Source: Desulfatiglandales bacterium
Lineage (GTDB): Bacteria > Desulfobacterota > DSM-4660 > Desulfatiglandales > Desulfatiglandaceae
Direction: 5' to 3'
Length of the DNA: 64,000 nt
Assembly: GCA_963666345.1 (NCBI GenBank)
Contig: OY762721.1
Location: 1,696,001-1,760,000, forward strand
The number at the start of each line of letters is the position of its first letter. Positions within the stretch are counted from its first letter, which is position 1. Under the pieces are notes generated by a model that ran no database searches, was not told where the DNA came from, and saw only the letters and a list, made by a program, of their open reading frames with translations. The position numbers and the translations under genes were made by a program. Below, piece after piece: positions 1 to 64,000 of this stretch.

Positions 1-443
1 CAGAAGATCTGAAAAGGCTCATACTGAAGTCAGGAAAGGAGTGGCATAATCTGGTCGACAACCGAAACTCCAGAAGTTCTGCTTCCCTTTCTCTCCTGGA
101 AAAATGCCTCAAGAAGGATCTGGACCCTGCCAGTATAAAGCCTAATAAAAACGCCCGACCCCGTCTTTCAAAGATAGAAAGCGACTGCCTCAAGATATTG
201 AAACTGGGAAGGGAAGATCTGTCTTCCGCCGATTCACTCGAGAAGATCAAACAGGCCTATAAAAAACTTGCCAAGATTCACCATCCGGATATGGGAGGGG
301 ATGAAGAGAGGTTTAAAAAGCTCAATCAGGCACATGAAAAGATGCTCACCTGGACACAGAACCCTCAATACACATCCAGAAAGGCCCTTAACGACTGCTG
401 GTCCTTTGACGGTTTTAACGGCAAATGGTCCCCTCCCCTTTAA
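1..443 (+). CDS. J-domain (DnaJ-like) protein, 5' truncated by the window edge
   Basis: Frame is open from position 3 (EDLKRLILKSGKEW...) to the stop at 443; C-terminal J-domain with HPD motif (KQAYKKLAKIHHPDMGGDEERFKKLN). Confidence 0.8.
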   Translation, partial: EDLKRLILKSGKEWHNLVDNRNSRSSASLSLLEKCLKKDLDPASIKPNKNARPRLSKIESDCLKILKLGREDLSSADSLEKIKQAYKKLAKIHHPDMGGDEERFKKLNQAHEKMLTWTQNPQYTSRKALNDCWSFDGFNGKWSPPL

Positions 444-489
444 ATACCTGGGAAATCAAAAAACCTGACACCCCTCACCCGTTACTGAA

Positions 490-745
490 CCTCTGCCCGC
501 CGGCGCAAGAGCCGTTCAGACGCGCATCGTTATTCGTTATTTGTTATTCGAAAAAGCTCAAACACACACTCCGGCCCATTCTTAGACACCTCTGTTCGTC
601 AGCGCACAAGCACAGGAACCGGCACTCTTTTTCCGGCCTTATAGCCAGGCGAGAAAAGCGGGAAATGCGAGAAATGGATCTCCCACTTGAACCCTGGAAT
701 CCTCGGATCCTTGAATCCTCATATATTTTTAGACACCAGCCAATC
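490..745. repeat. Composite intergenic repeat remnant (GTTATTC heptamer unit, CTCTTTTTCCGG end, octamer GAACCCT arm)
   Basis: cgttattcgttatttgttattcg at about 528-550; ctctttttccggcctta at about 625-641; cttgaaccctggaatcctcggatccttgaatcctc at about 686-720. The same units recur at 22.9, 26.6, 32.9 and 59.8 kb. Confidence 0.6.
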
Positions 746-900
746 ACACTCACAGGTTATCAACAAACAACAGCCTGCCGGCCTCAAGTAAGGCTGTAGA
801 AAAGGGTGCCGGCGCCGGAGAGGCAGTCATTTAAACGTGCAGCGCTATTTGTTCAGATCTGGTGAGTAAGCAAGGCGAAGGAAATATATCCCGATAAAGC

Positions 901-2226
901 CTATTTTTTCTTAAGGGCTGCGATAATCCTTCTTACATCCCTTTCAAACCCCCTCCCGGTAGGAGTGTAAAAACCACGCCTTTTTACTCCTTCAGGGAGA
1001 TATTCCTGTCTTACCCAGCCGCCTTCGTAGTTGTGGGGATAAAGATAACCGCGGCTGTAGCCCAGCTTTTTCATAAGGGAGGTAGGGGCGTTTCTGATAT
1101 GTTTGGGAACAGGCTGGTGTCCTGTCCTCCTTATTTCCTCTTTCACCGCCTTTTCCGCCAGATAAAGCGAATTGCTCTTGGGCGCGGTTGCCAGATAAAC
1201 GGCTGCCTGCAAAAGGGCCAGCTGCGCCTCAGGAGGCCCAACCTTCTGCCACGCCTCAAAGGCACTGAGAGCTATCCCGAGAGCATTCGGATCCGCCATG
1301 CCTATGTCTTCACTGGCAAATCGAATCATCCTTCTTCCAATAAAAAGGGGATCCTCTCCCGCCTCAAGCATCCGGTAGAGCCAGTACACTGACGCCTGAG
1401 GGTCACTGCCTCTCAGGCTTTTGTGAAATGCCGATATAAGGTTGTAATGCTCTTCTCCGTCTTTGTCATAGTGGAGGGCCTTTTCCGACAAGGCCTTTTC
1501 AACGTTTTCAAGTTCCAGCCTGATTTCCGAACCATCCTGATTGCCCATCGAATAGAGGACAGTCATCTCAAGGTTATTGAGAGCCACCCTGGCATCACCC
1601 TGGGAAAACCCGGCCAGGCAGTCAAGCGCCTCCCGGCTGATACGGATATCAAATCGCCCCAAACCGCGCTCCCTGTCATCAAGTGCCCGGACTAACAGCT
1701 CCCTGATATCCTTACTTTCAAGCGGCTTAAGAACTATTATCCTCACCCTTGAAATAAGGGGTGAAATTATCTCGAAAGAGGGGTTCTGCGTCGTTGCACC
1801 CAGCAGGATGATAAGACCCGACTCCACATGGGGAAGGAATGCGTCCTGCTGGACCTTGTTAAACCTGTGTATTTCATCCACAAAGAGCAGGGTCGGTCTT
1901 CCTGAATCGGACCAAAAGGACTTTGCTTCTGCTATGGCTTCTCTAAGGTCTTTGAGTCCTGAGGTTACGGCGGAAAAGGCACGAAAAGGCAGGCTGCTGT
2001 ATGAGGCAATAAGCCGTGACAGGGTTGTCTTACCTGATCCCGGAGGCCCCCATAAGATAAACGAAAAAGGGTTTCCCATCCTTATGGCCTTTGAAAGCAT
2101 ACAATCTGGTCCCAGGACATGATCCTGTCCCACCACCTCTTCCAGGCTGACAGGCCTCATTCTTTCGGCAAGAGGTATCTCATGATTTTCCTGAACGCTG
2201 CTCATTAGGCGATACTCCAGGTTCAC
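901..2226 (-). CDS. rarA: Replication-associated recombination protein A (MgsA/RarA AAA+ ATPase)
   Basis: PLAERMRP start motif, Walker A GPPGSGKTT, VDEIHRFNKVQQD, and MgsA C-terminal motifs SAFHKSLRGSDP, EDIG and PKSNS. An alternative start is at 2205. Confidence 0.93.
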   Translation of the reverse strand: MNLEYRLMSSVQENHEIPLAERMRPVSLEEVVGQDHVLGPDCMLSKAIRMGNPFSFILWGPPGSGKTTLSRLIASYSSLPFRAFSAVTSGLKDLREAIAEAKSFWSDSGRPTLLFVDEIHRFNKVQQDAFLPHVESGLIILLGATTQNPSFEIISPLISRVRIIVLKPLESKDIRELLVRALDDRERGLGRFDIRISREALDCLAGFSQGDARVALNNLEMTVLYSMGNQDGSEIRLELENVEKALSEKALHYDKDGEEHYNLISAFHKSLRGSDPQASVYWLYRMLEAGEDPLFIGRRMIRFASEDIGMADPNALGIALSAFEAWQKVGPPEAQLALLQAAVYLATAPKSNSLYLAEKAVKEEIRRTGHQPVPKHIRNAPTSLMKKLGYSRGYLYPHNYEGGWVRQEYLPEGVKRRGFYTPTGRGFERDVRRIIAALKKK

Positions 2227-3791
2227 TTGATAAGCCGAGATATCTTGGGAATTATTTTATCCATTTCCAGGGGCCTCCTTATTGCCAGATCCGGGCCCAT
2301 CTTCCTCAACTCCTGAGAAATATCATCGTTCCCGTCCCCTATTACGACTATCGGCAGATCCGGTTTGGTTTTTCTGAGCCTTTTGAGAAGCGTTGATATC
2401 TGTCCGTATGGGGCTGAAAGATCTGCTATGACAAGAGAAGCGACGTCTTTTCTTATTGCCTTTACTGCTTCCTTTTCGTTCGATACCACCATAATTTTTG
2501 CACCCTTGCTTAAGAGAACCTGGTTTAAGAGGGTCAGGATTATACCCTGAGCAGAGACTACCAGGATATTGGCACCCTTCATCTTGTGGCAAGCTGTTTT
2601 TGCTGATGGGCGGGACAACTTCTGGGCAAGAGGGAGCTTGATTGTAAAGGTGGTTCCCTGCTTCTCCCGGCTCATTATCTCAATATCCCCTCCGTAACGG
2701 CCGATAATTGAATAGGCCAGACTCAGTCCAAGCCCCATTCTGCCTTCATCCCTTGTTGAATAAAAGGGGTCAAATATCTTCTCTTGTATAGAGGCGGGGA
2801 TACCCTCGCCGTTATCCTGTATATATACATGAGCAAACCCGGAATTTTCCTCTGTTGAAAGATATATCCGACCACTGCCTTTAAGCGCTTCAATGGCATT
2901 GGAAATAAGATCCACAAACGCCGCCCTTATCTCTTCCGGCCTCGCCTGGACCGGCGAAAGTGCCCGCAGATAGGTCTTGAGTCTGATAGCGCTTCCCGAG
3001 GTTTCGTCTTTCAGCCGTGGTCTTATAATCGAGATCGCATCCTGGACTATCTTTTTCAGATCACAAGGTATCACCTCGGAGATCTCGGCGCTTCTTCCGG
3101 AAAGAAGGAAAAGTTTGTCGGCTATTTCGTGCCCCTTGTCTCTGGCTGCAGAGGCATTTTCAATCGCTTTCAAAAGCTTGGGGTTCCCGGCGCTTTCCTG
3201 CAGTCCTGAAAGACCGGTAAGGGTTTCAAGGCCGTTCATGCATTCGTTTATTACTCTTGAAAGACCGGTTGACATCCTCACTATCGCGTCCATCTTGCGG
3301 GTCTGCACTAACTGTCTCTCTTTCCCTTTTCTTTCAACAAGATCTATTATGTTCAGCAGAAAGGCCCTGCGCCTTTTGTAAATGGTCTTTTCCACCCATA
3401 TCTCACACGGTCTTGATTCACCCTCAACCGTCATAAGACGAATCTCATAAGGATTCGGCAGCGCCTTACCTGAAAGCCGCTGTCTGTAGATGCCAAGGAC
3501 ATATTCCACATCACCGGGATGCACGAAGTCAATACCCTTTCTACCCAGAACCTCTTCAGCCTTGTATCCTAAAAATTGCCGGATCCTTTCGCTGCAGAAC
3601 ATGATCCGCTCGTCCTGAACCATCAGCAGGGCGATAGGGGTTCCCTTAAGCATGTTCTCCATGCCTTTCAGGCCTTTCCGAAGGAGCTGCCTTTCCCTTC
3701 TGAGTCCATCAGCTTCCTGCTTCAGCCTCTCATTTTTTTTCTTCAGCCTCTCTATTTTTACCTGGAGAGAACTCTTCCTGGGAGATTTCAT
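2223..3791 (-). CDS. PAS / HisKA-like / HATPase / receiver-like hybrid sensor protein (degenerate, pseudokinase-like)
   Basis: N-terminal coiled coil, PAS (FVHPGD), G1 IQDNGEGI, F box IFDPFYST, G2 GMGLGLS and a C-terminal REC-like domain. The H-box His is replaced by Arg. Confidence 0.8.
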   Translation of the reverse strand: MKSPRKSSLQVKIERLKKKNERLKQEADGLRRERQLLRKGLKGMENMLKGTPIALLMVQDERIMFCSERIRQFLGYKAEEVLGRKGIDFVHPGDVEYVLGIYRQRLSGKALPNPYEIRLMTVEGESRPCEIWVEKTIYKRRRAFLLNIIDLVERKGKERQLVQTRKMDAIVRMSTGLSRVINECMNGLETLTGLSGLQESAGNPKLLKAIENASAARDKGHEIADKLFLLSGRSAEISEVIPCDLKKIVQDAISIIRPRLKDETSGSAIRLKTYLRALSPVQARPEEIRAAFVDLISNAIEALKGSGRIYLSTEENSGFAHVYIQDNGEGIPASIQEKIFDPFYSTRDEGRMGLGLSLAYSIIGRYGGDIEIMSREKQGTTFTIKLPLAQKLSRPSAKTACHKMKGANILVVSAQGIILTLLNQVLLSKGAKIMVVSNEKEAVKAIRKDVASLVIADLSAPYGQISTLLKRLRKTKPDLPIVVIGDGNDDISQELRKMGPDLAIRRPLEMDKIIPKISRLIK

Positions 3792-3870
3792 ACTATACCC
3801 GTACGATTTACAGATTAATCGATTTCAATCCATAAATGGCTGTTTTTGACAATCGTTTTATCAATCTGCT

Positions 3871-4066
3871 GGATCACTTGTGCGGCTTACCATGGAACTC
3901 ATCCGCGTAATTCCTTGATCTTCTTCACTCTGCTCGGTTCCACCCATCGGCCGGCTCGGGGTACCGGGTTCCTGATCCTGCCAAAAAGTCTTTTCCCCTG
4001 ACCGGGGATTCACCGCCTCCCAAAATTGCATGGATGAAACATAATCTGGAAAACGGCTTGATGATC
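3871..4066. ncRNA. Putative structured rod-like ncRNA (6S-like?)
   Basis: Terminal complementarity GGATCA/TGATCC and CATCCGCGTAATT/AATTGCATGGATG enclosing about 195 nt in the divergent intergenic gap. No covariance model was run. Confidence 0.3.
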
Positions 4067-4152
4067 CTTCATACATACCGTATCATAATTTTTTACCGTC
4101 TTACAACACACAAGTCATTATCAATTATTACAACAAGTTAAGCGAGGAAAAA

Positions 4153-7100
4153 GTGAAAAACTCCCCATTTGTTCACCTCCATGTCCACTCGGAGTACAGC
4201 CTTCTTGACGGCGCCATCCGGATAGACAGGATGATAAAGAAATGTCTTGACCTTGAAATGAGGTCCGTCGCTCTGACGGATCACGGAAACATGTTCGGCG
4301 CCGTACAGTTCTACGAACAGGCGACAAAGGCGGGAATCAAACCGATAATAGGTTCCGAAATATACGTCGCACCGGGAGACAGACGGGATCATAGTCCATT
4401 CAAAGACGGAGGCCCGAACGCATATCATCTGGTCCTGCTGGCAATGAACGAGGAGGGCTATAAAAACCTGAGCAAGCTGGTGACACTCGGTTACCTGGAG
4501 GGTTTCTATTATCACCCGCGAGTGGACATGGAGCTTCTCAGGAATCACAGCGGTGGGCTTATAGCACTTTCCGCCTGCCTCAAGGGATATGTGCAATATC
4601 ACTTGAACTCGGGACGGCCTGAAAAGGCCGAAAGAATGGCAAAGGAACTTGCCTCCCTTTTTGACAACGACAGATTTTACCTTGAGGTACAGGCTAACGG
4701 CCTGCCTCAACAGATAAAAGTAAATAGTGCGCTGAGAGAACTTTCTCAGGACTTATCCATCCCGCTGGTCGGGACAAACGACTGCCATTATCTTAACAAG
4801 GAAGACCACGAGGCCCATGACGTCCTTCTGTGCATTCAGACGGGGAAAACAGTTGACGATGAAAAGCGCCTCAAGTTTTCATCCAATGAATTTTTCTTCA
4901 AGACCAGGCCTGAAATGGAAGAAAAATTGAAGGGGTTTGAAGATGCCCTGGACAACACCAATACGGTCGCTGAGCGTTGCACATATGAAATGAAATTCGG
5001 CGAATATAAATACCCGGTGTTTCAGGTTCCCGGGAAACGAAATTTAAATGACGTATTGGAAGAAGAGGCAAAAAAGGGCTTCAATTACAGGTTGACGGAA
5101 AAGGAGGAGGAACAGGGGTCTTTATCGGAGGACACAATCAAGGAATACAGCGACCGCTTCGATTTTGAATTAAAGGTCATACAGGACATGGGCTTTGCAG
5201 GCTACTTTCTGATTGTGGCCGATTTCATCGACTATGCGAGAAAGGCAGACATCCCGGTCGGGCCGGGAAGGGGATCCGCCGCAGGTTCTCTTGTCGCCTA
5301 CTGTCTAAGGATCACCAACATAGACCCGATAAAATACGGCCTGCTGTTCGAGAGATTTCTTAATCCCCAGAGGATCAGCATGCCTGATATTGATATCGAC
5401 TTCTGCATGAACGGCAGGGACGATGTAATACGTTATGTTTCGGAAAAATACGGTCGTGAAGAGGTTGGACAGATCATAACCTTTGGAACCATGAAGGCCA
5501 GAGGTGCCTTAAGGGACGTGGGCAGAGCCCTCAACATACCTCTTGGAGAAGTGGACAAGATAGCGAAACTCGTCCCGGAAGGTCCCAAGGTCACCCTGGC
5601 ACAGGCCCTTGACGAGGTGCCTGAGTTGAAAAAGATGGAAGAAGGTCAGGAACAGATCAGAAAGCTCCTCAAGATTTCCCGTTCGCTTGAGGGACTTTCC
5701 AGGCACGCCTCCACCCACGCCTGCGGGGTCGTTATTTCCGACAGACCGCTGGTGGAATATCTGCCCCTGTTCAAAGGACCCAGGGATGAGATCATGACCC
5801 AGTTCACCATGGACAGGATAGAACAGCTGGGCCTCATAAAATTTGATTTCCTTGGGCTGAAAACCCTTACGGTCATAAAGCATACCCTGTCGCTGATCGA
5901 ACAGACAGAGGGCATCAGCATAGACATAGACAAGATAGATCTCAATGACAAAGAGTCGTATCAGTTATGCTCGGAGGGCAAGACCACGGGAGTTTTTCAG
6001 CTTGAGAGTTCAGGGATGAAAGAACTGCTGAGAAAACTCAGGCCTGAAATATTCGAAGACCTTGTAGCCCTTGTTGCCCTATACAGGCCGGGGCCCCTGG
6101 GCAGCAACATGGTCGATGATTTCATAAACGGGAAGCACGGAAATGTTGAAATCGAGTATCTTCTGCCGCAACTCGAATCGATTCTAAAGGAGACCTACGG
6201 GGTTATCCTGTACCAGGAACAGGTGATGAAGATCGCCCGCGACCTGGCCGATTACACCATGGCCGAGGCGGATGAATTGAGAAAGGCCGTGGGGAAGAAA
6301 AAGCCTGAGGTCCTTGCCAGGCACAGGCAGCGTTTCATCAAAGGGGCACTGAAAAACGGGGTGGACAAAAAGAAGTCTGAAACCCTTTTCGCCCTTATAG
6401 ACAAATTCGGCGGTTACGGATTCAACAAGTCCCATTCAGCCGCTTATGCGATGATTGCATTTCAGACGGCTTATCTGAAGGCCCACTATCCGGTACAGTT
6501 TATGGCCGCCCTTCTCACACAGGACATGGGCAATCAGGATAAAACCATTAAAAATCTTGCCGAATGTCGCGGAATGGGCATAGAAATCCTTCCTCCCGAC
6601 ATAAATGAGAGTGAAGCGAACTTTTCCGTTTTTCAAGGAAAGATCCGCTTCGGTCTTGCCGCAGTAAAAAATGTAGGGTTAAAGGCGGTGGAATCCATTA
6701 TAGATGAAAGAAAAGAGCATGGGCCTTTTCAGAACATGGTGGAATTCTGCCAAAGAGTGGAAGGCGCGAAGGTCAACCGAAGGGTGCTCGAAGGTCTGGT
6801 GCAATGCGGCGCCTTTGATTTTACCGGCATTTACAGATCCAGGCTCTTGGCGGCCATGGATGAAGTCATGCGATTCTGCGGTTCGAATCACGACCCCAAT
6901 CAACTCAGCATATTCGATTCTTCGGCCATGAGCAGCAACGGGGCATCAAGCCTGTTCGAATTCCCCGACCTTGAGAAATGGGATGAAAAGGAGATGCTCA
7001 GGCGTGAAAAAGAGGCGCTCGGGTTCTATATAACCGGTCATCCCCTGGAAAATTACAGTGATGAGATCTCCCGGTATTCTACCGCATCCATTCAGGATCT

Positions 7101-7626
7101 TCCGAACAAAAAGGACAAAAGTCTGGAGAAGGTGGCGGGAGTTATTGAAAGCATAAAGCTCAAAAGGACAAAAAGAGGCGATAAGATGGCCCTGCTCCAG
7201 TTCGAGGACCTCACAGGCTCGGCGGAGGTGGTGGTTTTCCCTGATGTATTCAACAGGACATCCTCGCTGCTCAAGGGAGATGACCCGCTGCTGATAAAGG
7301 GAAGTGTCGAAACAAACGAGAGTACGGCCAAGATCCTGGCCCAGGACATACAAACACTTGCATCCATAAGACAGGAAAGCATAAAGGCGATAGAGCTCTT
7401 ACTTCATGAAGGGTCGGCGGACAGAGAACTGCTTGAGGATTTAAGGGATATCGTCTTCAAATACCCCGGCAATTGCGGGGTTTTCTTTAAACTGGAGATG
7501 GCCGATGGGAAACATATAAACATCTGCGCGGGCCCAAGTTTCAATGTCATACCCTGCAGCGAGCTTTTGACTGAAATAGAAACCCGCATCGGGCACAAGG
7601 TAAATCAAATTACGAGCACTACTTAG
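4153..7626 (+). CDS. dnaE: DNA polymerase III subunit alpha
   Basis: PHP domain HLHVHSEYSLLDG, GPGRGSAAGS, catalytic PDIDIDF, GFNKSH, C-terminal OB fold; 1157 aa with no intein-sized insertion. Confidence 0.97.
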   Translation: MKNSPFVHLHVHSEYSLLDGAIRIDRMIKKCLDLEMRSVALTDHGNMFGAVQFYEQATKAGIKPIIGSEIYVAPGDRRDHSPFKDGGPNAYHLVLLAMNEEGYKNLSKLVTLGYLEGFYYHPRVDMELLRNHSGGLIALSACLKGYVQYHLNSGRPEKAERMAKELASLFDNDRFYLEVQANGLPQQIKVNSALRELSQDLSIPLVGTNDCHYLNKEDHEAHDVLLCIQTGKTVDDEKRLKFSSNEFFFKTRPEMEEKLKGFEDALDNTNTVAERCTYEMKFGEYKYPVFQVPGKRNLNDVLEEEAKKGFNYRLTEKEEEQGSLSEDTIKEYSDRFDFELKVIQDMGFAGYFLIVADFIDYARKADIPVGPGRGSAAGSLVAYCLRITNIDPIKYGLLFERFLNPQRISMPDIDIDFCMNGRDDVIRYVSEKYGREEVGQIITFGTMKARGALRDVGRALNIPLGEVDKIAKLVPEGPKVTLAQALDEVPELKKMEEGQEQIRKLLKISRSLEGLSRHASTHACGVVISDRPLVEYLPLFKGPRDEIMTQFTMDRIEQLGLIKFDFLGLKTLTVIKHTLSLIEQTEGISIDIDKIDLNDKESYQLCSEGKTTGVFQLESSGMKELLRKLRPEIFEDLVALVALYRPGPLGSNMVDDFINGKHGNVEIEYLLPQLESILKETYGVILYQEQVMKIARDLADYTMAEADELRKAVGKKKPEVLARHRQRFIKGALKNGVDKKKSETLFALIDKFGGYGFNKSHSAAYAMIAFQTAYLKAHYPVQFMAALLTQDMGNQDKTIKNLAECRGMGIEILPPDINESEANFSVFQGKIRFGLAAVKNVGLKAVESIIDERKEHGPFQNMVEFCQRVEGAKVNRRVLEGLVQCGAFDFTGIYRSRLLAAMDEVMRFCGSNHDPNQLSIFDSSAMSSNGASSLFEFPDLEKWDEKEMLRREKEALGFYITGHPLENYSDEISRYSTASIQDLPNKKDKSLEKVAGVIESIKLKRTKRGDKMALLQFEDLTGSAEVVVFPDVFNRTSSLLKGDDPLLIKGSVETNESTAKILAQDIQTLASIRQESIKAIELLLHEGSADRELLEDLRDIVFKYPGNCGVFFKLEMADGKHINICAGPSFNVIPCSELLTEIETRIGHKVNQITSTT

Positions 7627-7648
7627 ACTGCCAGGGAACGACCCCGGC

Positions 7649-8530
7649 TCACCGGTTTGGGCCCGAACCTGAGCCTCTGAGGCCTATCATCTTGTAGATG
7701 AGCTTTGCCACTGCAAAGGGGGAGTTTGTGTCGGCCCCGGAATGACTCAGCTCGGTTACGTCAAAACCTACCACCTCTTTCCTTGAAAATATAACCCGGA
7801 GAAGATTGATCGCCTCATCCCACGAAAAGCCCCCCGGCTCAGGAGTTCCGGTGCTTGATACCACGCTCCAGTCAAAGGCATCCACATCAAAGGTGAGGAA
7901 CACCTTTTCAGGCAGCCGCTCGAGGGCCTTTTCCAGGTCAAAGTGACCTCGTCTGTATTCGTGCATGGTGCAAAGGCAAAGGCCTTCCCTGCTCACCCTT
8001 TCAGCCTCTTCAAGTGACATACTCCTTATGCCGATCTGGAGGGTAGAGGATGTATATTCCCTTATCCTCGACATGACACAGGCGTGGCTGTAACGGCTTC
8101 CCTCGTAGGTATCCCTGAGATCAGCATGGGCATCTACCTGTATTACTCCAAGGGTTGAGTACCTTTCCGAGAGGGCCTTTAAAAACCCGCTGCTTATGGA
8201 GTGATCCCCTCCAAGCAGTATAAGGTATTTCCCGTTTTCAAGTATAGACTTCGCGGTTCCATATACCTCATTGATCACATCCTCATCGGCGCAAGGAACA
8301 GGGGGCGGCATTACCGTACAGATTCCCGCGCGGCATGGTTCGCATTTCAAGACCTCGTCATACAGCTCGAGATACATTGAGGCTTCGATTACCGCATCAG
8401 GGGCATTTGCAGCGCCCTTTCCATACGATACGCCGCCTTCATAGGGAAATGGAAGAAGGACAAACTTCGCTCTGTTCCATGAGCACAAAGAAGGGTCAAG
8501 ATCCAGGAACTGCTTCGGATACCGGTCCAT
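7649..8530 (-). CDS. speB: Agmatinase / ureohydrolase
   Basis: Mn-binding motifs GGDHS, DAHAD, TFDVDAFD and TGTPEPGG; the start overlaps the upstream stop (TAATG). Confidence 0.9.
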   Translation of the reverse strand: MDRYPKQFLDLDPSLCSWNRAKFVLLPFPYEGGVSYGKGAANAPDAVIEASMYLELYDEVLKCEPCRAGICTVMPPPVPCADEDVINEVYGTAKSILENGKYLILLGGDHSISSGFLKALSERYSTLGVIQVDAHADLRDTYEGSRYSHACVMSRIREYTSSTLQIGIRSMSLEEAERVSREGLCLCTMHEYRRGHFDLEKALERLPEKVFLTFDVDAFDWSVVSSTGTPEPGGFSWDEAINLLRVIFSRKEVVGFDVTELSHSGADTNSPFAVAKLIYKMIGLRGSGSGPNR

Positions 8531-9597
8531 TATGCCTTTTCCAGTTTATGAGCCATATCGGGAATGCCGCGGGAAAGCATCCTGTATGGGCGGGCCTTGC
8601 ACTGATCGAGGGCGTAGGCGGCGAGCAGAGGGAATATCACGCTGTATTCGCCCCATATCTGTACCAGGCTTTCCTCATCTGTTGTCCGGTATTTTCCCCA
8701 GGTGACCGCCTCGCCGAATGAGCATCCTGAAAGGCTTCCTTCCCTTTCAGGTGCGGTTCCGATCTGAAGTCCCCTGTCAGCCCCCTCGAAATCGACCTCC
8801 AATATCTGGCTTATTGTTGGTCCGGTCTGCTGGATAAAATTCTTAGGGCCTCCACCTCCCAGTTCCACAAAACCGGTCCTTTCGGAAGAATAGACGATAC
8901 CCGCCGAATCGAGTATATCTTTTTGCGCGGAAAGGCTGACGGGATATCCCTCACGGTCGGTACGAACCAGATTCATGGCGATTGAGTGATTTGCAAGGGA
9001 ATCCCAGAATACAGGAACATTTAGTCTGGCAGCCCTGCAGACGAAACTTCTCTCAGGATGAGGCGCGTTTTTTTCGGCCCACTGTCCAAGAAAATAATTG
9101 AATTCCCAGCTGGACATGGGCCTGCCGGGAAATTTTTCAAAGGACCCGCGAACGAAATCCCTTATGATCTCATCCTGGGCCTCCAAGGTCTCTCTTTCCC
9201 TGATACCGATATCATAAATGCGGGTGTCTCCATGGATTCTCAGTTGATCGTCATCCCAAAAAGGCCTTATGGCCTTTACAGGAAGCCCGAATGCAAAGTG
9301 CAGGTCATGATATACCTGAGCCCCTGTCGAACAGATAACATCTATAAAGCCTGACTCGAGAAGCGATATTACGATGCCGCCCATGCCTCCGGCAATGCCC
9401 GCACCCGCTATTCCAAGCCATATGACATCACCGGCACCTATCATCTTTTTCAGCAGACATGCGCCCTTGTATATATTTCTCGCCTCAAATGAAATCCCGC
9501 CCATGTAATGGATCATATCTGAAACCGTCATTCCCTTTTCAGGCAAGACAGGCACGATATCGGGGTAGTCCTTGAAAAGAGTCTTTTTTTCGTCCAT
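8530..9597 (-). CDS. Deoxyhypusine synthase-like protein (bacterial homospermidine-pathway type)
   Basis: STGAQVYHDLH, GGGGPKNFIQQ and GSLSGCSFGEAVTWGK with the catalytic Lys retained. Confidence 0.88.
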   Translation of the reverse strand: MDEKKTLFKDYPDIVPVLPEKGMTVSDMIHYMGGISFEARNIYKGACLLKKMIGAGDVIWLGIAGAGIAGGMGGIVISLLESGFIDVICSTGAQVYHDLHFAFGLPVKAIRPFWDDDQLRIHGDTRIYDIGIRERETLEAQDEIIRDFVRGSFEKFPGRPMSSWEFNYFLGQWAEKNAPHPERSFVCRAARLNVPVFWDSLANHSIAMNLVRTDREGYPVSLSAQKDILDSAGIVYSSERTGFVELGGGGPKNFIQQTGPTISQILEVDFEGADRGLQIGTAPEREGSLSGCSFGEAVTWGKYRTTDEESLVQIWGEYSVIFPLLAAYALDQCKARPYRMLSRGIPDMAHKLEKA

Positions 9598-9677
9598 AAA
9601 ACCGACCCTACGGGGCATCATTGTTTGTAATGTCCTGACCTGTCAACTTTGATGCATCCTTAAAAAGTCAATACTGA

Positions 9678-9861
9678 GACTGCTACGGCAAAAGGTTCAA
9701 ATGCAACGCTCGCACATCCGGGAACCCGCCCCAGCGTCGTGGGGAGTCCAAGCGAACAGCGGACAATCTTGAGGAATGAGGCTTTATTGTATGTTGCAAT
9801 GTCGAAAGATGAAGCATAATTCCGTCCGAGGCGGGGCAGTTGGACTTTTCACTAAGCCGTC
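9678..9861. repeat. REP/MITE-like palindromic intergenic element
   Basis: Imperfect terminal inverted repeats GACTGCTACGGCAAAAGGTTCAA and TTGGACTTTTCACTAAGCCGTC; 184 bp non-coding insert between pdaD and the DHS-like gene. Confidence 0.55.
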
Positions 9862-9882
9862 AACTCTAAAGCGCTACCGGGC

Positions 9883-10464
9883 TTAAGCGACACGATCCTC
9901 CAGGGCCGTCCAGTCAAGCAGCATTATCGCACAGGCGAGGACCGTAGTCCAGAGGCCTTTCTTATGGCCCCTTGCAGACTGGGCGATGCTCCTGCTCACG
10001 AACTGGGCCTGTCCGACCTTGTAAACCTTCTTGCGTTCATCCCAGGCCACGTCAGGGTCAAGTTCGATTCCGAGTGTGGATGCAAGCATTGTGGCGGCAA
10101 GATCTTCGGCGAAATCAGCCGATTTGAGTTTGGTCTCTCCAAAGGCGTGATGCTCGCTTATATATCCGTACTGGTCTTTGTCTTTAGGTCTTGCCAGCCC
10201 TATTGCGGCCGAAACAAGCCGGTTAGGTTCATTCGTGCATTCCTTGGCCATCACCGTAAAGGTGATCTGCCCGGGCTCCAGCTTCTGCACCCCTGCATCC
10301 CTTGATATGATCCTGCAATCAGGGGGGAATATACTGGATACATTCACCAGGTTACATTTCTGTATACCAGCACTCCTCAGGGCCAGCTCAAAACTCTGGA
10401 GTTTATTACGATGATAACCGACCCCTTTTGTAAAAAACATATTACTTGGAACCAATCTTTCCAA
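9883..10464 (-). CDS. pdaD: Pyruvoyl-dependent arginine decarboxylase
   Basis: SFELALRSAGI followed by the self-cleavage motif NLVNVSSIFP, and GYISEH; TTG start with a GGAG ribosome-binding site. Confidence 0.9.
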   Translation of the reverse strand: MERLVPSNMFFTKGVGYHRNKLQSFELALRSAGIQKCNLVNVSSIFPPDCRIISRDAGVQKLEPGQITFTVMAKECTNEPNRLVSAAIGLARPKDKDQYGYISEHHAFGETKLKSADFAEDLAATMLASTLGIELDPDVAWDERKKVYKVGQAQFVSRSIAQSARGHKKGLWTTVLACAIMLLDWTALEDRVA

Positions 10465-10700
10465 TTCTTATCTCCATGAAAATTCGTCTATGGGAAAGCG
10501 GTAAAATCCGCATGGATTACCCTTTATGCGTTCGCAAAAAGTCAAGCTTCGGACGGCACGGTAAAAGGGCCCGATCTCCCTGTCTTTTCACCGCAAAAAC
10601 GCTTTCTTATAAATCCGGAGCAAATGAATAGCAAGATTAAAATACGATATTATCGGCTTTAAGCAGTCATAAAACGTCAGTAGGCTCCGGCTGAAGAAAT

Positions 10701-11336
10701 TCAGGCCTGATCGCCTGGGAGGGGAAAAGGGCCTTCCAGGGTTTCATAGTCCCCTTCGGTGTCTATATCCCTGTCGTCGAAACCTGCAGGAGGATCCACA
10801 TGCAGGACCCGATCCTTATGTCTTTCAAAAAGGGCCCTTGCACCGGTATCTCCCTTGAGTTCCCTGAGCTCGCCGAAAAGCTCGCTGTTTATAATCACGG
10901 GATGAGATCTCCTCCCCCCTGACCACAGGGCTGCCAGAGGCAGTCGACACTCAAGGTATGCATGAAGGACTTTGTTGATAGCCGTTGATCCGACGTGAGG
11001 CATGTCTGCAAGCAGAATCATCAGGTGGGAGAAGCGGCCCTCCATTCTGCCGAGGCCCGCCTGGATGGAGGTGCTCATACCTTTACGGTAATCGGGATTT
11101 TCAATCACTTCCAGCCGGGGATCATAGAGATATCGTGAGACAACCGGCAGGAGAAGATTTTTCTCATGGCCGAGGACCAGCCCTACCCTGTTAAGGTCGG
11201 AACCGAGGGCCTCTTTGAGGGCCTTTTCAAGAAGGGTTCGGCCCCCTATTGGAAGCAGTTGTTTGACTCTTCCCATCCTTGTCGAGGCACCTGCCGCAAG
11301 AAGCAGTCCCGCCGCATTTTCTTTCTGCCTGCCCAT
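10701..11336 (-). CDS. mocA: Nucleotidyltransferase, molybdenum cofactor cytidylyltransferase (MocA-like)
   Basis: LLAAGASTRMGRVKQLL, GMSTSI, LADMP, GDTGAR and DIDT motifs of the NTP_transf_3 MocA subgroup. Confidence 0.8.
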   Translation of the reverse strand: MGRQKENAAGLLLAAGASTRMGRVKQLLPIGGRTLLEKALKEALGSDLNRVGLVLGHEKNLLLPVVSRYLYDPRLEVIENPDYRKGMSTSIQAGLGRMEGRFSHLMILLADMPHVGSTAINKVLHAYLECRLPLAALWSGGRRSHPVIINSELFGELRELKGDTGARALFERHKDRVLHVDPPAGFDDRDIDTEGDYETLEGPFPLPGDQA

Positions 11337-11343
11337 GGTCGGA

Positions 11344-11916
11344 CTAAACCGTCTCCAATTCCTTTGCTCCATGTCTAAGGCCGGCTTCAAAAACCTTCAG
11401 ATTCACGGACCTGAATCTGTCGGGACTGACCTGATCTATGGTCGCCTTAAACTCACCAGGGGCGAAGATCGAATTTTCAAAGGCGGAAAAATATCCAAGC
11501 ATGGCGAGATTGGAAGACATGGGCGCACCCAGCTCCATCGCGATCTTTCCCGCAGGCAGGCACCTGTGTCTTATCCCCATTTTATCAAGATAGGCTATTA
11601 CCATGGGACGCGGAAAAACACCCGGTTCGGCATTCACATACATCCCGCCGCCTGAAGCAAGATAGGGCAGATTACGATAGGCCTCGTTTTCCTCAAGCGC
11701 AAGCAGATAATCCGCAGACCCGGTCCTGATAAGACTGCTGTTTACTTTGCCCAGCCTCAGATGTGATACGACGGAACCTCCCCGCTGGGCCATGCCGTGT
11801 GTCTCGGCACCCATTATGTCCAGCCCCTTATTCAGTGCCGCATTTGCAACGATCTTGGTCATAAACAATATCCCCTGTCCTCCAAGACCACTCAACAGGA
11901 AATCGGCCTTTTCCAT
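11344..11916 (-). CDS. iorB: Indolepyruvate:ferredoxin oxidoreductase subunit beta
   Basis: GLGGQG and ETHGMAQRGGSVVSH motifs; directly downstream of iorA. Confidence 0.9.
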   Translation of the reverse strand: MEKADFLLSGLGGQGILFMTKIVANAALNKGLDIMGAETHGMAQRGGSVVSHLRLGKVNSSLIRTGSADYLLALEENEAYRNLPYLASGGGMYVNAEPGVFPRPMVIAYLDKMGIRHRCLPAGKIAMELGAPMSSNLAMLGYFSAFENSIFAPGEFKATIDQVSPDRFRSVNLKVFEAGLRHGAKELETV

Positions 11917-11960
11917 GCCCCCCCTCTCCTTCCGGCTCCACGAGTTTCTTATGTCACAGG

Positions 11961-13820
11961 CTATGCCTCTACAATAGCGCCTTTCGGACACACCTCGAGA
12001 CAGACCCCGCAGCCGATGCAAAGCGCCTGGCTGACTGCCGTCCTTTCCAGTTTATCATCCCTGTAAAGGGCCGGACATTCAAATCTGTCAAGACATATGC
12101 TGCAGTCCACGCAGTCATCGGTTATTATAACTTTTTTCCTGACCGGTACGGCCTTTTCCCTGTAGGCGATTACACAGGGGTGACGGGCTATAACCACCGC
12201 GATCCCCCCCTCAGGGTCATCCGTGTAGGCGACCGCCTTCTTCAGGACCTCCATGGTTTTCTTCACATCATAGGGATCAACCACCTCCACAAAGTCGATC
12301 CCGCAGCCGGTTGCCGCCCTTTCAAGGGATATACTCCTTCCTTTACTCCCATCGGCCCTGATCCCCAGCCCCGGAGTGGGCTGCATTCCCGTCATGGCTG
12401 TCGTCATGTTATCGAGAATCACCAGCACGAACCGTGAATCGTTATATACCGCGTTTAAAAGCCCTGCCGTGCCTGAGTGGAAAAAAGTCGAATCCCCTAT
12501 TGTGGCCACGATAGGCTGTTTTACATTATCCTGTTCAAAGGCATGATAGAACCCTGACGCCATTGTTATGGCACCCCCCATATCCAGGCAGGTGTCCACC
12601 CCGCCCAGGTTTAGGCCCAGGGTGTAGCATCCTATGTCGGAGGTGAATATGGCCTTTGGCCTTACCTTTCTTATCGCGTAGAATGCCGCTCTGTGAGGAC
12701 ATCCGGGGCACAGAGTCGGTTTTCTTACAGGCAGGTCCAGCTTCTGCACCAGCTCGATCGGCTCCCTGTCCTCGGTCCCGGAAAACGGCTTTAGACCTGT
12801 TTCCTGAAGCACCACATCTACTATGGAATAGATGACCTGCGGCACGAGTTCTCCCTCGGAAGGCACATGCCCGGAGAGTCTTCCAAGCACCTTTTCCCTG
12901 TCGCGCAGGAAATACTCTATAACCGAGTCCGTCTCTTCAAGTACAAGCACCCTGGCACACTTAGACATGAACCGTCCCGCCAACCCTTCCGGAAAGGGGA
13001 AAGGGGTCCCGAGTTTCAGCAGCGGGATATCCTTTCGTCCCTCTTCGATCAGGATGTCGGAGATAACCGAATAGGGCACCCCGCCTGCGACTATGCCCAG
13101 AGGGTAATTTTTTCCGTCTTCCAGATTATGGAAGTTTATTTCACTGAGCTGATCGAATCTTTCTCCTATGCTTTTGAGTTTCAGGTTGAGTTCCCTGTGC
13201 AGTTTGAGGCGAAAACGCGGAGTAGCGGCCCATCTGGAGGGATCTTTTTCAAAAGAGGCGTTTTTCATGTTGCTCACCAGTTCGCCTCTGACAAGATTCT
13301 GTCTGGCATGACAGACCCTTATTGCGGGCCTCAGGATGACCGGGACAAGAAATTCTTCCGATATCTCCATGGCCAGTCGTGCCATTTTCCTTGCCTCTTG
13401 CGGAGTGGAGGGATCCATTACAGGGACCTTTGCAAGCCTTGCCATAAGCCTGGTATCCTGTTCGGTCTGCGAGGAATGCGGCCCCGGGTCGTCACACGAT
13501 ATTATGACAAAGCCTGCGGAGGTTCCCATATAGGCGGCGCTCATGAGAGAGTCTGAAGCCACATTCAAGCCCACCTGTTTCATGCAGCATGCTGCCCGCT
13601 TGCCTGAAACAGCGGCTGCAAAGGCGTTGTCGAGTGCGACCTTCTCATTGGTGGACCATTCCACATAGGTATTGAGCCCCTCTGATTTTACGAGCCGGAC
13701 GACCTCCGGAAGGATCTCTGAACTGGGTGTTCCGGGATAAGAGGTGACTACCTGACAACCGGACTCCACAAGACCCAGTGCAACAGCCCCGTTTCCTAAA
13801 TAAATCTCCTCAATGCTCAT
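11961..13820 (-). CDS. iorA: Indolepyruvate:ferredoxin oxidoreductase subunit alpha
   Basis: YPGTPSSE, MKQVGLNVA, DDPGPHSSQTEQD, LCPGCPH, DIGCYTLG, TPP motif GDSTFFHSG and two C-terminal 4Fe-4S motifs. Confidence 0.92.
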   Translation of the reverse strand: MSIEEIYLGNGAVALGLVESGCQVVTSYPGTPSSEILPEVVRLVKSEGLNTYVEWSTNEKVALDNAFAAAVSGKRAACCMKQVGLNVASDSLMSAAYMGTSAGFVIISCDDPGPHSSQTEQDTRLMARLAKVPVMDPSTPQEARKMARLAMEISEEFLVPVILRPAIRVCHARQNLVRGELVSNMKNASFEKDPSRWAATPRFRLKLHRELNLKLKSIGERFDQLSEINFHNLEDGKNYPLGIVAGGVPYSVISDILIEEGRKDIPLLKLGTPFPFPEGLAGRFMSKCARVLVLEETDSVIEYFLRDREKVLGRLSGHVPSEGELVPQVIYSIVDVVLQETGLKPFSGTEDREPIELVQKLDLPVRKPTLCPGCPHRAAFYAIRKVRPKAIFTSDIGCYTLGLNLGGVDTCLDMGGAITMASGFYHAFEQDNVKQPIVATIGDSTFFHSGTAGLLNAVYNDSRFVLVILDNMTTAMTGMQPTPGLGIRADGSKGRSISLERAATGCGIDFVEVVDPYDVKKTMEVLKKAVAYTDDPEGGIAVVIARHPCVIAYREKAVPVRKKVIITDDCVDCSICLDRFECPALYRDDKLERTAVSQALCIGCGVCLEVCPKGAIVEA

Positions 13821-14098
13821 TATTCCCCCTTTATCCTCTCCTTGGCCTGTTCGATCAAATCCATAAGTGAGTGCACCTTTGTCTTGGAAGGCCTTGTAAA
13901 GGCCTTTTCCCACTGCTCCCGGTCCAGCATGTCACTCAGATAGTCCTCTACCTGAAAGTGGGTATGCCAGCAGTCAAGGGTCTTGAAACAGGGCAGTCCG
14001 CTGTTTTCCCTCAAGCAGTAGGAAAACTGGATCTGATGGCCCAGTCTCGGGCACCTGATCTTATAATCATCATCCGGGGGTGTAAGCTTTTTTTCCAT
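13820..14098 (-). CDS. Small Cys-rich hypothetical protein
   Basis: 92 aa with CPRLGH..YC..PC..CW; ribosome-binding site present; the stop overlaps the iorA start (TAATG). Confidence 0.75.
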   Translation of the reverse strand: MEKKLTPPDDDYKIRCPRLGHQIQFSYCLRENSGLPCFKTLDCWHTHFQVEDYLSDMLDREQWEKAFTRPSKTKVHSLMDLIEQAKERIKGE

Positions 14099-14162
14099 GG
14101 CTCCCTATTTCAACCCATAAGGCCGTATCGGCCTCATGGGTTTTCATGAATGGTGATGGTTT

Positions 14163-15539
14163 TCATCCCGTGTACTGTCTGGGTTTGGGAAGGGGTGCAA
14201 TCTCGCTGAGGGCCCTCTGGATCTCTTCCTCCGCCAGGGCGTGATCAGCCAGTTTGCCTGTAAGATATGCCTCGTAGGCAGCCATATCAACAAGGCCGTG
14301 ACCGCTCCAGTTAAAGAGTATGACCTTTTCCTTTCCCTCCTCCTTTGCCTTCAGCGCCTCACGGATCGTAACGGCAACGGCGTGATTTGTCTCAGGCGCG
14401 CTTATAAAGCCCTCGGTCCTGGCAAAGGCGATACCGGCTTCGAAGGTCTCAAGCTGCGGCACTGCCACCGGTCGAATAAGGTTATCCAGTATGAGCTGGC
14501 TGATAAGCGGGGCCATTCCATGATACCTCAGTCCGCCTGCATGTATCGGTTCGGGGACAAAACCGTGTCCCAGGGTATGCATGGGAAGGAGCGGGGTCAT
14601 CTGAACCGTATCCCCGAAATCGTATGCAAAGGGCCCCCTTGTCATGGTAGGGCATGACTCCGGCTCAACACCGATTATATCTATATCCTTGCCGTGGATC
14701 TTATCTCTTACAAATGGAAAGCAGTTTCCGGCGAAATTGCTTCCGCCTCCTGCGCAGCCTATGACGACATCAGGATAATCACCTGTAAGGGCCATCTGTT
14801 TCTGTGTTTCAAGACCGTTTATCGTCTGGTGAAGCATGACATGGTTGAGGACGCTTCCAAGCGAATACTTACTGTTTTCATCCATGACAGCTGCCTCAAC
14901 CGCCTCGCTTATGGCCATTCCGAGGCTGCCTGGTGAGTCGGGGTTCTGCTCCAGGATCGATCGCCCCGCCTTAGTCTCGGTGCTGGGGCTCGCCGTGCAG
15001 CTTGCCCCCCATGTCTCCATCATCATGCGGCGGTAGGGTTTTTGCTGATAGCTGATCTTGACCATGAAGACCTTGCACTCAAGGCCGAACATTGCGCAGC
15101 ACATGGAAAGGGCGCTTCCCCACTGGCCGGCCCCTGTCTCGGTCGTGATCCTCTTTGTCCCGGCGACCTTGTTGTAATAGGCCTGAGCAATGGCCGTATT
15201 GGGCTTGTGGCTTCCGGCAGGGCTCACCCCCTCGTTCTTGAAATAGATCCTTGCGGGGGTATCAAGATATTTCTCCAATTCATAGGCCCTGTAGAGGGGT
15301 GTAGGTCTCCAGATGGCATATTTTTCAAGTACCTCCTCCGGGATATCTATCCATCTTTCCTGGCTGACCTCCTGTTCGATCAGGTTCATCGGAAAGATGG
15401 GCGCCAAATCATCAGGACCGACCGGCTCTCCAGTACCGGGATGAAGCGGCGGCTCCATCGGTGTGGGCATATCAGCCTGGATGTTATACCACTGGCGCGG
15501 CAATTCCGACTCGGGTAAAACGATCTTCTTGGCCTTCAT
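14163..15539 (-). CDS. trpB2: TrpB2-type PLP enzyme (stand-alone tryptophan synthase beta chain 2)
   Basis: WYNIQAD N-terminus, GSHKPNTA (PLP Lys), [26 protein letters not shown] and SGHG; strong AGGAGG ribosome-binding site. Confidence 0.92.
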
Positions 15540-15832
15540 GACTCCTCCTTTCGTCCACTTAAGTTCCCGTTTCGGCACGCAGCATCCTTGCTGCGAACCA
15601 GCCTATGACCTTAAATTTTCCAGACTTGCGAAGTGCTTGACTTGCCACTGACACTTCGATAGAGCCTGGCGGCCTAAAACAAGAAAAACCCCGAGTCAGG
15701 CTGATATCATCGCGCAGGCGAACAAGAGAACGATGGAGAGTTCAAAACAGCTGTAGTAAAGGCTTCAGGAATCACTCAAACGATATGCCACCGAAAACGA
15801 AGCAAAAAAGGAACCCAAAAGAATTGAAACAA

Positions 15833-15862
15833 AGCATACTATTCTTTACCCTATAAAGTCAA
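15833..15862 (-). promoter_or_regulatory. Candidate sigma70 promoter of the trpB2-ior operon
   Basis: TTGACT-18 nt-TATGCT on the minus strand in an AT-rich stretch, about 290 nt upstream of trpB2. Confidence 0.45.
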
Positions 15863-15952
15863 ACAAGATATTAGTTAGGTATCATATATTTTTATTAGAA
15901 AACAGACGACTTTTTCTTTTAAGATAAGGAGGGCATCAAAGCACTCAAGGGC

Positions 15953-17575
15953 CTAATAACCAAGGGCAAGGCCGTCTTTTCTCCTGTCGGAGGCCCCCAT
16001 GAGGATGTCTTGGACCGGATCAAGGTATATGGCCTGTCCGCCACCGACCTGATTTACTGAAAAGTCCGACCCTGCAGACTCATGGCCCCTTTTTTCGAGA
16101 GATGAAACGGTCTCATGGGGGATACCTCCCTCAAAATAGACCTTCCGTCCCTTAAGATGCCTTACCCTCGGCGCGTCCACCGCCTCCTGGATATTCATCT
16201 TGAAATCTATAATATTGACAAGGAACTGCACATGCCCCTGAGGCTGCATATCGCCCCCCATAACTCCGAAGCTCATCAAAAATCGGCCTTCTTTGAAAAG
16301 CATGGCGGGGATGATGGTGTGCATCGGTCTTTTTAAAGGCTCTATCCTGTTACGGTGATCCTCCTTCATGGAAAAGGAATACCCCCTGTTATGGAGGATT
16401 ATGCCTGTATGATCCACGACCATGCCTGAGCCGAAGGGCATGAAGATACTGCTTATAAAGGAGGCTGCATTCCTGTCCTTGTCAACAGCGGTAACGTAGA
16501 CGGTTTCGGAGCCCTGGGGAAAGGTCGAATAAATCAAATGGCAGGCCCTGTGAGGATCGATATTTTGCCTCTGCCTGTCAGCATATTCCTTTGAAATAAG
16601 TCTTTCTACCGGTACCTCTGAAAACCTGGGGTCTGCGATAAATCTGTCCCTGTCATAGAACGCGAGTTTTTTCGCCTCTATTAGCAGATGAAGAAATTCA
16701 GGGCTGTTGTGCCCAAGCCCCCCGATGTCGAACCCCTCCATGATATTCAGCATTTCAAGAGCGGTAACCCCCTGACCGTTGGGTGGAAGTTCAAAGACCG
16801 TGTAACCCCTGTAATCGGTTGAAAGGGGTTTCACCCAGGAGGAGGTATGCCCTTCAAAATCACTCCTTGTGAAAAGGCCTCCCTCACGATCCGAAAATTT
16901 TATGATTTTATCGCATATATCTCCGGAGTAAAAGGCCTCTGTACCTTCATCCGCAATCACCCTGTAGGTAGCGGCGATATCCCTATTTCTGAACAGACTT
17001 CCGGGGCCGGGGGCCTTTCCGTTGATCAGATATGTCTTTGCCGAACCTTCATGGGATGCCAGAAGGGATTCGCAGTCTTTCCATTCTCCTGCTATCACCT
17101 CGGTAACGGGGAACCCGTTTTCACCGTAATAGATCGCATCCTCAAACAGATCCCTCGGCTCCATGGTTCCATATCTGTCTATGGCCTCATACCATCCATG
17201 AAGCGCCCCCGGCACGGTGGCCGAAAGGATGCCTCTTTCAGGAATCGCCTTGAGCCCCATCCTGCCGAGGGTCGAGATGTCCGCCCTGCCCGGGGCCCTT
17301 CCGCTTCCGTTCAATCCGATGACATCTCCGTCTTCCGCCATGTAAATAAGCCCGAAGGCGTCCCCGCCCAGACCAACGGAAAAGGGTTCCACCACGCTCA
17401 GGGTGCTGAGCATTGAAACCGCCGCGTCCACGGCATTTCCGCCTTTAGAAAGTATCTTATAGCCGGATAAGGTGGCAAGCTGCTGGCTTGAGGCCGCCAT
17501 GCCATGTGCGCCCATGGCGACCGATCTCTGCGCATAGTTTTGCGCCTCTCTCTTGTTCGAATAGATAAATTTCAT
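15953..17575 (-). CDS. ggt: Gamma-glutamyltransferase family Ntn hydrolase
   Basis: GGNAVDAA, VPG, ELPPNGQG, autoprocessing site SE/TVYV, KRPMHTIIP, GVMGGDMQPQGH and SDRRKDG. Confidence 0.9.
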   Translation of the reverse strand: MKFIYSNKREAQNYAQRSVAMGAHGMAASSQQLATLSGYKILSKGGNAVDAAVSMLSTLSVVEPFSVGLGGDAFGLIYMAEDGDVIGLNGSGRAPGRADISTLGRMGLKAIPERGILSATVPGALHGWYEAIDRYGTMEPRDLFEDAIYYGENGFPVTEVIAGEWKDCESLLASHEGSAKTYLINGKAPGPGSLFRNRDIAATYRVIADEGTEAFYSGDICDKIIKFSDREGGLFTRSDFEGHTSSWVKPLSTDYRGYTVFELPPNGQGVTALEMLNIMEGFDIGGLGHNSPEFLHLLIEAKKLAFYDRDRFIADPRFSEVPVERLISKEYADRQRQNIDPHRACHLIYSTFPQGSETVYVTAVDKDRNAASFISSIFMPFGSGMVVDHTGIILHNRGYSFSMKEDHRNRIEPLKRPMHTIIPAMLFKEGRFLMSFGVMGGDMQPQGHVQFLVNIIDFKMNIQEAVDAPRVRHLKGRKVYFEGGIPHETVSSLEKRGHESAGSDFSVNQVGGGQAIYLDPVQDILMGASDRRKDGLALGY

Positions 17576-17646
17576 ATCCAAGACCTCCAGGACGGGATCT
17601 CTTTTAGGTCTGCTGCCAAGATTTCAGTTCCGGACAAAGGGAAACA

Positions 17647-18420
17647 CTAAAACAGGCTGATAAAAAAGTCTACCGCTCCAAGCAGTTTGGCTGAAGAAAC
17701 AGCAACCACGGCTATGAGCAACCACCGGACAAAAACGGCACCCCGCTCCATTGCCAGCTTGGCGGCAAGCCACCCCCCCAGGGCGTTTCCAATCGCCAGC
17801 AGGAGACCCAGATCCCACCTTACCTGTCCGTTGATCATAAACACGATCAACGCGAAAATGGTAAAAGAAAAGATGATCAACAGCTTCACTGCATTGGCCC
17901 TTACAAGGTCATACCCCACGGACAGAACCAGGCCTGCCAGTAAAAACACCCCCACTCCGGCCTGGATAAATCCTCCGTACATGCCGATGCCGAAAAAAAG
18001 AATAAGCTGGAAAAGGTTCGGGCGACCCTCGAGCCTTTCCAGATCCCCTTCAAGCCACCTCTTGGGCCGGGCGATTATTATGACAAGCATCACCGCCATC
18101 AGTGCCCCGATGACCCTTCTCAGCATCTGCTCGTCCAGGTTGACCGCTATCTGGGCGCCTATTATTCCGCCTATTGCCGCGGGAGCCGTGAGCATCAAGC
18201 CCCCCTTAAGATCAAGCATCTTCCTTTTTTTAAAGCTCTTAAGGGCCACATAATTCTGTATGAGAATGCCCACCCTGTTTGTGCCGTTTGCCACATTCGC
18301 CGGGATACCCAGGAATATCAAAAGGGGAAGTGAAATCAGAGAGCCGCTGCCTGCAAGGGTGTTGATGAAACCGCAGCCGAACCCGGCCGCTATAACTGCA
18401 GGATAAATATACCACTCCAT
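17647..18420 (-). CDS. TauE/SafE family membrane exporter
   Basis: GFINTLAGSGSLI, ANGTNR and GMYGGFIQAGVG; multiple hydrophobic helices. Confidence 0.88.
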   Translation of the reverse strand: MEWYIYPAVIAAGFGCGFINTLAGSGSLISLPLLIFLGIPANVANGTNRVGILIQNYVALKSFKKRKMLDLKGGLMLTAPAAIGGIIGAQIAVNLDEQMLRRVIGALMAVMLVIIIARPKRWLEGDLERLEGRPNLFQLILFFGIGMYGGFIQAGVGVFLLAGLVLSVGYDLVRANAVKLLIIFSFTIFALIVFMINGQVRWDLGLLLAIGNALGGWLAAKLAMERGAVFVRWLLIAVVAVSSAKLLGAVDFFISLF

Positions 18421-18901
18421 AGTCTTTTTCCTTTGAATTTCTTATTGTAATACATTACCTGAAAACGCGATCAAACTCATCACATTACAATTGAACCGAT
18501 TGACCGCGCGATAAAAACGGCCTGTCCCGCAGCAAAACAACGAGGCATCAATCGCAATTCCCATGCTCACGGCAAGGGATGGGCATTTTGGGAATTTTCA
18601 GCCTTCGGCGGATCAAACAGGGGAGGCCGGGTCAGGTTCAATAAACTGCGAATGATAGGTAATGGACATGCAGGTGTCAAAGAAAAAGAACCGGCACATG
18701 GAAATCTCCAACGCCTTTGACACCATATATTCTACTTGACACAATTATTTTTTTATTGTTCAATTTATGACAAATTGGGCCCACATCGTAAAATAAACCA
18801 TTAATTCTCATTAAAAATCAGAGCCGAAACAGTCCTCAAAAAAAACAAGAAAATGAGACCGACCCAGACTCCCACCAATAAGAAATCATGGAGTTGTTAT
18901 A

Positions 18902-20155
18902 ATGGAAAAATTCGATAAAACAGTAAAACTATGCGCTGCAAAGGGGATATCGGACATACACCTTATGGCCGGGCAACCCCTTGTTTATCGTAAAAGCGGG
19001 ACCATCTACTTTGACAAGAAGACCAAGTGGACGAATGAGGAACTAATTGCCCTGGCCAAAGAGGTACTTAATCCTCTCCAGCAACAGACCCTTGCTGAGA
19101 GAAATTCCGTTGATTTTGCCATCTCAGTGGGTAACATCCGCCTCAGGATAAATATCTTTTCCACCATAAAAGGCCTTTCAGCTGCTGTCCGTCTTCTTCC
19201 GGGGCAGATTCCAAGTGTTGAAGACCTTAACCTTCATCCCAGTCTTAAGGAATGCTGTGAGCTGAAGGCAGGCCTGATACTTATCTGCGGCGCAACCGGC
19301 AGCGGTAAATCCACCACAATGGCCGCTATGATAGAAGAAATAAACAAGACCCGCCCGTCCCACATCATCACACTCGAAGACCCTGTTGAATACAGATTTG
19401 TTTCAAAAAAATCACTCGTAGGTCAGAGGGAGCTCAATACGCATGTCCCTTCCTACGAGCAGGGGCTCCTGGATGTGCTCAGGGAGGACCCGGATGTCAT
19501 TGTAATAGGCGAACTGAGGGAACCGGAGACCATCAGGCTCACCCTGCACGCCGCCGAGTCAGGGCATCTGGTCATAGCATCTCTGCATGCTTCCACTTCC
19601 GAGGATGCCATACACAGGATATGCAATTCCTTTTCACCTGAGACACAAGACGCGGTCAGGAGTCAGCTTTCATCCACTATTCAACTCCTGGCCATCCAGC
19701 AGCTGGCCCATTACGAGAGGGCAGGAATCAGGCTGCCGATCCTTTCGATCATGCGTGCCTCGCAATCGGTTAAGGGCCTTATAAGGGAGAATAAGCTGGG
19801 TCAAATCGAAAGCGCCATACAGACCGGAAAGGCCTACGGCATGTATACGATTGAAAGCTACAAAAAGGAATTCCTTGACAAAAAAGAACATTTCATTTCG
19901 CCTTCTAAAAATTTCAAACCATCAGAGGTAGTGGTACCTGAGCCTGATTCAACTCAGACATTTACCCCCTCTGCCGGAATGCGCATAAAAGTCGAGGAGC
20001 TTCGGCCTCAGGCCAAGATATCCGTTGACATTCCGCGCCAGCCGCAGCCGGTCCAGGAAGGGCAAACGGTAGATCTGGGGTGCCAATATGTGATAGATGA
20101 ACATGCCTCCATGGATCAGCTCATTACGGAAATAAAAAGATCAGGGAAGTATTGA
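18902..20155 (+). CDS. pilT: PilT/PilU family type IV pilus ATPase with C-terminal extension
   Basis: SDIHL, LRINIF, Walker A GATGSGKSTT, TLEDPVEY, LREDPDVIVIGELR and His box GHLVIASLH. Confidence 0.88.
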   Translation: MEKFDKTVKLCAAKGISDIHLMAGQPLVYRKSGTIYFDKKTKWTNEELIALAKEVLNPLQQQTLAERNSVDFAISVGNIRLRINIFSTIKGLSAAVRLLPGQIPSVEDLNLHPSLKECCELKAGLILICGATGSGKSTTMAAMIEEINKTRPSHIITLEDPVEYRFVSKKSLVGQRELNTHVPSYEQGLLDVLREDPDVIVIGELREPETIRLTLHAAESGHLVIASLHASTSEDAIHRICNSFSPETQDAVRSQLSSTIQLLAIQQLAHYERAGIRLPILSIMRASQSVKGLIRENKLGQIESAIQTGKAYGMYTIESYKKEFLDKKEHFISPSKNFKPSEVVVPEPDSTQTFTPSAGMRIKVEELRPQAKISVDIPRQPQPVQEGQTVDLGCQYVIDEHASMDQLITEIKRSGKY

Positions 20156-20232
20156 AAAATTGCCGGCCTTTCCGGTCGGAGCCTCTCAGGGGTTATCAAC
20201 GAAAAAATCATATCTTTCAGAGGGATTCTGCA

Positions 20233-20652
20233 ATGACAAAGTCCAAATCAGATAAAGCCGAAAAAAATCTGGATGAAAGGCTGATGAATTTGATCAAAAA
20301 GTTTCCGGATAAGCAGAAAAGAGAACTCCTTCAAATCCTGCCTGAGTGGGAAAACTGGGTACGAAGAAGGAAAAGTCCCAGGAAGATGCTTAAATCGGGA
20401 TATTCTGATCTGGATGAATCGGCTTCAGGATATATAGTTCGTAATATAAGCGCGGGAGGGGTTTTCATCAAGACCGACTCACCCCTTGAGATGGGGCAAA
20501 ACATCTCACTCCTTTTCACCTTCCCTGATATGGAAACACCCGTTCGAGTGACGGCAGAGGTCGTAAGGGCCACGTCTGAAGGATTCGGCCTTAAATTCGA
20601 CAAATCCGATGAAAATGTCAGGATCCTCAGCAAGTTCTTTGAGGAACTCTGA
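20233..20652 (+). CDS. PilZ domain protein
   Basis: RxxxR (RRKSPR) and NxSxxG (NISAGG) c-di-GMP motifs, plus GFGLKF. Confidence 0.85.
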   Translation: MTKSKSDKAEKNLDERLMNLIKKFPDKQKRELLQILPEWENWVRRRKSPRKMLKSGYSDLDESASGYIVRNISAGGVFIKTDSPLEMGQNISLLFTFPDMETPVRVTAEVVRATSEGFGLKFDKSDENVRILSKFFEEL

Positions 20653-20771
20653 TAAAATAGAGGGATTTATCCTGACACATGAAGATATTGATTTTACAAA
20701 GGAATCGGCACCCTGCCGATTCCTTTTTTTGAGTGTCAGGCAGGGCACCGTCAAAAATCACTACAGCCAAA

Positions 20772-22145
20772 TCAATTGATAAGGCTTTGCAGGGGTGCAG
20801 GAATTCTTCCCCCCATGCCTATAAATTTTTCAGAGGCAGGCTCGTTTCTCACGTCCATGATGGTGGCCTGGCCCAGAAGACCCCCGAAATAGGCCTTGTC
20901 CCCTGCCTTTTTCCCAGGCACCGGGATGAGCCTTGCAGCGGTAGTCTTCTTGTTGATCACCCCTATTGCCATCTCATCTGCGATCACGGCGGCAAGCGTG
21001 GCCGCAGTGGTATCCCCGGGCAGGGGGACCATATCGAGACCGACCGAGCAGACGCTCGTCATGGCCTCCAGTTTCTCCAGTGAGAGATACCCCTTCCTGG
21101 CCGCCTCCGATATTGTTATATCCTCACTTACAGGAATAAATGCCCCGCTAAGTCCTCCCACATAGGAACTGGAAAAAGCGCCGCCTTTTTTCACCGCATC
21201 ATTCAACATGGCAAGGGCCGCAGTGGAGCCGGGCACACCTATGCTTCTAAGGCCCAGGCTCTCGAAGATTTCACCCACACTGTCTCCCACATTCGGCGTG
21301 GGGGCAAGCGAAAGATCAACTATACCGAAGGTAACGCCAAGCCTTGAAGCCACCTGCCTGCCGATAAGTTCCCCCACCCTGGTAACCTTAAAGGCGGTCC
21401 TCTTTATGATGTCCGAGATCTCTCCGAAATCCGGTCCGTCCTCTTTTTCCATGGCCCTGTCGATTGCCTTTTTCACGACCCCCGGCCCGCTCACTCCGAC
21501 GTTTATAACCGCATCAGGTTCCCCGATACCCAGATATGCCCCGGCCATGAAAGGAATATCCTGTGGTATATTGGCAAACACGCATAGCTTTGCACAGGCA
21601 AGGCCGTCAGAGTCCGCGCTGCTTTCAGCAGCCTTCTTTATTGTCCTGCCCATCAGCGATACCGCGTCCATATTGATTCCCGCCGATGTGGACGCAACGT
21701 TTACCGAAGAACATACCCGTTCCGTTCCGGAAAGGGCCTCCGGGATAGCCGCTATAAGTGAAGAGTCCCCGTGGGAGAATCCCTTTTCAACACAGGAGCT
21801 GAAACCGCCGACAAAGTCGACTCCTATCTCTTTGACCGCCCTGTCGAGTGTAACGGCCACCTCAACCATCTCGGAAGAGGAAAAGGGTGCCGCCACAACA
21901 GAGATGGGACTTACGGAAAGCCTCTTGTTAACCACGGGTATGCCGTACCTGTCACCCACCCGGTCGCAGACACTGACAAGATTTTCTCCCAATCCGGTAA
22001 GCTTATCATATATATTGCCGCAAAATCTCTTAAGGTCATGACTCTGGCATTCCATCAGGTTTATCCCGAGGGTTACGGTTCTAACATCCAGATGCTCATT
22101 TTTCAGCATCTCCAGTGTTGAAACAACTTCTCTTTCGGTCAGCAT
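20772..22145 (-). CDS. UPF0210 / DUF711 (PFL-like family) protein
   Basis: LDVRTVTLGI, NKRLSVSP, PFMAGA, DLSLAP and CSVGLDM signature blocks. Confidence 0.9.
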   Translation of the reverse strand: MLTEREVVSTLEMLKNEHLDVRTVTLGINLMECQSHDLKRFCGNIYDKLTGLGENLVSVCDRVGDRYGIPVVNKRLSVSPISVVAAPFSSSEMVEVAVTLDRAVKEIGVDFVGGFSSCVEKGFSHGDSSLIAAIPEALSGTERVCSSVNVASTSAGINMDAVSLMGRTIKKAAESSADSDGLACAKLCVFANIPQDIPFMAGAYLGIGEPDAVINVGVSGPGVVKKAIDRAMEKEDGPDFGEISDIIKRTAFKVTRVGELIGRQVASRLGVTFGIVDLSLAPTPNVGDSVGEIFESLGLRSIGVPGSTAALAMLNDAVKKGGAFSSSYVGGLSGAFIPVSEDITISEAARKGYLSLEKLEAMTSVCSVGLDMVPLPGDTTAATLAAVIADEMAIGVINKKTTAARLIPVPGKKAGDKAYFGGLLGQATIMDVRNEPASEKFIGMGGRIPAPLQSLIN

Positions 22146-22205
22146 AATATTTTTTCTCCGACTTTTAACAAAGGCCGCACACATCTATTTGGGTGCCGTT
22201 ATCTG

Positions 22206-22760
22206 TTAGATTCTGTTTATCGCCTCAAAGATCTCCCTGTGCTGAATACTGAGGTCAAGTCCCAGCTCCTCGGCTCTTCTGAAAAGGGCCTCCCTGAAAG
22301 AGTCCTGCTCCATACCGGCGGGAATTTCAACCTCATATATCATGGTGTTTTTTGAAGGATCCTCCCCTCCCCTGAAAAGTGCCTTGAGGTTGGTTATGTT
22401 TACCCTGAAAAGGGCCATCACCTCGGTCACACCCGAGACCAGGCCCAGACGGTCCGGGCCTGTTGTGGTAATTACAAACGGCTCATACGGCTCTGCATCT
22501 GCCGGTAGACCTTGATTTTCAAGGGGTCTCATAGACACCTGCAGCCCTAAAGGCTCAAGAGCCCCGTTCATGGAGCCATGCAGGTCGTCAGGGCTGATCC
22601 CCTCAGGCATGGATATGATAAATATGGAAGCAAACTCGGATTGAAGCCTTGTCTGCGTCACATCCTCCACATTACATCCTGAATCGAAAAGCACCTTTGA
22701 AACGGCCGCAACAATCCCCGGGCAGTCCCTTCCCAGTATGGAAATCACTAATTTTTGCAT
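22206..22760 (-). CDS. Double ACT-domain protein (GcvR-like)
   Basis: GRDCPGIVA and GPDRLGLV ACT motifs, C-terminal QHREIFEAINRI; the usual partner of UPF0210. Confidence 0.85.
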   Translation of the reverse strand: MQKLVISILGRDCPGIVAAVSKVLFDSGCNVEDVTQTRLQSEFASIFIISMPEGISPDDLHGSMNGALEPLGLQVSMRPLENQGLPADAEPYEPFVITTTGPDRLGLVSGVTEVMALFRVNITNLKALFRGGEDPSKNTMIYEVEIPAGMEQDSFREALFRRAEELGLDLSIQHREIFEAINRI

Positions 22761-23019
22761 CCCAAACCCTTTCCTTTATTCATGAATATTTTCGCACTCC
22801 CAAAGAAACGCTATATCCGGCAGTAGCAAAAGTCAACTTACATTAACATTGCGGAAAACATACCCTTGTCCCATTTTCTTACTCCTCCGTTTGCCGGCGC
22901 ACAAGCGCAAGCGCCGCAACCGTCCGGGCGTTTTGGGTTATTCGTTATTCGTTAATGGAAAAATGCAAAACACTGCCAGTTTACCTTTTCCTTCCAACCA
23001 ATAAGGCAGGTGCAGGGAT

Positions 23020-23178
23020 TCTTTTTCCGGTCTTATCTCACAAAAAAATACCACAGGCATTTGCAGTGGCCGCAGACAGGGCTTTCTTCCCGGGTGCCCT
23101 GTCAGCTAAGGTAACATTTGCAAAAGCACTGGGATGCGGCTACTTCCCCGTAAGAAATAGAGAAGACCGGAAAAAGAG
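23020..23178. repeat. About 160-bp inverted-repeat-bounded element, copy 1
   Basis: Ends TCTTTTTCCGGTCTT and AAGACCGGAAAAAGA are complementary; the first ~70 nt are identical to 26749-26819. Confidence 0.85.
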
Positions 23179-23337
23179 CGCCTGCACCGGAGCAGTAACC
23201 TGCCGGAAGCGCATCTTTATTCGTCTGCAAATGGCCGCCCGGGCCGCGCGATATCTTGAGGTCCCGGCCCTGCTGTGATAAACTCGGAGCCTGTTCGGTC
23301 ATTATATACGAATATCAGGCGGGTGAACCAATCTACG

Positions 23338-24000
23338 ATGAAGATAACTCTCATAGGTATGTCGGGAACCGGGAAATCTTACTGGGCTTCAAGGTTTTCC
23401 GAATCAGGGTTCAATACGATAGACTGCGACCGGCTTATCGCCCTGAAGCTCAAAGGATTTCTTTTGCAGGATGACGGCTCATTTATGGATATGGGCAGAT
23501 GGATGGGGTTTCCTTATGAATCCGGCTATGAGAGCAAAGAGGCAAAATATCTTGAATGCGAAAAAGAGGTTTTTCATGAACTGGTCGAGAGGCTTGAGTC
23601 TGAAAAACGCCAATCCGAAGATGATCTTGTATTAGATACGGGCGGAAGTCTCATATACATGGGCGAAGAAATAATTACAAGGCTGAAAAGACTTACCATC
23701 ATGGTTCACCTGTCATCTCCGGAACAAATCCGCGCCGGGATGCTTGAATCATACATGGCATGTCCCAGACCTGTTTTATGGATGGGCATGTTCAAGAAAC
23801 GGGAACGGGAGTCAAATACTGAAGCATTAAAAAGGTGCTACCCGCTTCTTCTTTCTTCAAGAGAAAAACGGTACGAACATTATGCGGATATCAGCCTGGA
23901 CTATTACTGCCGCACCAAGAAGGATTTCGATACAAGCCGGTTTCTTTTACTATTAAATAAACACCTTTACAAAAAGGCTGACCATACACAGGGGAGGTGA
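23338..24000 (+). CDS. Shikimate-kinase-like P-loop protein
   Basis: ITLIGMSGTGKS Walker A, DTGGS, RP and R..RY motifs; divergent from AroK. Confidence 0.7.
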   Translation: MKITLIGMSGTGKSYWASRFSESGFNTIDCDRLIALKLKGFLLQDDGSFMDMGRWMGFPYESGYESKEAKYLECEKEVFHELVERLESEKRQSEDDLVLDTGGSLIYMGEEIITRLKRLTIMVHLSSPEQIRAGMLESYMACPRPVLWMGMFKKRERESNTEALKRCYPLLLSSREKRYEHYADISLDYYCRTKKDFDTSRFLLLLNKHLYKKADHTQGR

Positions 24001-24005
24001 AAAAA

Positions 24006-25571
24006 ATGAGGGTATCCTCAATTGCTGAGATGCGTGAACTGGACAGAAACGCTATGGAAAAATTCGGGATCAAGGACGAAATCCTCATGGAAAACGCAGG
24101 GCTTGCCTCCCACTCAGTCATTAGGAGCCATTTAGAGATAAAGGGGCTCAGGGCGCTGGTATTCTGCGGAGCGGGTAATAACGGGGGGGACGGCTTTGTC
24201 GTGGCCAGAAAAATTCACTCGGACGGAGGATCCGTAAAGGTATTTATTCTGGCGGATAAAAACAGTTACAGGGGTGCGGCAAGGGCCAACCTCGACATCC
24301 TCTTCCGCCTGCATATGGATATTGAACGGTTGAAAGACCCTGAGGCCGTTTCCGAAGAGATATCCAGCTGCGACCTGATAGTGGACGGGATATTCGGCAC
24401 GGGACTCGCCCGGCCCGTGGAAGGCCTTTACAGACAGATAATCGAACTCATCAATAGAAGCGGCAAGAAGATCCTGAGCCTTGATATACCATCCGGAGTA
24501 AACGGAGATACGGGCCGGGTAATGGGAGTCGCGGTAAGGGCGAACTGGACCTGCACCTTCGGGCTTCCAAAGCTTGGAAACATGCTTTTCCCAGGTTTTC
24601 AATTATGCGGAGAACTATCCGTATCCCACATATCCTTTCCACCTGAGATCTACAGCCATGTAAAGGTGGAAATTTCCAGGCCGGCCCCCCCCGCACCCAG
24701 AGACATGAACGGCCACAAGGGCAGTTTCGGTAAGGCCCTTGTAATTGCCGGTGCGCCAGGTTATTTCGGTGCGCCCTATTTTGCGGCGCTTTCATTTCTG
24801 AAGGCCGGAGGAGGTTATAGCCGTCTTGCGGCACCTGAAGGCATGATAGCCTTTATTGCCGCACAGGGAAGCGAGATCGTCTTCGTGCCTCAAAAGGAGA
24901 CCCCGTCAGGAAGCATTTCCTCCGTAAACATGGAAAGCATCCTCGATCTCTCAAGGCAAACGGATATTGTAGTCATGGGGCCGGGGATGTCTCTTGATGA
25001 TGAAACCCAGGACCTGATAAGGCGGCTCGCCTCAAGGACGGACAAGCCGTTACTTCTTGACGGAGACGGTATCACTGCGATATGCGGCGACCCTCAAATC
25101 CTTGCCGGCAGAAAGGCCGGTACCATCCTGACTCCTCACATCGGCGAAATGGCCCGCCTGACAGGGGAAAAACCGGAAAAAATCGAAAGCAACAGGGTTG
25201 AAATACTGAGAAGGACTTCAAGGCAACTCAACTCGACAATAGTGCTTAAAGGGGCACATTCCCTGATCGGACATCCCGACGGAAGGATATTTATAAATAT
25301 GACCGGGAATCCCGGCATGGCCTCTGCCGGCTCAGGGGACGTGCTTGCAGGAGCTATCGCCGCCATGTACGGTATCGGTATACCGCTGGATGAGGCGGCA
25401 GTATCCGGCGTCTTCATTCATGGCCTGGCCGGTGACCTTGCAGCCGAGCGGAAAGGAGAGGACGGCATTACGGCAAGCGATATCATGGGATTTCTGCCTC
25501 TTGCAGCCAGCATGCACAGGCAGAGGCCAGCGGAATTCACACACAGGTATGAAGCGGTTAAAACGGTTTAG
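24006..25571 (+). CDS. nnr: Bifunctional NAD(P)H-hydrate epimerase/dehydratase
   Basis: LMENAG, GNNGGDG and DIPSG (YjeF_N); HKGSFG, TPHIGE and GSGDVLAG (YjeF_C). Confidence 0.93.
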   Translation: MRVSSIAEMRELDRNAMEKFGIKDEILMENAGLASHSVIRSHLEIKGLRALVFCGAGNNGGDGFVVARKIHSDGGSVKVFILADKNSYRGAARANLDILFRLHMDIERLKDPEAVSEEISSCDLIVDGIFGTGLARPVEGLYRQIIELINRSGKKILSLDIPSGVNGDTGRVMGVAVRANWTCTFGLPKLGNMLFPGFQLCGELSVSHISFPPEIYSHVKVEISRPAPPAPRDMNGHKGSFGKALVIAGAPGYFGAPYFAALSFLKAGGGYSRLAAPEGMIAFIAAQGSEIVFVPQKETPSGSISSVNMESILDLSRQTDIVVMGPGMSLDDETQDLIRRLASRTDKPLLLDGDGITAICGDPQILAGRKAGTILTPHIGEMARLTGEKPEKIESNRVEILRRTSRQLNSTIVLKGAHSLIGHPDGRIFINMTGNPGMASAGSGDVLAGAIAAMYGIGIPLDEAAVSGVFIHGLAGDLAAERKGEDGITASDIMGFLPLAASMHRQRPAEFTHRYEAVKTV

Positions 25572-25582
25572 ATCCTTACCTT

Positions 25583-26065
25583 CTAGACCGCCACTTCAAC
25601 AAAGCGTGGATTAAGGATTCTGGATATCTCGTCGGGAGATATCGCTGCGAGGAGGCCCCTTTTGCCGGCGTTTATGTATACCTCCTCAAGTCCCTTTATG
25701 CTTTCCTCCATATAGACACTCAGAGGCCTTTTAGTGCCGAAAGGAGATATTCCCCCCACCTTGTACCCGGTATGTCTGTGGGCGGCGGCAGGATCACACG
25801 GACTGACCCTCTTTACATTGATGGCCCTTGCAAGATTCTTTGCCGAAACCCTTTTGTCCCCGTGCATCAGCACCAGAAAGGGGTGTCCCTGGTCGTCTTC
25901 CATTACAATGGTCTTGATGACGCGGTGTTCGGCCACCCCCAGCTCTCTGGCAGCCACCTCTGTTCCGCCCTTTTCCTCATACCTATAGGGCAACAGCCTT
26001 ACTTTCGCATCATACCGCCTTAATAATCTCAGGGCCTGAGTGGTAGGGATCTTTTCCTTTGCCAT
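25583..26065 (-). CDS. ybaK: Cys-tRNA(Pro) deacylase
   Basis: VIKT, TGYKVGGISPFG and YINAGKRG motifs. Confidence 0.9.
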   Translation of the reverse strand: MAKEKIPTTQALRLLRRYDAKVRLLPYRYEEKGGTEVAARELGVAEHRVIKTIVMEDDQGHPFLVLMHGDKRVSAKNLARAINVKRVSPCDPAAAHRHTGYKVGGISPFGTKRPLSVYMEESIKGLEEVYINAGKRGLLAAISPDEISRILNPRFVEVAV

Positions 26066-26163
26066 GCCTCACCCGTCTTTGCGCGAAGCCTTGCAAACTC
26101 CGGTTTTAAGCCGCACTCCTGTTCTGAAAACCGCATGGCTGGCCGGGGCACCTGCCTGTTGTG

Positions 26164-26193
26164 AAAAAAAAGGCCCCGAAACACGGGGCCTTT
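26164..26193 (-). terminator. Rho-independent terminator of the csp gene
   Basis: AAAGGCCCCG-aaaca-CGGGGCCTTT hairpin followed by a U-tract on the minus strand. Confidence 0.8.
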
Positions 26194-26214
26194 ATGGTTC
26201 ACTGTCTAGGCTTG

Positions 26215-26418
26215 CTATATGGGGCGAACCTTTGTCGCTTCAGGACCCTTCCGTCCCTCGCCTGCCTCATAATCCACTGACTGACCTTCCTGCAGGGTTC
26301 GAAAACCCTCGGCCTCAATGTTTGAGTGATGGACGAACAGATCTTCGCCTCCTTCATCAGGGGTGATAAAACCGTAGCCTTTCTTGTCACTGAACCACTT
26401 TACTGTACCTTTGGCCAT
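26215..26418 (-). CDS. Cold-shock protein
   Basis: [15 protein letters not shown] (RNP1) and LFVHHS (RNP2); 67 aa; GGAGG ribosome-binding site. Confidence 0.95.
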
Positions 26419-26533
26419 GAAACTTCCTCCCGTGTAGGCCCCTTTTTCACCAAGGGGCAACTGGCCTTCCCCTATTCCCAAAAGGTTGTGTGCATATAGG
26501 GGTTGAGAGCACACACCCTGACAATGATGAGTC

Positions 26534-26562
26534 AGTAAACAGAATTCAACGGAAAAAGTCAA
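26534..26562 (-). promoter_or_regulatory. Candidate sigma70 promoter of the csp gene
   Basis: TTGACT-17 nt-TTTACT with an AT-rich upstream tract, giving a ~110-nt 5' UTR typical of csp genes. Confidence 0.5.
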
Positions 26563-26646
26563 TAACTCTTTAAAATATTTTTTAAATACTTTTATGCAAC
26601 ATTCCTCAAGGCGGAAAAAAGGCACAGGCCAAGGGGCCGTTTAAAA

Positions 26647-27036
26647 GTGCCGCGTTATTCGTTATCGGTTATACGGAAAGAACCAAACATACCCATGACA
26701 ACTCTTTAACACATCTGTTCGCCAGCTCACGGGCGCAGGCACCGGGGCTCTTTTTCCGGTCTTATCTCACAAAAAAATACCACAGGCATTTGCAGTGGCC
26801 GCAGACAGGGCTTTCTTCCCAGCTGCCTTATCAGCCTGAGGTAACATCCACAAAAGCCCGTTGATGCGGTCACTTTCCCGTAAGGCATAGAGAAGGCCGG
26901 GAAAAGAGTGCCGGGGCCGCAGCGGCAGCCGTCCACACGTGCCGCGTTATTCGTTATCGGTTATACGGAAAAACCGGAATCACATACTCCTGCCAGTTAT
27001 TTAACGCCTCTGCCCGCCTGCGCACAAGCGCAGGCT
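26647..27036. repeat. Composite repeat: copy 2 of the ~160-bp element (26748-26908) flanked by two direct copies of a ~100-bp GTTATTC unit
   Basis: GTGCCGCGTTATTCGTTATCGGTTATACGGAAA occurs at about 26647 and 26939; the central element matches 23020-23178. Confidence 0.85.
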
Positions 27037-27037
27037 C

Positions 27038-28770
27038 CTACTCCTCAGAGCGAAGCGCCTCTGCAAGCGCTATCTCGAGATCACACTGCAGGCACCTTCC
27101 CGCCTCCGCCCTTGCCTGTTTATCACCATAACAGAGATCGACCTCGGCAAAGCCACTTCTCTCTGAAACCGGAAGCGAAGGCACACGCTCCCGCCTCATA
27201 TCGGCGAAACCTTCCACCCTTTTCCCTGTGTATGAAAGAGCCTCATCCGCATTTTTCTCTTTGGATTCCATTTCACCATCACCCCCGAGATACCTGTCAA
27301 CGGCCGAGGCGGCCCTTTTCCCCGATGCCACGGCTTGAACCACGGTCCCTGGTCCTGAGGCGGCGTCACCTCCCGCAAATACTCCCGGAATCCCTGTTTC
27401 CGACGTTTCCTCATTCACACCGATGAGATCCCCCTTGATATCAATGCCTACCCCCTCAAGAAAGGAAAGTTCACTTGTCTGGCCTATCGCCAGGATTACC
27501 TGATCGGTTTCGACCCTCTTTTTTGTATCGTCAAAGGCGGGGCAGAAATTTCCTTTTCATCAAAGACGGATGAACAGCGGACAAGTTCCACACCTGTTAT
27601 CTGTCCTCCGGCCGACATGATTTCACTCGGGCCCCATGACGGCAGAAGGCCTACCCCCTCTTCAAGCGCCATCTCAATCTCCCGGGGGTTTGCAGGCATC
27701 TCTTCCCTGCTCTCCAGGCATGCCATTACGACCTCTTTGGCACCCAGCCTGAGGCAGGTCATTGCTACGTCAACAGCCACATTGCCTCCTCCAACGACCA
27801 GAACCCTCTCTTTCAGTCCCAGGGATTCAGCTTCGCTCGCGGCGATAAGAAAATCCATACCCCAATGTACACCCTTAAGATCCGATCCCTTAAGAGGGAT
27901 CTTCCTGCTCGACCATAGCCCTGTTGCGATAAACACCGCGTCAAAACCCCTTTTCAGTTCCCGGATCCCGAAATCCACCCCCAGTCTCCTGCCCGCATTC
28001 AATTCGATACCCATATCAAGGAGCTGAGCTATCTCTGTTTCCAGGATATCCTCTGGAAGCCTGTAAAAGGGGATACCGTATCTCATCATGCCGCCCGGTT
28101 TCGGCTTTGCCTCGAATATCACTACCCTGTGGCCCTTTTTTCTCAGGTAAAAGGCCGCAGTCAGTCCTGCCGGCCCCGCACCTATAACGGCGACCTTTTT
28201 ACCGGTGTCTTTTCCGGCACCCGGCATATCGCGCAAATCTCCCGCATTGTCGGCCGCGAACCTCTTTAGCGCGCATATTGATACCGGTTCATTGACCTCG
28301 CCTCTTCTGCACATATCCTCACATGGATGAGTACATACCCTGCCGAGTATGCCGGGAAAAGGAACGCTTTCAAGTATAAGCCTGTACGCCTCATCATTTC
28401 TTCCCGCCGCAATATGCCTCAGGTATCCCGGCACATCCACACCCGCCGGACATGCCTCGATACAGGGAGGCGATTTGGGCCTGAACCCTTCCGGGGACAG
28501 TGCCCTCAGGGGTCTTATGACCTCCAGTATGGATACCCCGTTCGGGCAGACTCCTTCACATCTTCCGCAGGCAGTACAATTCCAGGGCTGGGGAGTGTCT
28601 GAAATCTCCTCTGCCAGTCCCAGTTCCACGTACCTCAAAAGCCTCCTGACATTGAACCCGTCGACACCTGTTATGGGGCAGGCGGAGCTGCACAGGCCGC
28701 ACTGCTCACAAGTACTGAACATATGTGCCTGTGAAAAAAGGCTTTCAGCCGGTCCGGTATTCATTTTCAT
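27038..28770 (-). pseudogene. HdrC-like 4Fe-4S / GltD-like FAD-NAD(P) oxidoreductase fusion, split by a single frameshift (real or a sequencing error)
   Basis: CEQCGLCSSACP and CTACGRCEGVCP, PCIEACP, GRVCTHPCEDMC, GAGPAG and GGGNVA. After SSVFDEK (about 27553) homology continues in another frame (NFCPAFDD...VILAIGQ...FAGGDA...RCLQC) to 27038. Confidence 0.8.
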
Positions 28771-28823
28771 CTCTATCGAACTCCTCTTAAGGGAATCTCT
28801 TAAAATTACTGGCACCTCGAATC

Positions 28824-30941
28824 TTAAAGCTTCAATTCCTCGACCATCCGGCGCATGGTATTGGCAAACTTGGGTCCGTCAGCGGCGGAGCACCATACAT
28901 TCCAGAGCCTCTCCGGGTCGTACCCCTTTTTGGCCAGCTTTCTCTTTGCCCTGTCGACCCTCTTTTCAGCGGCATAGTTGCCCGATATATAGTGGCACGT
29001 GGGAAACTCGCATCCCGCAACCAAAACCCCTGCCGCACCCAGATCAAAGGCCCTTTCGATCATTTTTATTGAAATGCGGGCGGAACACATCACCCTTATC
29101 AAACGGGCGTTGGGGGGGTACTGGAGCCTGCTAACCCCTGCCATGTCCACACCGCCGAGGGCACACCAGTGACATACGAATCCTACAATCTTCTTTTCAG
29201 GATTCTCTTCAAGTGCCGCTTCAACCTGAGCCAGTATCTGTTCATCCGAATAGTGAATAATGGTAATGCATTCCTTCGGACAATCAGCGGCGCACAGACC
29301 GCATCCCTTACAGAGCGCCTTTATGACAACAGGCATTTTATCTTCATTCAACTTTATCGCATTGTAGGGGCATCTCTTGTAACATAGGCCGCATGCATTA
29401 CAGTCCGTAAGATCGATATCGGCCACGATCCCCTCCGCCTCGATAAAACCGTTGTTCATCGGTATGGAGAGCCTCATTGCGGCTCCCATACCCTCCTCGC
29501 AACTGTCCTTTATCCCCTTTGGATTCTTGGCACACCCGCACAGGGCGATGCCGTCGAACGGAAAATCAAGAGGCCCCAGCTTGACATGCCTTTCCTGAAA
29601 GAATCCGTCCGAATTTGAGGATACCTTAAGGTGCCCTTTTATCTGCTCCACCGTGTCGTCACCCCTGAAACCGGTGGTGAGAACAACAAGGTCGGCGGGC
29701 AATCGGAACTGCCGCCCCAGAAGCATGTCGAACACGTTCACGGACAGGTCGCCGTCACTGCCGCTCACTTCGGGATAATCGCCGTCCGGGAACCTCAGAA
29801 ATTTGACGCCCGCCTCTTTGGCCGCGTCAAGCTGGAAATGCTCCTCCTTGACCATGCTCAAATCCCTGTAAAGGATGAAGACATTCACCTTGCTGTTAAG
29901 TCCCTTTATTGCCATGGCGTTTTTTACCGAAACCGGGCATCCTATGTTGCAGCAACCTCTGGAACCATTCTTTGAATTAACGCAGTTGATCACCACCACG
30001 TTTGTTATTTCCGAATCAACCCCGGAAATATTAAGGGAGTATTCACCTGCCTCATGATCAACTTCCCCTGCATCGGCCCGCCACTTCCTGATAATTTCTT
30101 CGAGCTGTAACTGGGTCACCACCCTGCTGTCTTTTCCGTACAGGAATTCCTCGGGGGGGTCGATCTCCTGCATTCCGGTCGCCACCACAACGGTTGAGAC
30201 TTCTACCTGCCGGGGCTCCCCGCCCACCTTCAGGCCCACCTTATAGTTACCAATATAACCTTCAACCGAATCGATCTCCGTGTCGGTATAGACGACGATA
30301 TGAGGGTGAGAGGTAACCTGCTCCACTTTTTTGGCCAGCAGCAGCGAGGAATCCATGCTTTCCCTGCCGTGAGAAACGGAACAGACCCTGTTAAGGAGCC
30401 CTCCCAGTTCATTTTTCTTTTCAACAATAATGCTTTTGAATCCCTGATCGGCCAGATTAACGGCCGCGGTCATTCCTGACATGCCCCCCCCGATTATCAG
30501 GCATTCTCTGCCTACCGGCAGTCTTATCTCCTCTCCTTCTTCAAGAAGGACGGCCTTTGCCACACCCATCTTGACCAGATCCTTTGCCTTTTCGGTAGCG
30601 GCATCCGGTTGTTTCATATGAACCCATGAGACCTGCTCCCTTATACTTACAAACTCAAGAAGGTAGGGGTTGAGGCCCGCCTCCTTTACCGTGGCCTTAA
30701 AAAGAGGTTCATGTGTCCTCGGGGTACAGGATGCTATTACAACCCTGTTAATATCGTGCTCCTTGATCGAATCCCTCATATCGGAAAGCGCGTCCACGGA
30801 ACAGGACCATTTCCCCTCATCCGCGAAAGCAACCATATCAAGGCCCTTTGCGTACTCGACTACATCGGGAACATTTACGACTCCCGCTATATTGGAGCCG
30901 CAGTCACAGACAAAAACTCCGACCCTTATTTCATCATTCAT
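28824..30941 (-). CDS. hdrA: HdrA-family flavoprotein fused to an MvhD/FlpD [2Fe-2S] domain
   Basis: VGVFVCDCGSNI, SCTPRTHE, IREQVSWVH, GGGMSG, a ferredoxin pair, and C-terminal CHWC, RVMCSAR and GCEFPTCHY. Confidence 0.88.
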   Translation of the reverse strand: MNDEIRVGVFVCDCGSNIAGVVNVPDVVEYAKGLDMVAFADEGKWSCSVDALSDMRDSIKEHDINRVVIASCTPRTHEPLFKATVKEAGLNPYLLEFVSIREQVSWVHMKQPDAATEKAKDLVKMGVAKAVLLEEGEEIRLPVGRECLIIGGGMSGMTAAVNLADQGFKSIIVEKKNELGGLLNRVCSVSHGRESMDSSLLLAKKVEQVTSHPHIVVYTDTEIDSVEGYIGNYKVGLKVGGEPRQVEVSTVVVATGMQEIDPPEEFLYGKDSRVVTQLQLEEIIRKWRADAGEVDHEAGEYSLNISGVDSEITNVVVINCVNSKNGSRGCCNIGCPVSVKNAMAIKGLNSKVNVFILYRDLSMVKEEHFQLDAAKEAGVKFLRFPDGDYPEVSGSDGDLSVNVFDMLLGRQFRLPADLVVLTTGFRGDDTVEQIKGHLKVSSNSDGFFQERHVKLGPLDFPFDGIALCGCAKNPKGIKDSCEEGMGAAMRLSIPMNNGFIEAEGIVADIDLTDCNACGLCYKRCPYNAIKLNEDKMPVVIKALCKGCGLCAADCPKECITIIHYSDEQILAQVEAALEENPEKKIVGFVCHWCALGGVDMAGVSRLQYPPNARLIRVMCSARISIKMIERAFDLGAAGVLVAGCEFPTCHYISGNYAAEKRVDRAKRKLAKKGYDPERLWNVWCSAADGPKFANTMRRMVEELKL

Positions 30942-32302
30942 TTCACGTCCCTCACCTGGTTTCTTACAACCGCCTTCATACCGGCTGCGCAGGCCTGAAC
31001 CACGGACTCCGAGATATCGATAGGCCCGGTTGCTCCCCCGCACAGATAGATTCCTTCCACCGCCGTCTCAAGAGGAGACACCAGAGGGTCCTTTTCCTTG
31101 AAAAACCCCAGCTCGTCCAGTTCGATCCTCAACACCTTGGCAAGTCTTTCGTTCCGGTCATTCGGCACAAGACCCATGGAAAGCACAAGAAGATCAAATT
31201 CTTCCTCAACGATTTCTCCCGTCTCCAGGCTTTCATACCTGAGAATCAGGTTTTTTGTTTCCTTTTCTTCAATAACATCAAAAGGCCTTGCCCTTACATA
31301 TCTGACCCCGTTGTCGAGCGCTTTTTCATAAAAAGCCCAGAAGCCTTTTCCGTAGGCCTTGAGATCATTATAAAAAATTGTGGCCCCTACCGACGAATCA
31401 TGCTCCTTGGTGATAATCGTCTGCTTTGCGGCAATCATGCAGCATACCTTCGAGCAGTAGGGCAGCCCTGTTTCAAGCCCCCTTCCGGCGCATTGAATCC
31501 ATGCTATCCGGTGGGCATGACTTTTATCGGAGGGCCTTATTATCCGGCCTGCCGTGGGACCCCCGGCATTCATCAACCTTTCGAACTGCAGATTGGTTAT
31601 GACATTTTCATGTTCACCATACCCGTATAGCCCCGGAGCGGGCTGAGCCGAAGCGATACCTGAGGCGACCACTATGCTTTGTACTTCCAGGTTAAGATTT
31701 CTGTTCGACTGCCAGAGTCGCACCGCATCCTTTCCCTCCTCCTGACAGGCCTTGACACAAAGGGCGATCGGGCACTCCCGGCACTGACTGCAATCCACAA
31801 CGCAGCCTCCCACGCAGGCTCCCTGCTCTCTCATATTACCGTAGCGACAATCGGGGTCTATTACCGCGACATTGGGTACGGCCTGAGGAAAAGGCATATA
31901 GATGAGTTTTCTCATACCTCCTATCTTGCCGTCCATTTCGTCCGGTATGCTGACCGGGCAGGCCTCCATGCAGGCGCCGCATCCAGTACACTTTTCCTCG
32001 TCTATGAATTTGGCCTTCTGAACCAGTTTTACCTTGAAACCTCCGTCCGACTTTTTGACCTTTCTGATCTCGGTATTTGTCAGGATCTCTATGTTGGGTT
32101 CATTATCCACTTCGTACATCTGAGGTGCTTCGATACAAATCGAACAGTCGTTGGTGGGAAAAGTCTTATCGAGCCTTGCCATCATTCCACCGATACTGGC
32201 CGTATCATCCATCAGATAGACATGTGTACCGTATCTGGCGGCATTCAGCGCGCAGTTTATGCCGGCTATTCCGCCTCCTATAATCAATATCGATGCGTCC
32301 AT
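30938..32302 (-). CDS. hdrA: HdrA-family flavoprotein (lacks the N-terminal Fe-S domain; Cys-expanded inserted ferredoxin)
   Basis: GGGIAG, LDKTFPTNDCSIC, CTGCGACMEACP, FPQAVP, QFERLMNAGGPT, YCSKVCC and GPIDISES. Confidence 0.9.
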   Translation of the reverse strand: MDASILIIGGGIAGINCALNAARYGTHVYLMDDTASIGGMMARLDKTFPTNDCSICIEAPQMYEVDNEPNIEILTNTEIRKVKKSDGGFKVKLVQKAKFIDEEKCTGCGACMEACPVSIPDEMDGKIGGMRKLIYMPFPQAVPNVAVIDPDCRYGNMREQGACVGGCVVDCSQCRECPIALCVKACQEEGKDAVRLWQSNRNLNLEVQSIVVASGIASAQPAPGLYGYGEHENVITNLQFERLMNAGGPTAGRIIRPSDKSHAHRIAWIQCAGRGLETGLPYCSKVCCMIAAKQTIITKEHDSSVGATIFYNDLKAYGKGFWAFYEKALDNGVRYVRARPFDVIEEKETKNLILRYESLETGEIVEEEFDLLVLSMGLVPNDRNERLAKVLRIELDELGFFKEKDPLVSPLETAVEGIYLCGGATGPIDISESVVQACAAGMKAVVRNQVRDVK

Positions 32303-32529
32303 AGATCCGCCTCTTGTCTTTTTCTGAACTTTTACACCTGTAATTTCAGCATCCTGTCAGCCCAATCGGACCTCTCCGGCAAAAACGCCCGACAGGAAAA
32401 AGGTTACCGCTGCAAATGGGATGCGATTATCATCAGGCTGGAATCGGAATAGTCCGGACGATATTGACACGAACCTTCCCGACCATCCTTACAGGGATGC
32501 TTTCTCGTGGATTCGAGGAACAGTGCCCC

Positions 32530-32739
32530 TCAAATCTCGGTTATAATTATTGCCCCCGATTTACACACTGCCACGCAGGTCCTGCATCCGAGGCAATTCT
32601 GTGGTCTTACTGCCTGAGCCTTGTGAGACATGTCAAAGACATCTACAGGACAAAACTTAAAGCATTCCTCACAGCCGTCACACTTTTCAGCATCAATGTG
32701 CACCAGATAAACTTCGAAAGACTTGTATTTTTTACCCAT
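32530..32739 (-). CDS. 2x[4Fe-4S] ferredoxin
   Basis: CDGCEECFKFCP and CLGCRTCVAVC. Confidence 0.85.
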   Translation of the reverse strand: MGKKYKSFEVYLVHIDAEKCDGCEECFKFCPVDVFDMSHKAQAVRPQNCLGCRTCVAVCKSGAIIITEI

Positions 32740-32832
32740 AAGTTGTTTCAAAACCGGTTGAAATCGATATTTGCATCAAAACCCATACACTGCCCATCCC
32801 AAAATAAGGTCATACGCTCCATTGAAGTTTAA

Positions 32833-33097
32833 GGACCTTCTCCCGATTAATTGGTCAATTAGCATATCTTTTTTACACAGTGCGGCATATCAGGATTCGA
32901 GGGACCAAGGGGCCAAGGGTTCGAGTGAAAAACAGAGAGAAATCTAATGGAATCCTGATTTTTAGTCGATGAAATATCCACACACAAGCAGAAGAAAATT
33001 CGATGCAGCAGAAATAACATATTTAGACACCAACCACTTGAACCCCGGCCCCTGGAACCCGGGAACCCGCTGTGAAGCAGTGGGACTGAGCGAAGCG
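32833..33097. repeat. MITE-family copy with inverted octamer arms (no right terminal repeat found)
   Basis: Left end GGACCTTCTCCCGATTAATTGG resembles 59776; AAGGG(T/G)CC-type arm at 32892-32927 and complementary GAACCC arm at 33035-33068; the tail GAAGCAGTGGGACTGAGCGAAGCG matches 59839-59862 in inverted orientation. Confidence 0.7.
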
Positions 33098-33532
33098 CTA
33101 TTTTTTCAGTTCCTCCCACTTGTAGTCGATAAGCTCGGTTAAGACTCCGTTCAGTTTTTTTGGGTGAACAAAGGCAAATTCACAATCTCGAAAGGGTCTT
33201 GCGATTTCTCCACGCTTATCAGGGATAAAGGGGTATCCCTTGCCCTTCATCTCATCCACGGCTTCACGGGTATTGTCGACATTAAAGCTGATCAGCATGA
33301 CCCCTTCACCGTTTTTTTCTATGAACTTGGCCACATCACCTTCAGGGGATGTGGATTCCATCAATTCGAAGCCTACCTCCCCGACCCAGTAACGGGCGAC
33401 GTTTATCTTTTCAGGTTCATCCACATATGCGTCGTCCGGGCCTGATTTACCCAAAAGCGGCTCCCAGGTCTTTTTCGCCTCTTCCAGATCTTTTACCGCG
33501 ATGCAGATATGGTCTATCTTGTTGGCCTTCAT
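33098..33532 (-). CDS. VOC family protein, methylmalonyl-CoA epimerase-like
   Basis: KIDHICIAV, FELME, VAKFIEKNGEG and FVHPKKLNGVLTEL. Confidence 0.85.
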   Translation of the reverse strand: MKANKIDHICIAVKDLEEAKKTWEPLLGKSGPDDAYVDEPEKINVARYWVGEVGFELMESTSPEGDVAKFIEKNGEGVMLISFNVDNTREAVDEMKGKGYPFIPDKRGEIARPFRDCEFAFVHPKKLNGVLTELIDYKWEELKK

Positions 33533-33614
33533 AACAGACTCCTTGAGATGAGCTTTCACCCCATACCGGGCTGCCGGGACAGTCCGGCATGAGGAAAGCT
33601 CCCGTTTTGATTGC

Positions 33615-33821
33615 TTAGAATGTTACCTTTTCCAGCGGAATGGTGATCGCCTGATCAGGGCAGATGCTTCCGCATTCATTGCAGTCCTCACAGATGAATT
33701 CGGTAACCACGACCCTGCCGTCCTGCACCCTAACCGCCGAATCAGGGCATACCTCTACACACAGGGGTTGGACATTGCCCCCACACATGGTGCATTTTTC
33801 CATATCTATCTGAGCAGCCAT
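33615..33821 (-). CDS. 2x[4Fe-4S] ferredoxin
   Basis: CTMC-x6-CVEVCP and CEDCNECGSICP; GGAG ribosome-binding site. Confidence 0.85.
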   Translation of the reverse strand: MAAQIDMEKCTMCGGNVQPLCVEVCPDSAVRVQDGRVVVTEFICEDCNECGSICPDQAITIPLEKVTF

Positions 33822-33836
33822 TTTAAACTCCCTATA

Positions 33837-34364
33837 TTATTTTTTTTTGTAAAGCCTTATGAGATACTCTCCTTCGCCCCTGGGAATAGCCTTGAGCATT
33901 TCAAGTCCCAGATCGATATTGAAAAACATGTTCACGTCTTCAAGTATGGCCTTGAACAGGCTCTCTCTTGTAACCGCCACCTCTTCCATGGGGACTCCGA
34001 ATTCCTTGGCAGCGGTAGGCCATGGGCATCGGGTGCACCGGATAAAGACCTCACCCGGGCTTTCTCCCTTTTCTGCAAACGCAAGCCCTCCCTCGGTCAC
34101 CCACACCCCCGCCATCGCCCTTCCGAGGTTGAGAATAAAGGCATCTTCCCCTTTCAGCCAGTTGAGTCTGGGCAGGAAGCTCTTGCCTATATCCTTTCCC
34201 ATATGCTCGGCCGCCTTCACCGCGATACCGGCAGGATCGGCATCAGGGCCGGCCAGTTCAAGCGCCACTTCACGCCACCGGTAATAGGTTTTGCAGATTT
34301 CAGTCTGGGCGCCATGCATGTTTTTCCATAATTTACTTATTTCCTTTTCTGCGTTAACTGGCAT
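33837..34364 (-). CDS. Hypothetical protein (V4R/ATC-hydrolase-like fold suspected)
   Basis: 175 aa, AGGAG ribosome-binding site, short spacing between the OYE and ferredoxin genes; CTRCPW motif. Confidence 0.75.
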   Translation of the reverse strand: MPVNAEKEISKLWKNMHGAQTEICKTYYRWREVALELAGPDADPAGIAVKAAEHMGKDIGKSFLPRLNWLKGEDAFILNLGRAMAGVWVTEGGLAFAEKGESPGEVFIRCTRCPWPTAAKEFGVPMEEVAVTRESLFKAILEDVNMFFNIDLGLEMLKAIPRGEGEYLIRLYKKK

Positions 34365-34377
34365 CTTCTCTTCCTCC

Positions 34378-36360
34378 TTATATCCTTAGACCGATCCGGT
34401 AACCGTCATGGACGGCGCTTGAAAGATTCCTCGGGACAAGTGCGTCACCAACGGCAAAGAGCTCCATGCCCTCCGCCTGAACCGCCTTTTTCAATCCTTC
34501 GTTGGCCTCCCTCTCCGAGATCACTATGGTGTCGAATTTTACCGGGAAGCGGTAGCCGTCATAGGTCTTGACCGTAATCTCGCCATCTGTGATCTCTTCG
34601 ATATCACAGTCATTATAGGCCATGACCCCGTTTTGTCTGAGATAGATCATATAACGCCATTTGAAGGACGGATTGATATCAAAGCCCGCGCTCTTTTCTC
34701 TTCCCACAATGGTGACCTTCTTCCCCTCTTTTGCGAGCTTGAGCGCAACTCCTATCCCGGGTTTTCTGTTTCCCCATACCACGACCCGCTCTCCGACTTC
34801 CGCCTTGCCGCTCATCACATCCAGGACATTGACGATATTTTCCCCCTCTCCCGGAAGTTTCGGGTATACGGGGCCTGTGGCAAGCACCACGCTGTCGGGC
34901 ATCTCATCCTGTATCAGCTCTTCGGTCACCTCGGTTGCCAGGTGGAATACGACACCGTATTTTTCACACATCGTCTTCTGATACTTGACGCATGTCATCA
35001 GTTCTTCGTCGCCGTACGGGGCCTGTGATGCCTCAAGAAGGGTCCCGCCTATTTCATCTCTCTTGTCGTAGACATGGACCTCGTGTCCCCTCTGTGCGGC
35101 GACATAGGCGCATTCCAGACCGGCGGGTCCGGCTCCCACAATCATAATCTCTTTTTTGTCATCTTCTTCCACCTCTTTCGGGTAGAAGCCGTCATCATGC
35201 TCATGGGCGCAAAGAGGGTTTATGTAACAGGTCATCGGCGCATCACGGAACAATCTGGCAAGGCAAAGATTACAGGCAACGCAGTGCCTGATCTCTTCTT
35301 CCCTGCCCTCCAGAACCTTTTTGGGCATGTAAGGATCGGCTATCATCGGACGGCACATCTCCCAGAAATCCAGTTCACCGTCTCCTATCGCCTTATCAGG
35401 CCGATCAGGCGTAAAGAGACGATATGCCATCTGGACCGGCACCTTCACATGCTCCTTTGCCCTCTTTGCAAGATGGAGCCAGTTTCCCTGGGGGATATCC
35501 CTGCTTATTACCGGGTATATGGATTCCTGCCAGCCGAGGGTACAGCTTATGTAATCGGCGCCGGCCTCCTCCGCGAGCTGGTAGGTGATCATCGACTCTT
35601 CAGGCGTATTACCCCTTACGTCATCCAGCAGTTCCTCTGAACAAAGTCTTATTCCTACAGGGATATCCGGGCCGCAGGCCTCTTTTACCCCCTGAATGAT
35701 CTCTACCATGGCCTGGCACCTGCCTCTTATATCCCCGCCGTATTCATCGGTCCGCCTGTTCGTATAGCTTGAGAGAAAATTGGAGATAAGATATCCCACG
35801 ATGCCCGATATCTCCATCACGTCGAAGCCGGCCTCCACGCCTCTTCTGGCCGATTCGACATGCTGTCTGATCATCTCCTTCACCTCTGCGTTGGTCATCT
35901 CATCCATCGGCTTGAATATTCTCAGCCTTTGAGGCACTGCGGAAGGACCGTGCCCGCTGTCCACTTCGACCGCGCCGACTCTTCCGCAGTCCATAAGCTG
36001 AAATCCCGCTATGGCCCGTTCTCCATGTATGGCATCGGCCATCTTCTTGAGCCCCGGGATGAACTTGTCGTCCCAGCAGCCCGCCTGTCCCACATAACCC
36101 TGTCCCTTGCGCGGCTCATCCATATAGACTCCCTGCATGAAACAGAGTCCTCCCACGACCCCCTCGGCCCTAGACCTTATATAGGCCACATCGGCATCGG
36201 TAATAAAACCGTGATGATCGTTGAGGTTGTCTTCGGTAGCCGCATACTTGATCCTGTTAGGGACCATCAGGTTCCCCAACTCGATCGGCTTGAAAATATT
36301 AGGATACCTTTTTGCTCCCGGATACGAGGAGTAATCCCATTCAAACAATACTTTGGCCAT
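34378..36360 (-). CDS. OYE-family FMN/[4Fe-4S]/FAD oxidoreductase (dienoyl-/aryl-CoA reductase-like)
   Basis: TIM barrel (PNRI, GYLISNF, NRRTDEYGG), CVACNLC...CYINP cluster motif and GAGPAG FAD domain; 660 aa. Confidence 0.88.
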   Translation of the reverse strand: MAKVLFEWDYSSYPGAKRYPNIFKPIELGNLMVPNRIKYAATEDNLNDHHGFITDADVAYIRSRAEGVVGGLCFMQGVYMDEPRKGQGYVGQAGCWDDKFIPGLKKMADAIHGERAIAGFQLMDCGRVGAVEVDSGHGPSAVPQRLRIFKPMDEMTNAEVKEMIRQHVESARRGVEAGFDVMEISGIVGYLISNFLSSYTNRRTDEYGGDIRGRCQAMVEIIQGVKEACGPDIPVGIRLCSEELLDDVRGNTPEESMITYQLAEEAGADYISCTLGWQESIYPVISRDIPQGNWLHLAKRAKEHVKVPVQMAYRLFTPDRPDKAIGDGELDFWEMCRPMIADPYMPKKVLEGREEEIRHCVACNLCLARLFRDAPMTCYINPLCAHEHDDGFYPKEVEEDDKKEIMIVGAGPAGLECAYVAAQRGHEVHVYDKRDEIGGTLLEASQAPYGDEELMTCVKYQKTMCEKYGVVFHLATEVTEELIQDEMPDSVVLATGPVYPKLPGEGENIVNVLDVMSGKAEVGERVVVWGNRKPGIGVALKLAKEGKKVTIVGREKSAGFDINPSFKWRYMIYLRQNGVMAYNDCDIEEITDGEITVKTYDGYRFPVKFDTIVISEREANEGLKKAVQAEGMELFAVGDALVPRNLSSAVHDGYRIGLRI

Positions 36361-36432
36361 CTGTGCGTCCTCCTTTATGATTCTGTCGAGCGATATTTAT
36401 CTGCTCAAGAATAAAAACCCTTATCCCGCCTC

Positions 36433-37629
36433 TTACGGTAATCCGAATATGCTTACTGCGCTTACATGTATGCCCACGTTTCCTCCGACATTGTGAATAA
36501 GTCCCAGTTTCGGGTTTTTGAGCTGTCTTTCGGGGTTATCCACCCGTCCCTGAAGTTGTTTGTATACCTCGTAGGTCATCCTCAGACCGCTTGCCGAAAG
36601 AGGGTGCCCGAAACACTTAAGACCCCCGTCCGTATTTATAGGCTGCGCGCCCGATAAGAGATATCTGCCCGCTTCAATGTCCTCAGGCGCCTTGCCCCTC
36701 TCGCTGAAACCCAGATCCTCGATGGTTATCAGCTCGGTGGTGCTGAAGCAGTCGTGGAGTTCGGCCATGCTGATCTCTTCCCTGGGATTTTTGATGCCCG
36801 CCTCTTTGTAGGCGGCATTTGCCGCTGCAACGTTCTCCGGGAAACTCAAAAAATCAAATTCCTGCTGCATTGTCGACTGGCCGGCCCCTGTGGCAACCCC
36901 CTGCCCTTTTACCAGTATGTAGTCGTCCCTGAGTGTCTTTGCTATCTCAGGTGTAGTTACAATGGCCGCTGCCCCTCCGTCACTCATGCCGCACGCGTCA
37001 TATAGGGTGTAGGGCCATGATATGATTCTGGCCTTAAGCACGTCTTCCACGGTTATCTTTCGGTGCAGATGCGCCTTGGGGGTCAGAAGCCCGTTGTCGT
37101 GGTTCTTGACGTTTATGATTGCAAGCATCTTTTTGAATCCTTCGAAATCCCAGTTATAATCATCCTTGTAATGATAAAAATATCTGGTCCCGTACTGCCC
37201 GAACTGGCTCGCGGGCGGGATGTCCCATTCGGTCATACCCCTGTCAAGAGGCTCCTGGATGAACAGACCGAACCCGCCGTGATGATCCTTTGTCTTTTCA
37301 ACTCCGCATGCCAGTACGATATCAAAGACACCTGAAGCGACTCCGTAGCAGGCGTTTCTTAGGACATCCTGACCGCCCGCGCAAAAATTCTCCACCCTTG
37401 ACACGGGGATATATTGCGTCTTGAGGGCCCTGGCAAGATGCGCGCCGGTAAAACCGGACTCCCTGCTCGCATACCATGCCGCCTGAATGTCCTTAGGTTC
37501 GATTCCAGCATCCTCTATGGCCTCGTAGCATGAATCCACTACCAGGTCTTCTATCCCTTTATCCCACAGTTCACCGAACTTCGTGCAACCCATGCCGACG
37601 ATAGCTACCTTGTCTCTGATGCTTCCCAT
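36433..37629 (-). CDS. SCP2/BbsB-type thiolase (IaaA-like)
   Basis: VENFCAGG, ELHDCF and GGLKCFGHP motifs. Confidence 0.88.
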   Translation of the reverse strand: MGSIRDKVAIVGMGCTKFGELWDKGIEDLVVDSCYEAIEDAGIEPKDIQAAWYASRESGFTGAHLARALKTQYIPVSRVENFCAGGQDVLRNACYGVASGVFDIVLACGVEKTKDHHGGFGLFIQEPLDRGMTEWDIPPASQFGQYGTRYFYHYKDDYNWDFEGFKKMLAIINVKNHDNGLLTPKAHLHRKITVEDVLKARIISWPYTLYDACGMSDGGAAAIVTTPEIAKTLRDDYILVKGQGVATGAGQSTMQQEFDFLSFPENVAAANAAYKEAGIKNPREEISMAELHDCFSTTELITIEDLGFSERGKAPEDIEAGRYLLSGAQPINTDGGLKCFGHPLSASGLRMTYEVYKQLQGRVDNPERQLKNPKLGLIHNVGGNVGIHVSAVSIFGLP

Positions 37630-37671
37630 TTTGAGCTCCCGGCCCTGAAGGGCCCATGTTTTATGTTTTCA

Positions 37672-39087
37672 TCATCTCACAGGTTTCGATTCCCAGAAAT
37701 ATGTGCAGACCCCTTCACGGTCCGTTATCTCATCCCAGGGGGAGTATCTCCTGAAGGTCATCTCCACCGGCATGCCGACAGTTATGTTTTCACTGTCCGC
37801 CTCCGTCATATAACTCTGGATCCTTCCTCCCCCCTCGAAATCGACCTCGGTTGTAACTACAGGTATCTCAGCTCTGGGAGTAATATAATCCAGGTTATAG
37901 GTGAAGATCCTGCCCTTCCTGCCTATGAAGCTGTATTGCTCCATGCAATCTCTTTCACGGCATTTGGTGCAGACACGCTGCGGGGGATACTGAACATACC
38001 CGCATGACAGGCACCTTGAACCATGAAGGCTGACGGTTCGATCGTATTCCCTTTTCGCCGCAACCGCCGAGTATGCCGCGTGAGGCCCGGCCGCCTTTTC
38101 AATGGGGATTATGCCTCTCCACCTGAGATACCTCATGTAATCGTCGACCACCCTCCTGGAACCGCTGTGCCCTCCGATCCCCATGCTGTTTTCTCTTGCC
38201 TTTTCAATATTGCCGTTAACCTTGAAAGCGAATGCATCCGCGCCGTTTCCGTAACCCGCACAGAGTATAAGTTCCCCTTTTGATGATTGCTCAAGGGCCG
38301 CGACCAGCCCCATGAGCACGGAAGCGGCCCCTGTATCGCCTATAGAGTCTATAAGGGGGTCCTGGAGCTGTTTTTCGACGTCAAAGCCGAGGGATTTTGA
38401 GAGCTTGACACCTCGTCTGCCGTCCGGGCTGTAAAGACAGACACGGTCAAAATCATCCGGCTTGAATCCGTATCTCTCCATCAATCCCCTTATCGCCTTG
38501 CCCATGGACGGCAGATAGCCCTGTTCAACGGCGAAACGGCTCTCCCAGCTTCTCACGTATCGATCATGGTGGCTTCTCCATACATCTATTATCTCGTTGT
38601 ATACATGGAAACTTCCTTCAAGGGTCACGGCCGCATCCTTGTCTCCCAATAATATCGCGGCAGCGCCGTCTCCCAGGTTTTTTTCCTCCATTGATCCCGG
38701 GTGACCCAGCCTGCAGTCCGAGGCCACCACCATGGCGGATCTCGTTGAGCCTGCCATGACGCTGTCAAAACCCGCCTTGAGGGCCGCGGTACCGGCGCGC
38801 AGGCAGTTGCCGAATTCGGCGGTGTAGGTCTGCTCCCTGAAGTCGGAGGCCATGGCAATGGTGGTAGCCGATGAATGTTCCCTGTACGGGGCTGAAGTCG
38901 TGCCGAAATAGATCGCTTCAACACTATTTCGGTCCCTTCCCTTGAGACAGTCACTGACCGCCTCCACCGCCATCGTTACGCTGTCTTCGTCAAAGCTGCA
39001 GATCGCTTTTTCTCCCCTGCCGCCTATGACTTTCCTGTCCAGTCTGAAAAGCGGGACATATGCGCCGAATGATGTAATTCCGACCAT
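37672..39087 (-). CDS. HMG-CoA-synthase-like domain fused to a DUF35 Zn-ribbon/OB fold (thiolase partner)
   Basis: DEDSVTMA, GDGAAA, IGDTGAA and YGNGAD, then CLSC..PPQRVCTKC and GMPVEMTFRR. Confidence 0.85.
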   Translation of the reverse strand: MVGITSFGAYVPLFRLDRKVIGGRGEKAICSFDEDSVTMAVEAVSDCLKGRDRNSVEAIYFGTTSAPYREHSSATTIAMASDFREQTYTAEFGNCLRAGTAALKAGFDSVMAGSTRSAMVVASDCRLGHPGSMEEKNLGDGAAAILLGDKDAAVTLEGSFHVYNEIIDVWRSHHDRYVRSWESRFAVEQGYLPSMGKAIRGLMERYGFKPDDFDRVCLYSPDGRRGVKLSKSLGFDVEKQLQDPLIDSIGDTGAASVLMGLVAALEQSSKGELILCAGYGNGADAFAFKVNGNIEKARENSMGIGGHSGSRRVVDDYMRYLRWRGIIPIEKAAGPHAAYSAVAAKREYDRTVSLHGSRCLSCGYVQYPPQRVCTKCRERDCMEQYSFIGRKGRIFTYNLDYITPRAEIPVVTTEVDFEGGGRIQSYMTEADSENITVGMPVEMTFRRYSPWDEITDREGVCTYFWESKPVR

Positions 39088-39096
39088 GTGGTACTC

Positions 39097-41118
39097 CTAT
39101 TTTGTGTATTTCGGTTTCCGCTTCTCCAGAAAGGCCGTGATTCCCTCTCTGGCTGCATCGGTGCAGGCAATCTCCCCAAAGCCCCGGTATCCTATTTCAA
39201 GCGCATCCCCGAAGTTTTCCGCGGCGGCGCCCTCTTTTATGGTCTTGACCGCTATTTGAACCGCTTCATTGCTGAGTGAAAGCCTTCCCGCCTTCGGTTC
39301 CGCCGGGACTGCGATTTCCGGTATATCCACCTTCCCTTCCCGGATCACTTCGACCTTTCCCTCCAGTTCCTTTACCTCTTCGACGGCGGCCATGATATTG
39401 CTGCGGTAATCCTCCGTAATTGTCCTAACCATCCCGATTTGCCTTGCATCCTCGACTTTGATCGATTTTCCAAGGGTTATCATCTCATGAAACAGCCCGG
39501 CGCCTTCCGGCCACTTTCTATAGGGTACGATACAGCCTCCGATGCCCGGAATTATCCCCAGGGTGATTTCAGGGAACTGGAATCTTGCGTTTTTCGTCGC
39601 CGTCATGCCGTGGCACCTTATCGCGACCTCAAGCCCGCCTCCCAGGGCAAGCCCGTTTATGGCGGCGACAACCGGTTTTTTCATGCGGTCCATATGGAGC
39701 TGTACCTTGGCGCACGCCCTGGAGTATTCGATTGACGCGTCGGCGTCTCCCAGCATTTCGGGAAATTTTCCTATATCGGCCCCCGCGGAAAAGGCGCTGT
39801 TTCCGTAGCCTGTAATTACGAATCCCTTTACCTTGGGATCTTCTTCGTAAAGTTTCAATGCGGAGAGGATCTCCTCTGTTATCTCGTCGTTCAAGGCGTT
39901 CATGGCCTGCGGCCTTCTTATGGTAATGACCTTTACCCCTTCGATCTCATCGACAAGAATATGCCGAAAAAAATCCTGATAAGCATCAACGGGTTGTTTT
40001 GCCTCAGGAAAACCCGCTCTTTGACTTTTAAACAGGCCCATTACCTTTTTCACTTCTCCTTCACCCAGATCTTTCATGATGTCAAAGGGGCCCTTTTTAA
40101 ACCCGAGCGCTATCTGGCATCCCATGTTGAGATCCGCATTTGTGCCTATTCCCCTGTCAATGATATCAAAGGATTGTGAAAATAGTATTCCCAGCATTCT
40201 GTTTCTTACAAAGGATGCCGTCTCATCCGGGACCTCCACCTTTGCGCCGGGACGATGGGTCAGCCATTTTTTAACGGACCCAAGGATGCCCGCGGGTTTG
40301 TAATGTGCACTCTCCTCCATCTGAAGTGAATTCGTCTCTATGATTATGGGGTTACCGTTGGCCATGTTCAGAACGAAGAAGGGGCCGGCAAAAACGAACT
40401 CCTCAGCGACCTTGTCTATCTGAGAGGCGGTGGCCCTTTCAAGAAGGTAAGCGGCCTCGTTACACCAGTTATCGAATACGCGGTCCAGCATGAAACATAT
40501 TGCGTTGTCCGTAATAAGAGGGACCTTCCCCGTCTGTGCGAAAAACCAGAAAAGGTAATCCATAACCTCTTTGCTTACCCTCTCCCAGCTTATTACCTCA
40601 ACCGGAAGACTTCGCCATGCTGGAGCGAAAAAATGCGTCACGGTTGTTCTTTCCTGCCTTTTCATATTGCAGAAGATCCTGTCGGCGGGTATTGAACTCG
40701 TGTTTGACGTGATGATAGTCTTCTCACTTACTATTCCTTCGATAGTCTCAAATATTTTCCGCTTCAGGGCGATGTTTTCCGTAGCAGCCTCTATGACAAG
40801 CTCGCAGTCCTTCAATCGCTCGTAATCTGTCGTGTACACTATGTTTTCCAGAACCGCGTCGGCCTTTTCCTGCTTCATCTTTCCCTTGTCAAGCGCCTTT
40901 GCGACATACCCCGAAAACCTTTCCCGAGCCTTTTTAAGGGGCTCCTCGACTATGTCGACGACATACAGGGTAGTTGCCGGAAGGGCGCTTTTGAGATAAT
41001 AACCGATATCCGGTCCGATCGTACCGGCTCCCACCACCGCCACTTCCCCGGGCAGGGCAAAAGGTTCGACCAGAAGGGGGTTATGATATGAATGGTACAG
41101 GCTCTTTGCTTGATCCAT
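39097..41118 (-). CDS. 3-hydroxyacyl-CoA dehydrogenase / enoyl-CoA hydratase fusion (IaaP-like)
   Basis: GAGTIG, EAATE, SNTSS and HFF in the N-terminal half; FSAGADI, GGGLE and PEITLGIIPG in the C-terminal half. Confidence 0.9.
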   Translation of the reverse strand: MDQAKSLYHSYHNPLLVEPFALPGEVAVVGAGTIGPDIGYYLKSALPATTLYVVDIVEEPLKKARERFSGYVAKALDKGKMKQEKADAVLENIVYTTDYERLKDCELVIEAATENIALKRKIFETIEGIVSEKTIITSNTSSIPADRIFCNMKRQERTTVTHFFAPAWRSLPVEVISWERVSKEVMDYLFWFFAQTGKVPLITDNAICFMLDRVFDNWCNEAAYLLERATASQIDKVAEEFVFAGPFFVLNMANGNPIIIETNSLQMEESAHYKPAGILGSVKKWLTHRPGAKVEVPDETASFVRNRMLGILFSQSFDIIDRGIGTNADLNMGCQIALGFKKGPFDIMKDLGEGEVKKVMGLFKSQRAGFPEAKQPVDAYQDFFRHILVDEIEGVKVITIRRPQAMNALNDEITEEILSALKLYEEDPKVKGFVITGYGNSAFSAGADIGKFPEMLGDADASIEYSRACAKVQLHMDRMKKPVVAAINGLALGGGLEVAIRCHGMTATKNARFQFPEITLGIIPGIGGCIVPYRKWPEGAGLFHEMITLGKSIKVEDARQIGMVRTITEDYRSNIMAAVEEVKELEGKVEVIREGKVDIPEIAVPAEPKAGRLSLSNEAVQIAVKTIKEGAAAENFGDALEIGYRGFGEIACTDAAREGITAFLEKRKPKYTK

Positions 41119-41254
41119 TTGTAATCTCCCGTTGATGATTGGAATCTTTCAATCTACCTGTTGTGGAAACTCATCCCTTGAAAAACCGGTATACAGTACA
41201 CAAGGAACAAATATCAAAAAAAGAGGCACCGATGACCCGCTGCCTTCCCTGGCA

Positions 41255-42982
41255 CTATATATTTGCCTTTAAAGAATCCCTGTTTCTTACGGTTGATTCA
41301 AATTCCAGATCGACTCCGCCGTCATCAAAAACCGCTCCATATTCAGACACGGCTTTCTCAACGCTCACGTATCCGTCGTAGATATCCTCCTGAAGCGATT
41401 CCAGTTCCCGCTCGAGGGGGTCTCCGAATCCTCCGCCACCGGCCGCATCCATTACGATTTCGTCACCCGGGCTCAGTTGAGTGAGCCCGTAAGGGTTTCC
41501 CCGGCCGCCGTTTACGAGGAATTGCGCCTTTGTCCCGTCTTTTCCTCCAAAGAGCCCCTCCGGCGGATATCGGTACCTTCCCGACTGAATGCCCAGGTTG
41601 ACCGGCGGTCTGGGCGCGTACTCGTCATCAGGTACTTCGATAACGACTCTTCTTCCAAGTCCGCCTTTCATCTTCCCCGGCCCTCCTGAATCTGTAATCA
41701 CGGACCGCTCCTTTATGATAAGCGGAGTGTCGCTTTCAAAAATCTCTACCGGGGTATTTGCACCGTTTGCGGGGAAAATAAAGTCATAGTAACCGTCATT
41801 TGATGAGCTGGCCCCCATGCCCCCGCCCCTTATTATGACGGAGTGCCAGGGGCTTCCCTCGCCTCTTTTCCCGTAAAACACATTCATGGTCGCGGGCGTG
41901 CCGCCGCTTCCGGCAATCACCCTGTCCGGTAAGGCCTTGGCCATTGCCCTGTAGATTATCTCGGTCATAAAATGGCCGATCTGCATGCGTGCGGCTACGG
42001 CAGCCGGAAACCTGCAGTTTACCACACTTCCCTCGGGGGCCTTCAGGCTGATGGGAGATGCGCAACCGTCGTTGTTGGGTATTTCAGGATCGAACATGCT
42101 CTTCATTGCCATAAACACATAGGCATAGGTAAAGTTGTACACCACGTTTCCGCCCCATTCTACCTGGCCCGAGGAACCTGCCAGATCCACCGTGATGTCG
42201 CTGCCTTTGACCTCGACCGCCACATGTATCTCTACATCCTCCTTCCCTTCCATCTGCTCCACAATGCCTTTTGCCCTGTATATGCCGTCCGGGACCTTGG
42301 AAATGGCCTCCCGCATGCTCTTCTCTGTCCTGTCTATAATCTCGTCGGCTATCTCATCAAGGCCGTCCATTTTATAATCATCGAGCATCTGCTTTATCTT
42401 TTCGGCACACACGTGATTTGCCGCAATCTGGCTCCTTATGTCGCCCGTTACCTCATCGGGTGTTCTCACGTTCCATCTTATCATTTCCATTACCGCTTCA
42501 TTCAGTATCCCTGCCTCATAGAGCTTTACAAAGGGGATAAAAAGGCCGTCTTCAAACACGTCATGATTGTCCGAGGAAACCCTGCCTCCTATGTCGGAAT
42601 GATGAAACACACAGGCGGTAAAAGCGGTCAGCTTTCCCTTGTAGAAGATGGGACTCATTACGCATACATCGTTGAGATGCCCGGCCAGCGCCCATGGGTC
42701 GTTCGTGATGAACACGTCGCCGTCTTTGCACTGTCCGGGGGACAGATTATTCACGAGGTTTTTTATGCCCAGGGCCATCGCCCCGGACTGGCCGGGTGTG
42801 GCGAAGCTGCCCTGCGCCAGTTCTCTTCCCCTCCTATCGGTAAACATGCAGGTATAGTCATGGGCATCCCTTAAAAGGCTCGAAAATGCGGTTCTGGCTA
42901 CAGATCCGTCCGCTTCGTCTACCACGGAAATCAATCTTCTCCAAAGGATTTCCAATGTTATGGGATCAAAGGTCAGACCCAT
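41255..42982 (-). CDS. Hydantoinase B/oxoprolinase subunit (Iaa hydantoinase-like)
   Basis: RTAFS, NDPW..GHLND, HHSDIGG, NTPVE, DSGGPG and GGGGFGDP. Confidence 0.9.
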   Translation of the reverse strand: MGLTFDPITLEILWRRLISVVDEADGSVARTAFSSLLRDAHDYTCMFTDRRGRELAQGSFATPGQSGAMALGIKNLVNNLSPGQCKDGDVFITNDPWALAGHLNDVCVMSPIFYKGKLTAFTACVFHHSDIGGRVSSDNHDVFEDGLFIPFVKLYEAGILNEAVMEMIRWNVRTPDEVTGDIRSQIAANHVCAEKIKQMLDDYKMDGLDEIADEIIDRTEKSMREAISKVPDGIYRAKGIVEQMEGKEDVEIHVAVEVKGSDITVDLAGSSGQVEWGGNVVYNFTYAYVFMAMKSMFDPEIPNNDGCASPISLKAPEGSVVNCRFPAAVAARMQIGHFMTEIIYRAMAKALPDRVIAGSGGTPATMNVFYGKRGEGSPWHSVIIRGGGMGASSSNDGYYDFIFPANGANTPVEIFESDTPLIIKERSVITDSGGPGKMKGGLGRRVVIEVPDDEYAPRPPVNLGIQSGRYRYPPEGLFGGKDGTKAQFLVNGGRGNPYGLTQLSPGDEIVMDAAGGGGFGDPLERELESLQEDIYDGYVSVEKAVSEYGAVFDDGGVDLEFESTVRNRDSLKANI

Positions 42983-42993
42983 TTTTCCCTCCT

Positions 42994-45081
42994 CTAATTT
43001 TTTATATCAACCCAGAGAAATCCGTACCGGTCCACTGAAACATCCGCGTCTTCTCCCACTATCACGGTCGATTCACGTTCTTCTATAATAGCGGGTCCCG
43101 GAAAACAGGCGCCGGGAAACAATTTGTACCGGTCATAAACGGAAAAGGGGATGAAATCCTTGGCGATCCCGGAGTAGGCGTTTCTTTTCCCCTTGATCGC
43201 GTTTTCAAGGTTTGTTTCCGCCGCATCCAGCATGGGCAGATTAAGCAGACGCTCGGGAAGGCTTGCACGCACCTTGAAATTGATGAATTCCACCGGTGAA
43301 TCAGGGTATGTTCTTCCGTAAAGCCTTTCATAGATATCGTCAAAGCGTCTTCTTACATCCTCTTTTCTCACATCCGTGAATCTGCTTTCAGGTACGGGTA
43401 TGTTTGTCTCGGAACCCTGCCCGACAAAACGAACATCCGCTGATCTTTCGAACTTTATTCCCTCGGTCCCCGCCGTCTGGAGAGTCCTGGCGCCCTCCTG
43501 TTCCATTTCCCGGTAAATGGCTTCTATCTCCTCGAAATCCGCGTCGTTTAGGCCCGTCTTGTGGCTCCTGACCAGGTCGAAAGCCCTGGGAGCGGTAAAA
43601 AACCCGAGGGCGGAGCCTACGCCCGCGTTCGGCGGCACTATGAGCCTTGCCGCGCCCAGCTTCTTTGTAAGCCCGTAGGCGTGAACAGGTCCGGCACCTC
43701 CAAAAGCACTCACCGTTACCACCTTGGGATTCCCGCCTTTTTCAGCGATGTGGGTCTTGGCGGCCGCCGCCATTGTCTCGTTTATCAGGTCATGTATGCC
43801 CCATATCGCCTGAATCAAAGACACGCCCAGGGGCCCGGCTATTTTTTCCTCTATGCCCTTTTCCGCAGCCTCCCTGTCCAGGCTCATCTCCCCTCCCAGG
43901 AAATAGTCGGGATCAAGATAACCAAGGAGGAGATCCGCATCGGTCACGCCGGGATCTTTTCCTCCCCTGCCGTAGCAGATGGGGCCCGGGTCCGCGCCTG
44001 AACTTTCAGGACCTACCTGAAGGGTTCCCATTCTGCTCACCTTGGCTATGCTTCCCCCGCCCGCCCCTATTTCCATAAGGTCGACCACCGGAACCTGAAT
44101 GGTGAGTCCGCTTCCTTTCATGAACCGCTGAACCCTTCCCACCTCGAAGGTGGGTACCACACCGGCGCTTCCGCCCTGAATAAGGCAGGATTTCGCGGTC
44201 GTGCCTCCCATATCAAAACAGAACATCTCCGAGATATCGAAGAGTTTGCCGTAATATTCACCTGATATGACGGCTGCGGTGGGACCTGATTCAATTATCC
44301 TGACGGGAAACTCCGCGGCGGTCTCAACCGAGGTGATACCCCCGCTTGAAAGCATTATGAAAAGTTTTCCGCCCGAGCCGATATCCTCCAGCCTCTTTGA
44401 AAGTCTTGAAAGATATCTTCCGGTGAGAGGTTTTACATAGGCGTTGGTTACGGTCGTGCTGGTTCTTTCATACTCCCTGATCTGAGGCAGGACTTCGTAT
44501 GAGATAGAAACGGAAATCTGAGGCGCCTTTTTTTCGATTATCTCTTTTATCATGAACTCGTGGGCCGGGTTTTCAAAGGAGTTGAGGAGGCACACGGCTA
44601 TCGATTCGACCCCCGTTTCAAGCAGCCTTTCCACACACTCCTGCGCCTCCTCCCGGCTGAGCGCCTTGAGAACCGTGCCGTCGCTTCTGACTCTCTCATC
44701 CACTTCGAACCTGAACCTTCTGGGGATAAGAGGTTTTGGAAATTCGGCAAAGACGTCATACGGCGCGTACCGTATCTCTCTTCCAAGCTCCAGGACGTCC
44801 CTGAACCCCTTTGTCGTGATCAGGCCCGTTTTCGCCCCTTTTCTCTCAATAATTGAATTTATAACCAGGGTGGTGCCATGTATGACCTCGTCCAGTTGCG
44901 CCACAAAGCCATTACGTCGGGCCTCCAGCTCCCTGATACCCTGCTCCACGGCATCTGAAGGGTCGCTGGGAGTAGTAAGGCATTTGTTAATGGTTATCTC
45001 GCCTGTCTTATCATTCAATAATACAAAGTCTGTGAAGGTTCCTCCTATATCACAGCCAAGTCTGTAATACTTTTCAGACAT
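42994..45081 (-). CDS. Hydantoinase A/oxoprolinase ATP-binding subunit (Iaa hydantoinase-like)
   Basis: DIGGTFTD, HGTT, EYERTST, DMGGTT, IGAGGGS and FGGAGP. Confidence 0.92.
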   Translation of the reverse strand: MSEKYYRLGCDIGGTFTDFVLLNDKTGEITINKCLTTPSDPSDAVEQGIRELEARRNGFVAQLDEVIHGTTLVINSIIERKGAKTGLITTKGFRDVLELGREIRYAPYDVFAEFPKPLIPRRFRFEVDERVRSDGTVLKALSREEAQECVERLLETGVESIAVCLLNSFENPAHEFMIKEIIEKKAPQISVSISYEVLPQIREYERTSTTVTNAYVKPLTGRYLSRLSKRLEDIGSGGKLFIMLSSGGITSVETAAEFPVRIIESGPTAAVISGEYYGKLFDISEMFCFDMGGTTAKSCLIQGGSAGVVPTFEVGRVQRFMKGSGLTIQVPVVDLMEIGAGGGSIAKVSRMGTLQVGPESSGADPGPICYGRGGKDPGVTDADLLLGYLDPDYFLGGEMSLDREAAEKGIEEKIAGPLGVSLIQAIWGIHDLINETMAAAAKTHIAEKGGNPKVVTVSAFGGAGPVHAYGLTKKLGAARLIVPPNAGVGSALGFFTAPRAFDLVRSHKTGLNDADFEEIEAIYREMEQEGARTLQTAGTEGIKFERSADVRFVGQGSETNIPVPESRFTDVRKEDVRRRFDDIYERLYGRTYPDSPVEFINFKVRASLPERLLNLPMLDAAETNLENAIKGKRNAYSGIAKDFIPFSVYDRYKLFPGACFPGPAIIEERESTVIVGEDADVSVDRYGFLWVDIKN

Positions 45082-45172
45082 AAATGCCTCCCGAATCTAC
45101 ACACTGCGAAACGCCGCATTTTAGATAGGATCTGAATGCCTCGTGAACGATAAAAAGGGTATCAACATTCAT

Positions 45173-47569
45173 TCAACAGACGTTTTTTTTCTCTTTTATA
45201 GCTGCCAGGACCTTCTCCGGAGTAATCGGAAGATCCCTCATCCTTACTCCTATGGCATCGTATACCGCGTTTGCGATAGCCGGGGCGGTCGGAACCAGTC
45301 CCGGTTCACCCACTCCCTTTGCCCCGAAAGGACCGTCTTTGTCTTCCGGCTCTATTATTACCGGTTCAATAGGGATCACGTCTTTTGCCGTAAGGATCTT
45401 GTAATCCCGGAAATTGTTATTAACCACCCGTCCATTCTCAAGCTTCAGTTCCTCGGTAAGCCCGTAGCCTACCCCGGTATAAACGGCCCCGTATACCTGG
45501 CCCAAAAGGAGAGTAGGGTTGATGGCCTTTCCCACGTCATGGGCTGCGACGAGTTTTAAGATACTGATTTCCCCGGTCTCCTCATCCACCTCCACTTCCA
45601 CACCCGTGGTTCCGAATGCGTAAGTGCAGGAAAGATTTCCCTTCAGCTCACGGTCCAGCATCTCCGTGGGAGGATCGTAAAAGGCATCCGCAGTAATCAC
45701 CTTGCTCTGCCCTGTTCCAACGTGCAGTCCCGCCCGAAGTATCCTGCTGACCTCCATTCTGAAATGCTCATTTTCAGGATCGCTCTTACAGAAGATAACC
45801 CGGTCTCTTATATCAAGGTTTTCAGGATTCGAGATAAGGGCGTAGTCGAGTTGCGGTTCGGCGAAACCTGGATCTTTTTTCTTTTGTTTCTTGAAGCCCT
45901 TCTTTATCATCAGCGGCATTTTTTCCGCCGCCATCTCGAGGATCTGTTTTTTGGCCTTTTCGCAGGCCAGTATGGCGGCGTTTCCCGCCATAAAGGTATG
46001 CCGGCTTGCATGGGTCCCGGCATCCCACAGGCAGAGACGGGTATCCCCGAATGTTATCGAAACGTCTTCAGGTCTGAACCCTATGGCCTCTGCCACCATC
46101 TGGGAAATGACCGTAGGAGAGCCCTGGCCCTGATCAGTGCCGCTTTCGATGACATCGATATAGCCGTCCTCATCGACCTTGACCGCTATGCCGTGACCGT
46201 CCGACTTATAGACCCTTGCTCCGCCTGCCACGTGTATGAGGGAAGCCATCCCGACACCCCTGCCCTTCTTGGGCGCCTTTTTTTTGTCATCCCAGTTGAG
46301 CCGCTCCTTAACGGAGTCTATGCACTCCTTCAGGCCGCACGTGGTAATCTTGAGCCTCATAGGGGTCTCCTCCCCCTCCACATTGCGGTTTATCGATCTG
46401 AATTCCGCCGGATCAATGCCCGCTTCGTTTGCAAGCGTGTCCATGGATGTCTCTACCGCAAAGCTTGCCTGTGGATTTCCATAACCCCTCATGGCCTGGC
46501 AGTAGATATTGTTGGTATAAACACACGTCGCCTTGAAGCTTACATTGGGCACCCTGTAAAGAGAAGACATGGGCATCATCATTACGGAGGGAGTGGTAAC
46601 CCCCCAGGATGTATATGCGCCGTTATCCAGCAAGGCTGAAGCCTTCCTGAAGGTAAGCCGCCCCTGTTTATCACATCCCTGTTCGATATCAAACAGGGCC
46701 GGCTGCCTCGGGGGCAGGGCCATGAATTCTTCCTCCCTCGTAAAAAGTATCTTAACCGGTCTTCTGGTCTTCAGGGCCAGCTGTATGCATATGAATTCAT
46801 AGATATCCGTATCCAGCTTTGTCCCGAAGCTTCCGCCCACCACCGGATTTACCACCCTTATTTTTTTATTTTTCAATCCGATCTGTGCGAAGTACTCGGT
46901 GATTCTGCCTTTGTCGCCGAATATGACATTTGTCTGATTGTAGAGGGTAAGGTTGTTGTTGCTGTCGAATTCGGCAATGCATCCGCTTGTACCCATGCAG
47001 CACTGGTTTACCCATGTGGTGCTCACACTGTCCTTTACCACGTAGGCGGAGTTTTCCTTTCCCTGATCGATATCACCACTTTGGAATCTCCAGGGGATTG
47101 GAAGGACGTTACTCCTTACGGGCTTGCCTCTTGCGTCTGTTTCATGGATGAGCGGGGCGGCCTCCGCCATGGCTTCATAAGGGTCGAAGACCGCCGGCAG
47201 TTCTTCATACTCCACCTTTATAAGGCTTACGGCCTCCTCCGCAATATCAGGACTTATGGCCGCAACGGCCGCTACTTCGTCTCTGTACTGACGCACCTTG
47301 TCCTTCTTTAAAACCGTCTGATCCTTGAAGAATCCGACTCTGACGTCCGGGATATCACGGCCTGTAAGTACCGCCCTTACACCGGGAAGCATCTCAGCCG
47401 CCGAAGTGTCCACATTTATGATTTTGGCGTGGGCGAAATCACTGTAGAGGATCTTGCCGTAGAGCATACCTGGTCTCTTCAGATCATCAATATAAACGGC
47501 CTTGCCGGTAACCTTTTCGGTTTCTATCGTTCTGGGGATACTCTTTCCAATGTAGAGATGCTCGGACAT
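45173..47569 (-). CDS. Xanthine dehydrogenase family molybdopterin-binding large subunit
   Basis: KVTGKA, GGSFG, AMRGYG, DQGQG, HASR and GAKGVGE (catalytic Glu). Confidence 0.92.
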   Translation of the reverse strand: MSEHLYIGKSIPRTIETEKVTGKAVYIDDLKRPGMLYGKILYSDFAHAKIINVDTSAAEMLPGVRAVLTGRDIPDVRVGFFKDQTVLKKDKVRQYRDEVAAVAAISPDIAEEAVSLIKVEYEELPAVFDPYEAMAEAAPLIHETDARGKPVRSNVLPIPWRFQSGDIDQGKENSAYVVKDSVSTTWVNQCCMGTSGCIAEFDSNNNLTLYNQTNVIFGDKGRITEYFAQIGLKNKKIRVVNPVVGGSFGTKLDTDIYEFICIQLALKTRRPVKILFTREEEFMALPPRQPALFDIEQGCDKQGRLTFRKASALLDNGAYTSWGVTTPSVMMMPMSSLYRVPNVSFKATCVYTNNIYCQAMRGYGNPQASFAVETSMDTLANEAGIDPAEFRSINRNVEGEETPMRLKITTCGLKECIDSVKERLNWDDKKKAPKKGRGVGMASLIHVAGGARVYKSDGHGIAVKVDEDGYIDVIESGTDQGQGSPTVISQMVAEAIGFRPEDVSITFGDTRLCLWDAGTHASRHTFMAGNAAILACEKAKKQILEMAAEKMPLMIKKGFKKQKKKDPGFAEPQLDYALISNPENLDIRDRVIFCKSDPENEHFRMEVSRILRAGLHVGTGQSKVITADAFYDPPTEMLDRELKGNLSCTYAFGTTGVEVEVDEETGEISILKLVAAHDVGKAINPTLLLGQVYGAVYTGVGYGLTEELKLENGRVVNNNFRDYKILTAKDVIPIEPVIIEPEDKDGPFGAKGVGEPGLVPTAPAIANAVYDAIGVRMRDLPITPEKVLAAIKEKKNVC

Positions 47570-47586
47570 TGCTTCCTCCTGTGGTA

Positions 47587-48069
47587 TTACTCTTTTTCCC
47601 TGCTCATTGCGGCCGCATTTTCTATCGCCTCGACTATCTGAACATATCCCGTGCATCGGCAGATATTCCCTGCGATAGCGGTCCTTATTTCATCCTCCGT
47701 GGGATCGGAGTTCTCCTTGAGTAGAGACTTGGCCGACATGATCATACCGGAAGTACAGAAACCGCACTGAACTCCGTTGTTTTCCAGAAAGGATCTCTGC
47801 AGCGGGTCAAGGGATCCATCCTGAGAAGCAAGCCCCTCAATTGTCGTGACCGATTTACCCTCAATCTCAAAAACAGGATACAGGCAGGAGTTTACCGCGT
47901 CTCCGTCTACCATGACCGTACAGGCTCCGCATTCGCCCACTCCGCAACCCTCCTTTGCCCCGGTAAGTTCGAAATACTCCCTCAGGGTTCTAAGAAGCGA
48001 CCAGGTGGCTGGAACTTCAGCGGTCACGGGATCACCGTTAAGGGTAAAAGGAATTACCAGTTTTTTCAT
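47587..48069 (-). CDS. Xanthine dehydrogenase family [2Fe-2S] small subunit
   Basis: GCGVGECGACTV, QCGFCT and NICRCTGY. Confidence 0.93.
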   Translation of the reverse strand: MKKLVIPFTLNGDPVTAEVPATWSLLRTLREYFELTGAKEGCGVGECGACTVMVDGDAVNSCLYPVFEIEGKSVTTIEGLASQDGSLDPLQRSFLENNGVQCGFCTSGMIMSAKSLLKENSDPTEDEIRTAIAGNICRCTGYVQIVEAIENAAAMSREKE

Positions 48070-48083
48070 TTCAATCTCCTTTG

Positions 48084-48956
48084 CTACCTGTTTTTAATCC
48101 TGTCGGCTGCCAGCCTGGCTACCCTGGGTACTAACACGGCAATCATCTCCTCACGGTACCAGGCATCGCATCTCAGACTGTCTCTCGGTGAGCAGCAGTC
48201 AGGGGAGGCCGCGATCCTGCCGGCCTCGGACAGGACCTCCTCGCTCAACGGCTTTCCTTTCATGAAATCCTCCGCCATGCCGGCCCTTACAGGTGTTGGA
48301 GCCGCTACCGTAAGGGCGATTCCGGCATCTTCGATAACATCGGAAGCACCCAGTTTCAGCGCCACGCTTACACCCACCAGAGGGAGGTTCATAGCCTTGC
48401 GCCTGGAATGTTTCCAGTAGGCACTCCCGAAATTTTCCATTTCCCCCGGAATTTCAAATTCCAGGAGTATCTCGTCATCCCTTTTGGCCGTGCGTGAAGG
48501 ACCGGTGAAAAATTCCGATATCGGAATCTTCCTGACCCCTTCCGCGCCCTCAAGGATAACCGAAGCGCCGAGAGCCAGCAGAGGTCCGGCCGTATCGGCT
48601 GATGGAGCCGCATTGACGATGTTGCCCCCGATTGTGCCCACATTCCTTACCTGCACCGAACCTACCCATGAGGCACCGTCGTTTAAGGCGCTAAGCTCGC
48701 CTTTGACAAGATCGGAGTTCTCCAGCATCCTGTGCGTGGTCAGAGAACCTATATGGTAATTCTCGTCCTTTTTTATGTAGCACAGATCCTTCAGATCCCT
48801 TATGGACACCAGAAGCTCGGGTGCCATATTCCTGTTTCTGATATTAACCATCACATCGGTGCCGCCTGCTATGACCGCGGCTTTCGAACCGTATTGCCGC
48901 AAAAGACCTATCGCCTCTTTGACGCTTCCGGGCCTGATATAATCATAATCAATCAT
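48084..48956 (-). CDS. Xanthine dehydrogenase family FAD-binding medium subunit
   Basis: AGGTD and QVRNVGTIGGNIVNAAPSAD. Confidence 0.92.
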   Translation of the reverse strand: MIDYDYIRPGSVKEAIGLLRQYGSKAAVIAGGTDVMVNIRNRNMAPELLVSIRDLKDLCYIKKDENYHIGSLTTHRMLENSDLVKGELSALNDGASWVGSVQVRNVGTIGGNIVNAAPSADTAGPLLALGASVILEGAEGVRKIPISEFFTGPSRTAKRDDEILLEFEIPGEMENFGSAYWKHSRRKAMNLPLVGVSVALKLGASDVIEDAGIALTVAAPTPVRAGMAEDFMKGKPLSEEVLSEAGRIAASPDCCSPRDSLRCDAWYREEMIAVLVPRVARLAADRIKNR

Positions 48957-48967
48957 CTCACCACCCC

Positions 48968-50263
48968 TTAGTTGTTGTCGCGGTTGTCAAATACGCGTTT
49001 GCTCTTTCTCTCGGATCTTGGAAGAGATCCGTAGTCGACTACGCTTATCTTGGCACTTACAAGTATCTGTTTTTTGATCTCGGAGGATATCCTTTTCTCT
49101 ATCTCCTGATCCTTTGACACATCAATCCCCAGGCCTCTTTCCACACGCACCGTCATGTAATCGCGTCCGTCGTCTTTCCTGTCCAGCAGGATCTGGTATT
49201 CGCTGCCAATTTCCTCGACATTGGACAGTACATGGTCTATCTGCCCGGGATAGATATTAACGGCCCGGAATATGATCATGTCGTCGGATCTTCCAAGAAG
49301 ACGGTCGTGTCTCGGCAGGATCGATCCGCAAGGGCATGTACCCGGTATAAGTCTGGTCAGATCTCTGGTTCGATATCTGATAAGCGGCACTGCCTCTTTT
49401 TTAAGAGTCGTGACAACCATCTCACCGATCTCCCCCTCGGGTGCGGGGGTCAAGGTCTCAGGGTCGAGTATTTCAAGGATATAGTAATCGGCCCAGTAGT
49501 GGATTCCGGTGTGATACTCGCAATCAAGACCTGTTCCGGGGCCGTAAAGCTCCGTCATTCCCGGGATATCATAAAGATCATCCAGCCCCAGCGATTCCTT
49601 TATGCGATTTCTCATCGCCTCGCTCGATCTTTCGGAGCCGAAGATCATCTTTTTCAGATTTATCTTGTCCCTGAGGCCCCTTTTATTGACCTCCTCTGCC
49701 ATCAGCAAGCCCATTGAAGCGGTACTGCACATAACCGTACTCTGCATATCCACGAGAAACTCGCATTGCATGTCCAGGTTTCCGGGACCCGCCGGAATCG
49801 CCATGGCTCCGAACTCTTCGCATCCCAGCTGAAAGCTGGCCCCCGCAGTCCATACCCCGTATCCTACGGCTATCTGGATCCTGTCCTCCCGGCTCAACCG
49901 GGCCATTTCATAACATCTTGCAAAAAAATGAGACCAGTCCTCGATATCCTTCCTGGTGTAGCAGAGCACCTTTCTTTTCCCCGTGGTTCCGGACGACGCA
50001 TGGATGCGAACGACATCTTCAAACGGAACCGACAGAAGGGGGAAGGGATAGCCTTCCTGGAGGTCTTTTGAAGTGGTAAAGGGAAGCTTCGTCAGATCAT
50101 CAAGGGATGTTATATCCTCAGGTCTCGCGCCTTTTTCTTCCAGTTTCTTCCTGTAAAAGGAAGAGCCCTCATAGGCATGACGAACCGTCCATTTAAGGCC
50201 CTCCAGTTGAATTGACTTTAATTCTTCTTCTGATTTCGCCGCAGGCATAAAGGTCTTGTCCAT
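48968..50263 (-). CDS. Phenylacetate-CoA ligase family (indoleacetate-CoA ligase IaaB-like)
   Basis: RIHASSGTTG, GMTE, PLIRYRTRD, GRSDDM and LPRSERKSKRVFD. Confidence 0.9.
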   Translation of the reverse strand: MDKTFMPAAKSEEELKSIQLEGLKWTVRHAYEGSSFYRKKLEEKGARPEDITSLDDLTKLPFTTSKDLQEGYPFPLLSVPFEDVVRIHASSGTTGKRKVLCYTRKDIEDWSHFFARCYEMARLSREDRIQIAVGYGVWTAGASFQLGCEEFGAMAIPAGPGNLDMQCEFLVDMQSTVMCSTASMGLLMAEEVNKRGLRDKINLKKMIFGSERSSEAMRNRIKESLGLDDLYDIPGMTELYGPGTGLDCEYHTGIHYWADYYILEILDPETLTPAPEGEIGEMVVTTLKKEAVPLIRYRTRDLTRLIPGTCPCGSILPRHDRLLGRSDDMIIFRAVNIYPGQIDHVLSNVEEIGSEYQILLDRKDDGRDYMTVRVERGLGIDVSKDQEIEKRISSEIKKQILVSAKISVVDYGSLPRSERKSKRVFDNRDNN

Positions 50264-50318
50264 GACTTCTATCTCTCCATAAGCAAAATGGTAGGTGAAC
50301 ATCAGGCGATATATTTCA

Positions 50319-50400
50319 GGTTTTTCTCCAACTTAGTTGGCGAGGATGGTCCAAGCACCCAAGGAGTAAAGGGTCCAAGGGTTTTTCCCTGAAAACTTTA
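50319..50400. repeat. Partial MITE-family copy (left end plus octamer arm)
   Basis: GGTTTTTCTCCAACTTAGTTGG followed by GGTCCAAG/AAGGGTCCAAGGG units as at 59776. Confidence 0.5.
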
Positions 50401-50463
50401 TCAGCATTTTCAAAAATTTATTGATCTCAACAAAAAAAGCCATGACTTAGCGACTACCCCGGC

Positions 50464-51771
50464 TCAATATTTAATTAGATTGGGTAAAAACGTTATTATG
50501 CCCGGGAAAATCATCAAAATCAGGACACAGATTATATAAGCTGGAAGGAAGTAGGAGACCCCTTTAAAAACGGTGCTCAAAGGGACATCCTTGGCCATTC
50601 CCCCTACCACGTAAGTAGTCGCTCCAACAGGCGGAGTAACCGCCCCCAGGGTGGTTATGACGGTTATGGTCACCGAGAACCATATGGGGTCATATCCCAG
50701 TTTTATCGCGACCGGGAAAAAAATCGGTATCGTGATGAGCAGCAGCGCAAGAGCGTCCATTACCGCTCCACCTATTATATATATAACAAATATGATCCCC
50801 ATTATTACGATGTTGGGTACCGGAAGCCCTGAGACCCAGGCCGCGATATCGAACGGGATTCTGGTTACCGCCAGGAATTTCCCGAAAATCACCGCACCGG
50901 TCACAAGCATCATGACCATACATGAAACCCTCAGGGTATCAACTATTGAAGAAAGGAATCCCTTCCAGGAAAGGGACCGCTCGCTCAGACTTATCACCAG
51001 GGCGAAAAATGATCCCGCCGCGCCCGCCTCGGTGGGCGTGAACAGCCCGAAATAAAGGCCCAGCATGATAAGCAGGAAAAGGATAAGCATCTCCAGTGCG
51101 CCTGGAAGTGATGCAAATTTTTCTTTGAAACTTGTCTTCGGCCCGGCAGGCCCCCAGGAGGGATTCAGACAACACATCAGGTACACGCTCAGCAGGAAAA
51201 GAACCGCAAGCAGGATACCCGCCGCCACACCCCCGTAGAACAGCTTGGCGATGGACTGTCCCGTATACAACCCGATTACTATAAGAACCACGCTCGGCGG
51301 GATAACGACCCCAAGGGTAGAGCCGCAGGCTATGGCCCCGGTGCTGAGCACCGACCTGTATTTGTACTTCTTCATCTCAGGCAGGGCCACGGTCGTCATG
51401 GTCGCAGCTGTTGCGGCGTTTGAGCCGCAGATTGCGGCAAACCCGGCGCAGGCCATGACGGTCGCCATTGCCAGCCCGCCTCTGATCTGGCCCATCCACT
51501 TGTACGCGGTATTGTAGAGCTTTTCATTGACGCCGGAGAAAAAGGCCACCTCACCCATGAAGATAAAAAGGGGAATTACCGTCAGGCCGTACTTGGCGAA
51601 TGTCGCCCAAAGATCGGTGCTTGCCATGGTAAGGGCGGCCTTAAAGGAAACGGCATACCAAAAGCCGGAAAATCCCACCAGGGCCATGGCAAAGCCTACA
51701 GGCATGCCCAAAAAAAAGATAATAAGCAGAAGGATAACTATTCCAATTACCCCTATTACGGCTAGGTCCAT
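50464..51771 (-). CDS. TRAP transporter large permease DctM
   Basis: IPLFIFMGE, GGLAMA, LGVVIPPS, FTPTEAG and TPPVG. Confidence 0.93.
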   Translation of the reverse strand: MDLAVIGVIGIVILLLIIFFLGMPVGFAMALVGFSGFWYAVSFKAALTMASTDLWATFAKYGLTVIPLFIFMGEVAFFSGVNEKLYNTAYKWMGQIRGGLAMATVMACAGFAAICGSNAATAATMTTVALPEMKKYKYRSVLSTGAIACGSTLGVVIPPSVVLIVIGLYTGQSIAKLFYGGVAAGILLAVLFLLSVYLMCCLNPSWGPAGPKTSFKEKFASLPGALEMLILFLLIMLGLYFGLFTPTEAGAAGSFFALVISLSERSLSWKGFLSSIVDTLRVSCMVMMLVTGAVIFGKFLAVTRIPFDIAAWVSGLPVPNIVIMGIIFVIYIIGGAVMDALALLLITIPIFFPVAIKLGYDPIWFSVTITVITTLGAVTPPVGATTYVVGGMAKDVPLSTVFKGVSYFLPAYIICVLILMIFPGIITFLPNLIKY

Positions 51772-51773
51772 CT

Positions 51774-52259
51774 TCAGGATTCCTCTTTTTTCACCAGCAG
51801 TTTCAGCAGATCAATCAAAAGCACCAGGGTCAAAACCAGACAACCGAGAGCCACCCCATAGGTAAAGGGATAAAAGATTATTCTGAGGGTCTCGGTAATT
51901 TCACCCGTTCTGCAAAGGGTTCCGGCCCAGACGAACAACCGCCACGACACGATACCGAAAAAGACCATGCATGTGAGGTGATTGATCGCTTCGAGCAGTC
52001 GTACGGTCTTGGCGGAGAATTGATTCACCACTATGTCTATTGCGATGTGTCCCTTTTTCATCTGGGTGTATCCCAGTGCAAAGGCGGTGATAATGGCTCC
52101 GAAAAAGCCCATGAGTTCAAAGGTTCCGTCGATCGGGGTCCAGACAAGTCTCAAAAAGATATTGGAACATGTCAGAAAAATCATGGCGATCAACAGCATC
52201 CCGCCCAGGACGATAAGCACCTGATTAAGATACCGAGTTATCTTATCTAAAATTTCCAT
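51774..52259 (-). CDS. TRAP transporter small permease DctQ
   Basis: Four hydrophobic segments and GHIAID, located between dctP and dctM; start uncertain (52259-52301). Confidence 0.88.
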   Translation of the reverse strand: MEILDKITRYLNQVLIVLGGMLLIAMIFLTCSNIFLRLVWTPIDGTFELMGFFGAIITAFALGYTQMKKGHIAIDIVVNQFSAKTVRLLEAINHLTCMVFFGIVSWRLFVWAGTLCRTGEITETLRIIFYPFTYGVALGCLVLTLVLLIDLLKLLVKKEES

Positions 52260-52297
52260 GTCAGCCATCAAAGGGATCGTGTTCCGTTCCTGTTTGT

Positions 52298-52324
52298 CCA
52301 CCCTTCCCCGGGGGGGAAGGGTGG
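52298..52324. promoter_or_regulatory. GC-rich hairpin between dctP and dctQ (mRNA stabiliser or attenuator)
   Basis: CCACCCTTCCCC-ggg-GGGGAAGGGTGG, a perfect 12-bp stem just after the dctP stop. Confidence 0.5.
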
Positions 52325-52335
52325 GGCCCGGTAAA

Positions 52336-53349
52336 TTATTCCGCGGTCTGGGATTTCAGATAAAAAACTATTTCATCAGCCTTAAGCCCCTTCTTCTTCG
52401 CATCTTCAATCCATTTGTCGCTGATCGGGGCGAGCCTGTTTTCCCACCTGGCCTTTTCATCGCCGGCCAGTGTATATATTTCGATATTATGATTCTTTTT
52501 CGACCACGCGATCGATTCGTTTACATGATCGTCCATATACTTGCCGGTCCACTCACACTGCTCCTTACCCATCCCGTCCATGACCTTCTGCACATCCGGT
52601 GGAAGGGAATTCCATTTATCCATGTTCATTACCACTGCAAAGGGATAGACAGGACCGTTGAATATAGTCACATATTTGCAGAGTTCGGCATATTTGAAAT
52701 CCATAAGTGTCTCAAGCGAGGAGGCAGCCCCTTTAACGACACCCTTCTGAAGGGCTTCGGGTGTCTCCGACTGGGGCATTCCAACCGGTGCCGCCCCCAG
52801 GGCCTTCAATACCTGGGCGACTCCGCCTGAAGCCCTAAGTTCGAGCCCCTTGAGGTCTTCAAGGTTTTTGACCGGCTTTTTCGCGTATATGTTCGCGGGT
52901 GCGCAGGTAAACATTGTGAGGACTTTGACTTCTGAAAATTCTTTCGGCATGAATTTATTGTATAAATTCCAGAGGGCCCGACTTGAGGTCAAAGCGTCCG
53001 GAAATCCTATAGGCAGGGCCGTAGCGTTTGTAACTATGAAGCGGCCGGGCTGGTATGCCATGCAAAGGCATCCTATGTCCGCCTGGCCCGAGATGACCCC
53101 GTCCATCATGTTTTTCGCCCCTAAAAGGGTTCCCCCCGGATAGGTGTTTATCGCCACCTTGTTGCCGGTTCGTTTTTCCACTTCCTCTTTCCACCTTTCC
53201 ATCTGAACGCAGGGAAAGGTCGGGGCGGGAGGAAAATTCGCATAGCTAAGTTTTATTGGTCCTGCTGAGGCGGTCCCTGTCAACAAAGAAAGAGAAAGCA
53301 CTGCAGCCAAGCATACTCCACCCAGTAAAAAAAATAGTCTTGATCTCAT
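52336..53349 (-). CDS. TRAP transporter substrate-binding protein DctP
   Basis: Signal peptide, YPGGTL, DLKGLELR, ALQKGVV and MNMDKWNSLP. Confidence 0.92.
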   Translation of the reverse strand: MRSRLFFLLGGVCLAAVLSLSLLTGTASAGPIKLSYANFPPAPTFPCVQMERWKEEVEKRTGNKVAINTYPGGTLLGAKNMMDGVISGQADIGCLCMAYQPGRFIVTNATALPIGFPDALTSSRALWNLYNKFMPKEFSEVKVLTMFTCAPANIYAKKPVKNLEDLKGLELRASGGVAQVLKALGAAPVGMPQSETPEALQKGVVKGAASSLETLMDFKYAELCKYVTIFNGPVYPFAVVMNMDKWNSLPPDVQKVMDGMGKEQCEWTGKYMDDHVNESIAWSKKNHNIEIYTLAGDEKARWENRLAPISDKWIEDAKKKGLKADEIVFYLKSQTAE

Positions 53350-53540
53350 TTTTTGACCTCCTTATTGGTGGAAAACTCATCAATCTTTCCTTAGATGACT
53401 TAGACAATCACCTCCTTTCTCGGCAAAAAAGATATAACAGCCCGGGCAGTTTACTGAACATCTATCCGGAGTCGCTTTCTCTTCTTTTTAACGGCAAATG
53501 AAATATCTGCAACTATCCTCGCGCCTAGAGGAACTACCCG

Positions 53541-55169
53541 CTAAAAGATGTTCGGTTCGGTATATTCACCGAAGACCTCCCTGAACACATTCGCCATTTC
53601 TCCTACCGTCGCATATGACTTGCAGCATTCGACAAGGTAGGGCATGACATTTTTTTTGTCTCCGGCAGCCTTTTCAAGTCTCTGAAGCGAATCAAAGGCC
53701 GCCTTTTCATTCCTCTGCTTCTTTAATTCGTTGAGCCTTTCTATCTGCAGTCTGGCCCAGCTCTCGTTGTATTCATGAAGCTCGACTTCCATGTCCACGC
53801 CTTCGGTATACTTATTGACCCCCACCTTGGTTACTTCGCCCTTCTGGAGTTTTTTCTCATATTCATAGGCCTGTCTTGACACCTGCCTCTGAACGTAGCC
53901 GGATGATACCGCCTCAACCATCCCCCCCTGTTTTTCGACAAGCTCCATCTCTTCAAGAATTTTTTCCTCCATCTGCTTTGTAAGTGTCTCCATGAAATAG
54001 GAGCCTGCCAGGGGATCCACCGTGTCGCGCAATCCGATCTCATCCATCAATATCTGAAACGTCCTCAGGGAAAGCAGGGCCGCCCTCCGGGTGGGGATGG
54101 TGTAAGCCTCGTCGAATGAGCACAGCGCCGTGGTCTGTGCACCTGAAAGAGCGGAAGCCATGGCGTAATAGGCGCCCCTCATGATATTGTTCTCAGGCTG
54201 CTGCTTTGTCATGCCTGAGCCTCCCCCCCCGAAAATGCCTCTCAGGAAAAGCGCCTTTTTATTCTTAACGCCGTATCTCTGCCTCAAAAGTGTCGCCCAC
54301 AGCTTTCTGGCCGCCCTGAACTTTGCTACCGTCTCCCACAGGTTGCCGTATATATTGAGGTTGAATGAAAATCTCCCTACCACCTCCTCGGCGCTGTAGC
54401 CTCTTGCCACCACATTGTCTATGTAGGCGAACGCGATCAGAAGGGCGTACGATATCTCCTGGGCCGGTGTGCAACCCGATTCCCTTATATGGTAACCGCA
54501 GACCGAAACGGGATTGCACCTCGGCAGCTCCTTCATGGAATATTCGATCGTATCCCCTATGAGCCGGACGGCCGGTTCCACCGGATAAATCCAGGCCCCC
54601 CTTCCGACTATCTCCTTGAGGATATCGTTTTGGGGTGTGGCGGATATCTTTGTCCTGTCATAGCCGAAGACCTCGGCCACGGACTGATACATGGCGAGCA
54701 TTATGGATGCCACGGCATTTATGGTGAGCCCGCTTCCTATGCGGTTGAGATCGATATCCTTGAAGGCGACTTCAAAATCCCTGAGGGAATCGACCGCCAT
54801 TCCGACCCTTCCCACTTCCCCCTCGGCCATCGGGTTATCCGAATCGTATCCCATCTGGGTGGGCAGATCAAAGGCCACGTTAAGGCCTGTCTGCCCGTTA
54901 GAGATCATGAGCTTGAAGCGCTCGTTTGTCTCTTCAGGGGTCCCGAAACCCGTGTACTGTCTGGTTGTCCAGTTCCTGCTCCGGTATCCGAGCGGGTGAA
55001 GGCTCCTTGAAAAGGGGAACTCCCCCGGGTCCCCAAGGTCTTTTTGGTAATCAAAACCTATTTCTTCAAGGTCTTCAGGCGTGTATACCGGTTTTATCTC
55101 AATGCCGGACTGCAGAATAACCTCTTTTATGGCATCCCTGTCATCCTTTATATAGGTTGCAACTCCCAT
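53541..55169 (-). CDS. B12-dependent acyl-CoA mutase, substrate-binding subunit (Iaa mutase-like)
   Basis: WTTRQYTGFG, AFDLPTQMGYDSD, QNDILKE, GYHIRE and DPLAGSY. Confidence 0.92.
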   Translation of the reverse strand: MGVATYIKDDRDAIKEVILQSGIEIKPVYTPEDLEEIGFDYQKDLGDPGEFPFSRSLHPLGYRSRNWTTRQYTGFGTPEETNERFKLMISNGQTGLNVAFDLPTQMGYDSDNPMAEGEVGRVGMAVDSLRDFEVAFKDIDLNRIGSGLTINAVASIMLAMYQSVAEVFGYDRTKISATPQNDILKEIVGRGAWIYPVEPAVRLIGDTIEYSMKELPRCNPVSVCGYHIRESGCTPAQEISYALLIAFAYIDNVVARGYSAEEVVGRFSFNLNIYGNLWETVAKFRAARKLWATLLRQRYGVKNKKALFLRGIFGGGGSGMTKQQPENNIMRGAYYAMASALSGAQTTALCSFDEAYTIPTRRAALLSLRTFQILMDEIGLRDTVDPLAGSYFMETLTKQMEEKILEEMELVEKQGGMVEAVSSGYVQRQVSRQAYEYEKKLQKGEVTKVGVNKYTEGVDMEVELHEYNESWARLQIERLNELKKQRNEKAAFDSLQRLEKAAGDKKNVMPYLVECCKSYATVGEMANVFREVFGEYTEPNIF

Positions 55170-55286
55170 GGTTATTCATCTCCTTGTCTGACCTGTTTAA
55201 GGCCTCAACTTTTCTCCCCGCCCGTTTAATCGGGGTCATGTTCCTTAATCTCAGGAAACCGTCCCTGCCGCACGCTCAAGGATTTC

Positions 55287-55691
55287 TCACACGGGCCCGG
55301 AGGCGTTGCCTTTTATGAAATCCACGATATCCACGAATGCGGTCCCTCCGGGGAAAATCCCTCCCACACCCATCTTTTCAAGCTTATGGATATCATTGTT
55401 CGGGATTACCCCTCCAAGGACTACCAGCTTGTCGTCGACCTCTTTTTCTTTCAAAAGCCCCATAAGCTTCCTGCATATGGGCATATGGGCGCCCGACATG
55501 ATCGAAAGACCTATCACATCCGCATCTTCCTGAATCGACTGATTCACAATGCTTTCCACGGTCTGATGAAGCCCGGTGTAAATGACCTCCATGCCCGCCT
55601 CTTTCAGGGCATGCGCCACGACCTTTGCCCCCCTGTCGTGACCGTCAAGTCCCGGTTTGGCCAGAAGGACCCTTATCTTCCTCTCCAACAT
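55287..55691 (-). CDS. Cobalamin-binding subunit of the acyl-CoA mutase
   Basis: KPGLDGHDRG (DxHxxG), GLS and GGVIP. Confidence 0.93.
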   Translation of the reverse strand: MLERKIRVLLAKPGLDGHDRGAKVVAHALKEAGMEVIYTGLHQTVESIVNQSIQEDADVIGLSIMSGAHMPICRKLMGLLKEKEVDDKLVVLGGVIPNNDIHKLEKMGVGGIFPGGTAFVDIVDFIKGNASGPV

Positions 55692-55742
55692 TTTCCGAGC
55701 ACCTCTTAATCGACTATGATTTTTATAGATTTCTTATGGGGC

Positions 55743-56447
55743 TTATATGACATCCTGCATGTCATATTCCCTCAGGACCGCCTCCTTACCCTTAAGGATA
55801 TGTTCCCTTACAAGCCTTTCGACACCTTCGGCGTCCCGTCTCTTTATATACGCAACTATCTGCCTGTGGTCGTCATTGCTGGTCCTGGCCCAGTCCTCCA
55901 TCTTGAGGATCATCCTCCTGAACCGGTAGATCTGCTCTCTGAGATTATTTATCAGCCTTATCAGCTTAGGGCTCCTGCTAAGGGCGTAGAGCATATCGTG
56001 AAATTCCGTATTGATCCTGGGAAGATCTTCAAGCCGGCCCTTTTCCAGGCATCTCTGGTATTCGTCTATCTTCTCCTCGACCGCACTCAATTCATGCCCG
56101 TTGTGTGCCAGGGCCGCAAGCCTTGCGGCATAGCTCTCAAGAACCGCCCTTATTCCGAAGGTCTCATCGATCTCGGCACGGGTCAGACCGGCCACAAACA
56201 GTCCGCCTGTCGGGTACTTGCAGAGAAGTCCCTCCCTTTCCAGCTTGTGTATGGCCTCCCTTACCGGTGTCCGGCTGATATCGAGCGCCTTTGCCACCTG
56301 ACTCTCAATTATCCTGGAGCCTGGGGCAAGGGAGCCGTCAACGATCGATTCCTTGAGGTTCTCATATACATACTGGCCAAGAGATCTTCTCAGCGGCAGC
56401 GATTTGAACTCCTTGAAATCAGGATATTTTATCATACCCTTTTCCAT
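55743..56447 (-). CDS. GntR family (FCD domain) transcriptional regulator
   Basis: ISRTPVREA helix-turn-helix; NTEFH, DH and EH FCD metal ligands; start uncertain (56435-56468). Confidence 0.92.
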   Translation of the reverse strand: MEKGMIKYPDFKEFKSLPLRRSLGQYVYENLKESIVDGSLAPGSRIIESQVAKALDISRTPVREAIHKLEREGLLCKYPTGGLFVAGLTRAEIDETFGIRAVLESYAARLAALAHNGHELSAVEEKIDEYQRCLEKGRLEDLPRINTEFHDMLYALSRSPKLIRLINNLREQIYRFRRMILKMEDWARTSNDDHRQIVAYIKRRDAEGVERLVREHILKGKEAVLREYDMQDVI

Positions 56448-56524
56448 ATCAAAAATTATCGAACCCAAAAAGGCCCCTCTATCCCCTGAAACAACATGAA
56501 CCGGGCTGAACGCGGGCGTTCCCT

Positions 56525-57658
56525 TTATCTGAGATACTGCCTGGCGATAGTGGTCTGAAGTACCTCATGGGTACCCCCGCCGTAGAGCAGAAATCTATTG
56601 TCCCTGTAAAACCGCTGGACATCGTATTCCATGGAATAACCATACGCCCCGTAGATCCTGGTTGCCTCATCACACGCGCTGCAGGCCGATTCCACGGTGA
56701 AATACTTTGCCATTGACGCCTCGTTCAGACACTCTGTCTTATCGTCGATCAGGTGAGTGACCTTATCCACCATGAGGCGTCCCGCCTCCAGATTTACCGC
56801 CATATTGGCGATCTTGGCCTGGATGAGCTGGTATTTGCCTATCTGTTTTCCGAACTGCGCCCTCTCCTTGCAGTACCTTATGGAGGCGTCCATGGCGGCC
56901 CGGTGGATTCCTATTGCCAGTGCCGCAGTCATGATCCTTATCTCGGCAAGGATCGTCAGGAGCACATTGAGCCCCCTCCCCAGCTCCCCCAGCATGTATT
57001 CGTCCGGCACGCGGCAGTTGTTGAAATAGATTTCGGAAAGAGCGCTTGTCCTGGTTCCCAGGGTGTCGAATTTCTTGCTGTGCGAAAAACCTGGGGTATC
57101 GCTCGGGATAAAGAAGAACATGAGCCCCCTCAATCCCTTTTCAGGATCGGTCTGGCACAGTACGGTATGAAAATCTCCGTACGGTCCGCTCGTGGACCAT
57201 GTCTTCATTCCGTTTATGACCCAGCCGTCTTTCACCTTTACGGCCCTTGTCCTCACATTGCCCAGATCGGAGCCCGCCTCAGGTTCGGTAAGCTGAAAAG
57301 CGCCTATCTTCTCCCCCCTCAGGGCGGGTTTCAGATACTTTTCATGCATCTCCTTTGTCCCGTAAAGGTAAAGGCCGTTGGTTCCCATAAGGCACTGCAT
57401 GGCGGTCATGGCCCCGAGGCTCATAAGCCCTCTTGCCAGCTCCTCCATGGCGATACAGTAAAGGGTGGTATTACCTCCCGAACCCCCCGCCTTTTCGGGA
57501 TACCTTATGCCTAGGACCCCCATGCGCGCCAGTTTGTCAAACTGCTCCCTTGGAAATTCCCCCTTCTCATCAAGTTCCCTGGCAAAGGGGATGACCTCCT
57601 CATCAACGAACCTGGACATGACCTTCCGCATCAGTTTTTCCGGATCTGAACGCAGCAT
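56525..57658 (-). CDS. Acyl-CoA dehydrogenase (benzylmalonyl-CoA dehydrogenase IaaF-like)
   Basis: LTEPEAGSD, NGMKTW, RAQFGKQI and YGAYGY; LYGGGT in place of IYEGT. Confidence 0.9.
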   Translation of the reverse strand: MLRSDPEKLMRKVMSRFVDEEVIPFARELDEKGEFPREQFDKLARMGVLGIRYPEKAGGSGGNTTLYCIAMEELARGLMSLGAMTAMQCLMGTNGLYLYGTKEMHEKYLKPALRGEKIGAFQLTEPEAGSDLGNVRTRAVKVKDGWVINGMKTWSTSGPYGDFHTVLCQTDPEKGLRGLMFFFIPSDTPGFSHSKKFDTLGTRTSALSEIYFNNCRVPDEYMLGELGRGLNVLLTILAEIRIMTAALAIGIHRAAMDASIRYCKERAQFGKQIGKYQLIQAKIANMAVNLEAGRLMVDKVTHLIDDKTECLNEASMAKYFTVESACSACDEATRIYGAYGYSMEYDVQRFYRDNRFLLYGGGTHEVLQTTIARQYLR

Positions 57659-58857
57659 TATGCCCCCCGAACAGACTTGATTTCATTCATCGCTTTAACC
57701 AGCCTGGGTACCACCTCATGCAGGTCCCCCACTATCCCCCAGTCCGCCACATCGAATATGGGAGCCCCTTCATCCCTGTTTATTGCCACTACATACCTTG
57801 AGCCGAGCATACCGGCCCGGTGCTGAATCGCGCCCGAGATGCCGCAAGCTATGTACAGCTCAGGCCTTACGGTCTGTCCTGTCTGACCCACCTGTCTGTC
57901 AACCGGAAGCCAGCCTTCCTCCACTATTATCCTTGTACCTGCCACCTCGCCACCCATGGCCTCGGCAAGAGAAAACAGGGCGCCCATCCCCTCTTTGGAG
58001 CCTACTCCCCTTCCGCCCGCCACGATTACCCCTGCCTCGCCGATGCTCACTCCCTGTTTCTTCTCCTTTACGATCTCGAGGAGCTTTGTCCCTATTTCCT
58101 TTTCCTTCAACGCCACGGCGCACTTGATTACCTCTCCCCTGTTTCCCGGTTTGGGAAGGATCTCCATCACGCCGGGCCTGACCGTGGCCATCTGGGGCCT
58201 TGAGTACCTGTTGGCGATGGTGGCCATGACATTGCCGCCGAACGCGGGCCTTGTCTGGAGAAGGATACCTTCCTCTTCATCTATGCTCAGCTCGGTGCAG
58301 TCGGCAGTCAGACCCACCCCTATCCTTCTGGATACCCGCGGGGCGAGATCACGCCCTATATGGGTTGCGCCCATAAGGAGGATATTGGGTTTGTAACTGC
58401 TTACGATCTCCTGGATCACATTGGTGTAGGCGACGGTCCTGTAGTGTTCAAGCGCCTTGGACTGCGCAAGCATGACCCTGTCCGCCCCGTGCTCAATAAG
58501 GGTCTTGGAAAGGGCTGAGACCTTGTAACCCAGAAGGAGCGCCGAGACCTCCTGATCCAGTGACAAGGCAAGGTCCTGCGCCTTACCGAGAAGCTCGAGT
58601 GATACCCTGCTCAGCTTTCCCTCCCTCTGCTCGGCAAAGACCCATATGCCTTTCCTGTCGCTGAAATCAGGTATTTCCCTCGGCACCATGTCCGTATTAA
58701 TGGCCTTCTGCTTGCATACCTCAAGGCAGGCGCCGCATGATGTGCATTTATCGAGTATATGCGCCTTGCCCTCCCTCATTTCCACCGCGCCGTAGGGACA
58801 GGCCTTGAGGCAGCGCTTGCATCCGTTACACAGATCAGTTTCAACCCATACCGTCAT
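57658..58857 (-). CDS. etfA: Electron transfer flavoprotein alpha with N-terminal 2x[4Fe-4S] domain
   Basis: CNGCKRCLKACP and CTSCGACLEVC, then GLTADCT, RPAFGG, QVGQTG and GISGAIQH. Confidence 0.92.
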   Translation of the reverse strand: MTVWVETDLCNGCKRCLKACPYGAVEMREGKAHILDKCTSCGACLEVCKQKAINTDMVPREIPDFSDRKGIWVFAEQREGKLSRVSLELLGKAQDLALSLDQEVSALLLGYKVSALSKTLIEHGADRVMLAQSKALEHYRTVAYTNVIQEIVSSYKPNILLMGATHIGRDLAPRVSRRIGVGLTADCTELSIDEEEGILLQTRPAFGGNVMATIANRYSRPQMATVRPGVMEILPKPGNRGEVIKCAVALKEKEIGTKLLEIVKEKKQGVSIGEAGVIVAGGRGVGSKEGMGALFSLAEAMGGEVAGTRIIVEEGWLPVDRQVGQTGQTVRPELYIACGISGAIQHRAGMLGSRYVVAINRDEGAPIFDVADWGIVGDLHEVVPRLVKAMNEIKSVRGA

Positions 58858-58939
58858 TCTCACATCTCCACTATTATGAGGGCTCCATTTGCATGCCTGT
58901 TATCGCCGCACCAGCCGGTCTTCTCATTTTTCCCGGTTT

Positions 58940-59731
58940 TCATATCAGCTTGTTCTCCCTGAATCTTGACACCAGGGTGCCTACCGCCTCTTCGGCATCC
59001 GCCTTGATTAACTCCCCCTGCCGCTTGAACTTGGGGGCAAAGGTCTTTATGACATGAGTCAGGGATCCTTCCAGGCCTATATCCTTTGCCTGTGCTCCGA
59101 TATCCGCCGCATTCCATATGGTTATGGGGGCCTTTTCGCCGCAGGCCTTTAACAGTCCCGAAACCGCGGGATGGCGCGGAGAGTTTATTTCTCCTATCAC
59201 GGTCAGCAGGGCCGGAAGAGAGCACTGCACCTTCTCGAATCCGTTTTCCAGCCTCCTGTGTACCACCATTGTCTTCTTCTTTATCTCTTCTATTCGGGAG
59301 ACATATGTTACCTGTGATATACCCAGATACTCCGCCACCTGGGGCCCGATCTGGGCGGTATCGCCGTCTATGGCCTGGCGCCCGCACAGTATGATGTCAT
59401 AGCCGCCCATTTTTTCGATCGCCTTTCCCAGGGTGGAAGAGGTGGCCCATGTGTCGGCCCCGGCAAAGGCCCTGTCGGTCAGCAGTATCCCGGAATCGGC
59501 CCCCATGCCGATGGCCTCCGAGACCGCATCTATCGCCTGCGGGGGGCCCATGGAAAGCACCTTTACCTTGCCGCCCCAGGTCTCCTTTATACTCACCGCA
59601 GCCTCAAGCGCGTGGCGGTCATCCGGGTTTATTATGCTTTCGATCCCCTCCCTTATGAGGTTCCCGGTCTTTGGATCCAGTTTTACTTCCGTTGTATCGG
59701 GGACCTGTTTAACAAGGACGATAATCTTCAT
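58940..59731 (-). CDS. etfB: Electron transfer flavoprotein beta
   Basis: KQVPDT, SMGP, DRAFAGADTWAT and GRQAIDGDTAQIGP. Confidence 0.93.
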   Translation of the reverse strand: MKIIVLVKQVPDTTEVKLDPKTGNLIREGIESIINPDDRHALEAAVSIKETWGGKVKVLSMGPPQAIDAVSEAIGMGADSGILLTDRAFAGADTWATSSTLGKAIEKMGGYDIILCGRQAIDGDTAQIGPQVAEYLGISQVTYVSRIEEIKKKTMVVHRRLENGFEKVQCSLPALLTVIGEINSPRHPAVSGLLKACGEKAPITIWNAADIGAQAKDIGLEGSLTHVIKTFAPKFKRQGELIKADAEEAVGTLVSRFRENKLI

Positions 59732-59775
59732 TGCCCTTCTCCATGCCGTGTTAAAAGCCGTGACTCGATTAATAA

Positions 59776-60012
59776 GGTTCTTCTCCCAATTAATTGGGAG
59801 AAAGGGTCCAAGGGTTCCAGGGTTCTTTGCTCCACTTACGCTTCGCTCAGTTCCACAGCTTCGTAGCAGATTCCCGGTTTCAAGAATAACCCAACTTACC
59901 TGACATCATGGCTAATGTTTAAATCTCTATAATTTACAAGCAGTTCACTCGAACCCGCGAACCCTTGACCCCTCGAATCCTTCATTTAGATCAGCTCTTT
60001 TGGAGATGATCC
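59776..60012. mobile_element. Non-autonomous MITE, 237 bp, with 8-bp target-site duplication
   Basis: Flanked by direct ATTAATAA at 59768-59775 and 60013-60020; terminal inverted repeats GGTTCTTCTCCCAA versus GGATCATCTCCAAA (11/14); inverted octamer arms inside. Confidence 0.8.
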
Positions 60013-60034
60013 ATTAATAATAGCCTGCGCGTTC

Positions 60035-61225
60035 CTAGATGATCTTTTCCTCTTTGAGTTGATCCAGTTGTTCGGATGAATATCCGAGCATGCCGTAAAT
60101 CTCGCCGTTATGCTCCCCGAAGCGGGGAGGAAAGGAGAGCATCCTGTTCGATTCCTCGACAAAAGAGGTCATATTGGGCGGAGGCGGCATGGTAAGGCGC
60201 GTGCCGGAGTTTTTATCCTCTGTATAGAGCAGTCGTGTCTCCACAAGGGGATCTGCGACTACCTCGGGGATGGTCTTTATCTTGCTTATCGGAATGGTTA
60301 TGGAATTGAACAGATCGATCAACTCCTCACTGCTTATCTTTGAGGTAATCTCATTGATTTTGCGGTTCAGATTCTCTACGTCCCCTATCCTGCCGGAGTT
60401 TTTCCCGTACTGCTCCTCGTCAAGGGATTTGAATATGTCAAGAGATATCATCGAACCCCACTGCCTGTCGTTACCCACGGCTATGTACACGTAACCGTTA
60501 CTCGTCTTGAATACCGATACGGGACAGAAGAATTCATGGGTATTGCCCCTTCTGGTTATGGGCCTGCCGTAAAGGGTTGAAAGGGTGATAGGCACGGTAA
60601 GCCATGACACGGAAGATTCGAACATGGACATGTTTATGCAGGAGCCCTCTCCCGTGACCTGACGCCTGAAAAGCGCCTTCATGAGCAGACCGTATGAGTG
60701 TTCGCTCGTGCCCATGTCGGGAAGCGGTATGCCCAGCACCTGTGGGTCGGAATCGGCCTCGCCCGTGAGATCCATCAGGCCTGAGCGGGCCTGAAGGATC
60801 GGATCATAGGCCCCCTCGTTGCTGTCCGGCCCGAAACCTGTAACCCCCAGCCATATTATATCCTTTTTTACTTGTCTGAGGGTGTCATAGTCGATTCCCA
60901 GTTTTTTATAGTTCCTTGGAAGCTGGTTTGTGGCGAATATATCCACCTTCAGCTCGGTGATAAGCGTCCTCAACAGATCCTGTCCCTTTGGATCACCCAG
61001 ATTCAGAGTAAGGGCCTTTTTCCCTGCGTTTATGCAGAGGAAATAGGAATTCATCCTCTCTTCTCCCAGGACATTTTCCCCTATAAACCGGTTCGGATCA
61101 CCATAAACCGGATGCTCCAGCCTGATGACCTTCATCCCGTCCTGGGCGAGTCTGTATGTGAGATATGGCAGAACCGTTGCCTGTTCAAGCGAAAGTACGG
61201 TGAGATTCTTAAAAAGACCCATCAT
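60035..61225 (-). CDS. Class III (CaiB/BaiF) CoA transferase (IaaL-like)
   Basis: GDPNR, NAGKK, LGIDY, TGFG, YDPILQA..GLM, catalytic Asp in PLPDMG, and GEHN. Confidence 0.9.
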   Translation of the reverse strand: MMGLFKNLTVLSLEQATVLPYLTYRLAQDGMKVIRLEHPVYGDPNRFIGENVLGEERMNSYFLCINAGKKALTLNLGDPKGQDLLRTLITELKVDIFATNQLPRNYKKLGIDYDTLRQVKKDIIWLGVTGFGPDSNEGAYDPILQARSGLMDLTGEADSDPQVLGIPLPDMGTSEHSYGLLMKALFRRQVTGEGSCINMSMFESSVSWLTVPITLSTLYGRPITRRGNTHEFFCPVSVFKTSNGYVYIAVGNDRQWGSMISLDIFKSLDEEQYGKNSGRIGDVENLNRKINEITSKISSEELIDLFNSITIPISKIKTIPEVVADPLVETRLLYTEDKNSGTRLTMPPPPNMTSFVEESNRMLSFPPRFGEHNGEIYGMLGYSSEQLDQLKEEKII

Positions 61226-61405
61226 ATTCCTCCCGGTTGAAGGTAAAAGGGTTCGAAAAGCGTAAACCGATCCTTTAACAGACAAAACAAAAAGGGAGTT
61301 AATATAAGATTAGATAGCCCGTTTAAAAACTATAAATATTATTTAAATATAATTTGCTATGATTAGGAATGTAAAAAAGACGTTTATCAGCTGTTTTGCA
61401 AAAAC

Positions 61406-61435
61406 ATGTATACAGTATACATTATTTGCTGTCAA
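61406..61435 (-). promoter_or_regulatory. Sigma70 promoter of the catabolic cluster with an overlapping GntR-type operator
   Basis: TTGACA (61435-61430), 17 nt, TATACA (61412-61407); the palindrome ATGTATAC-A-GTATACAT at 61406-61422 covers the -10. Confidence 0.7.
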
Positions 61436-61476
61436 ATTTTTTCTCACTTTTTTTTAATTTTTACAATTCATGCATG

Positions 61477-62523
61477 TCAGGACTGCCCCGCACCCCTTCC
61501 GGACACACGGCCTTTCCCCTTTTTCTGATATTTCCGCACGGCCGTATTATGCTCCCTGAGGGTCCTTGAGAAATAATGGCTCCCGTTATTCCTGGATACG
61601 AAAAAGATAAAATCTGTTTCAGCAGGATACAGTACCGCCTTGATGGCATCTTTGCCCGGACTTGCTATAGGGGCGGGAGGCAGGCCCTTTATCATGTAGG
61701 TGTTATAAGGCCCCGGTCGGGACAGGTCTTTTCTGGTAAGGTTCCCGTTAAAATCCTTAATCCCGTATATGACCGTGGGATCGCTTTCAAGCCGCATGTT
61801 TTTCCTCAAGCGGTTTAAAAAAACGCTTGCGATAAGCGGGCGCTCTGCTGCCAGACCCGTCTCCTTTTCAACTATCGAGGCAAGTGTAACCACCTCGTTT
61901 ACGGTCATGCCCTTCTCAACGGCCCGGCTTCTAAGAGGCGTCATTACCTCCAGGAAACGTTCAAGCATGGCCTCAACTATCTTTTCCGCGGGGATTCCTT
62001 TGGCAAAATGATAGGTATCAGGGTAAAGATAACCCTCAAGCGTATCCGAGGCTATGCCGTGTCTTGCGGCCGTGCCTGCGGCATTGGCGGCTGCCAGGAA
62101 CTCATCTTTTCCGGCAAGGCCTGCCTTTTCCACTATCTGTGCGATCTGGACCATGGTAAGGCCTTCAGGTATGGTCACGGAGTGCATCCTTATCTCACCC
62201 CTGCTTAAGATCTCAAGAATCTTGGCTGGCGGCATGGAAGGACTCAGGCTGTATTCGCCCGACTTTATCTTCCTGCTCTTCCCTGTTATCCTTGCCCACA
62301 GAAGAAAGGGGCGCCGGTGGGAGATAATCCCGACCTCTTCAAGTCCCTGCGCGATCTCTTTCATGGACGCACCTACCGGCACCAGGTAAACCTGTCCGGC
62401 CCCGCTGCGATCGGCCGGTCTTACAAGGTAGATTCCAAGGCCTGCCGCAATAAAGATACAGATCAGGGCCGCAACAGCTGCCAGGAATAAGACACCTCTT
62501 TTTGAAAACCCCTTATTGTTCAT
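61477..62523 (-). CDS. mltG: Endolytic transglycosylase MltG
   Basis: N-terminal membrane anchor, TIPEG, LEGYLYPDTY, ASIVEKE (catalytic Glu), LESDPT and YNTY..GLPP. Confidence 0.93.
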   Translation of the reverse strand: MNNKGFSKRGVLFLAAVAALICIFIAAGLGIYLVRPADRSGAGQVYLVPVGASMKEIAQGLEEVGIISHRRPFLLWARITGKSRKIKSGEYSLSPSMPPAKILEILSRGEIRMHSVTIPEGLTMVQIAQIVEKAGLAGKDEFLAAANAAGTAARHGIASDTLEGYLYPDTYHFAKGIPAEKIVEAMLERFLEVMTPLRSRAVEKGMTVNEVVTLASIVEKETGLAAERPLIASVFLNRLRKNMRLESDPTVIYGIKDFNGNLTRKDLSRPGPYNTYMIKGLPPAPIASPGKDAIKAVLYPAETDFIFFVSRNNGSHYFSRTLREHNTAVRKYQKKGKGRVSGRGAGQS

Positions 62524-62578
62524 AGGCTCTCTTTCCGATTACCCGGATACTTGTGGATCACCTTTTAAAAAGACGGAC

Positions 62579-62618
62579 AAATCCCCGGCCGGCCGCTTGA
62601 AGGACAGGCAGGGGATTT
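62579..62618. terminator. Hairpin between the VWA gene and mltG
   Basis: AAATCCCC...GGGGATTT imperfect GC-rich stem. Confidence 0.4.
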
Positions 62619-62667
62619 CGATATTATCATTTTGGTTCGGGAACACACACGCGGATACTGTCTAATC

Positions 62668-63861
62668 CTATTTCTTTCCCATCATGTGGACTATCGCCTT
62701 TTCAAGCCCGTCGATGGTCAGCTCGAACATGGGAAAGATTTCGCGGATCATATTGATGGTGCGTGTATAGGGCCATTCCGCGGACATCCTGGGGTTGAGC
62801 CACACGGAATAGGGAAAGGTCTCGGCAATGAACCTGAGTCTTTCATAACTCGGTTTCAAGGACCTTTCTTCAAGATGTATGGACCCGTCCGTTGCCATAA
62901 GCTCATAGGGCGCCATGCTCGCATCCCCCAGGATAATGAAGCGGGTATCCTTGTCAAAGCGGACCAGATCGTCCACGCTCAAAGGTTTTCTGAACCTTGG
63001 CGGGTCTTCCCAGATCTTGTCGTATATGGTGTTGTGAAAGAAAAAGGTCCTTATCTCCTTGAACTGGGCCCTGGCATAGCTGAACAGGGTCTGGACCAGT
63101 TCGATATAGGGGTCCATGGACCATCCGCCGTTGTCTATGGCGAGAATGACCCTGAGCCTGTCCCTGAGACTTCTGTCAAATACTATCTCTATCTCACCGG
63201 CGTTCTTCATGGTCTGGTATATGGTCTCATCAATGTTGACCTCGTCCTTGGGACCCACCGGCACCATGTTTCTGAGCCTTTTCAAGGCCTCCCCGATCTG
63301 GGCCTGGGTAAGGGGGCCCTCCTGTGAGTAGTCCCGGTACCTCCTGTCCATGGCGACCTTTACGGCTGACTTGTTTCTTGACACTCCTCCCACGCGCATC
63401 CCGCCCGGGTGAAAGCCTGAGTGCCCCACAGGGGAAGTCCCCCCCGTGCCTATCCATTTGCTTCCGCCGTGATGCTCTTCTTTCTGCTCTTTTAACCGGT
63501 CGAGAAAATATTTGAGAAGCTCTTCCGGGCTCAGTTTGTTCAAGGAGTCCTCATCGATGTCCAGGGCGTCCGCCAGCCCCTCGGGATCCTTGAGCCATTC
63601 CTCAAGCATGGCACGGGCCACCTGGGAAAGCTCGAATTCATCCGGCTCCTTTAACTCCGCCCCCTTGAAGTGGTGCGCGAACACCTGATCGTACAGGTCG
63701 AAATACCTCTCGCTTTTGACAAGGATGGAGCGGGCGGCCGTGTAAAAGTCATCAAGAGAGGTTATCAACCCGATGCTCAAGGCCTTCTGAAGCTTGAGAA
63801 AAGAGGTGGGGGACACGGATATGCCCACCTGTCTCAGGAGGAAGAAAAAATCTATGAACAT
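62668..63861 (-). CDS. VWA-domain CoxE-like protein (MoxR partner)
   Basis: KWIGTGGTSP.GH.G, DNGGWSM, FFHN, GDASMAPYEL and WLNP. Confidence 0.85.
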   Translation of the reverse strand: MFIDFFFLLRQVGISVSPTSFLKLQKALSIGLITSLDDFYTAARSILVKSERYFDLYDQVFAHHFKGAELKEPDEFELSQVARAMLEEWLKDPEGLADALDIDEDSLNKLSPEELLKYFLDRLKEQKEEHHGGSKWIGTGGTSPVGHSGFHPGGMRVGGVSRNKSAVKVAMDRRYRDYSQEGPLTQAQIGEALKRLRNMVPVGPKDEVNIDETIYQTMKNAGEIEIVFDRSLRDRLRVILAIDNGGWSMDPYIELVQTLFSYARAQFKEIRTFFFHNTIYDKIWEDPPRFRKPLSVDDLVRFDKDTRFIILGDASMAPYELMATDGSIHLEERSLKPSYERLRFIAETFPYSVWLNPRMSAEWPYTRTINMIREIFPMFELTIDGLEKAIVHMMGKK

Positions 63862-63882
63862 ATTGTCTTATCTCAGCGGTTT

Positions 63883-64000
63883 CTAGATCCTCATTCTTGC
63901 CGCAGCGTTCCTCGCGATAGCCTGGTCAGGGCTCTTTTTAAACAGCACCCCGAGATAAGGCGCCTCCCCCTTTACAAGGTCTTTTACCTTGAAATCGGGG
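63883..64000 (-). CDS. C-terminal end of a probable MoxR-family AAA ATPase (truncated by the window edge)
   Basis: Open frame PDFKVKDLVKGEAPYLGVLFKKSPDQAIARNAAARMRI-stop directly upstream of the VWA gene. Confidence 0.6.
   Translation of the reverse strand, partial: PDFKVKDLVKGEAPYLGVLFKKSPDQAIARNAAARMRI

Follow-up and report, generated by a model that had tools for sequence, protein, structure and literature searches.

In the stretch of DNA analysed here (hereafter the window; 64,000 nucleotides), the gene of a stand-alone TrpB2-type tryptophan synthase is packed together with the genes for a small four-cysteine protein, a two-subunit indolepyruvate:ferredoxin oxidoreductase (IOR) and a MocA-like nucleotidyltransferase, and in relatives of the source organism this module is associated with iaa genes, i.e., those of anaerobic indoleacetate degradation. 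We regard it as about an even chance (probability roughly 0.5) that the operon belongs, as a peripheral module, to a catabolic system for indolic compounds, in which indole would be converted via tryptophan (Trp) and indolepyruvate to indoleacetyl-CoA. The recurrence of the operon beside iaa genes in many relatives among the sulfate reducers may point to a new, oxygen-free route of indole consumption.

According to open reading frame (ORF) coordinates and profile searches, the five genes form a minus-strand array at 10701–15539; the source genome, that of a Desulfatiglandales-like organism, is a single 4.16-Mb contig. The trpB2 gene (14163–15539; ORF 14163–15578) is followed after 64 nt by hyp92 (13820–14098), the stop codon of which overlaps the ATG of iorA (11961–13820) in the motif TAATG. 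A gap of 44 nt separates iorA from iorB (11344–11916; start placed at M36 of the ORF), and only 7 nt separate iorB from the mocA-like gene (10701–11336; start placed at M19 of the ORF), after which 236 nt remain to the next gene. Upstream of trpB2 lies an intergenic region or leader of 413 nt (15540–15952). This packing is operon-like. An earlier note on this DNA had claimed five closely spaced minus-strand genes; all were found, with gaps of 7–64 nt or a stop/start overlap, and the identities it had assigned to them are upheld by profile matches, which for iorB and the mocA-like gene lie below the respective cut-offs.

The likely start of trpB2 is the ATG at 15539, preceded by a ribosome-binding site (AAAGGAGGAG). 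Its product passes both TrpB2 family cut-offs (NF009057, 739.6 bits against 366; TIGR01415, 648.5 bits against 518.85), and the TrpB1 model TIGR00263 assigns it only 148 bits (cut-off 392). The closest solved chains are likewise all TrpB2 (6hul_B, 4qys_B and 6hte_B, with E-values of 1e-126 to 1e-117), TrpB1 structures following at E about 1e-35. Across the order and its genera, TrpB2 orthologs are 72–90% identical, which suggests strong purifying selection. Invariant among 21 orthologs are S110-H111-K112 and T133-E134-T135-G136-A137-G138-Q139; the lysine of the SHK motif is presumably the PLP-lysine, and ETGAGQ is taken to be the active-site stretch of TrpB2. In the accessible part of PMC11917138, TrpB2 is described as tryptophan synthase beta-2, an indole-scavenging, O-phospho-L-serine-dependent enzyme (Hettwer & Sterner 2002; Busch et al. 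2014; both cited via that source). Judged by context only, the predicted reaction of the window enzyme is the condensation of indole with O-phosphoserine or serine to Trp.

The second gene, hyp92, encodes a protein of 92 amino acids with four invariant cysteines (C16, C28, C37 and C43; alignment of 21 sequences with a mean column identity of 71%), for which searches of Pfam and NCBIfam gave zero matches. Conserved as the downstream neighbour of trpB2, it adjoins that gene in 79 of the 99 genomes of the phylum that have hyp92. While 1888 protein clusters match the protein, none of them carries a Pfam domain, and the named clusters among the 120 listed are all called 'hypothetical'; matches in a language-model atlas are confined to 'hypothetical protein' clusters from Thermodesulfobacteriota. 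The AF2 model (pLDDT 75) found no fold match at E ≤ 0.001 in a Foldseek search against the PDB, and the predicted complex of TrpB2 and hyp92 scored 0.08 against a mark of 0.32, a value counted neither for nor against pairing.

IorAB is a 2-oxoacid oxidoreductase of archaea and anaerobes. The IorA of the operon, an alpha-type subunit, combines TPP domains with a tail of two [4Fe-4S] clusters (PF02775, PF01855 and Fer4) and scores just over the cut-off of TIGR03336 (659.2 bits against 650.9). Among the four IorA-class paralogs that the genome encodes, it ranks only third in the IOR alpha model, the other three reaching 775, 775 and 594 bits. To these three it is only 35–38% identical; its iaa-linked orthologs beside trpB2-hyp92 in relatives are 66–90% identical. 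The beta-type subunit IorB, a POR-domain protein, matches PF01558 (107 bits), and all of its 13 best NCBIfam matches are IOR-beta models with 126–131 bits, each below its cut-off (for TIGR03334, 126 bits against 205.8). It is only the gene context that points to an indolic substrate for this enzyme.

The last gene of the operon encodes a MobA-type nucleotidyltransferase (NTP_transf_3; PF12804, 120 bits), whose best NCBIfam family is TIGR03310 (MocA/YgfJ; 153.8 bits, below the cut-off of 186.45); the product is probably a molybdenum cofactor cytidylyltransferase. The gene is single-copy, and the genome has two XDH-family Mo subunits, one in the window (45173–47656) and one at genome position 949 kb. 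Together with a mocA-like gene that closes the iaa-like cluster of family f27, these data support the view that MocA serves XDH-family enzymes, which had been put forward for this operon before.

On the same strand, beyond approximately 18 kb of unrelated housekeeping genes, lies an iaa-like catabolic cluster (34378–61285, minus strand), assigned by family-level NCBIfam matches. From low to high coordinates, it comprises genes for an OYE/FadH-like reductase, a thiolase, an HMGCS-like and a FadB-like protein and hydantoinase B and A, followed by the Mo, FeS and FAD subunits of an XDH-family enzyme, a PaaK-like CoA ligase and a TRAP transporter (including DctQ), and, finally, by the large and small subunits of a B12 mutase, an acyl-CoA dehydrogenase, EtfAB and a family-III CoA-transferase. 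When checked against iaa gene content, CoA ligase, Mo hydroxylase, the hydantoinase-like and B12 mutase pairs, CoA-transferase and acyl-CoA dehydrogenase (with ETF) were all matched at family level. We propose that this cluster either consumes or supplies indoleacetyl-CoA. Neither an aminotransferase, as had been noted earlier, nor serA or serC is encoded in the 64-kb window; the serA and serC of the genome are located at housekeeping positions.

The association of the operon with iaa genes was compared in 60 relatives, which were considered iaa-positive upon presence of a HydA ortholog of at least 74% or a MutL ortholog of at least 70% identity. In 27 genomes, trpB2(-hyp92) is followed by iorA, and 25 of these are iaa-positive, the two iaa-negative ones being 74–82% complete; in 14 genomes, the contig continues without iorA, and 12 of these are iaa-negative versus two iaa-positive. 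The earlier note had called for this co-occurrence check, and had regarded occurrence of the operon in relatives without iaa genes as speaking against its reading. Such occurrence was found for the trpB2-hyp92(-mocA) core, which is kept in 12 relatives without iaa markers, but almost never for the iorAB form (2/27). As the core persists in these 12 relatives and the trpB2-hyp92 pair is found phylum-wide, independent of iaa, TrpB2 clearly has an iaa-independent role; among 301 genomes of the phylum surveyed, 208 have TrpB2 and 99 have hyp92, and just 20 carry an IorA ortholog at a distance of up to 5 kb from trpB2.

In several lineages, the operon physically lies within iaa clusters. Orthologs of the iaa genes of the window (56–85% identical) occur within the same locus (≤20 kb) in 11 of the 80 loci found with hyp92; in genomes G008 and G009 the module is situated between FadB-like/PaaK-like and OYE genes, and in G335 and G081 of family f27 (the latter genome being complete) a complete iaa-like cluster directly adjoins trpB2 and a fused IOR. 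IorA and IorB are split in families f1, f2, f3, f5, f17 and f30, and fused in f27 and f66. In f17, a class-I aminotransferase gene is present between hyp92 and iorA in all three annotated loci, and the iaa hydantoinase was found in nine of nine sampled genomes. Furthermore, the IorA of f17, f27 and f66 has a GltD-like NAD(P)-binding module as fusion partner, and in one locus NuoE/NuoF-like genes precede it, both of which would fit an oxidative, electron-exporting IOR. In the iaa-embedded versions, the module is preceded by the gene of a V4R-PAS-LuxR regulator and followed by that of a TetR regulator, neighbours that appear typical of substrate-induced catabolic clusters. A functional tie between the trpB2-IOR module and the iaa genes is supported. 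It is this part of the previously suggested indole/Trp funnel that gains from co-occurrence, embedding and the f17 aminotransferase. On the TrpB2 tree, three independent contrasts are available on supported branches and seven on all branches; across the three supported ones, iaa goes in the same direction in 1.7, in the opposite direction in 0.0 and shows no difference in 1.2 (sign test, p about 0.5), and, because there are only three, no significance is attainable in this test.

In some relatives, the module is flanked by bona fide serA and serC genes (TIGR01327, 674 bits against 454; TIGR01364, 458–483 bits against 443.6), with serA and/or serC beside trpB2 in 21 of 135 related loci; among the annotated neighbours of these 135 loci, no serB was seen. 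Since SerA and SerC make O-phosphoserine, this arrangement fits the O-phosphoserine dependence of TrpB2 (Busch 2014, via the accessible part of PMC11917138). A serA gene beside trpB2 was also considered as a dedicated extra copy indicative of high flux; this was rejected, given that it encodes the only full-length PGDH in five of five genomes tested and is, therefore, uninformative on flux.

Concerning regulation, a sigma-70-like site is present at 15862–15833 in the region upstream of trpB2, such sites being no commoner than in shuffled sequences (promoter-like sites, 7 versus 5.0 ± 2.1; terminator-like sites, 13 versus 6.9 ± 3.0). No Rfam element was matched at E ≤ 0.1 across 9–19 kb and, hence, no T-box, riboswitch or attenuator family. 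Co-regulation via a common motif was discarded, as the trpB2 upstream region shares a single 11-mer with 12 iaa/hdr intergenic regions, which is equalled in 68 of 200 shuffles. RNA-library contigs of one marine-sediment study, 92–99% alike, cover parts of trpB2, hyp92, iorA and iorB/mocA, one of them spanning trpB2/hyp92 and one iorB/mocA; since these are mere contigs, which could stem from relatives or DNA carry-over, the hint is a weak one, and the parts left uncovered carry no information.

Genome-wide, no trpA, trpB1, trpC, trpD, trpE/anthranilate synthase or chorismate synthase was recognizable, each control being positive in all 14 reference genomes. For trpA, the best match had 21.3 bits (cut-off, 102; control, 14/14), and the sole weak trp-gene match of the genome was to PRAI (22.5 bits). 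The claim that trpA and other trp biosynthetic genes are lacking is, thus, borne out for the window and extends to the entire single-contig genome. Because both the trp pathway and chorismate synthase are missing, Trp formed by TrpB2 probably covers the needs of the cell itself as well. Among the relatives, the search for trpA was negative in 16 of the 27 with linked iorAB versus one of the 14 unlinked. A tryptophanase as internal source of indole was considered and rejected; the 471-aa beta-eliminating lyase of the genome was identified as a tyrosine phenol-lyase (755 bits; cut-off, 720.7), and the TnaA model scores it at 496 bits, below the cut-off of 826.

In the catabolic funnel that we favour, TrpB2, possibly with the help of hyp92, would build L-tryptophan from free indole and either O-phosphoserine or serine, and a class-I aminotransferase, encoded elsewhere in the genome (in-operon in another family), would turn it into indole-3-pyruvate. 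Oxidative decarboxylation by IorAB would lead to indole-3-acetyl-CoA, which would enter the iaa-like pathway at 34–61 kb, and the mocA-like enzyme would provide the XDH-family hydroxylase of that pathway with the cytosine dinucleotide form of the molybdenum cofactor. Counting against the funnel are the 18 kb between operon and iaa cluster in the window, the iaa-independent occurrence of the core, the outcome of the contrast test, the lack of another route to Trp, the oxindole entry of the known anaerobic indole route, the absence of a common upstream motif beyond chance and the third rank of this IorA in the IOR alpha model. A bolder version is more tentative, and we hold it to be possible rather than probable: sulfate-reducing Desulfobacterota may activate indole without O2, with TrpB2 and an obligate hyp92 alkylating C3 with O-phosphoserine, and with a dedicated aminotransferase and a specialised IOR delivering indoleacetyl-CoA for ring degradation by iaa enzymes; Trp would then be a catabolic intermediate, and de novo synthesis of aromatic amino acids dispensable.

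IorAB could, in principle, work in reverse, and methanogens do use IOR reductively for aromatic amino acid synthesis. In such a Trp salvage, which we consider rather unlikely, Trp would be made along two converging routes in an organism unable to form it de novo: TrpB2 would capture indole, and reversed IorAB would reductively carboxylate the indoleacetyl-CoA that the iaa ligase forms, giving indolepyruvate for a general aminotransferase to complete Trp. Already raised as the reverse reading in the earlier note, it gains weight from the lack of any other Trp route and from the distribution of trpA among the relatives. An anabolic role fits the missing trp and chorismate synthase genes equally well, and the conservation of TrpB2 across genera, the housekeeping nature of the trpB2-adjacent serA, and the presence of four IorA and four PaaK-like paralogs plus tyrosine phenol-lyase, as in making aromatic amino acids from ready-made rings, are in line with it. 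However, 11 relatives in which trpA is retained have the operon just the same, and loss of chorismate synthase also ends Phe and Tyr synthesis, for which a Trp-specific operon offers no explanation. Moreover, TrpB2 uses no iaa intermediate, which leaves its location inside iaa clusters unexplained, and the placement under V4R/TetR-type regulators together with the fusion of IorA to an NAD(P) module fits oxidation better than reduction.

It is less probable still that no pathway links these genes, with TrpB2-hyp92 scavenging trace indole, the IOR serving other aryl or branched 2-oxoacids, MocA supplying all XDH-family enzymes, and shared ancestry accounting for the iaa association. The phylum-wide pair, mostly without IOR, the trpB2-hyp92-mocA form in iaa-negative genomes, the outcome of the contrast test, which is compatible with shared ancestry, and the 18 kb between operon and iaa cluster in the source genome would all agree with this; yet, the same linkage recurs across families in both the split and the fused architecture, the aminotransferase gene of f17 sits precisely at the junction of hyp92 and iorA, and in f1 and f27 the module is located directly next to iaa clusters or within them. 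We give the least credit to a nucleophile other than indole, whereby TrpB2-hyp92 would join phosphoserine to another N-heterocycle or aromatic amine, the non-standard amino acid so formed would be transaminated, and decarboxylation by the IOR would supply an arylacetyl-CoA to iaa-like enzymes for degradation; the real substrate of the cluster would then be something other than an indole. Such a reading would accommodate hyp92 as an unexplained co-located partner, the second XDH-family enzyme, saccharopine-dehydrogenase-like protein and class-III aminotransferase that often flank trpB2, and the relatives, which we take to be aromatic-compound degraders (Desulfatiglans, NaphS2). Against it stand the scores of TrpB2 far over the family cut-offs, its retention of the family-invariant residues including the PLP-lysine and ETGAGQ stretches, and its closest solved structures, which are indole-using TrpB2 enzymes.

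With the catabolic funnel, a conserved, testable gene module is offered for fixing indole as Trp and feeding it into known CoA-dependent ring degradation. If true, this would constitute a new principle of N-heterocycle activation, by C–C bond formation with a serine-derived unit; TrpB2 enzymes would acquire a physiological role beyond trace scavenging, the widespread unnamed protein hyp92 a first context, and the loss of the tryptophan and chorismate pathways in several lineages could be explained. Should the flux run towards Trp instead, the operon would show how an aromatic-compound degrader uses indole and auxin from its surroundings to build an essential amino acid.

The components of the module resemble known enzymes to different degrees. 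The window TrpB2 corresponds to described TrpB2 enzymes in its profile scores, nearest structures and stand-alone state without a genomic TrpA; it differs in being followed by a small Cys4 protein without a Pfam/NCBIfam family or informative database name, and in that its type is associated with genes for IOR and aminotransferase, with serA/serC and with genes of iaa catabolism, a tie for which no paper was found in the openly readable literature. The IOR shares the two-subunit organization, the TPP and ferredoxin-type domains and an IorA just above the TIGR03336 cut-off with known IorAB, but its IorB lies under every curated cut-off, and its IorA belongs to an ortholog group of its own that is tied to trpB2-hyp92 and, in other families, has a GltD-like NAD(P)-binding module fused to it. 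With MocA/YgfJ, the mocA-like protein has in common the domain, the best NCBIfam family and the presence of XDH-family clients; in contrast, it stays under the curated cut-off, and its gene is packed with trpB2 and IOR genes and not beside a Mo enzyme.

At the pathway level, the accessible text of PMC8360864 describes the iaa operon of Aromatoleum aromaticum for anaerobic indoleacetate degradation and predicts such operons for further strict anaerobes, Desulfatiglans anilini among them. The window cluster shares with the former CoA ligase, XDH-family enzyme, hydantoinase-like subunits, B12 mutase, family-III CoA-transferase and acyl-CoA dehydrogenase, and with the latter the extra ETF reported for them. 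That text names no trpB2, IOR, aminotransferase or serA/serC in the published operons, whereas in the loci compared here they make up a recurrent add-on module. For anaerobic indole degradation, the accessible part of a review (PMC6221969) gives hydroxylation at C2 to oxindole as the only described entry and names no enzyme or gene for it. This oxindole route, known from Desulfobacterium indolicum and consortia, and the proposed one have the same substrate, sulfate reducers and, plausibly, an XDH-family hydroxylase in common; however, the former starts at C2 by hydroxylation, and the latter would start at C3 with a C–C bond to a serine-derived C3 unit. In gut Bifidobacterium, as far as described in the accessible part of PMC11085991, exogenous indole is likewise first fixed as Trp and then transaminated; that salvage ends in indole-3-lactate, a reduced, excreted product, whereas the proposed IOR would yield a CoA thioester for full degradation.

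The minus strand carries five ORFs arranged in tandem between positions 10701 and 15578, and ORF boundaries, family scans and start sites bear out the coordinates and gene list of the earlier note, made from the sequence alone, which had read them as a trpB2-hyp-iorA-iorB-mocA operon (10701–15539). The first gene encodes a TrpB2-type PLP enzyme (ORF 14163–15578; NF009057, 739.6 bits against a cut-off of 366; TIGR01415, 648.5 against 518.85) that scores only 148 bits with the TrpB1 model (cut-off 392); as read from the sequence, its likely start is the ATG at 15539, with a strong ribosome-binding site ahead. It is followed by the gene of a 92-residue Cys4 protein, here called hyp92 (13820–14098), which has no Pfam or NCBIfam match, and by iorA (11961–13820; TIGR03336, 659.2 bits, cut-off 650.9), with TPP and ferredoxin domains, the likely ATG of which overlaps the hyp92 stop (TAATG). 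The likely start of iorB (11344–11916) lies 44 nt beyond the iorA stop, and that of a MobA-type nucleotidyltransferase gene (10701–11336) 7 nt beyond the iorB stop. Since the former protein matches best only IOR-beta models, at 126–131 bits and under their cut-offs, and the latter its best family, MocA/YgfJ, at 153.8 bits (cut-off 186.45), they are named "IOR-beta-like" and "MocA-like".

The next gene past the operon, starting 236 nt on, encodes a pyruvoyl arginine decarboxylase (PvlArgDC) and is the first of a polyamine gene set (7649–10464, minus strand) that also comprises a deoxyhypusine-synthase-like (DHS-like)/homospermidine-type protein and an agmatinase; the order mocA-like, PvlArgDC, DHS-like is likewise present in one related locus (L124). 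In the operon region, no Rfam element was found, a promoter and terminator scan gave no informative site, and no motif was common to the operon's upstream region and the iaa promoters. RNA-library contigs from one marine-sediment study carry parts of all five genes, from this operon or that of a close relative, and span two of its gene junctions; they cannot prove transcription of the operon.

The genome is a single contig (C1) of 4,162,108 bp without Ns, at a completeness of 96.7%. The absence of trpA and other trp biosynthetic genes, noted earlier for the window, holds genome-wide: neither trpA, trpB1, IGPS (trpC) and trpD nor the chorismate-binding domain (trpE, pabB, menF) and chorismate synthase had a match, and PRAI gave a match of 22.5 bits only, in searches whose every control was positive in 14/14 reference genomes. 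Prephenate dehydratase is kept. Among the window's genome and 60 relatives, trpA exceeded the cut-off in 37/61 and chorismate synthase in 42/61, so aromatic amino acid synthesis has been lost repeatedly in the order. A lyase at C1:3093662-3095077 was considered as a tryptophanase and rejected, being a tyrosine phenol-lyase. The genome encodes a second TrpB2, 62% identical to the window's and without adjoining hyp92 (C1:4105076-4106446; L175:8933-10474 in the fetched locus), in a 513-residue ORF with an N-terminal extension after a TRAP transporter. There are four paralogs of the IorA class; the copy in the window ranks third for the IOR alpha model and is only 35–38% identical to the other three. 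The genome further holds four PaaK-like ligases, a single mocA-like gene beside two XDH-family Mo subunits, and serA and serC adjoining ispE and asnS.

Within family and order, TrpB2 orthologs (E ≤ 1e-50) occur in 55/61 genomes and are mostly 72–90% identical. Hyp92 is, by its sequence conservation, a real, conserved protein: 21 aligned orthologs have a mean column identity of 71% and four invariant cysteines, and a profile search returned 1888 protein clusters, with no Pfam domain and no source-given name other than "hypothetical protein" among the 120 listed. Its AF2 model (pLDDT 75) found no fold match. Of 29 loci from relatives, 24 have the gene right after trpB2 (two of the five exceptions are contig ends), and trpB2 is directly upstream in 66 of 80 loci found via hyp92, seven of the other 14 being broken by a contig end. 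Across 301 genomes sampled evenly over the phylum, with printed coordinates compared by hand, TrpB2 (E ≤ 1e-100) was found in 208 and hyp92 in 99; of these 99, 79 have hyp92 immediately next to trpB2, two have it within 3 kb and 14 elsewhere, and four are undecidable, which makes trpB2-hyp92 a phylum-wide gene pair. No paper on this pair was found in the literature searched. In a variant locus without IOR (L097, L115, L121, L122), the order is mocA-like, trpB2, hyp92, (V4R regulator), serA, second trpB2, serC; in L097, L121 and L122, a class-I aminotransferase gene of opposite orientation lies a few kb further downstream.

The candidate indoleacetate-degradation genes of the window (34–61 kb, minus strand), termed the iaa-like cluster, encode an OYE-type reductase, thiolase, HMGCS-like and FadB-like proteins, hydantoinase B/A, XDH-type Mo, FeS and FAD subunits, a PaaK-like ligase, a TRAP transporter, a B12 mutase pair, acyl-CoA dehydrogenase, EtfAB and a family-III CoA-transferase. 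In function they agree with the Aromatoleum iaa operon as described in PMC8360864, including the extra ETF that this paper notes in strict anaerobes such as Desulfatiglans anilini. A glyoxalase/VOC protein (33098–33559, minus strand), methylmalonyl-CoA epimerase-like at a score below cut-off, ends the cluster; its gene recurs immediately upstream of trpB2 in loci of families f17 and f27 (L189:6218-6637; L195:5084-5593). Several orthologs of the iaa Mo subunit (window 45173–47656) are listed with in-frame TGA and/or TAG stops in the surrounding open frame (e.g., G047, G050, G053, G058, G060). Two HdrA2-like proteins and a GltD-like NAD(P)-binding Fe-S protein are encoded just beside the cluster (27496–32302, minus strand) and may act as a partner of the pathway in electron bifurcation; their orthologs, 56–75% identical, adjoin trpB2-hyp92-iorAB in genome G271 (L192) and an OYE gene in L086.

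Unrelated genes (GGT, TauE, PilT, PilZ, DUF711, ACT protein, YjeF, cold-shock protein, HdrA-like) fill the roughly 18 kb between operon and cluster, and one may ask whether the operon is a chance grouping of housekeeping genes, which we regard as improbable. In the 80 hyp92 loci, iorA-iorB follows hyp92 in 38 and the mocA-like gene does so directly in 14. For 60 relatives, some 9 kb of flanking sequence was taken to either side of trpB2, and the genomes were scored iaa-positive by a hydantoinase-A ortholog at least 74% identical or a mutase large-subunit ortholog at least 70% identical. With relatives having contig ends or no TrpB2 found left out, iorA follows trpB2(-hyp92) in 27 genomes, 25 of them iaa-positive (the two negatives, G025 and G021, are 82% and 74% complete), while the contig goes on without iorA in 14, two iaa-positive and 12 iaa-negative. 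The co-occurrence that the earlier note had proposed to test is seen as a count for the iorA-linked form; on the TrpB2 tree, 9 changes suffice for these labels where shuffled ones take 14.3, and supported branches offer only three independent contrasts, so that a sign test is unable to reach significance and co-occurrence alone is compatible with shared ancestry. Physical linkage argues more strongly for the tie: of the 80 hyp92 loci, each at most 20 kb long, 11 also contain orthologs of the window's iaa genes, 56–85% identical, and in two relatives (G008, G009) the module is flanked by FadB-like/PaaK-like genes and an OYE gene. Phylum-wide, an IorA ortholog (E ≤ 1e-180) is present in 52/301 genomes and lies at most 5 kb from trpB2 in 20, from families f1, f17, f27, f30 and f66; 16 of these 20 have a hydantoinase-A ortholog at least 65% identical (G189 was left out of the follow-up), and in G157 (f66) a mutase ortholog is 70% identical. 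In the f27 genomes G081, which is complete, and G335, trpB2 and a fused IOR lie immediately next to an entire iaa-like cluster, in which the hydantoinase is divergent (38–39%), mutase and ligase are 70–73% and 67–68% identical, and a mocA-like gene stands at the end.

Relatives also supply what the window lacks. The earlier note had found the aminotransferase missing, as the window annotation confirms; in f17, a 1.1-kb gene between hyp92 and iorA encodes a class-I (aspartate/aromatic-type) aminotransferase in 3/3 loci annotated, which is the missing step. In one of these f17 loci, the IorA carries a fused GltD-like NAD(P)-binding module and is preceded by NuoE/NuoF-like genes and an Fe-S protein; the fusion is also found in f27 and f66. 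Several Desulfatiglandales loci read V4R-PAS-LuxR regulator, serA, trpB2, hyp92, iorA, iorB, serC, TetR, OYE, with serA and serC above equivalog cut-offs. SerA and SerC lead to O-phosphoserine. Their genes beside the module support this compound as the co-substrate, given that TrpB2 enzymes use it (Busch 2014, as cited in PMC11917138). The serA beside trpB2 is the sole full-length PGDH in 5/5 genomes tested and thus lends no support to a flux direction. A second XDH-family enzyme, 34–57% identical to the window's Mo subunit and absent from the window, is a frequent immediate neighbour of trpB2-IOR in Desulfatiglandales, f17, f27 and f66 (L067:1992-8260, L113:13820-19661, L189:1-3610; also L194, L195, L196). 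Several of these loci add a class-III (HemL-like) aminotransferase and a saccharopine-dehydrogenase-like protein; such a set may serve as a further entry module, for an indolic amine.

The simplest reading with a role for every recurrent gene is a linear catabolic funnel, to which we assign a probability of about 0.5. TrpB2, perhaps with hyp92, would condense indole and O-phosphoserine to Trp, an aminotransferase would yield indolepyruvate, IorAB would convert it to indoleacetyl-CoA, and this would enter the iaa pathway, the Mo hydroxylase of which MocA would mature. That TrpB2 takes a nucleophile other than indole in the first of these steps appears very improbable. The main rival, Trp salvage with the IOR running in reverse from indoleacetyl-CoA, draws support from the missing trp pathway of this genome and from trpA not being found in 16/27 iorAB-linked relatives versus 1/14 unlinked ones; however, trpA is kept in 11 linked relatives, chorismate synthase has been lost as well, the module is set inside catabolic clusters, and other families carry IorA-NAD(P)-type module fusions, so we consider salvage rather unlikely as the explanation. 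Because the IOR is reversible, funnel and salvage are compatible. Trp from TrpB2 is probably also the sole Trp source of this organism.

According to a review (PMC6221969), indole enters anaerobic degradation through hydroxylation at C2, which yields oxindole. In the literature searched, no paper linking TrpB2 to IOR or iaa was found, and subscription work on strict-anaerobe iaa operons may bear on this point. Every enzyme of the operon is a member of a known family; what is new is the module joining trpB2, hyp92, aminotransferase, IOR and iaa, the small protein hyp92, and the chemistry that the module implies.

Follow-up and report, generated by a model that had tools for sequence, protein, structure and literature searches.

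What does an Hdr-type module that lacks HdrB and carries a nicotinamide site instead do beside an OYE-family reductase? The question is raised by a cluster in the window, by which we mean the whole 64,000-nucleotide stretch of contig OY762721.1 (Desulfatiglandales bacterium) that was analysed; all of the genes described here lie on its minus strand. We tentatively propose, at somewhat less than even confidence and by analogy with known systems, that the ferredoxin Fd2, a short HdrA, an HdrA-MvhD fusion and an HdrC~NfnB fusion would form one soluble Hdr-type complex that serves the OYE by ferredoxin-driven bifurcation.

The four-gene module recognized by the initial annotation was confirmed gene by gene. 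Fd2 (32530..32739) is a 2x[4Fe-4S] ferredoxin of 69 aa from its ATG, matching Pfam Fer4 families; its longest ORF starts at 32751. The short HdrA, HdrAs (30938..32302, 454 aa), covers residues 146–563 of PDB 5odc_A (E 7e-110) with a domain of the FAD/thioredoxin-reductase type and an inserted ferredoxin domain that is enlarged and contains 12 invariant Cys, and both the N-terminal domain and the C-terminal ferredoxin domain are absent. Its C53 and C56, invariant in 12 of 12 orthologues, are the equivalents of Cys194 and Cys197. The HdrA-MvhD fusion (28824..30941, 705 aa; PF02662, 146 bits), whose ATGA overlap with the HdrAs gene is read directly from the sequence, matches both 5odc_A (E 1.5e-118) and 5odc_D (E 1e-35). 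It comprises an N-terminal cluster domain (C12, C14, C47, C72), a FAD domain, a C-terminal 2x[4Fe-4S] domain and MvhD, and is without the inserted ferredoxin domain and without Cys194/197; its cysteines, five of them in the MvhD domain, are invariant in 12 of 12 orthologues. Both HdrA paralogues score under the cut-offs of the NCBIfam HdrA models. The last gene, at 27038..28770, encodes the HdrC~NfnB/GltD-like fusion (577 aa read intact; Fer4_8/Fer4_17, Fer4_20 and Pyr_redox_2), made up of an HdrC-like 2x[4Fe-4S] part, an NfnB-type 2x[4Fe-4S] part, FAD and an NADH-type Rossmann site. It scores 62 bits against TIGR03290 (HdrC; cut-off 160). Its Pfam, NCBIfam and PDB matches, with eight invariant Cys and a GGGNVAxD motif, give it the two Fer4_20 clusters, FAD and nicotinamide site of an NfnB/GltD-like protein.

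A −1 frameshift in an A-run near 27553 breaks the fusion gene as it stands in the window, leaving a 439-aa ORF and the rest in another frame. An intact 577-aa relative, 94–95% identical, exists. The contigs of all four sequencing runs compared have one extra base behind 27553; one of these runs may have given rise to the record, two belong to another study and one is of a related strain. The break therefore stems from a misassembly, and the gene itself is unbroken and encodes 577 aa.

Judged from their alignments to 5odc_A, the two HdrA paralogues are complementary halves: HdrAs holds Cys197 and the inserted ferredoxin domain, and HdrA-MvhD holds the N- and C-terminal domains together with MvhD. 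Excerpts of PMC9012536 give a heterodimer rule for tandem HdrA genes: one paralogue bears the N-terminal domain, the other Cys197. Each of the present paralogues has the one feature that the other misses, and this is invariant in 12 of 12 orthologues. The initial annotation had named structural modelling as a check, and a heterodimer of HdrAs and HdrA-MvhD was indeed predicted, with a score of 0.89 against 0.00 for the best of three controls; 116 of 157 solved complexes and two of 215 mismatched pairs attain the mark that it passed. At least 89% of contacts agree between runs, partner pLDDT is at least 85, and the predicted interface has HdrAs residues 52 and 56–57 facing HdrA-MvhD residues 47–49 and 72. 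This pass may partly reflect likeness to solved HdrA homodimers.

A Y-R-R motif binds the 2'-phosphate in NADPH-dependent NfnB-like proteins. It is found in five solved NADPH-binding NfnB-like chains, and C-L-E is invariant in its place in 24 of 24 members of the fusion family. The site therefore looks NADH-type, not NADPH-type. The Fer4_20 two-cluster domain, FAD and nicotinamide site are shared with NfnB, Bfu-type NfnABC and StnABC (PDB 4ylf, 5jca, 9bov, 9n5u, 8oh5), and the RCLQC segment is C-terminal, as it is in 9bov and 8oh5. Besides the motif, the fusion differs from these solved proteins in its added HdrC-like N-terminal domain.

The likely partner of the module is an NCR-like OYE-family FMN/FAD/[4Fe-4S] reductase (34378..36360). 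Its best solved match is 2-naphthoyl-CoA reductase (NCR, PDB 6qkg), aligned over the full length with 459 bits, compared with 256 bits for DCR (1ps9), and its third domain is without the GxGxxG found in DCR. Like aryl-CoA reductases of type III it has the barrel, the [4Fe-4S] linker and the FAD domain and lacks a motif for NAD(P)H. It departs from them at NCR W459, a tryptophan said to block the NADPH site, which aligns with E or L in the OYE; moreover, no electron module of their own is described for the published enzymes.

Next in the conserved cluster order of OYE, 175-aa protein, Fd1, VOC protein and Hdr module comes a 175-aa protein (33837..34364) that weakly resembles ATC hydrolase/DUF6125 (PF14196, E 0.0015, below the cut-off) and has an Atlas cluster score of 0.98, possibly from its own cluster. 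Its gene follows that of the OYE in all 11 related genome loci. Fd1 (33615..33821), a second 2x[4Fe-4S] ferredoxin of 68 aa assigned by Pfam Fer4 families, has orthologues of 72–88% identity in the same 11 of 11 loci, and Fd2 was found by blastp to precede the short HdrA in 10 of the 11, L116 being the one where it was not found. The VOC/glyoxalase-fold protein (33098..33559), methylmalonyl-CoA-epimerase-like by PF13669 and TIGR03081 (81.5 bits, cut-off 115), is conserved within the cluster at the related genome loci. Genes for a thiolase, an HMG-CoA-synthase-like/DUF35 fusion and a FadB-like 3-hydroxyacyl-CoA dehydrogenase/enoyl-CoA hydratase fusion (36433..41118; Pfam, NCBIfam) are often, not always, part of the cluster; the FadB-like gene is present at L003, L008, L009, G013 and G324 and at 13 of 64 metagenome loci. 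Gaps of 358 bp and 227 bp lie within the cluster; transcription may run across both, and a scan of the sequence for promoter and terminator consensus sites counted no more of them than in shuffled sequence.

A neighbourhood search, another check named by the initial annotation, established that the module recurs in a conserved OYE cluster that is widespread in sediment Desulfobacterota and is found also in Gaiellales. We found no description of this OYE-Hdr cluster in the literature. Of the six fusion loci in genome contigs that are closest, five have the whole gene set (the sixth lies on a contig of only 3.3 kb), and two Gaiellales MAGs among those five hold the set in a different gene order. 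OYE orthologues (at least 70% identity) turned up in six of 400 genomes sampled from the phylum; the module lies within 12 kb in all six, and short-HdrA orthologues are confined to the same six. The 64 metagenome loci include the OYE in 28 instances, ETF genes in four and Mo-hydroxylase genes in two, which gives little support to the earlier suggestion that the module drains ETF and the Mo-hydroxylase.

The proposed link to the OYE is thus backed by clustering in two phyla and by reciprocal co-occurrence, and is weakened by three metagenome loci (L189, L199 and L203), out of the 11 that have 7 kb or more on each side, at which no OYE is seen. At L189 a fusion-type module stands beside mutase, ACAD, ETF and FadB genes, and there and on six shorter contigs the module is divergent to FadB and no OYE lies within reach. 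Such loci, the EtfAB and acyl-CoA dehydrogenase genes of L189 and L210, and the several HdrL-like genes of the genome would fit a module that works independently of the OYE, either in general energy metabolism (HdrL/DsrC-type) or at an ACAD/ETF step of the neighbouring pathway. We think this very improbable in view of the six-of-six reciprocal co-occurrence, the set kept despite shuffled gene order in Gaiellales and the metagenome count that favours the OYE over ETF. At one further locus, L172, the HdrC-type gene is missing after HdrA-MvhD.

The absence of HdrB was borne out as well. No CCG domain and no hydrogenase, formate dehydrogenase or cytochrome-b family was detected among the 53 window ORFs scanned with Pfam; the 4.16-Mb genome has 29 CCG matches, of which the nearest is ~67 kb away from the module, and all six genomic AFOR_N matches (BamB tungsten AOR-type subunit) fall outside the window. 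In a genome of the same family (G260) and on contig L200, a separate HdrC and a two-CCG HdrB stand exactly at the position of the fusion within an OYE-linked cluster, and G260 has no fusion orthologue elsewhere (best match 49% identical). HdrD-like proteins occupy this position in the more distant cassettes L199, L203 and L208. The notion that a pyridine-nucleotide module has replaced the disulfide reductase is well supported by the HdrC and HdrB found at the same spot in G260 and L200.

This exchange indicates that Hdr modules swap their terminal branch and is a clue to which branch is downhill. NAD+ and a disulfide each rank as a classical downhill acceptor. The exchange of HdrC plus HdrB for the NAD module speaks for the NAD site as an acceptor and not as the donor assumed by the initial annotation, the direction of flow being assigned by analogy. 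With NADH as donor, the complex would bifurcate electrons to ferredoxin (uphill) and to an OYE-bound enoyl- or dienoyl-CoA (downhill) as in Bcd-EtfAB or caffeyl-CoA reductase, or, as first proposed, would merely make reduced ferredoxin for the OYE. We regard this as unlikely, even though the NADH-type site of the fusion, the hydride-accepting NfnB-like flavins of solved Nfn enzymes, the want of an NAD(P)H motif in the OYE and the two ferredoxin genes of the cluster are all in keeping with it: the HdrC plus HdrB variants would need a dithiol to reduce ferredoxin, which is thermodynamically unfavourable, no downhill acceptor is encoded unless the OYE fills that role, and the OYE is far nearer to low-potential NCR than to DCR. 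The same variants would have to oxidise a dithiol if the complex ran by confurcation, with NADH and reduced ferredoxin feeding the HdrA flavin and MvhD passing electrons to the OYE, a reversal of Mvh-Hdr for a substrate couple near −400 mV. Confurcation would amount to the canonical wiring, as given in excerpts of PMC9012536, run backwards, and would suit a fused MvhD for which no hydrogenase partner is encoded in the window; it also assumes docking of the OYE on MvhD, and we consider it improbable.

Ferredoxin-driven bifurcation, the reading we prefer, is modelled by analogy on the wiring of HdrABC-Mvh and on class II benzoyl-CoA reductase. The core of the complex would be the heterodimer of the two complementary HdrA paralogues with two FAD, on which the HdrC-like domain would dock the NfnB-like FAD/NADH module at the place of HdrB in canonical complexes. 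Reduced ferredoxin would deliver electrons to an HdrA flavin, where they would bifurcate. On the downhill path the HdrC clusters and then the NfnB-like FAD would hand the electron on to NAD+, and on the uphill path the lower-potential electron would pass through the inserted ferredoxin domain to the dedicated ferredoxin Fd1 and on to the OYE. The complex would be dedicated to this NCR-like OYE of the same cluster, which is itself without a dinucleotide-binding motif for NAD(P)H and would carry out the hard reduction of a CoA ester.

Every cofactor site could equally serve simple transfer, and a plain non-bifurcating chain of Hdr-like parts might link NADH, the ferredoxins and the OYE; to our knowledge, bifurcation is not proven for QmoAB-like pairs of HdrA. 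That two HdrA flavin sites are conserved, that the MvhD domain is kept and that the three-pole architecture is the one of known bifurcating complexes makes such a chain, in our estimation, quite improbable. QmoABC of sulfate reducers likewise consists of two HdrA paralogues, the second MvhD-fused, after which comes a protein whose N-terminus is HdrC-like. The fusion scores 36.8 bits against NF038018 (qmoC; cut-off 300), and Pfam finds on this third protein Fer4_20 and Pyr_redox_2 instead of any cytochrome-b family. A soluble NfnB-like domain replaces the membrane haem-b part of QmoC, and the neighbour is an OYE and not AprAB.

The module resembles HdrABC-MvhAGD of methanogens (PDB 5odc and relatives) in the HdrA FAD/FeS fold, MvhD, the HdrC-type dicluster and the three-branch bifurcating architecture; it differs in having HdrA divided over two complementary paralogues and HdrC joined to an NfnB-like NADH/FAD domain, with HdrB/CCG and hydrogenase absent. 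In ANME, heterodimers of tandem HdrA and fusions of HdrA with NfnB follow the same complementarity rule but, in the excerpts of PMC9012536, are archaeal and sit with HdrBC/FdhAB without an OYE link. The logic of our proposal is shared by the class II benzoyl-CoA reductase BamB-I, in which, according to excerpts of PMC12016498, HdrA-like and MvhD-like parts, together with a module that reduces NAD, power a reduction at a potential lower than that of ferredoxin; there the catalytic subunit is of the tungsten AOR type and the NAD module NuoEFG-like, in contrast to the OYE and NfnB-like domain here.

If the mechanism holds, the class II idea (bifurcation) would be joined to a class III catalyst (OYE). 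It is conceivable, if on the whole doubtful, that this constitutes a fourth way to drive hard CoA-ester reductions, with a type III-like OYE energised by an Hdr-type bifurcation that takes its electrons from reduced ferredoxin and has NAD+ (or, in the HdrCB variants, a disulfide) for its downhill acceptor. The substrate would be a mono- or heterocyclic aryl-CoA, for example an intermediate of the neighbouring tryptophan/indoleacetate-like pathway, and the cluster would reveal the physiological electron supply long sought for NCR-like enzymes. A BamA/Oah gene is likewise present in the genome, as are AOR genes adjoining HdrA-like and CCG genes, so the cluster is not needed for benzoyl-CoA reduction. 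Excerpts of papers up to 2026 (PMC6502838, PMC13101529, PMC13365417) say that it is unknown what donates electrons to OYE-type aryl-CoA reductases in nature. With its dedicated ferredoxin pair and HdrB-less Hdr-type module with an NADH site, the cluster is a concrete candidate donor system and may be the natural electron supply of OYEs related to the naphthalene-ring reductase.

A single locus likewise brings together HdrA, MvhD and a GltD-like site for NADH in Desulfobacterium autotrophicum and Syntrophobacter fumaroxidans, where, by the excerpts of PMC2702500 and PMC5947623, HdrL is one polypeptide of ~1,400–1,500 aa and the function of HdrL-MvhD is unproven. The present module has these parts as three separate genes, with an extra HdrA paralogue and a link to an OYE, and contains no single polypeptide of HdrA plus GltD-like type. 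The HdrL-like ORFs of this genome, ~1,420 aa, lie outside the module and carry the GltD-like part between two HdrA parts, and MvhD is separate from HdrL in 14 of 80 loci.

The four-gene module lies on the minus strand, where the initial annotation had placed it. It begins with a 2x[4Fe-4S] ferredoxin, Fd2 (32739..32530), followed by a short HdrA paralogue of 454 aa, HdrAs (32302..30938), a 705-aa HdrA–MvhD fusion (30941..28824) that overlaps HdrAs by ATGA and, from position 28770, a gene encoding an HdrC-like dicluster domain and then an NfnB/GltD-like set (Fer4_20, FAD, nicotinamide site). In the window this last gene, HdrC~NfnB, is broken by a −1 frameshift at an A-run near 27553, and its last 149 residues are encoded in another frame, down to 27038. 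An intact 577-aa fusion protein, 94–95% identical, is present in the protein collection, and in the contigs of all four public runs placed on the window (one possibly the record's source, two of another study and one with a related strain) there is one extra base behind 27553. Because all four sets of contigs carry this base, the frameshift is an error of this assembly and the fusion gene is whole in the organism; the same observation rules out a pseudogene.

Invariant cysteines of the fusion protein fall into four groups of four, two groups being HdrC-like and two NfnB-like; the last two NfnB-like cysteines lie in a C-terminal RCLQC segment, as they also do in 9bov and 8oh5, chains of the Bfu and Stn types. 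At its nicotinamide site an invariant C-L-E stands in place of the Y-R-R found in five solved NADPH-dependent relatives, and from this replacement in a Rossmann site we infer that the site probably binds NADH rather than NADPH. The earlier statement that no HdrB is encoded nearby holds: we found no CCG domain (HdrB/HdrD type) among the 53 window ORFs put through a Pfam scan, and of the 29 CCG matches across the 4.16-Mb genome the nearest is separated from the module by about 67 kb. Genes of the AOR type (BamB-like) are likewise located elsewhere in the genome, outside the window. A Qmo assignment was rejected since the fit is limited to architecture (NF038018, 36.8 bits against a cut-off of 300). 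Other Hdr-related loci of the same genome, with AOR, HdrA-like and CCG genes or HdrL-like genes, lie on contig G000:C1 around 752000-757300, 1014800-1021300, 2618400-2621200 and 2820900-2823700. In a Bam-like arrangement, the AOR genes adjoin CCG proteins and HdrA-like ORFs that include in-frame TGA, the HdrL-like ORFs are about 1,420 aa long and also contain in-frame TGA, and a BamA/Oah gene is present at about 3367000.

When aligned to the solved HdrA 5odc_A, HdrAs and HdrA–MvhD prove complementary. HdrAs covers residues 146–563 and contains the FAD domain, the equivalents of Cys194 and Cys197 (C53 and C56) and an enlarged inserted ferredoxin domain, and it lacks the N-terminal cluster domain, the C-terminal two-cluster ferredoxin domain and MvhD. 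HdrA–MvhD covers the N-terminal, FAD and C-terminal parts: it has its own FAD domain, the N-terminal cluster domain (C12, C14, C47, C72), the C-terminal two-cluster ferredoxin domain and MvhD, with neither the Cys194/Cys197 equivalents nor the inserted ferredoxin domain. None of these cysteines varies in any of the 12 orthologues compared. Chadwick et al. (PMC9012536) describe this complementary pattern for tandem HdrA genes and interpret it as a heterodimer, the N-terminal cluster of either HdrA partner being completed by Cys197 from its counterpart. Complex prediction with HdrAs and residues 1–540 of HdrA–MvhD gave a score of 0.89, the best of three controls scoring 0.00, and passed a mark that is reached by 116 out of 157 complexes of solved structure and by 2 out of 215 mismatched pairs. 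At least 89% of contacts are common to the runs, partner pLDDT is at least 85, and the confident predicted interface includes HdrAs residues 52 and 56–57 opposite HdrA–MvhD residues 47–49 and 72. Since solved HdrA homodimers exist, this pass indicates likeness rather than independent proof of the predicted heterodimer. The inserted ferredoxin domain of HdrAs has 12 invariant cysteines where 8 would be expected for two clusters; a Cys-rich extra stretch within it (residues 152–186), absent from 5odc_A, may bind a third cluster.

Four further genes lie immediately upstream, also on the minus strand. The first (36360..34378) encodes an OYE-family FMN/FAD/[4Fe-4S] reductase whose best solved match is 2-naphthoyl-CoA reductase (NCR; 459 bits, full length); it scores 256 bits against DCR, the 2,4-dienoyl-CoA reductase of E. 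coli, and, as in NCR, the GxGxxG of DCR's NADPH domain is missing. An NCR tryptophan is reported to block the NADPH site (PMC6502838); that position is E or L in the alignment of the window OYE. The others encode a 175-aa protein weakly like ATC hydrolase/DUF6125 (34364..33837), a second small ferredoxin, Fd1 (33821..33615), which the initial annotation had overlooked, and a VOC/epimerase-like protein (33559..33098).

From a search of genome contigs with the fusion protein, the kind of neighbourhood search suggested in the initial annotation, 80 of at least 600 loci were kept. Of the six closest loci among those kept (51–59% identity in the best aligned segment), five, from three Desulfobacterales and two Gaiellales MAGs, contain the OYE, the 175-aa protein, Fd1, the VOC protein, Fd2, HdrAs, HdrA–MvhD and the fusion; the sixth contig is just 3.3 kb long. 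The gene order differs in the two Gaiellales MAGs, and three loci have a TetR gene at the head of the cluster and unrelated housekeeping genes at the flanks. More distantly related, 14 of the 80 loci encode giant HdrL-like proteins with a small MvhD-like ORF after them. The association is reciprocal. Within a 400-genome sample of the phylum, 40 genomes have an OYE homologue at E ≤1e-100 and only six of these have one of at least 70% identity; all six carry HdrAs and HdrA–MvhD on the same contig within 12 kb. No such module was found in the stretches fetched from the other 34 (OYE 33–50% identity), at least 8 of which have a small ferredoxin ORF adjoining the OYE. The reverse search of this sample with HdrAs (E ≤1e-140) returned the same six genomes only, and these span five families. 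In one genome, G013, a FixABCX-type ETF in place of the module was considered and ruled out, as the module lies 2–10 kb further on the same contig. A FixC/ETF-QO-like flavoprotein and a 92-aa ORF do occur there between an acyl-CoA dehydrogenase and EtfBA (L115:4544-6108), inside the same large cluster as the OYE and the Hdr module.

Searching metagenome contigs with HdrAs, we kept 80 of at least 589 loci, 64 of them with an orthologue of at least 55% identity. Of the 64, 28 show an OYE orthologue; the figure is 16 of 22 where at least 5.5 kb of upstream sequence is available and 8 of 11 where each side extends for at least 7 kb. In the three remaining loci of these 11 the OYE was not seen: L189 has a fusion-type module divergent to FadB, ETF, ACAD and mutase genes, and L199 and L203 are more divergent (61–63% identity), with HdrD-like proteins. 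The link between module and OYE is thus strong, yet not universal at metagenome-locus distance. That the two are functionally unconnected would suit these three loci and sits poorly with the reciprocal result in genomes; we regard it as very improbable. In a further metagenome locus (L208:7869-14452), a distant OYE (27% identity) is directly upstream of a divergent cassette of HdrAs, HdrA–MvhD and an HdrD-like protein, with an AMP-dependent ligase next in line. The fusion variant may be younger than the OYE's association with a split HdrA.

The gene that follows HdrA–MvhD differs among relatives. Genome G260 is of the same family as the window and shares 85% identity in the OYE; its HdrA–MvhD is followed by a 159-aa HdrC and a 291-aa protein with two CCG domains, and the best homologue of the fusion anywhere in that genome is just 49% identical. 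Metagenome contig L200 shows the same arrangement of HdrC plus HdrB (HdrCB) within a complete OYE cluster. Among 29 metagenome loci long enough to show the third gene, it is the fusion in 25 and CCG-type in three (HdrC plus HdrB in L200, HdrD-like in L203 and, as classed by Pfam scan, in L199), and L172 has neither. The swap seen in G260 and L200 is thus a counterpart in nature to the initial annotation's proposal that a pyridine-nucleotide module replaces the disulfide reductase.

Genes, domains, cofactor ligands, clustering and the swap are directly seen; how the complex works we infer throughout. In the canonical Hdr complex, as described in PMC9012536, electrons enter via MvhD and the C-terminal ferredoxin domain and are bifurcated at the FAD, the downhill exit running from HdrC to HdrB and the uphill exit reaching ferredoxin by way of the N-terminal cluster and the inserted ferredoxin domain. 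At the HdrC branch, close relatives would appear to use NAD+ and a disulfide interchangeably, and the most economical reading makes that branch the downhill acceptor in the fusion and HdrCB forms alike. This would leave a scheme like that of class II benzoyl-CoA reductase, as summarised in PMC12016498, and by this analogy we tentatively favour ferredoxin-driven bifurcation: reduced ferredoxin would donate electrons, NAD+ would accept them downhill, and the OYE's hard reduction would form the uphill branch, the two dedicated ferredoxins serving as entry and exit wires. An NADH-type site would also allow bifurcation driven by NADH, with ferredoxin and the OYE substrate as acceptors; this is conceivable, if rather unlikely. 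That NADH and reduced ferredoxin confurcate onto the OYE seems improbable, and a plain electron chain a little more so.

Each component belongs to a known kind: HdrA, MvhD, HdrC and NfnB-like domains, NCR-like OYEs, tandem HdrA heterodimers and HdrL. The literature search gave no published case of these components joined as a module dedicated to a CoA-ester reductase of the OYE type, and no paper linking such a reductase to an Hdr/NfnB module, its coverage leaving aside the HdrA-module review of Appel et al. 2021, which may bear on the point. Full-text literature searches likewise yielded no published description of the exchange between HdrC~NfnB and HdrCB. The window further contributes the proof that an apparent frameshift is an assembly error, the 6/6 co-occurrence in both directions, the HdrCB variant in a sister genome, the putative NADH-type site and the exceptions without a nearby OYE.

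Between the VOC gene and Fd2 there is a short dispersed repeat (33035-33098). An 81-base query around it has 43 matches in the genome, itself included, the depth of run contigs reaches 205–534 there in three runs, and it looks like a REP-type intergenic element. A promoter/terminator scan of 26.5–36.8 kb returned 9 and 10 sites, where shuffled sequence would be expected to give 8.6 and 9.7, and three metatranscriptome runs contain just 0.07–0.14 of the sampled words.

Further upstream of the OYE are genes for a thiolase, an HMG-CoA-synthase-like/DUF35 fusion and a dehydrogenase/hydratase fusion. Beyond these (41255-61285, minus strand) follow hydantoinase A/B, a three-subunit Mo-hydroxylase, a PaaK-like CoA ligase, a TRAP transporter, a B12-dependent mutase, an acyl-CoA dehydrogenase, ETF and a family III CoA transferase, a set which we take to resemble the anaerobic indoleacetate (iaa) pathway yielding 2-aminobenzoyl-CoA. 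EtfA (57658-58863, minus strand) has an N-terminal 2x[4Fe-4S] ferredoxin domain, a form known from some bifurcating ETF complexes. At 11344-15578 on the minus strand, an indolepyruvate/2-oxoacid:ferredoxin oxidoreductase-like pair and a PALP-family PLP enzyme hint at tryptophan-related catabolism and a source of reduced ferredoxin; in G260 both families also neighbour the OYE/Hdr cluster, as does the PALP enzyme in a second genome, G216.

Follow-up and report, generated by a model that had tools for sequence, protein, structure and literature searches.

An old yellow enzyme encoded with ferredoxins and an Hdr/Nfn-like complex beside an indoleacetate-type operon: a candidate 2-aminobenzoyl-CoA reductase system in a Desulfatiglandales bacterium

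How do strict anaerobes dispose of 2-aminobenzoyl-CoA? This thioester is the end product of anaerobic indoleacetate breakdown, and probably of tryptophan breakdown as well, and we know of no enzyme that removes it in these organisms. We analyze a genomic window (the whole stretch of DNA under study, 64,000 nucleotides) from a Desulfatiglandales bacterium, where an iaa-type operon is followed by genes for an old yellow enzyme (OYE), a protein of 175 residues (p175), and a ferredoxin. An initial annotation proposed that these three genes encode the missing reductase. Our own reading, which we hold tentatively as plausible but short of probable, is that the OYE and its neighbors form a ferredoxin-fed, Hdr-assisted, type-III-like aryl-CoA reductase with 2-aminobenzoyl-CoA as its presumed substrate. 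This provides a testable candidate, with named genes, for the removal of 2-aminobenzoyl-CoA in strict anaerobes. Our literature search found no paper tying 2-aminobenzoyl-CoA to OYEs; for the 4-amino isomer, the only proposal found was a molybdenum enzyme resembling 4-hydroxybenzoyl-CoA reductase, acting on 4-aminobenzoyl-CoA (PMC7500099).

Gene content of the locus

The features that bear on the question are as follows.

37672..61285, minus strand: iaa-type indoleacetate operon, by Pfam and NCBIfam domain content
36433..37629, minus strand: thiolase (Thiolase_N and Thiolase_C), final beta-oxidation gene, 72 nt upstream of the OYE gene
34378..36360, minus strand: NCR-like FMN/[4Fe-4S]/FAD old yellow enzyme (P0001), 660 aa
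33837..34364, minus strand: p175 (P0002), 175 aa, predicted Bet3/V4R/H-NOX-type ligand-binding fold
33615..33821, minus strand: ferredoxin 1 (P0003), 2x[4Fe-4S], 68 aa, two Cys motifs, Fer4 matches
33098..33559, minus strand: VOC/glyoxalase-family protein, methylmalonyl-CoA epimerase-like (Glyoxalase_4, E 1.8e-15)
32752..33097, no strand: dispersed repeat inserted between genes
32530..32751, minus strand: ferredoxin 2, 2x[4Fe-4S]
30938..32302, minus strand: HdrA-like flavoprotein 1, 454 aa, QmoA-sized
28824..30890, minus strand: HdrA-like flavoprotein 2, about 688 aa, ending in an MvhD/FlpD domain
27059..28815, minus strand: fusion of an HdrC-like Fe-S domain with an NfnB/GltD-like, NAD(P)-binding flavoprotein, split across two frames in the window

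The upstream operon begins with a family III CoA transferase, ETF beta, ETF alpha, an acyl-CoA dehydrogenase, and a GntR regulator; there follow the small and large subunits of a B12 mutase, TRAP DctPQM, and a PaaK-like CoA ligase, then a three-subunit Mo hydroxylase and hydantoinase A and B, and last a fused 3-hydroxyacyl-CoA dehydrogenase/enoyl-CoA hydratase and an HMG-CoA-synthase-like/OB-fold protein. By domain content, the iaa gene set is present in one co-directional cluster, with roles IaaB, L, GH, F, and M named after PMC8360864, and four other genomes of the order have the same gene order. On this measure, the cluster shares with the Aromatoleum iaa operon the CoA ligase, Mo hydroxylase, hydantoinase-like pair, CoA transferase, B12 mutase, acyl-CoA dehydrogenase, beta-oxidation genes, GntR regulator, and binding protein. 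It differs in holding ETF genes, which are reported for strict anaerobes (PMC8360864), and in carrying the OYE module at its 3' end. The route, as described in that source, leads from indoleacetate to 2-aminobenzoyl-CoA and is oxidative through aminocinnamoyl-CoA (PMC8360864).

The trio lies on the minus strand where the initial annotation had placed it, directly after the thiolase that is expected to release 2-aminobenzoyl-CoA (NCBIfam PRK06157, 484.8 bits, cut-off 403). The gap between thiolase and OYE genes is 72 nt, in which no promoter-like or terminator-like site was found on the minus strand; the two gaps within the trio measure 13 and 15 nt.

The three genes had been proposed as a functional unit. 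They do stand together, but the unit is larger: a nine-gene module that includes the OYE, p175, both ferredoxins, the VOC/epimerase-like protein, two HdrA-like proteins (one MvhD-fused), and the HdrC/NfnB-like protein. The best named match of the VOC protein is methylmalonyl-CoA epimerase, at 81.5 bits under the TIGR03081 cut-off of 114.95. Ferredoxin 2 is 86% identical to a family of 69-aa ORFs from 29 related loci, one member of which has Fer4 matches.

The repeat between the VOC and ferredoxin 2 genes has 55 more matches genome-wide, including an 80% copy of 256 nt elsewhere, and its final 40 to 50 nt or so recur in most rows among the matches listed. An environmental contig omits 263 nt at this site. 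The 86-aa ORF inside the repeat (32859-33119) gave no family match in Pfam and NCBIfam searches and is probably not a gene.

Relatives and active site of the old yellow enzyme

The OYE combines Pfam Oxidored_FMN (PF00724, E 5.6e-55, residues 22-355) with Pyr_redox_2. All 12 orthologues compared keep the cluster cysteines C360, C363, C366, and C378, the GAGPAG motif, and G409, G411, and G414 of the FAD-binding motif (GxGxxG); in the alignment, the four cysteines line up with those of 2-naphthoyl-CoA reductase (NCR) and FadH. A TIM barrel, a four-Cys linker, and GxGxxG, as recognized in the translation, place the protein in the three-domain FMN/[4Fe-4S]/FAD subgroup. The source genome encodes four further full-length three-domain OYE paralogues.

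The segment FDVMEISGIVGYLISNF is found in the translation, and the active-site motif reads EISGIVGY. The initial annotation called this unusual. The His pair is indeed lost and the Tyr kept, but the oddity was overstated: NCR reads EVCAIVGY and E. coli FadH reads EVMGSEGY, so both His are absent there too, and the motif is normal for these enzymes. The HxxHxY type (EIHGAHGY) is frequent in the nearest three-domain OYE representatives.

Kinship with the OYEs that act on CoA esters was borne out. The best solved (PDB) match is NCR (458.9 bits, E 2.5e-136; about 40% identity) against 256.1 bits for FadH, and the nearest 50%-cluster representative is 42% identical. A quick tree built from 48 representatives puts the module OYE in a clade with SH-aLRT 99 that includes a stand-in for NCR, recognized by its motifs only. 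These results support assignment of the OYE, by sequence, to the NCR-containing branch that acts on CoA esters.

Read from the alignment, NCR residues Y82, Y197, Y320, T280, G282, I194, and V195 are retained, and their counterparts are invariant in 12 orthologues. The NCR proton donor Tyr197, activated by two hydrogen-bond donors, Y82 and H284 (PMC6502838), corresponds to Y190, and Y82 to Y89; the second donor, H284, is absent, replaced by a Gln278 that is invariant in 12 orthologues. In the thioester- and enolate-stabilizing set, Y320, G282, and T280 are kept as Y313, G276, and T274, and N247 becomes Cys240. NCR H123, R155, and Y156 become A, I, and F; H117 becomes Asp, and the proton relay is altered. 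The NADPH-blocking W459 of NCR is not kept (Glu, or Leu in the FadH alignment). H284, H123, R155, Y156, and W459 are residues said to enable low-potential chemistry in NCR (PMC6502838), and their change speaks against the aryl-CoA reductase reading. The second dinucleotide motif (Rossmann motif, middle domain) is degenerate here and in NCR, though not in FadH (WGNRKPGIG vs IGCGGIG in FadH).

The module OYE thus resembles NCR (PDB 6qkg), DHNCR, and AprB-E in its three domains and its IVGY proton-donor segment, and resembles NCR further in the retained residues and the degenerate NAD(P)H motif. By this likeness it would be expected to work, as type III aryl-CoA reductases do, independently of ATP and with a low-potential donor. 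For type III enzymes, ATP-free reduction of a benzene-type ring has precedent (PMC13365417); their natural electron donor is given as unknown in PMC6502838, and a review describes them as known from PAH degradation only (PMC12016498). The module OYE differs from them in its gene neighbors, which encode p175, the VOC protein, both ferredoxins, and the Hdr/Nfn-like complex, and in adjoining amino-aromatic rather than PAH genes.

An ordinary FadH-type 2,4-dienoyl-CoA reductase that handles unsaturated fatty acids and is controlled by a FadR-like TetR repressor is highly improbable. FadH (1ps9) has the same architecture, a CoA-ester substrate class, and the same Tyr proton donor, and the TetR protein encoded in many related loci has Bacillus FadR as its best named match, at a sub-cut-off 104.8 bits (cut-off 200). 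Of the Tyr166/His252 dyad of FadH, however, only the Tyr is kept: His252 is replaced by Gln278 and the NADPH-binding GxGxxG motif is degenerate. The score lies far under that of NCR, four other three-domain paralogues are at hand, and a dedicated Hdr/Nfn-like complex with ferredoxins would be superfluous.

Recurrence of the module among loci and genomes

The module recurs in 80 related loci, from about 80 species-level genomes. The OYE is present in 76, the ferredoxin in 77, the VOC protein in 73, HdrA-like 1 in 54, HdrA-MvhD in 45, and the HdrC/NfnB-like protein in 32; many of the loci are truncated at contig edges. The TetR gene accompanies the module in 51 of the 80, and the module is normally a separate, TetR-headed operon, regulated on its own. 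In the source genome no TetR orthologue was found (best match 31%). The module there has no TetR gene of its own and is appended to the iaa operon at its 3' end, so that 2-aminobenzoyl-CoA, the end product of the operon, would be its most likely substrate.

Iaa-like genes adjoin the module in 13 of the 80 loci, in four arrangements, and no such gene lies within reach in the other 67. TrpB-like, IorA, IorB-like, and SerC genes stand upstream in three to four loci (L028, L032, and L045; L072 lacks the TrpB-like gene), and a class I/II aminotransferase gene lies inside the module operon in 24.

At the level of whole genomes, the association is clearer. Among 209 genomes of the order, a hydantoinase A orthologue is present in 66 of 77 with the module vs 68 of 132 without it, a comparison whose independence is overstated, like that of the other cross-tabulations here, because the genomes are mutually related. 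Counted by hand, the high-quality genomes give 33 of 34 vs 27 of 59; outside the order, 38 of 40 module-bearing genomes reached from related loci carry hydantoinase. The initial annotation had named, as evidence that would tell against it, orthologues lying mostly apart from aminoaromatic genes; since nearly all module-bearing genomes have hydantoinase, this does not hold at genome level. The converse dependence is absent: an iaa-like cluster occurs in about half of the module-negative genomes (and intact in G136 and G156), so the pathway does not require the module.

The broadest alternative is a general reductase of other aryl-CoA or cyclic dienoyl-CoA esters (e.g., benzoyl-CoA, substituted benzoyl-CoA, or cyclohexadienoyl-CoA) in the service of aromatic catabolism as a whole, for which adjacency to iaa genes would reflect no more than clustering of aromatic pathways. 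We rate this as unlikely, though a serious contender. Most loci are stand-alone and TetR-headed with variable flanks, an ABC transporter and a CoA ligase are encoded upstream in two, and two near-complete genomes (G231 and G243) have the module without a hydantoinase orthologue. The module is also associated with Oah, present in 65 of 77 module genomes vs 83 of 132 others, and occurs in 19 of the 42 genomes that have Oah without BamB. Against a general role, the module is nearly nested in hydantoinase-bearing genomes, it stands next to iaa, IorA, and aminotransferase genes repeatedly and in several layouts, and association with BamB is absent in either direction (as a completeness control, 55 of 77 vs 87 of 132). 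Genomes lacking a known ring reductase speak for the 2-aminobenzoyl-CoA reading: four, at 95-96% completeness, have the module and Oah but neither a BamB orthologue (identity 39% at most) nor a BcrB above the cut-off. The source genome, on the other side, encodes a true BamB (4z3w_A matched at 1261.8 bits) as well as Oah, and these could act after another deaminating enzyme.

A different role within the iaa pathway is distinctly improbable. Here the VOC protein would be a (2-aminobenzyl)malonyl-CoA epimerase for an enantiospecific IaaF, and the OYE and Hdr-like proteins would dispose of or supply electrons for the redox enzymes of the pathway, leaving its end product untouched. According to PMC8360864, IaaF takes one benzylmalonyl-CoA enantiomer, the other needing added methylmalonyl-CoA epimerase, and its physiological electron acceptor is unknown; methylmalonyl-CoA epimerase is also the named match of the VOC protein. 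Yet VOC accompanies the OYE in 73 of 80 loci, mostly far from any mutase, module-free iaa-like clusters have no VOC gene nearby, and an NCR-like enzyme with a CoA-ester pocket would be odd as a mere electron carrier.

Electron supply and the candidate reaction

HdrA-like protein 1 matches NF040770 HdrA2 (E 7.1e-132) and the solved HdrA 5odc_A (E 7.1e-110). HdrA-like protein 2 matches 5odc_A (E 3.7e-111), FlpD (E 5.1e-43), and MvhD 5odc_D (E 1.1e-35); its listed ORF reaches 31043, and its 688-aa relatives begin near 30890. By these matches, the pair has the HdrA type with the MvhD partner domain. An orthologue of the HdrC/NfnB-like gene from locus L013 matches 28737-27529 and 27553-27059 in different frames, and a near-identical DNA contig carries one extra T behind 27553; against the PDB, the orthologue matches NfnA 9n5u (E 2e-105) and NfnI 5jca_L (E 3.6e-71).

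The complex recalls HdrABC-MvhAGD, QmoABC, and NfnAB: its HdrA-like proteins are QmoA- and QmoB-sized, the second with an MvhD domain, and its third subunit joins an HdrC/QmoC-like Fe-S domain to an NfnB-like flavoprotein part. It differs in this very fusion, and in having no HdrB in most loci, no membrane part of QmoC, and no hydrogenase. The proposed ATP-independent ring reduction by flavin-based bifurcation also recalls class II benzoyl-CoA reductase (BamBCDEFGHI), a bifurcating system built from HdrA-like and MvhD-like parts together with an NAD(P)-linked module (PMC12016498). The catalytic subunit of Bam is a tungsten AOR, in contrast to the OYE flavoenzyme of the present module; BamB, BamC, BamD, and NuoEFG-like genes are absent from the module, the true BamB of the genome lying elsewhere. 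That genes for two ferredoxins and an Hdr/Nfn-like complex accompany a type-III-like OYE points to an electron supply driven by bifurcation.

The same parts could serve an electron-bifurcating enoyl-CoA reductase, a reading close to the aminocinnamoyl-CoA alternative of the initial annotation. NAD(P)H would enter at the NfnB-like subunit, and an arylacrylyl-CoA (2-aminocinnamoyl-, cinnamoyl-, or indoleacrylyl-CoA) would be reduced exergonically at the OYE, which would drive electrons onto the small ferredoxins on the model of Bcd-Etf or caffeyl-CoA reductase. An activated C=C bond is a typical OYE substrate, the H284 and proton relay of NCR are lost, the module holds the NAD(P)-binding subunit and two ferredoxins, and aminotransferase and IorAB genes adjoin. 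We nevertheless consider it quite unlikely: the iaa route is oxidative at aminocinnamoyl-CoA, and has an acyl-CoA dehydrogenase and ETF of its own (PMC8360864), the examined loci show no aryllactyl-CoA dehydratase genes next to the module, and the closest relatives of the OYE are ring reductases. Furthermore, HdrC-like and HdrB-like genes replace the NfnB-like gene in four loci, where a dithiol donor would be too weak; the swap fits an exchangeable high-potential acceptor.

In the preferred reading, of an aryl-CoA reductase, catalysis would fall to the OYE within a self-contained system that reduces CoA esters at low potential. As its architecture suggests, reduced ferredoxin would deliver electrons to the soluble HdrA/HdrA-MvhD/HdrC-NfnB-like complex, which would split them: the downhill branch would lead to NAD(P)+ (or to an HdrB site in some relatives) and the uphill branch through the two small ferredoxins to the FAD, [4Fe-4S] cluster, and FMN of the OYE. 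Hydride from FMNH- and a proton from Tyr190 would then reach the stacked aromatic CoA thioester. The reduced ring might lose ammonia to yield benzoyl-CoA, or be hydrolyzed as an enamine or imine to 6-oxocyclohex-1-ene-1-carboxyl-CoA; p175, with its predicted aromatic-ligand-binding fold, and the VOC protein, with the fold of CoA-ester epimerases and isomerases, may assist these follow-up steps.

Family placement, adjacency, and co-occurrence partly support the reductase role that the initial annotation gave these genes; 2-aminobenzoyl-CoA itself is a presumed substrate, and in most genomes the module is a separate operon. If the proposal is confirmed, type III reductases would reach past PAH degradation to nitrogen-bearing monoaromatics in sulfate reducers of marine sediments. 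A bolder version, which we regard as a long shot, is a new ATP-independent opening of monocyclic rings: the OYE with Hdr/Nfn-like bifurcation would dearomatize 2-aminobenzoyl-CoA, and the 6-amino-dienoyl-CoA enamine would be hydrolyzed with p175 and VOC to 6-oxocyclohex-1-ene-1-carboxyl-CoA for the ring hydrolase Oah, bypassing BamB, dienoyl-CoA hydratase, and hydroxyacyl-CoA dehydrogenase.

The structure model of p175 (pLDDT 85) appears to share a Bet3/V4R/H-NOX-like ligand-binding fold over the whole domain. Foldseek matched Bet3 (E 4.7e-6); VIA gave Bet3 at Z 9.4 (145 aligned, rmsd 3.5), the phenol-binding domains of DmpR and PoxR at 9.0 and 8.6, and V4R 2oso at 5.9, with H-NOX also matched, values close to the level that the tool terms common. 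This fold is known mainly for binding, which speaks against a catalytic role of p175. A likeness to ATC_hydrolase (PF14196) is a lead only: p175 scores 19.8 bits and two homologues 24.4, under the Pfam gathering threshold of 28.1, and language-model neighbors bear the ATC_hydrolase name. Residues 110-115 read CTRCPW, of which C110 is the sole invariant Cys, the second being Asp in 10 of 17 aligned homologues. Complex prediction weakly supports pairing of the OYE with p175: the score is 0.50 (best of three controls 0.00), in a range, 0.60 or below, reached by only 18 of 157 solved complexes plus both passing mismatches of 215, and the runs share at least 87% of contacts, with a partner pLDDT of at least 84.

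Gene organization of the region

Every gene of the region lies on the minus strand. The initial annotation singled out a trio behind a thiolase, namely an old yellow enzyme (OYE) of the three-domain FMN/[4Fe-4S]/FAD type, a CTRCPW protein (p175), and a ferredoxin, as a candidate system for reducing 2-aminobenzoyl-CoA or, alternatively, for acting on 2-aminocinnamoyl-CoA. Its coordinates and description of these genes and of the thiolase are correct. The functional reading is partly supported and had to be widened: the three genes sit within a larger unit with a VOC protein, a second ferredoxin, and Hdr/Nfn-like genes, here called the module. The last five genes listed lie downstream of the trio.

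36433-37629, minus strand: thiolase, the gene preceding OYE (domain/family match)
34378-36360, minus strand: OYE, 660 aa; Oxidored_FMN domain, then pyridine-nucleotide-disulphide-oxidoreductase domains
33837-34364, minus strand: p175, 175 aa, CTRCPW present
33615-33821, minus strand: ferredoxin, 68 aa, two cluster motifs
33098-33559, minus strand: VOC/glyoxalase protein, methylmalonyl-CoA epimerase-like
32530-32751, minus strand: second ferredoxin
30938-32302, minus strand: HdrA-like protein
28824 to about 30890, minus strand: second HdrA-like protein, with MvhD domain
27059-28815, minus strand: fusion of an HdrC-like Fe-S domain and an NAD(P)-binding flavoprotein resembling NfnB/GltD

The OYE sequence includes FDVMEISGIVGYLISNF. 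The stretch separating the VOC gene from the second ferredoxin, 32752-33097, holds a dispersed repeat: 256 nt have an 80% copy elsewhere in the genome, there are 55 further genome matches, most of those listed containing the final ~40-50 nt, and an environmental relative lacks 263 nt at this place. A separate repeat search confined to 32700-33150 found nothing. An 86-aa ORF at 32859-33119 was rejected as a gene, having no family match and lying inside the repeat.

In the window, a frame change at 27529-27553 splits the HdrC/NfnB-like gene. One extra T behind 27553 is present in a near-identical DNA contig (X3) and in two contigs from RNA libraries; the break is therefore probably an assembly error, and a pseudogene was rejected on the strength of the DNA contig. 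Contigs of three sediment metatranscriptome libraries from one study match parts of the module and of the indoleacetate genes at 90-99% identity, and one bridges the thiolase/OYE junction (36245-36743); these contigs record presence in RNA libraries, possibly with DNA included, and not a single transcript or co-transcription. A scan of 26500-38000 for promoters and terminators gave counts equal to those of shuffled sequence, with no candidate in the thiolase-OYE gap.

Upstream, the same strand carries the enzyme set of the operon for anaerobic indoleacetate breakdown (iaa), as identified by domain content.

37672-61285, minus strand: iaa-type genes, in order: family III CoA transferase, ETF beta, ETF alpha, acyl-CoA dehydrogenase, GntR regulator; B12 mutase small subunit, large subunit, TRAP transporter; PaaK-like CoA ligase, three-subunit molybdenum hydroxylase, hydantoinase A, hydantoinase B; fused hydroxyacyl-CoA dehydrogenase/enoyl-CoA hydratase, HMG-CoA-synthase-like/OB-fold protein

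The iaa route reportedly ends at 2-aminobenzoyl-CoA, a result attributed to Ebenau-Jehle and colleagues in 2012. Excerpts of PMC8360864 name IaaB as the ligase, IaaL as phenylsuccinyl-CoA transferase, IaaGH as the mutase, and IaaF as the decarboxylating benzylmalonyl-CoA dehydrogenase, and place ETF genes in the iaa operons of strict anaerobes. They also bear on a rival reading of the module as a helper set, where the epimerase-like VOC protein would be the benzylmalonyl-CoA epimerase needed by IaaF (PMC8360864, in part). Past the iaa-like cluster, 62668-63861 encodes a 397-aa protein with only weak matches, VWA/MadC-like and CoxE-like.

OYE and p175 as protein families

The best solved relative of OYE is the type III aryl-CoA reductase 2-naphthoyl-CoA reductase (NCR; 6qkg), at 458.9 bits and E 2.5e-136. 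Escherichia coli 2,4-dienoyl-CoA reductase (FadH) reaches 256.1 bits, and a plain FadH is one rival identity to be weighed against the higher NCR score. The EISGIVGY segment had been taken as an unusual active site that lost both His of HxxHxY; it aligns with EVCAIVGY in NCR, in which Tyr197 donates the proton, and with EVMGSEGY in FadH. Since all three lack both His, their loss is the rule in the CoA-ester branch and does not set OYE apart; the HxxHxY form (EIHGAHGY) is found in many other three-domain OYEs.

In a search of 1.84 billion representatives, OYE matched its own 50% cluster at 78%, the next full-length cluster, which bears NCR's motifs, at only 42%, and three further clusters at 36-38%. 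OYE and those five clusters grouped with SH-aLRT 99 in a quick maximum-likelihood tree of 48 rows. The OYE-NCR alignment was read against the residues discussed in excerpts of PMC6502838, leaving out H84 and Y166 of the NCR pocket list for a numbering mismatch with the chain.

NCR residues and their counterparts in OYE
Y82, Y197, Y320, T280, G282, I194, V195: retained
H284: Gln278
N247: Cys240
H117: Asp124
H123, R155, Y156: Ala, Ile, Phe
F375, V378: Leu, Leu
W459: lost

Across 12 OYE orthologues Cys240 and Gln278 are invariant and Asp124 nearly so; these conserved substitutions mark a distinct, tight family with its own active-site signature. Judged by sequence, this family falls within the branch of type III aryl-CoA reductases. 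In a less favoured reading, the enzyme would be a general reductase of aryl- or dienoyl-CoA esters.

For p175, 285 homologues came within E 0.001; among the 120 listed, identity is 64-98% and nearly all are unnamed. CTRCPW was rejected as a CxxC metal site, as 10 of 17 homologues have Asp in place of the second Cys. The Pfam match to ATC_hydrolase is under threshold, and language-model neighbours are named ATC_hydrolase or DUF6125. Structure comparison matched the predicted model (mean pLDDT 85) to Bet3/TRAPPC3, with Foldseek E 4.7e-6 and VIA Z 9.4. The model also resembles two phenol-binding sensory domains, those of DmpR (Z 9.0) and PoxR (Z 8.6), as well as H-NOX and a V4R protein. Folds of this type are known to hold hydrophobic or aromatic ligands. 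Complex prediction lends weak support to an OYE-p175 pair: it scored 0.50 against 0.00 for the best control, a level at which passes are more often wrong unless the pairing is likely beforehand.

Conservation of the module and its link to the iaa pathway

An alignment search of species-level genomes for p175 homologues gave 94 relatives, from which 80 loci were kept; contig borders cut many of them.

Module genes in the 80 loci
OYE: 76/80, 76-87% identity
Ferredoxin: 77/80
VOC gene: 73/80
First HdrA-like gene: 54/80
HdrA-MvhD gene: 45/80
HdrC/NfnB-like gene: 32/80

When all ORFs of these loci were clustered without supervision, further components emerged: a TetR gene immediately upstream of the module in 51 loci, the second ferredoxin in 29, and a class I/II aminotransferase within the operon in 24. 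In four loci (L028, L032, L050, L055), the position downstream of HdrA-MvhD is occupied not by the HdrC/NfnB-like gene but by HdrC-like and HdrB-like (CCG domain) genes; an M24 peptidase/creatinase-like gene and then hydantoinase A (and B) follow this pair. Upstream of TetR, L028, L032, L045, and L072 carry IorA and IorB-like genes, with a TrpB-like PLP enzyme in the first three (not seen in L072) and SerC in the last three. This block hints that a route leading from indole or tryptophan via indolepyruvate to indoleacetyl-CoA may be encoded beside the module. Six other loci (L061, L074, L079, L082, L087, L089) have, upstream of TetR, an aminotransferase of class IV (branched-chain type) and a mutase-associated, MeaB-like GTPase beside PqiA/MlaD-type genes.

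At locus level the tie to iaa holds only partly. Iaa-like genes are within reach in 13/80 loci, in four arrangements, either as hydantoinase A/B (74-82% identity) or as the fused dehydrogenase/hydratase (64-70%); the thiolase-OYE junction of the window occurs in none of the 13. The window's own genome has no orthologue of this TetR gene, and there the module seems to have been brought under the iaa operon.

The link is stronger at genome level.

Markers in 209 genomes of the window's taxonomic order, with and without the module
Hydantoinase A orthologue: 66/77 module genomes, 68/132 others
Oah (ring hydrolase): 65/77 module genomes, 83/132 others
BamB (class II benzoyl-CoA reductase subunit): 55/77 module genomes, 87/132 others

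Because BamB shows no link to the module, genome completeness alone cannot explain the links of hydantoinase A and Oah. By hand count, in genomes of at least 90% completeness and no more than 5% contamination, hydantoinase occurs in 33/34 with the module and 27/59 others; it is also present in 38/40 genomes reached from the p175-search loci. The genomes are related, so these co-occurrence counts are not independent. The iaa-like cluster is itself very common in the order (hydantoinase A orthologues, at least 74% identity, in 134/209 genomes). Its order from ETF through ACAD, GntR, mutase, TRAP, ligase, and Mo enzyme to hydantoinase is conserved in G136, G156, and G172; G063 has most of these genes in a different arrangement. 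The cluster is intact in G136 and G156, both lacking the module, and lies far from the module in G172 and G063.

Proposed electron flow and substrate

The architecture parallels an idea put forward for class II benzoyl-CoA reductase (excerpts of PMC12016498). A flavin would split the electrons of a low-potential donor: one would pass to NAD(P)+ via the HdrC/NfnB-like subunit (four relatives would use an HdrB site instead), and the other would move uphill, carried by the small ferredoxins, and reach FAD, cluster, and FMN of OYE. The exchange of the NAD(P)-linked subunit for HdrB/HdrC-like genes makes the NAD(P) branch look like an acceptor, not a donor. A less favoured reading is a bifurcating arylacrylyl-CoA reductase.

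We favour 2-aminobenzoyl-CoA as the OYE substrate. Type III enzymes are able to reduce a benzene-type ring without ATP, according to part of PMC13365417. Hydride could add at the amino-bearing carbon, with elimination of ammonia to give benzoyl-CoA. Alternatively, reduction could give a 6-amino-1,5-dienoyl-CoA, whose imine form would hydrolyse to 6-oxocyclohex-1-ene-1-carboxyl-CoA, the Oah substrate. We lean slightly toward the latter, since the module is associated with Oah and not with BamB.

The window's genome encodes a true BamB (1261.8 bits to 4z3w_A) and an Oah above the family cut-off; for class I benzoyl-CoA reductase subunits it has only a sub-threshold match. Four near-complete genomes of the order combine the module and Oah, with no BamB orthologue and no BcrB above cut-off. 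In C1 of the window's genome, where the positions concerned are 755262-757265, 3367122-3368207, and 3600955-3620146, BamB and Oah are distant from the window. The AOR-family gene near 3.61 Mb was rejected as a second BamB, being closer to aldehyde oxidoreductases; two more three-domain OYE paralogues flank it.
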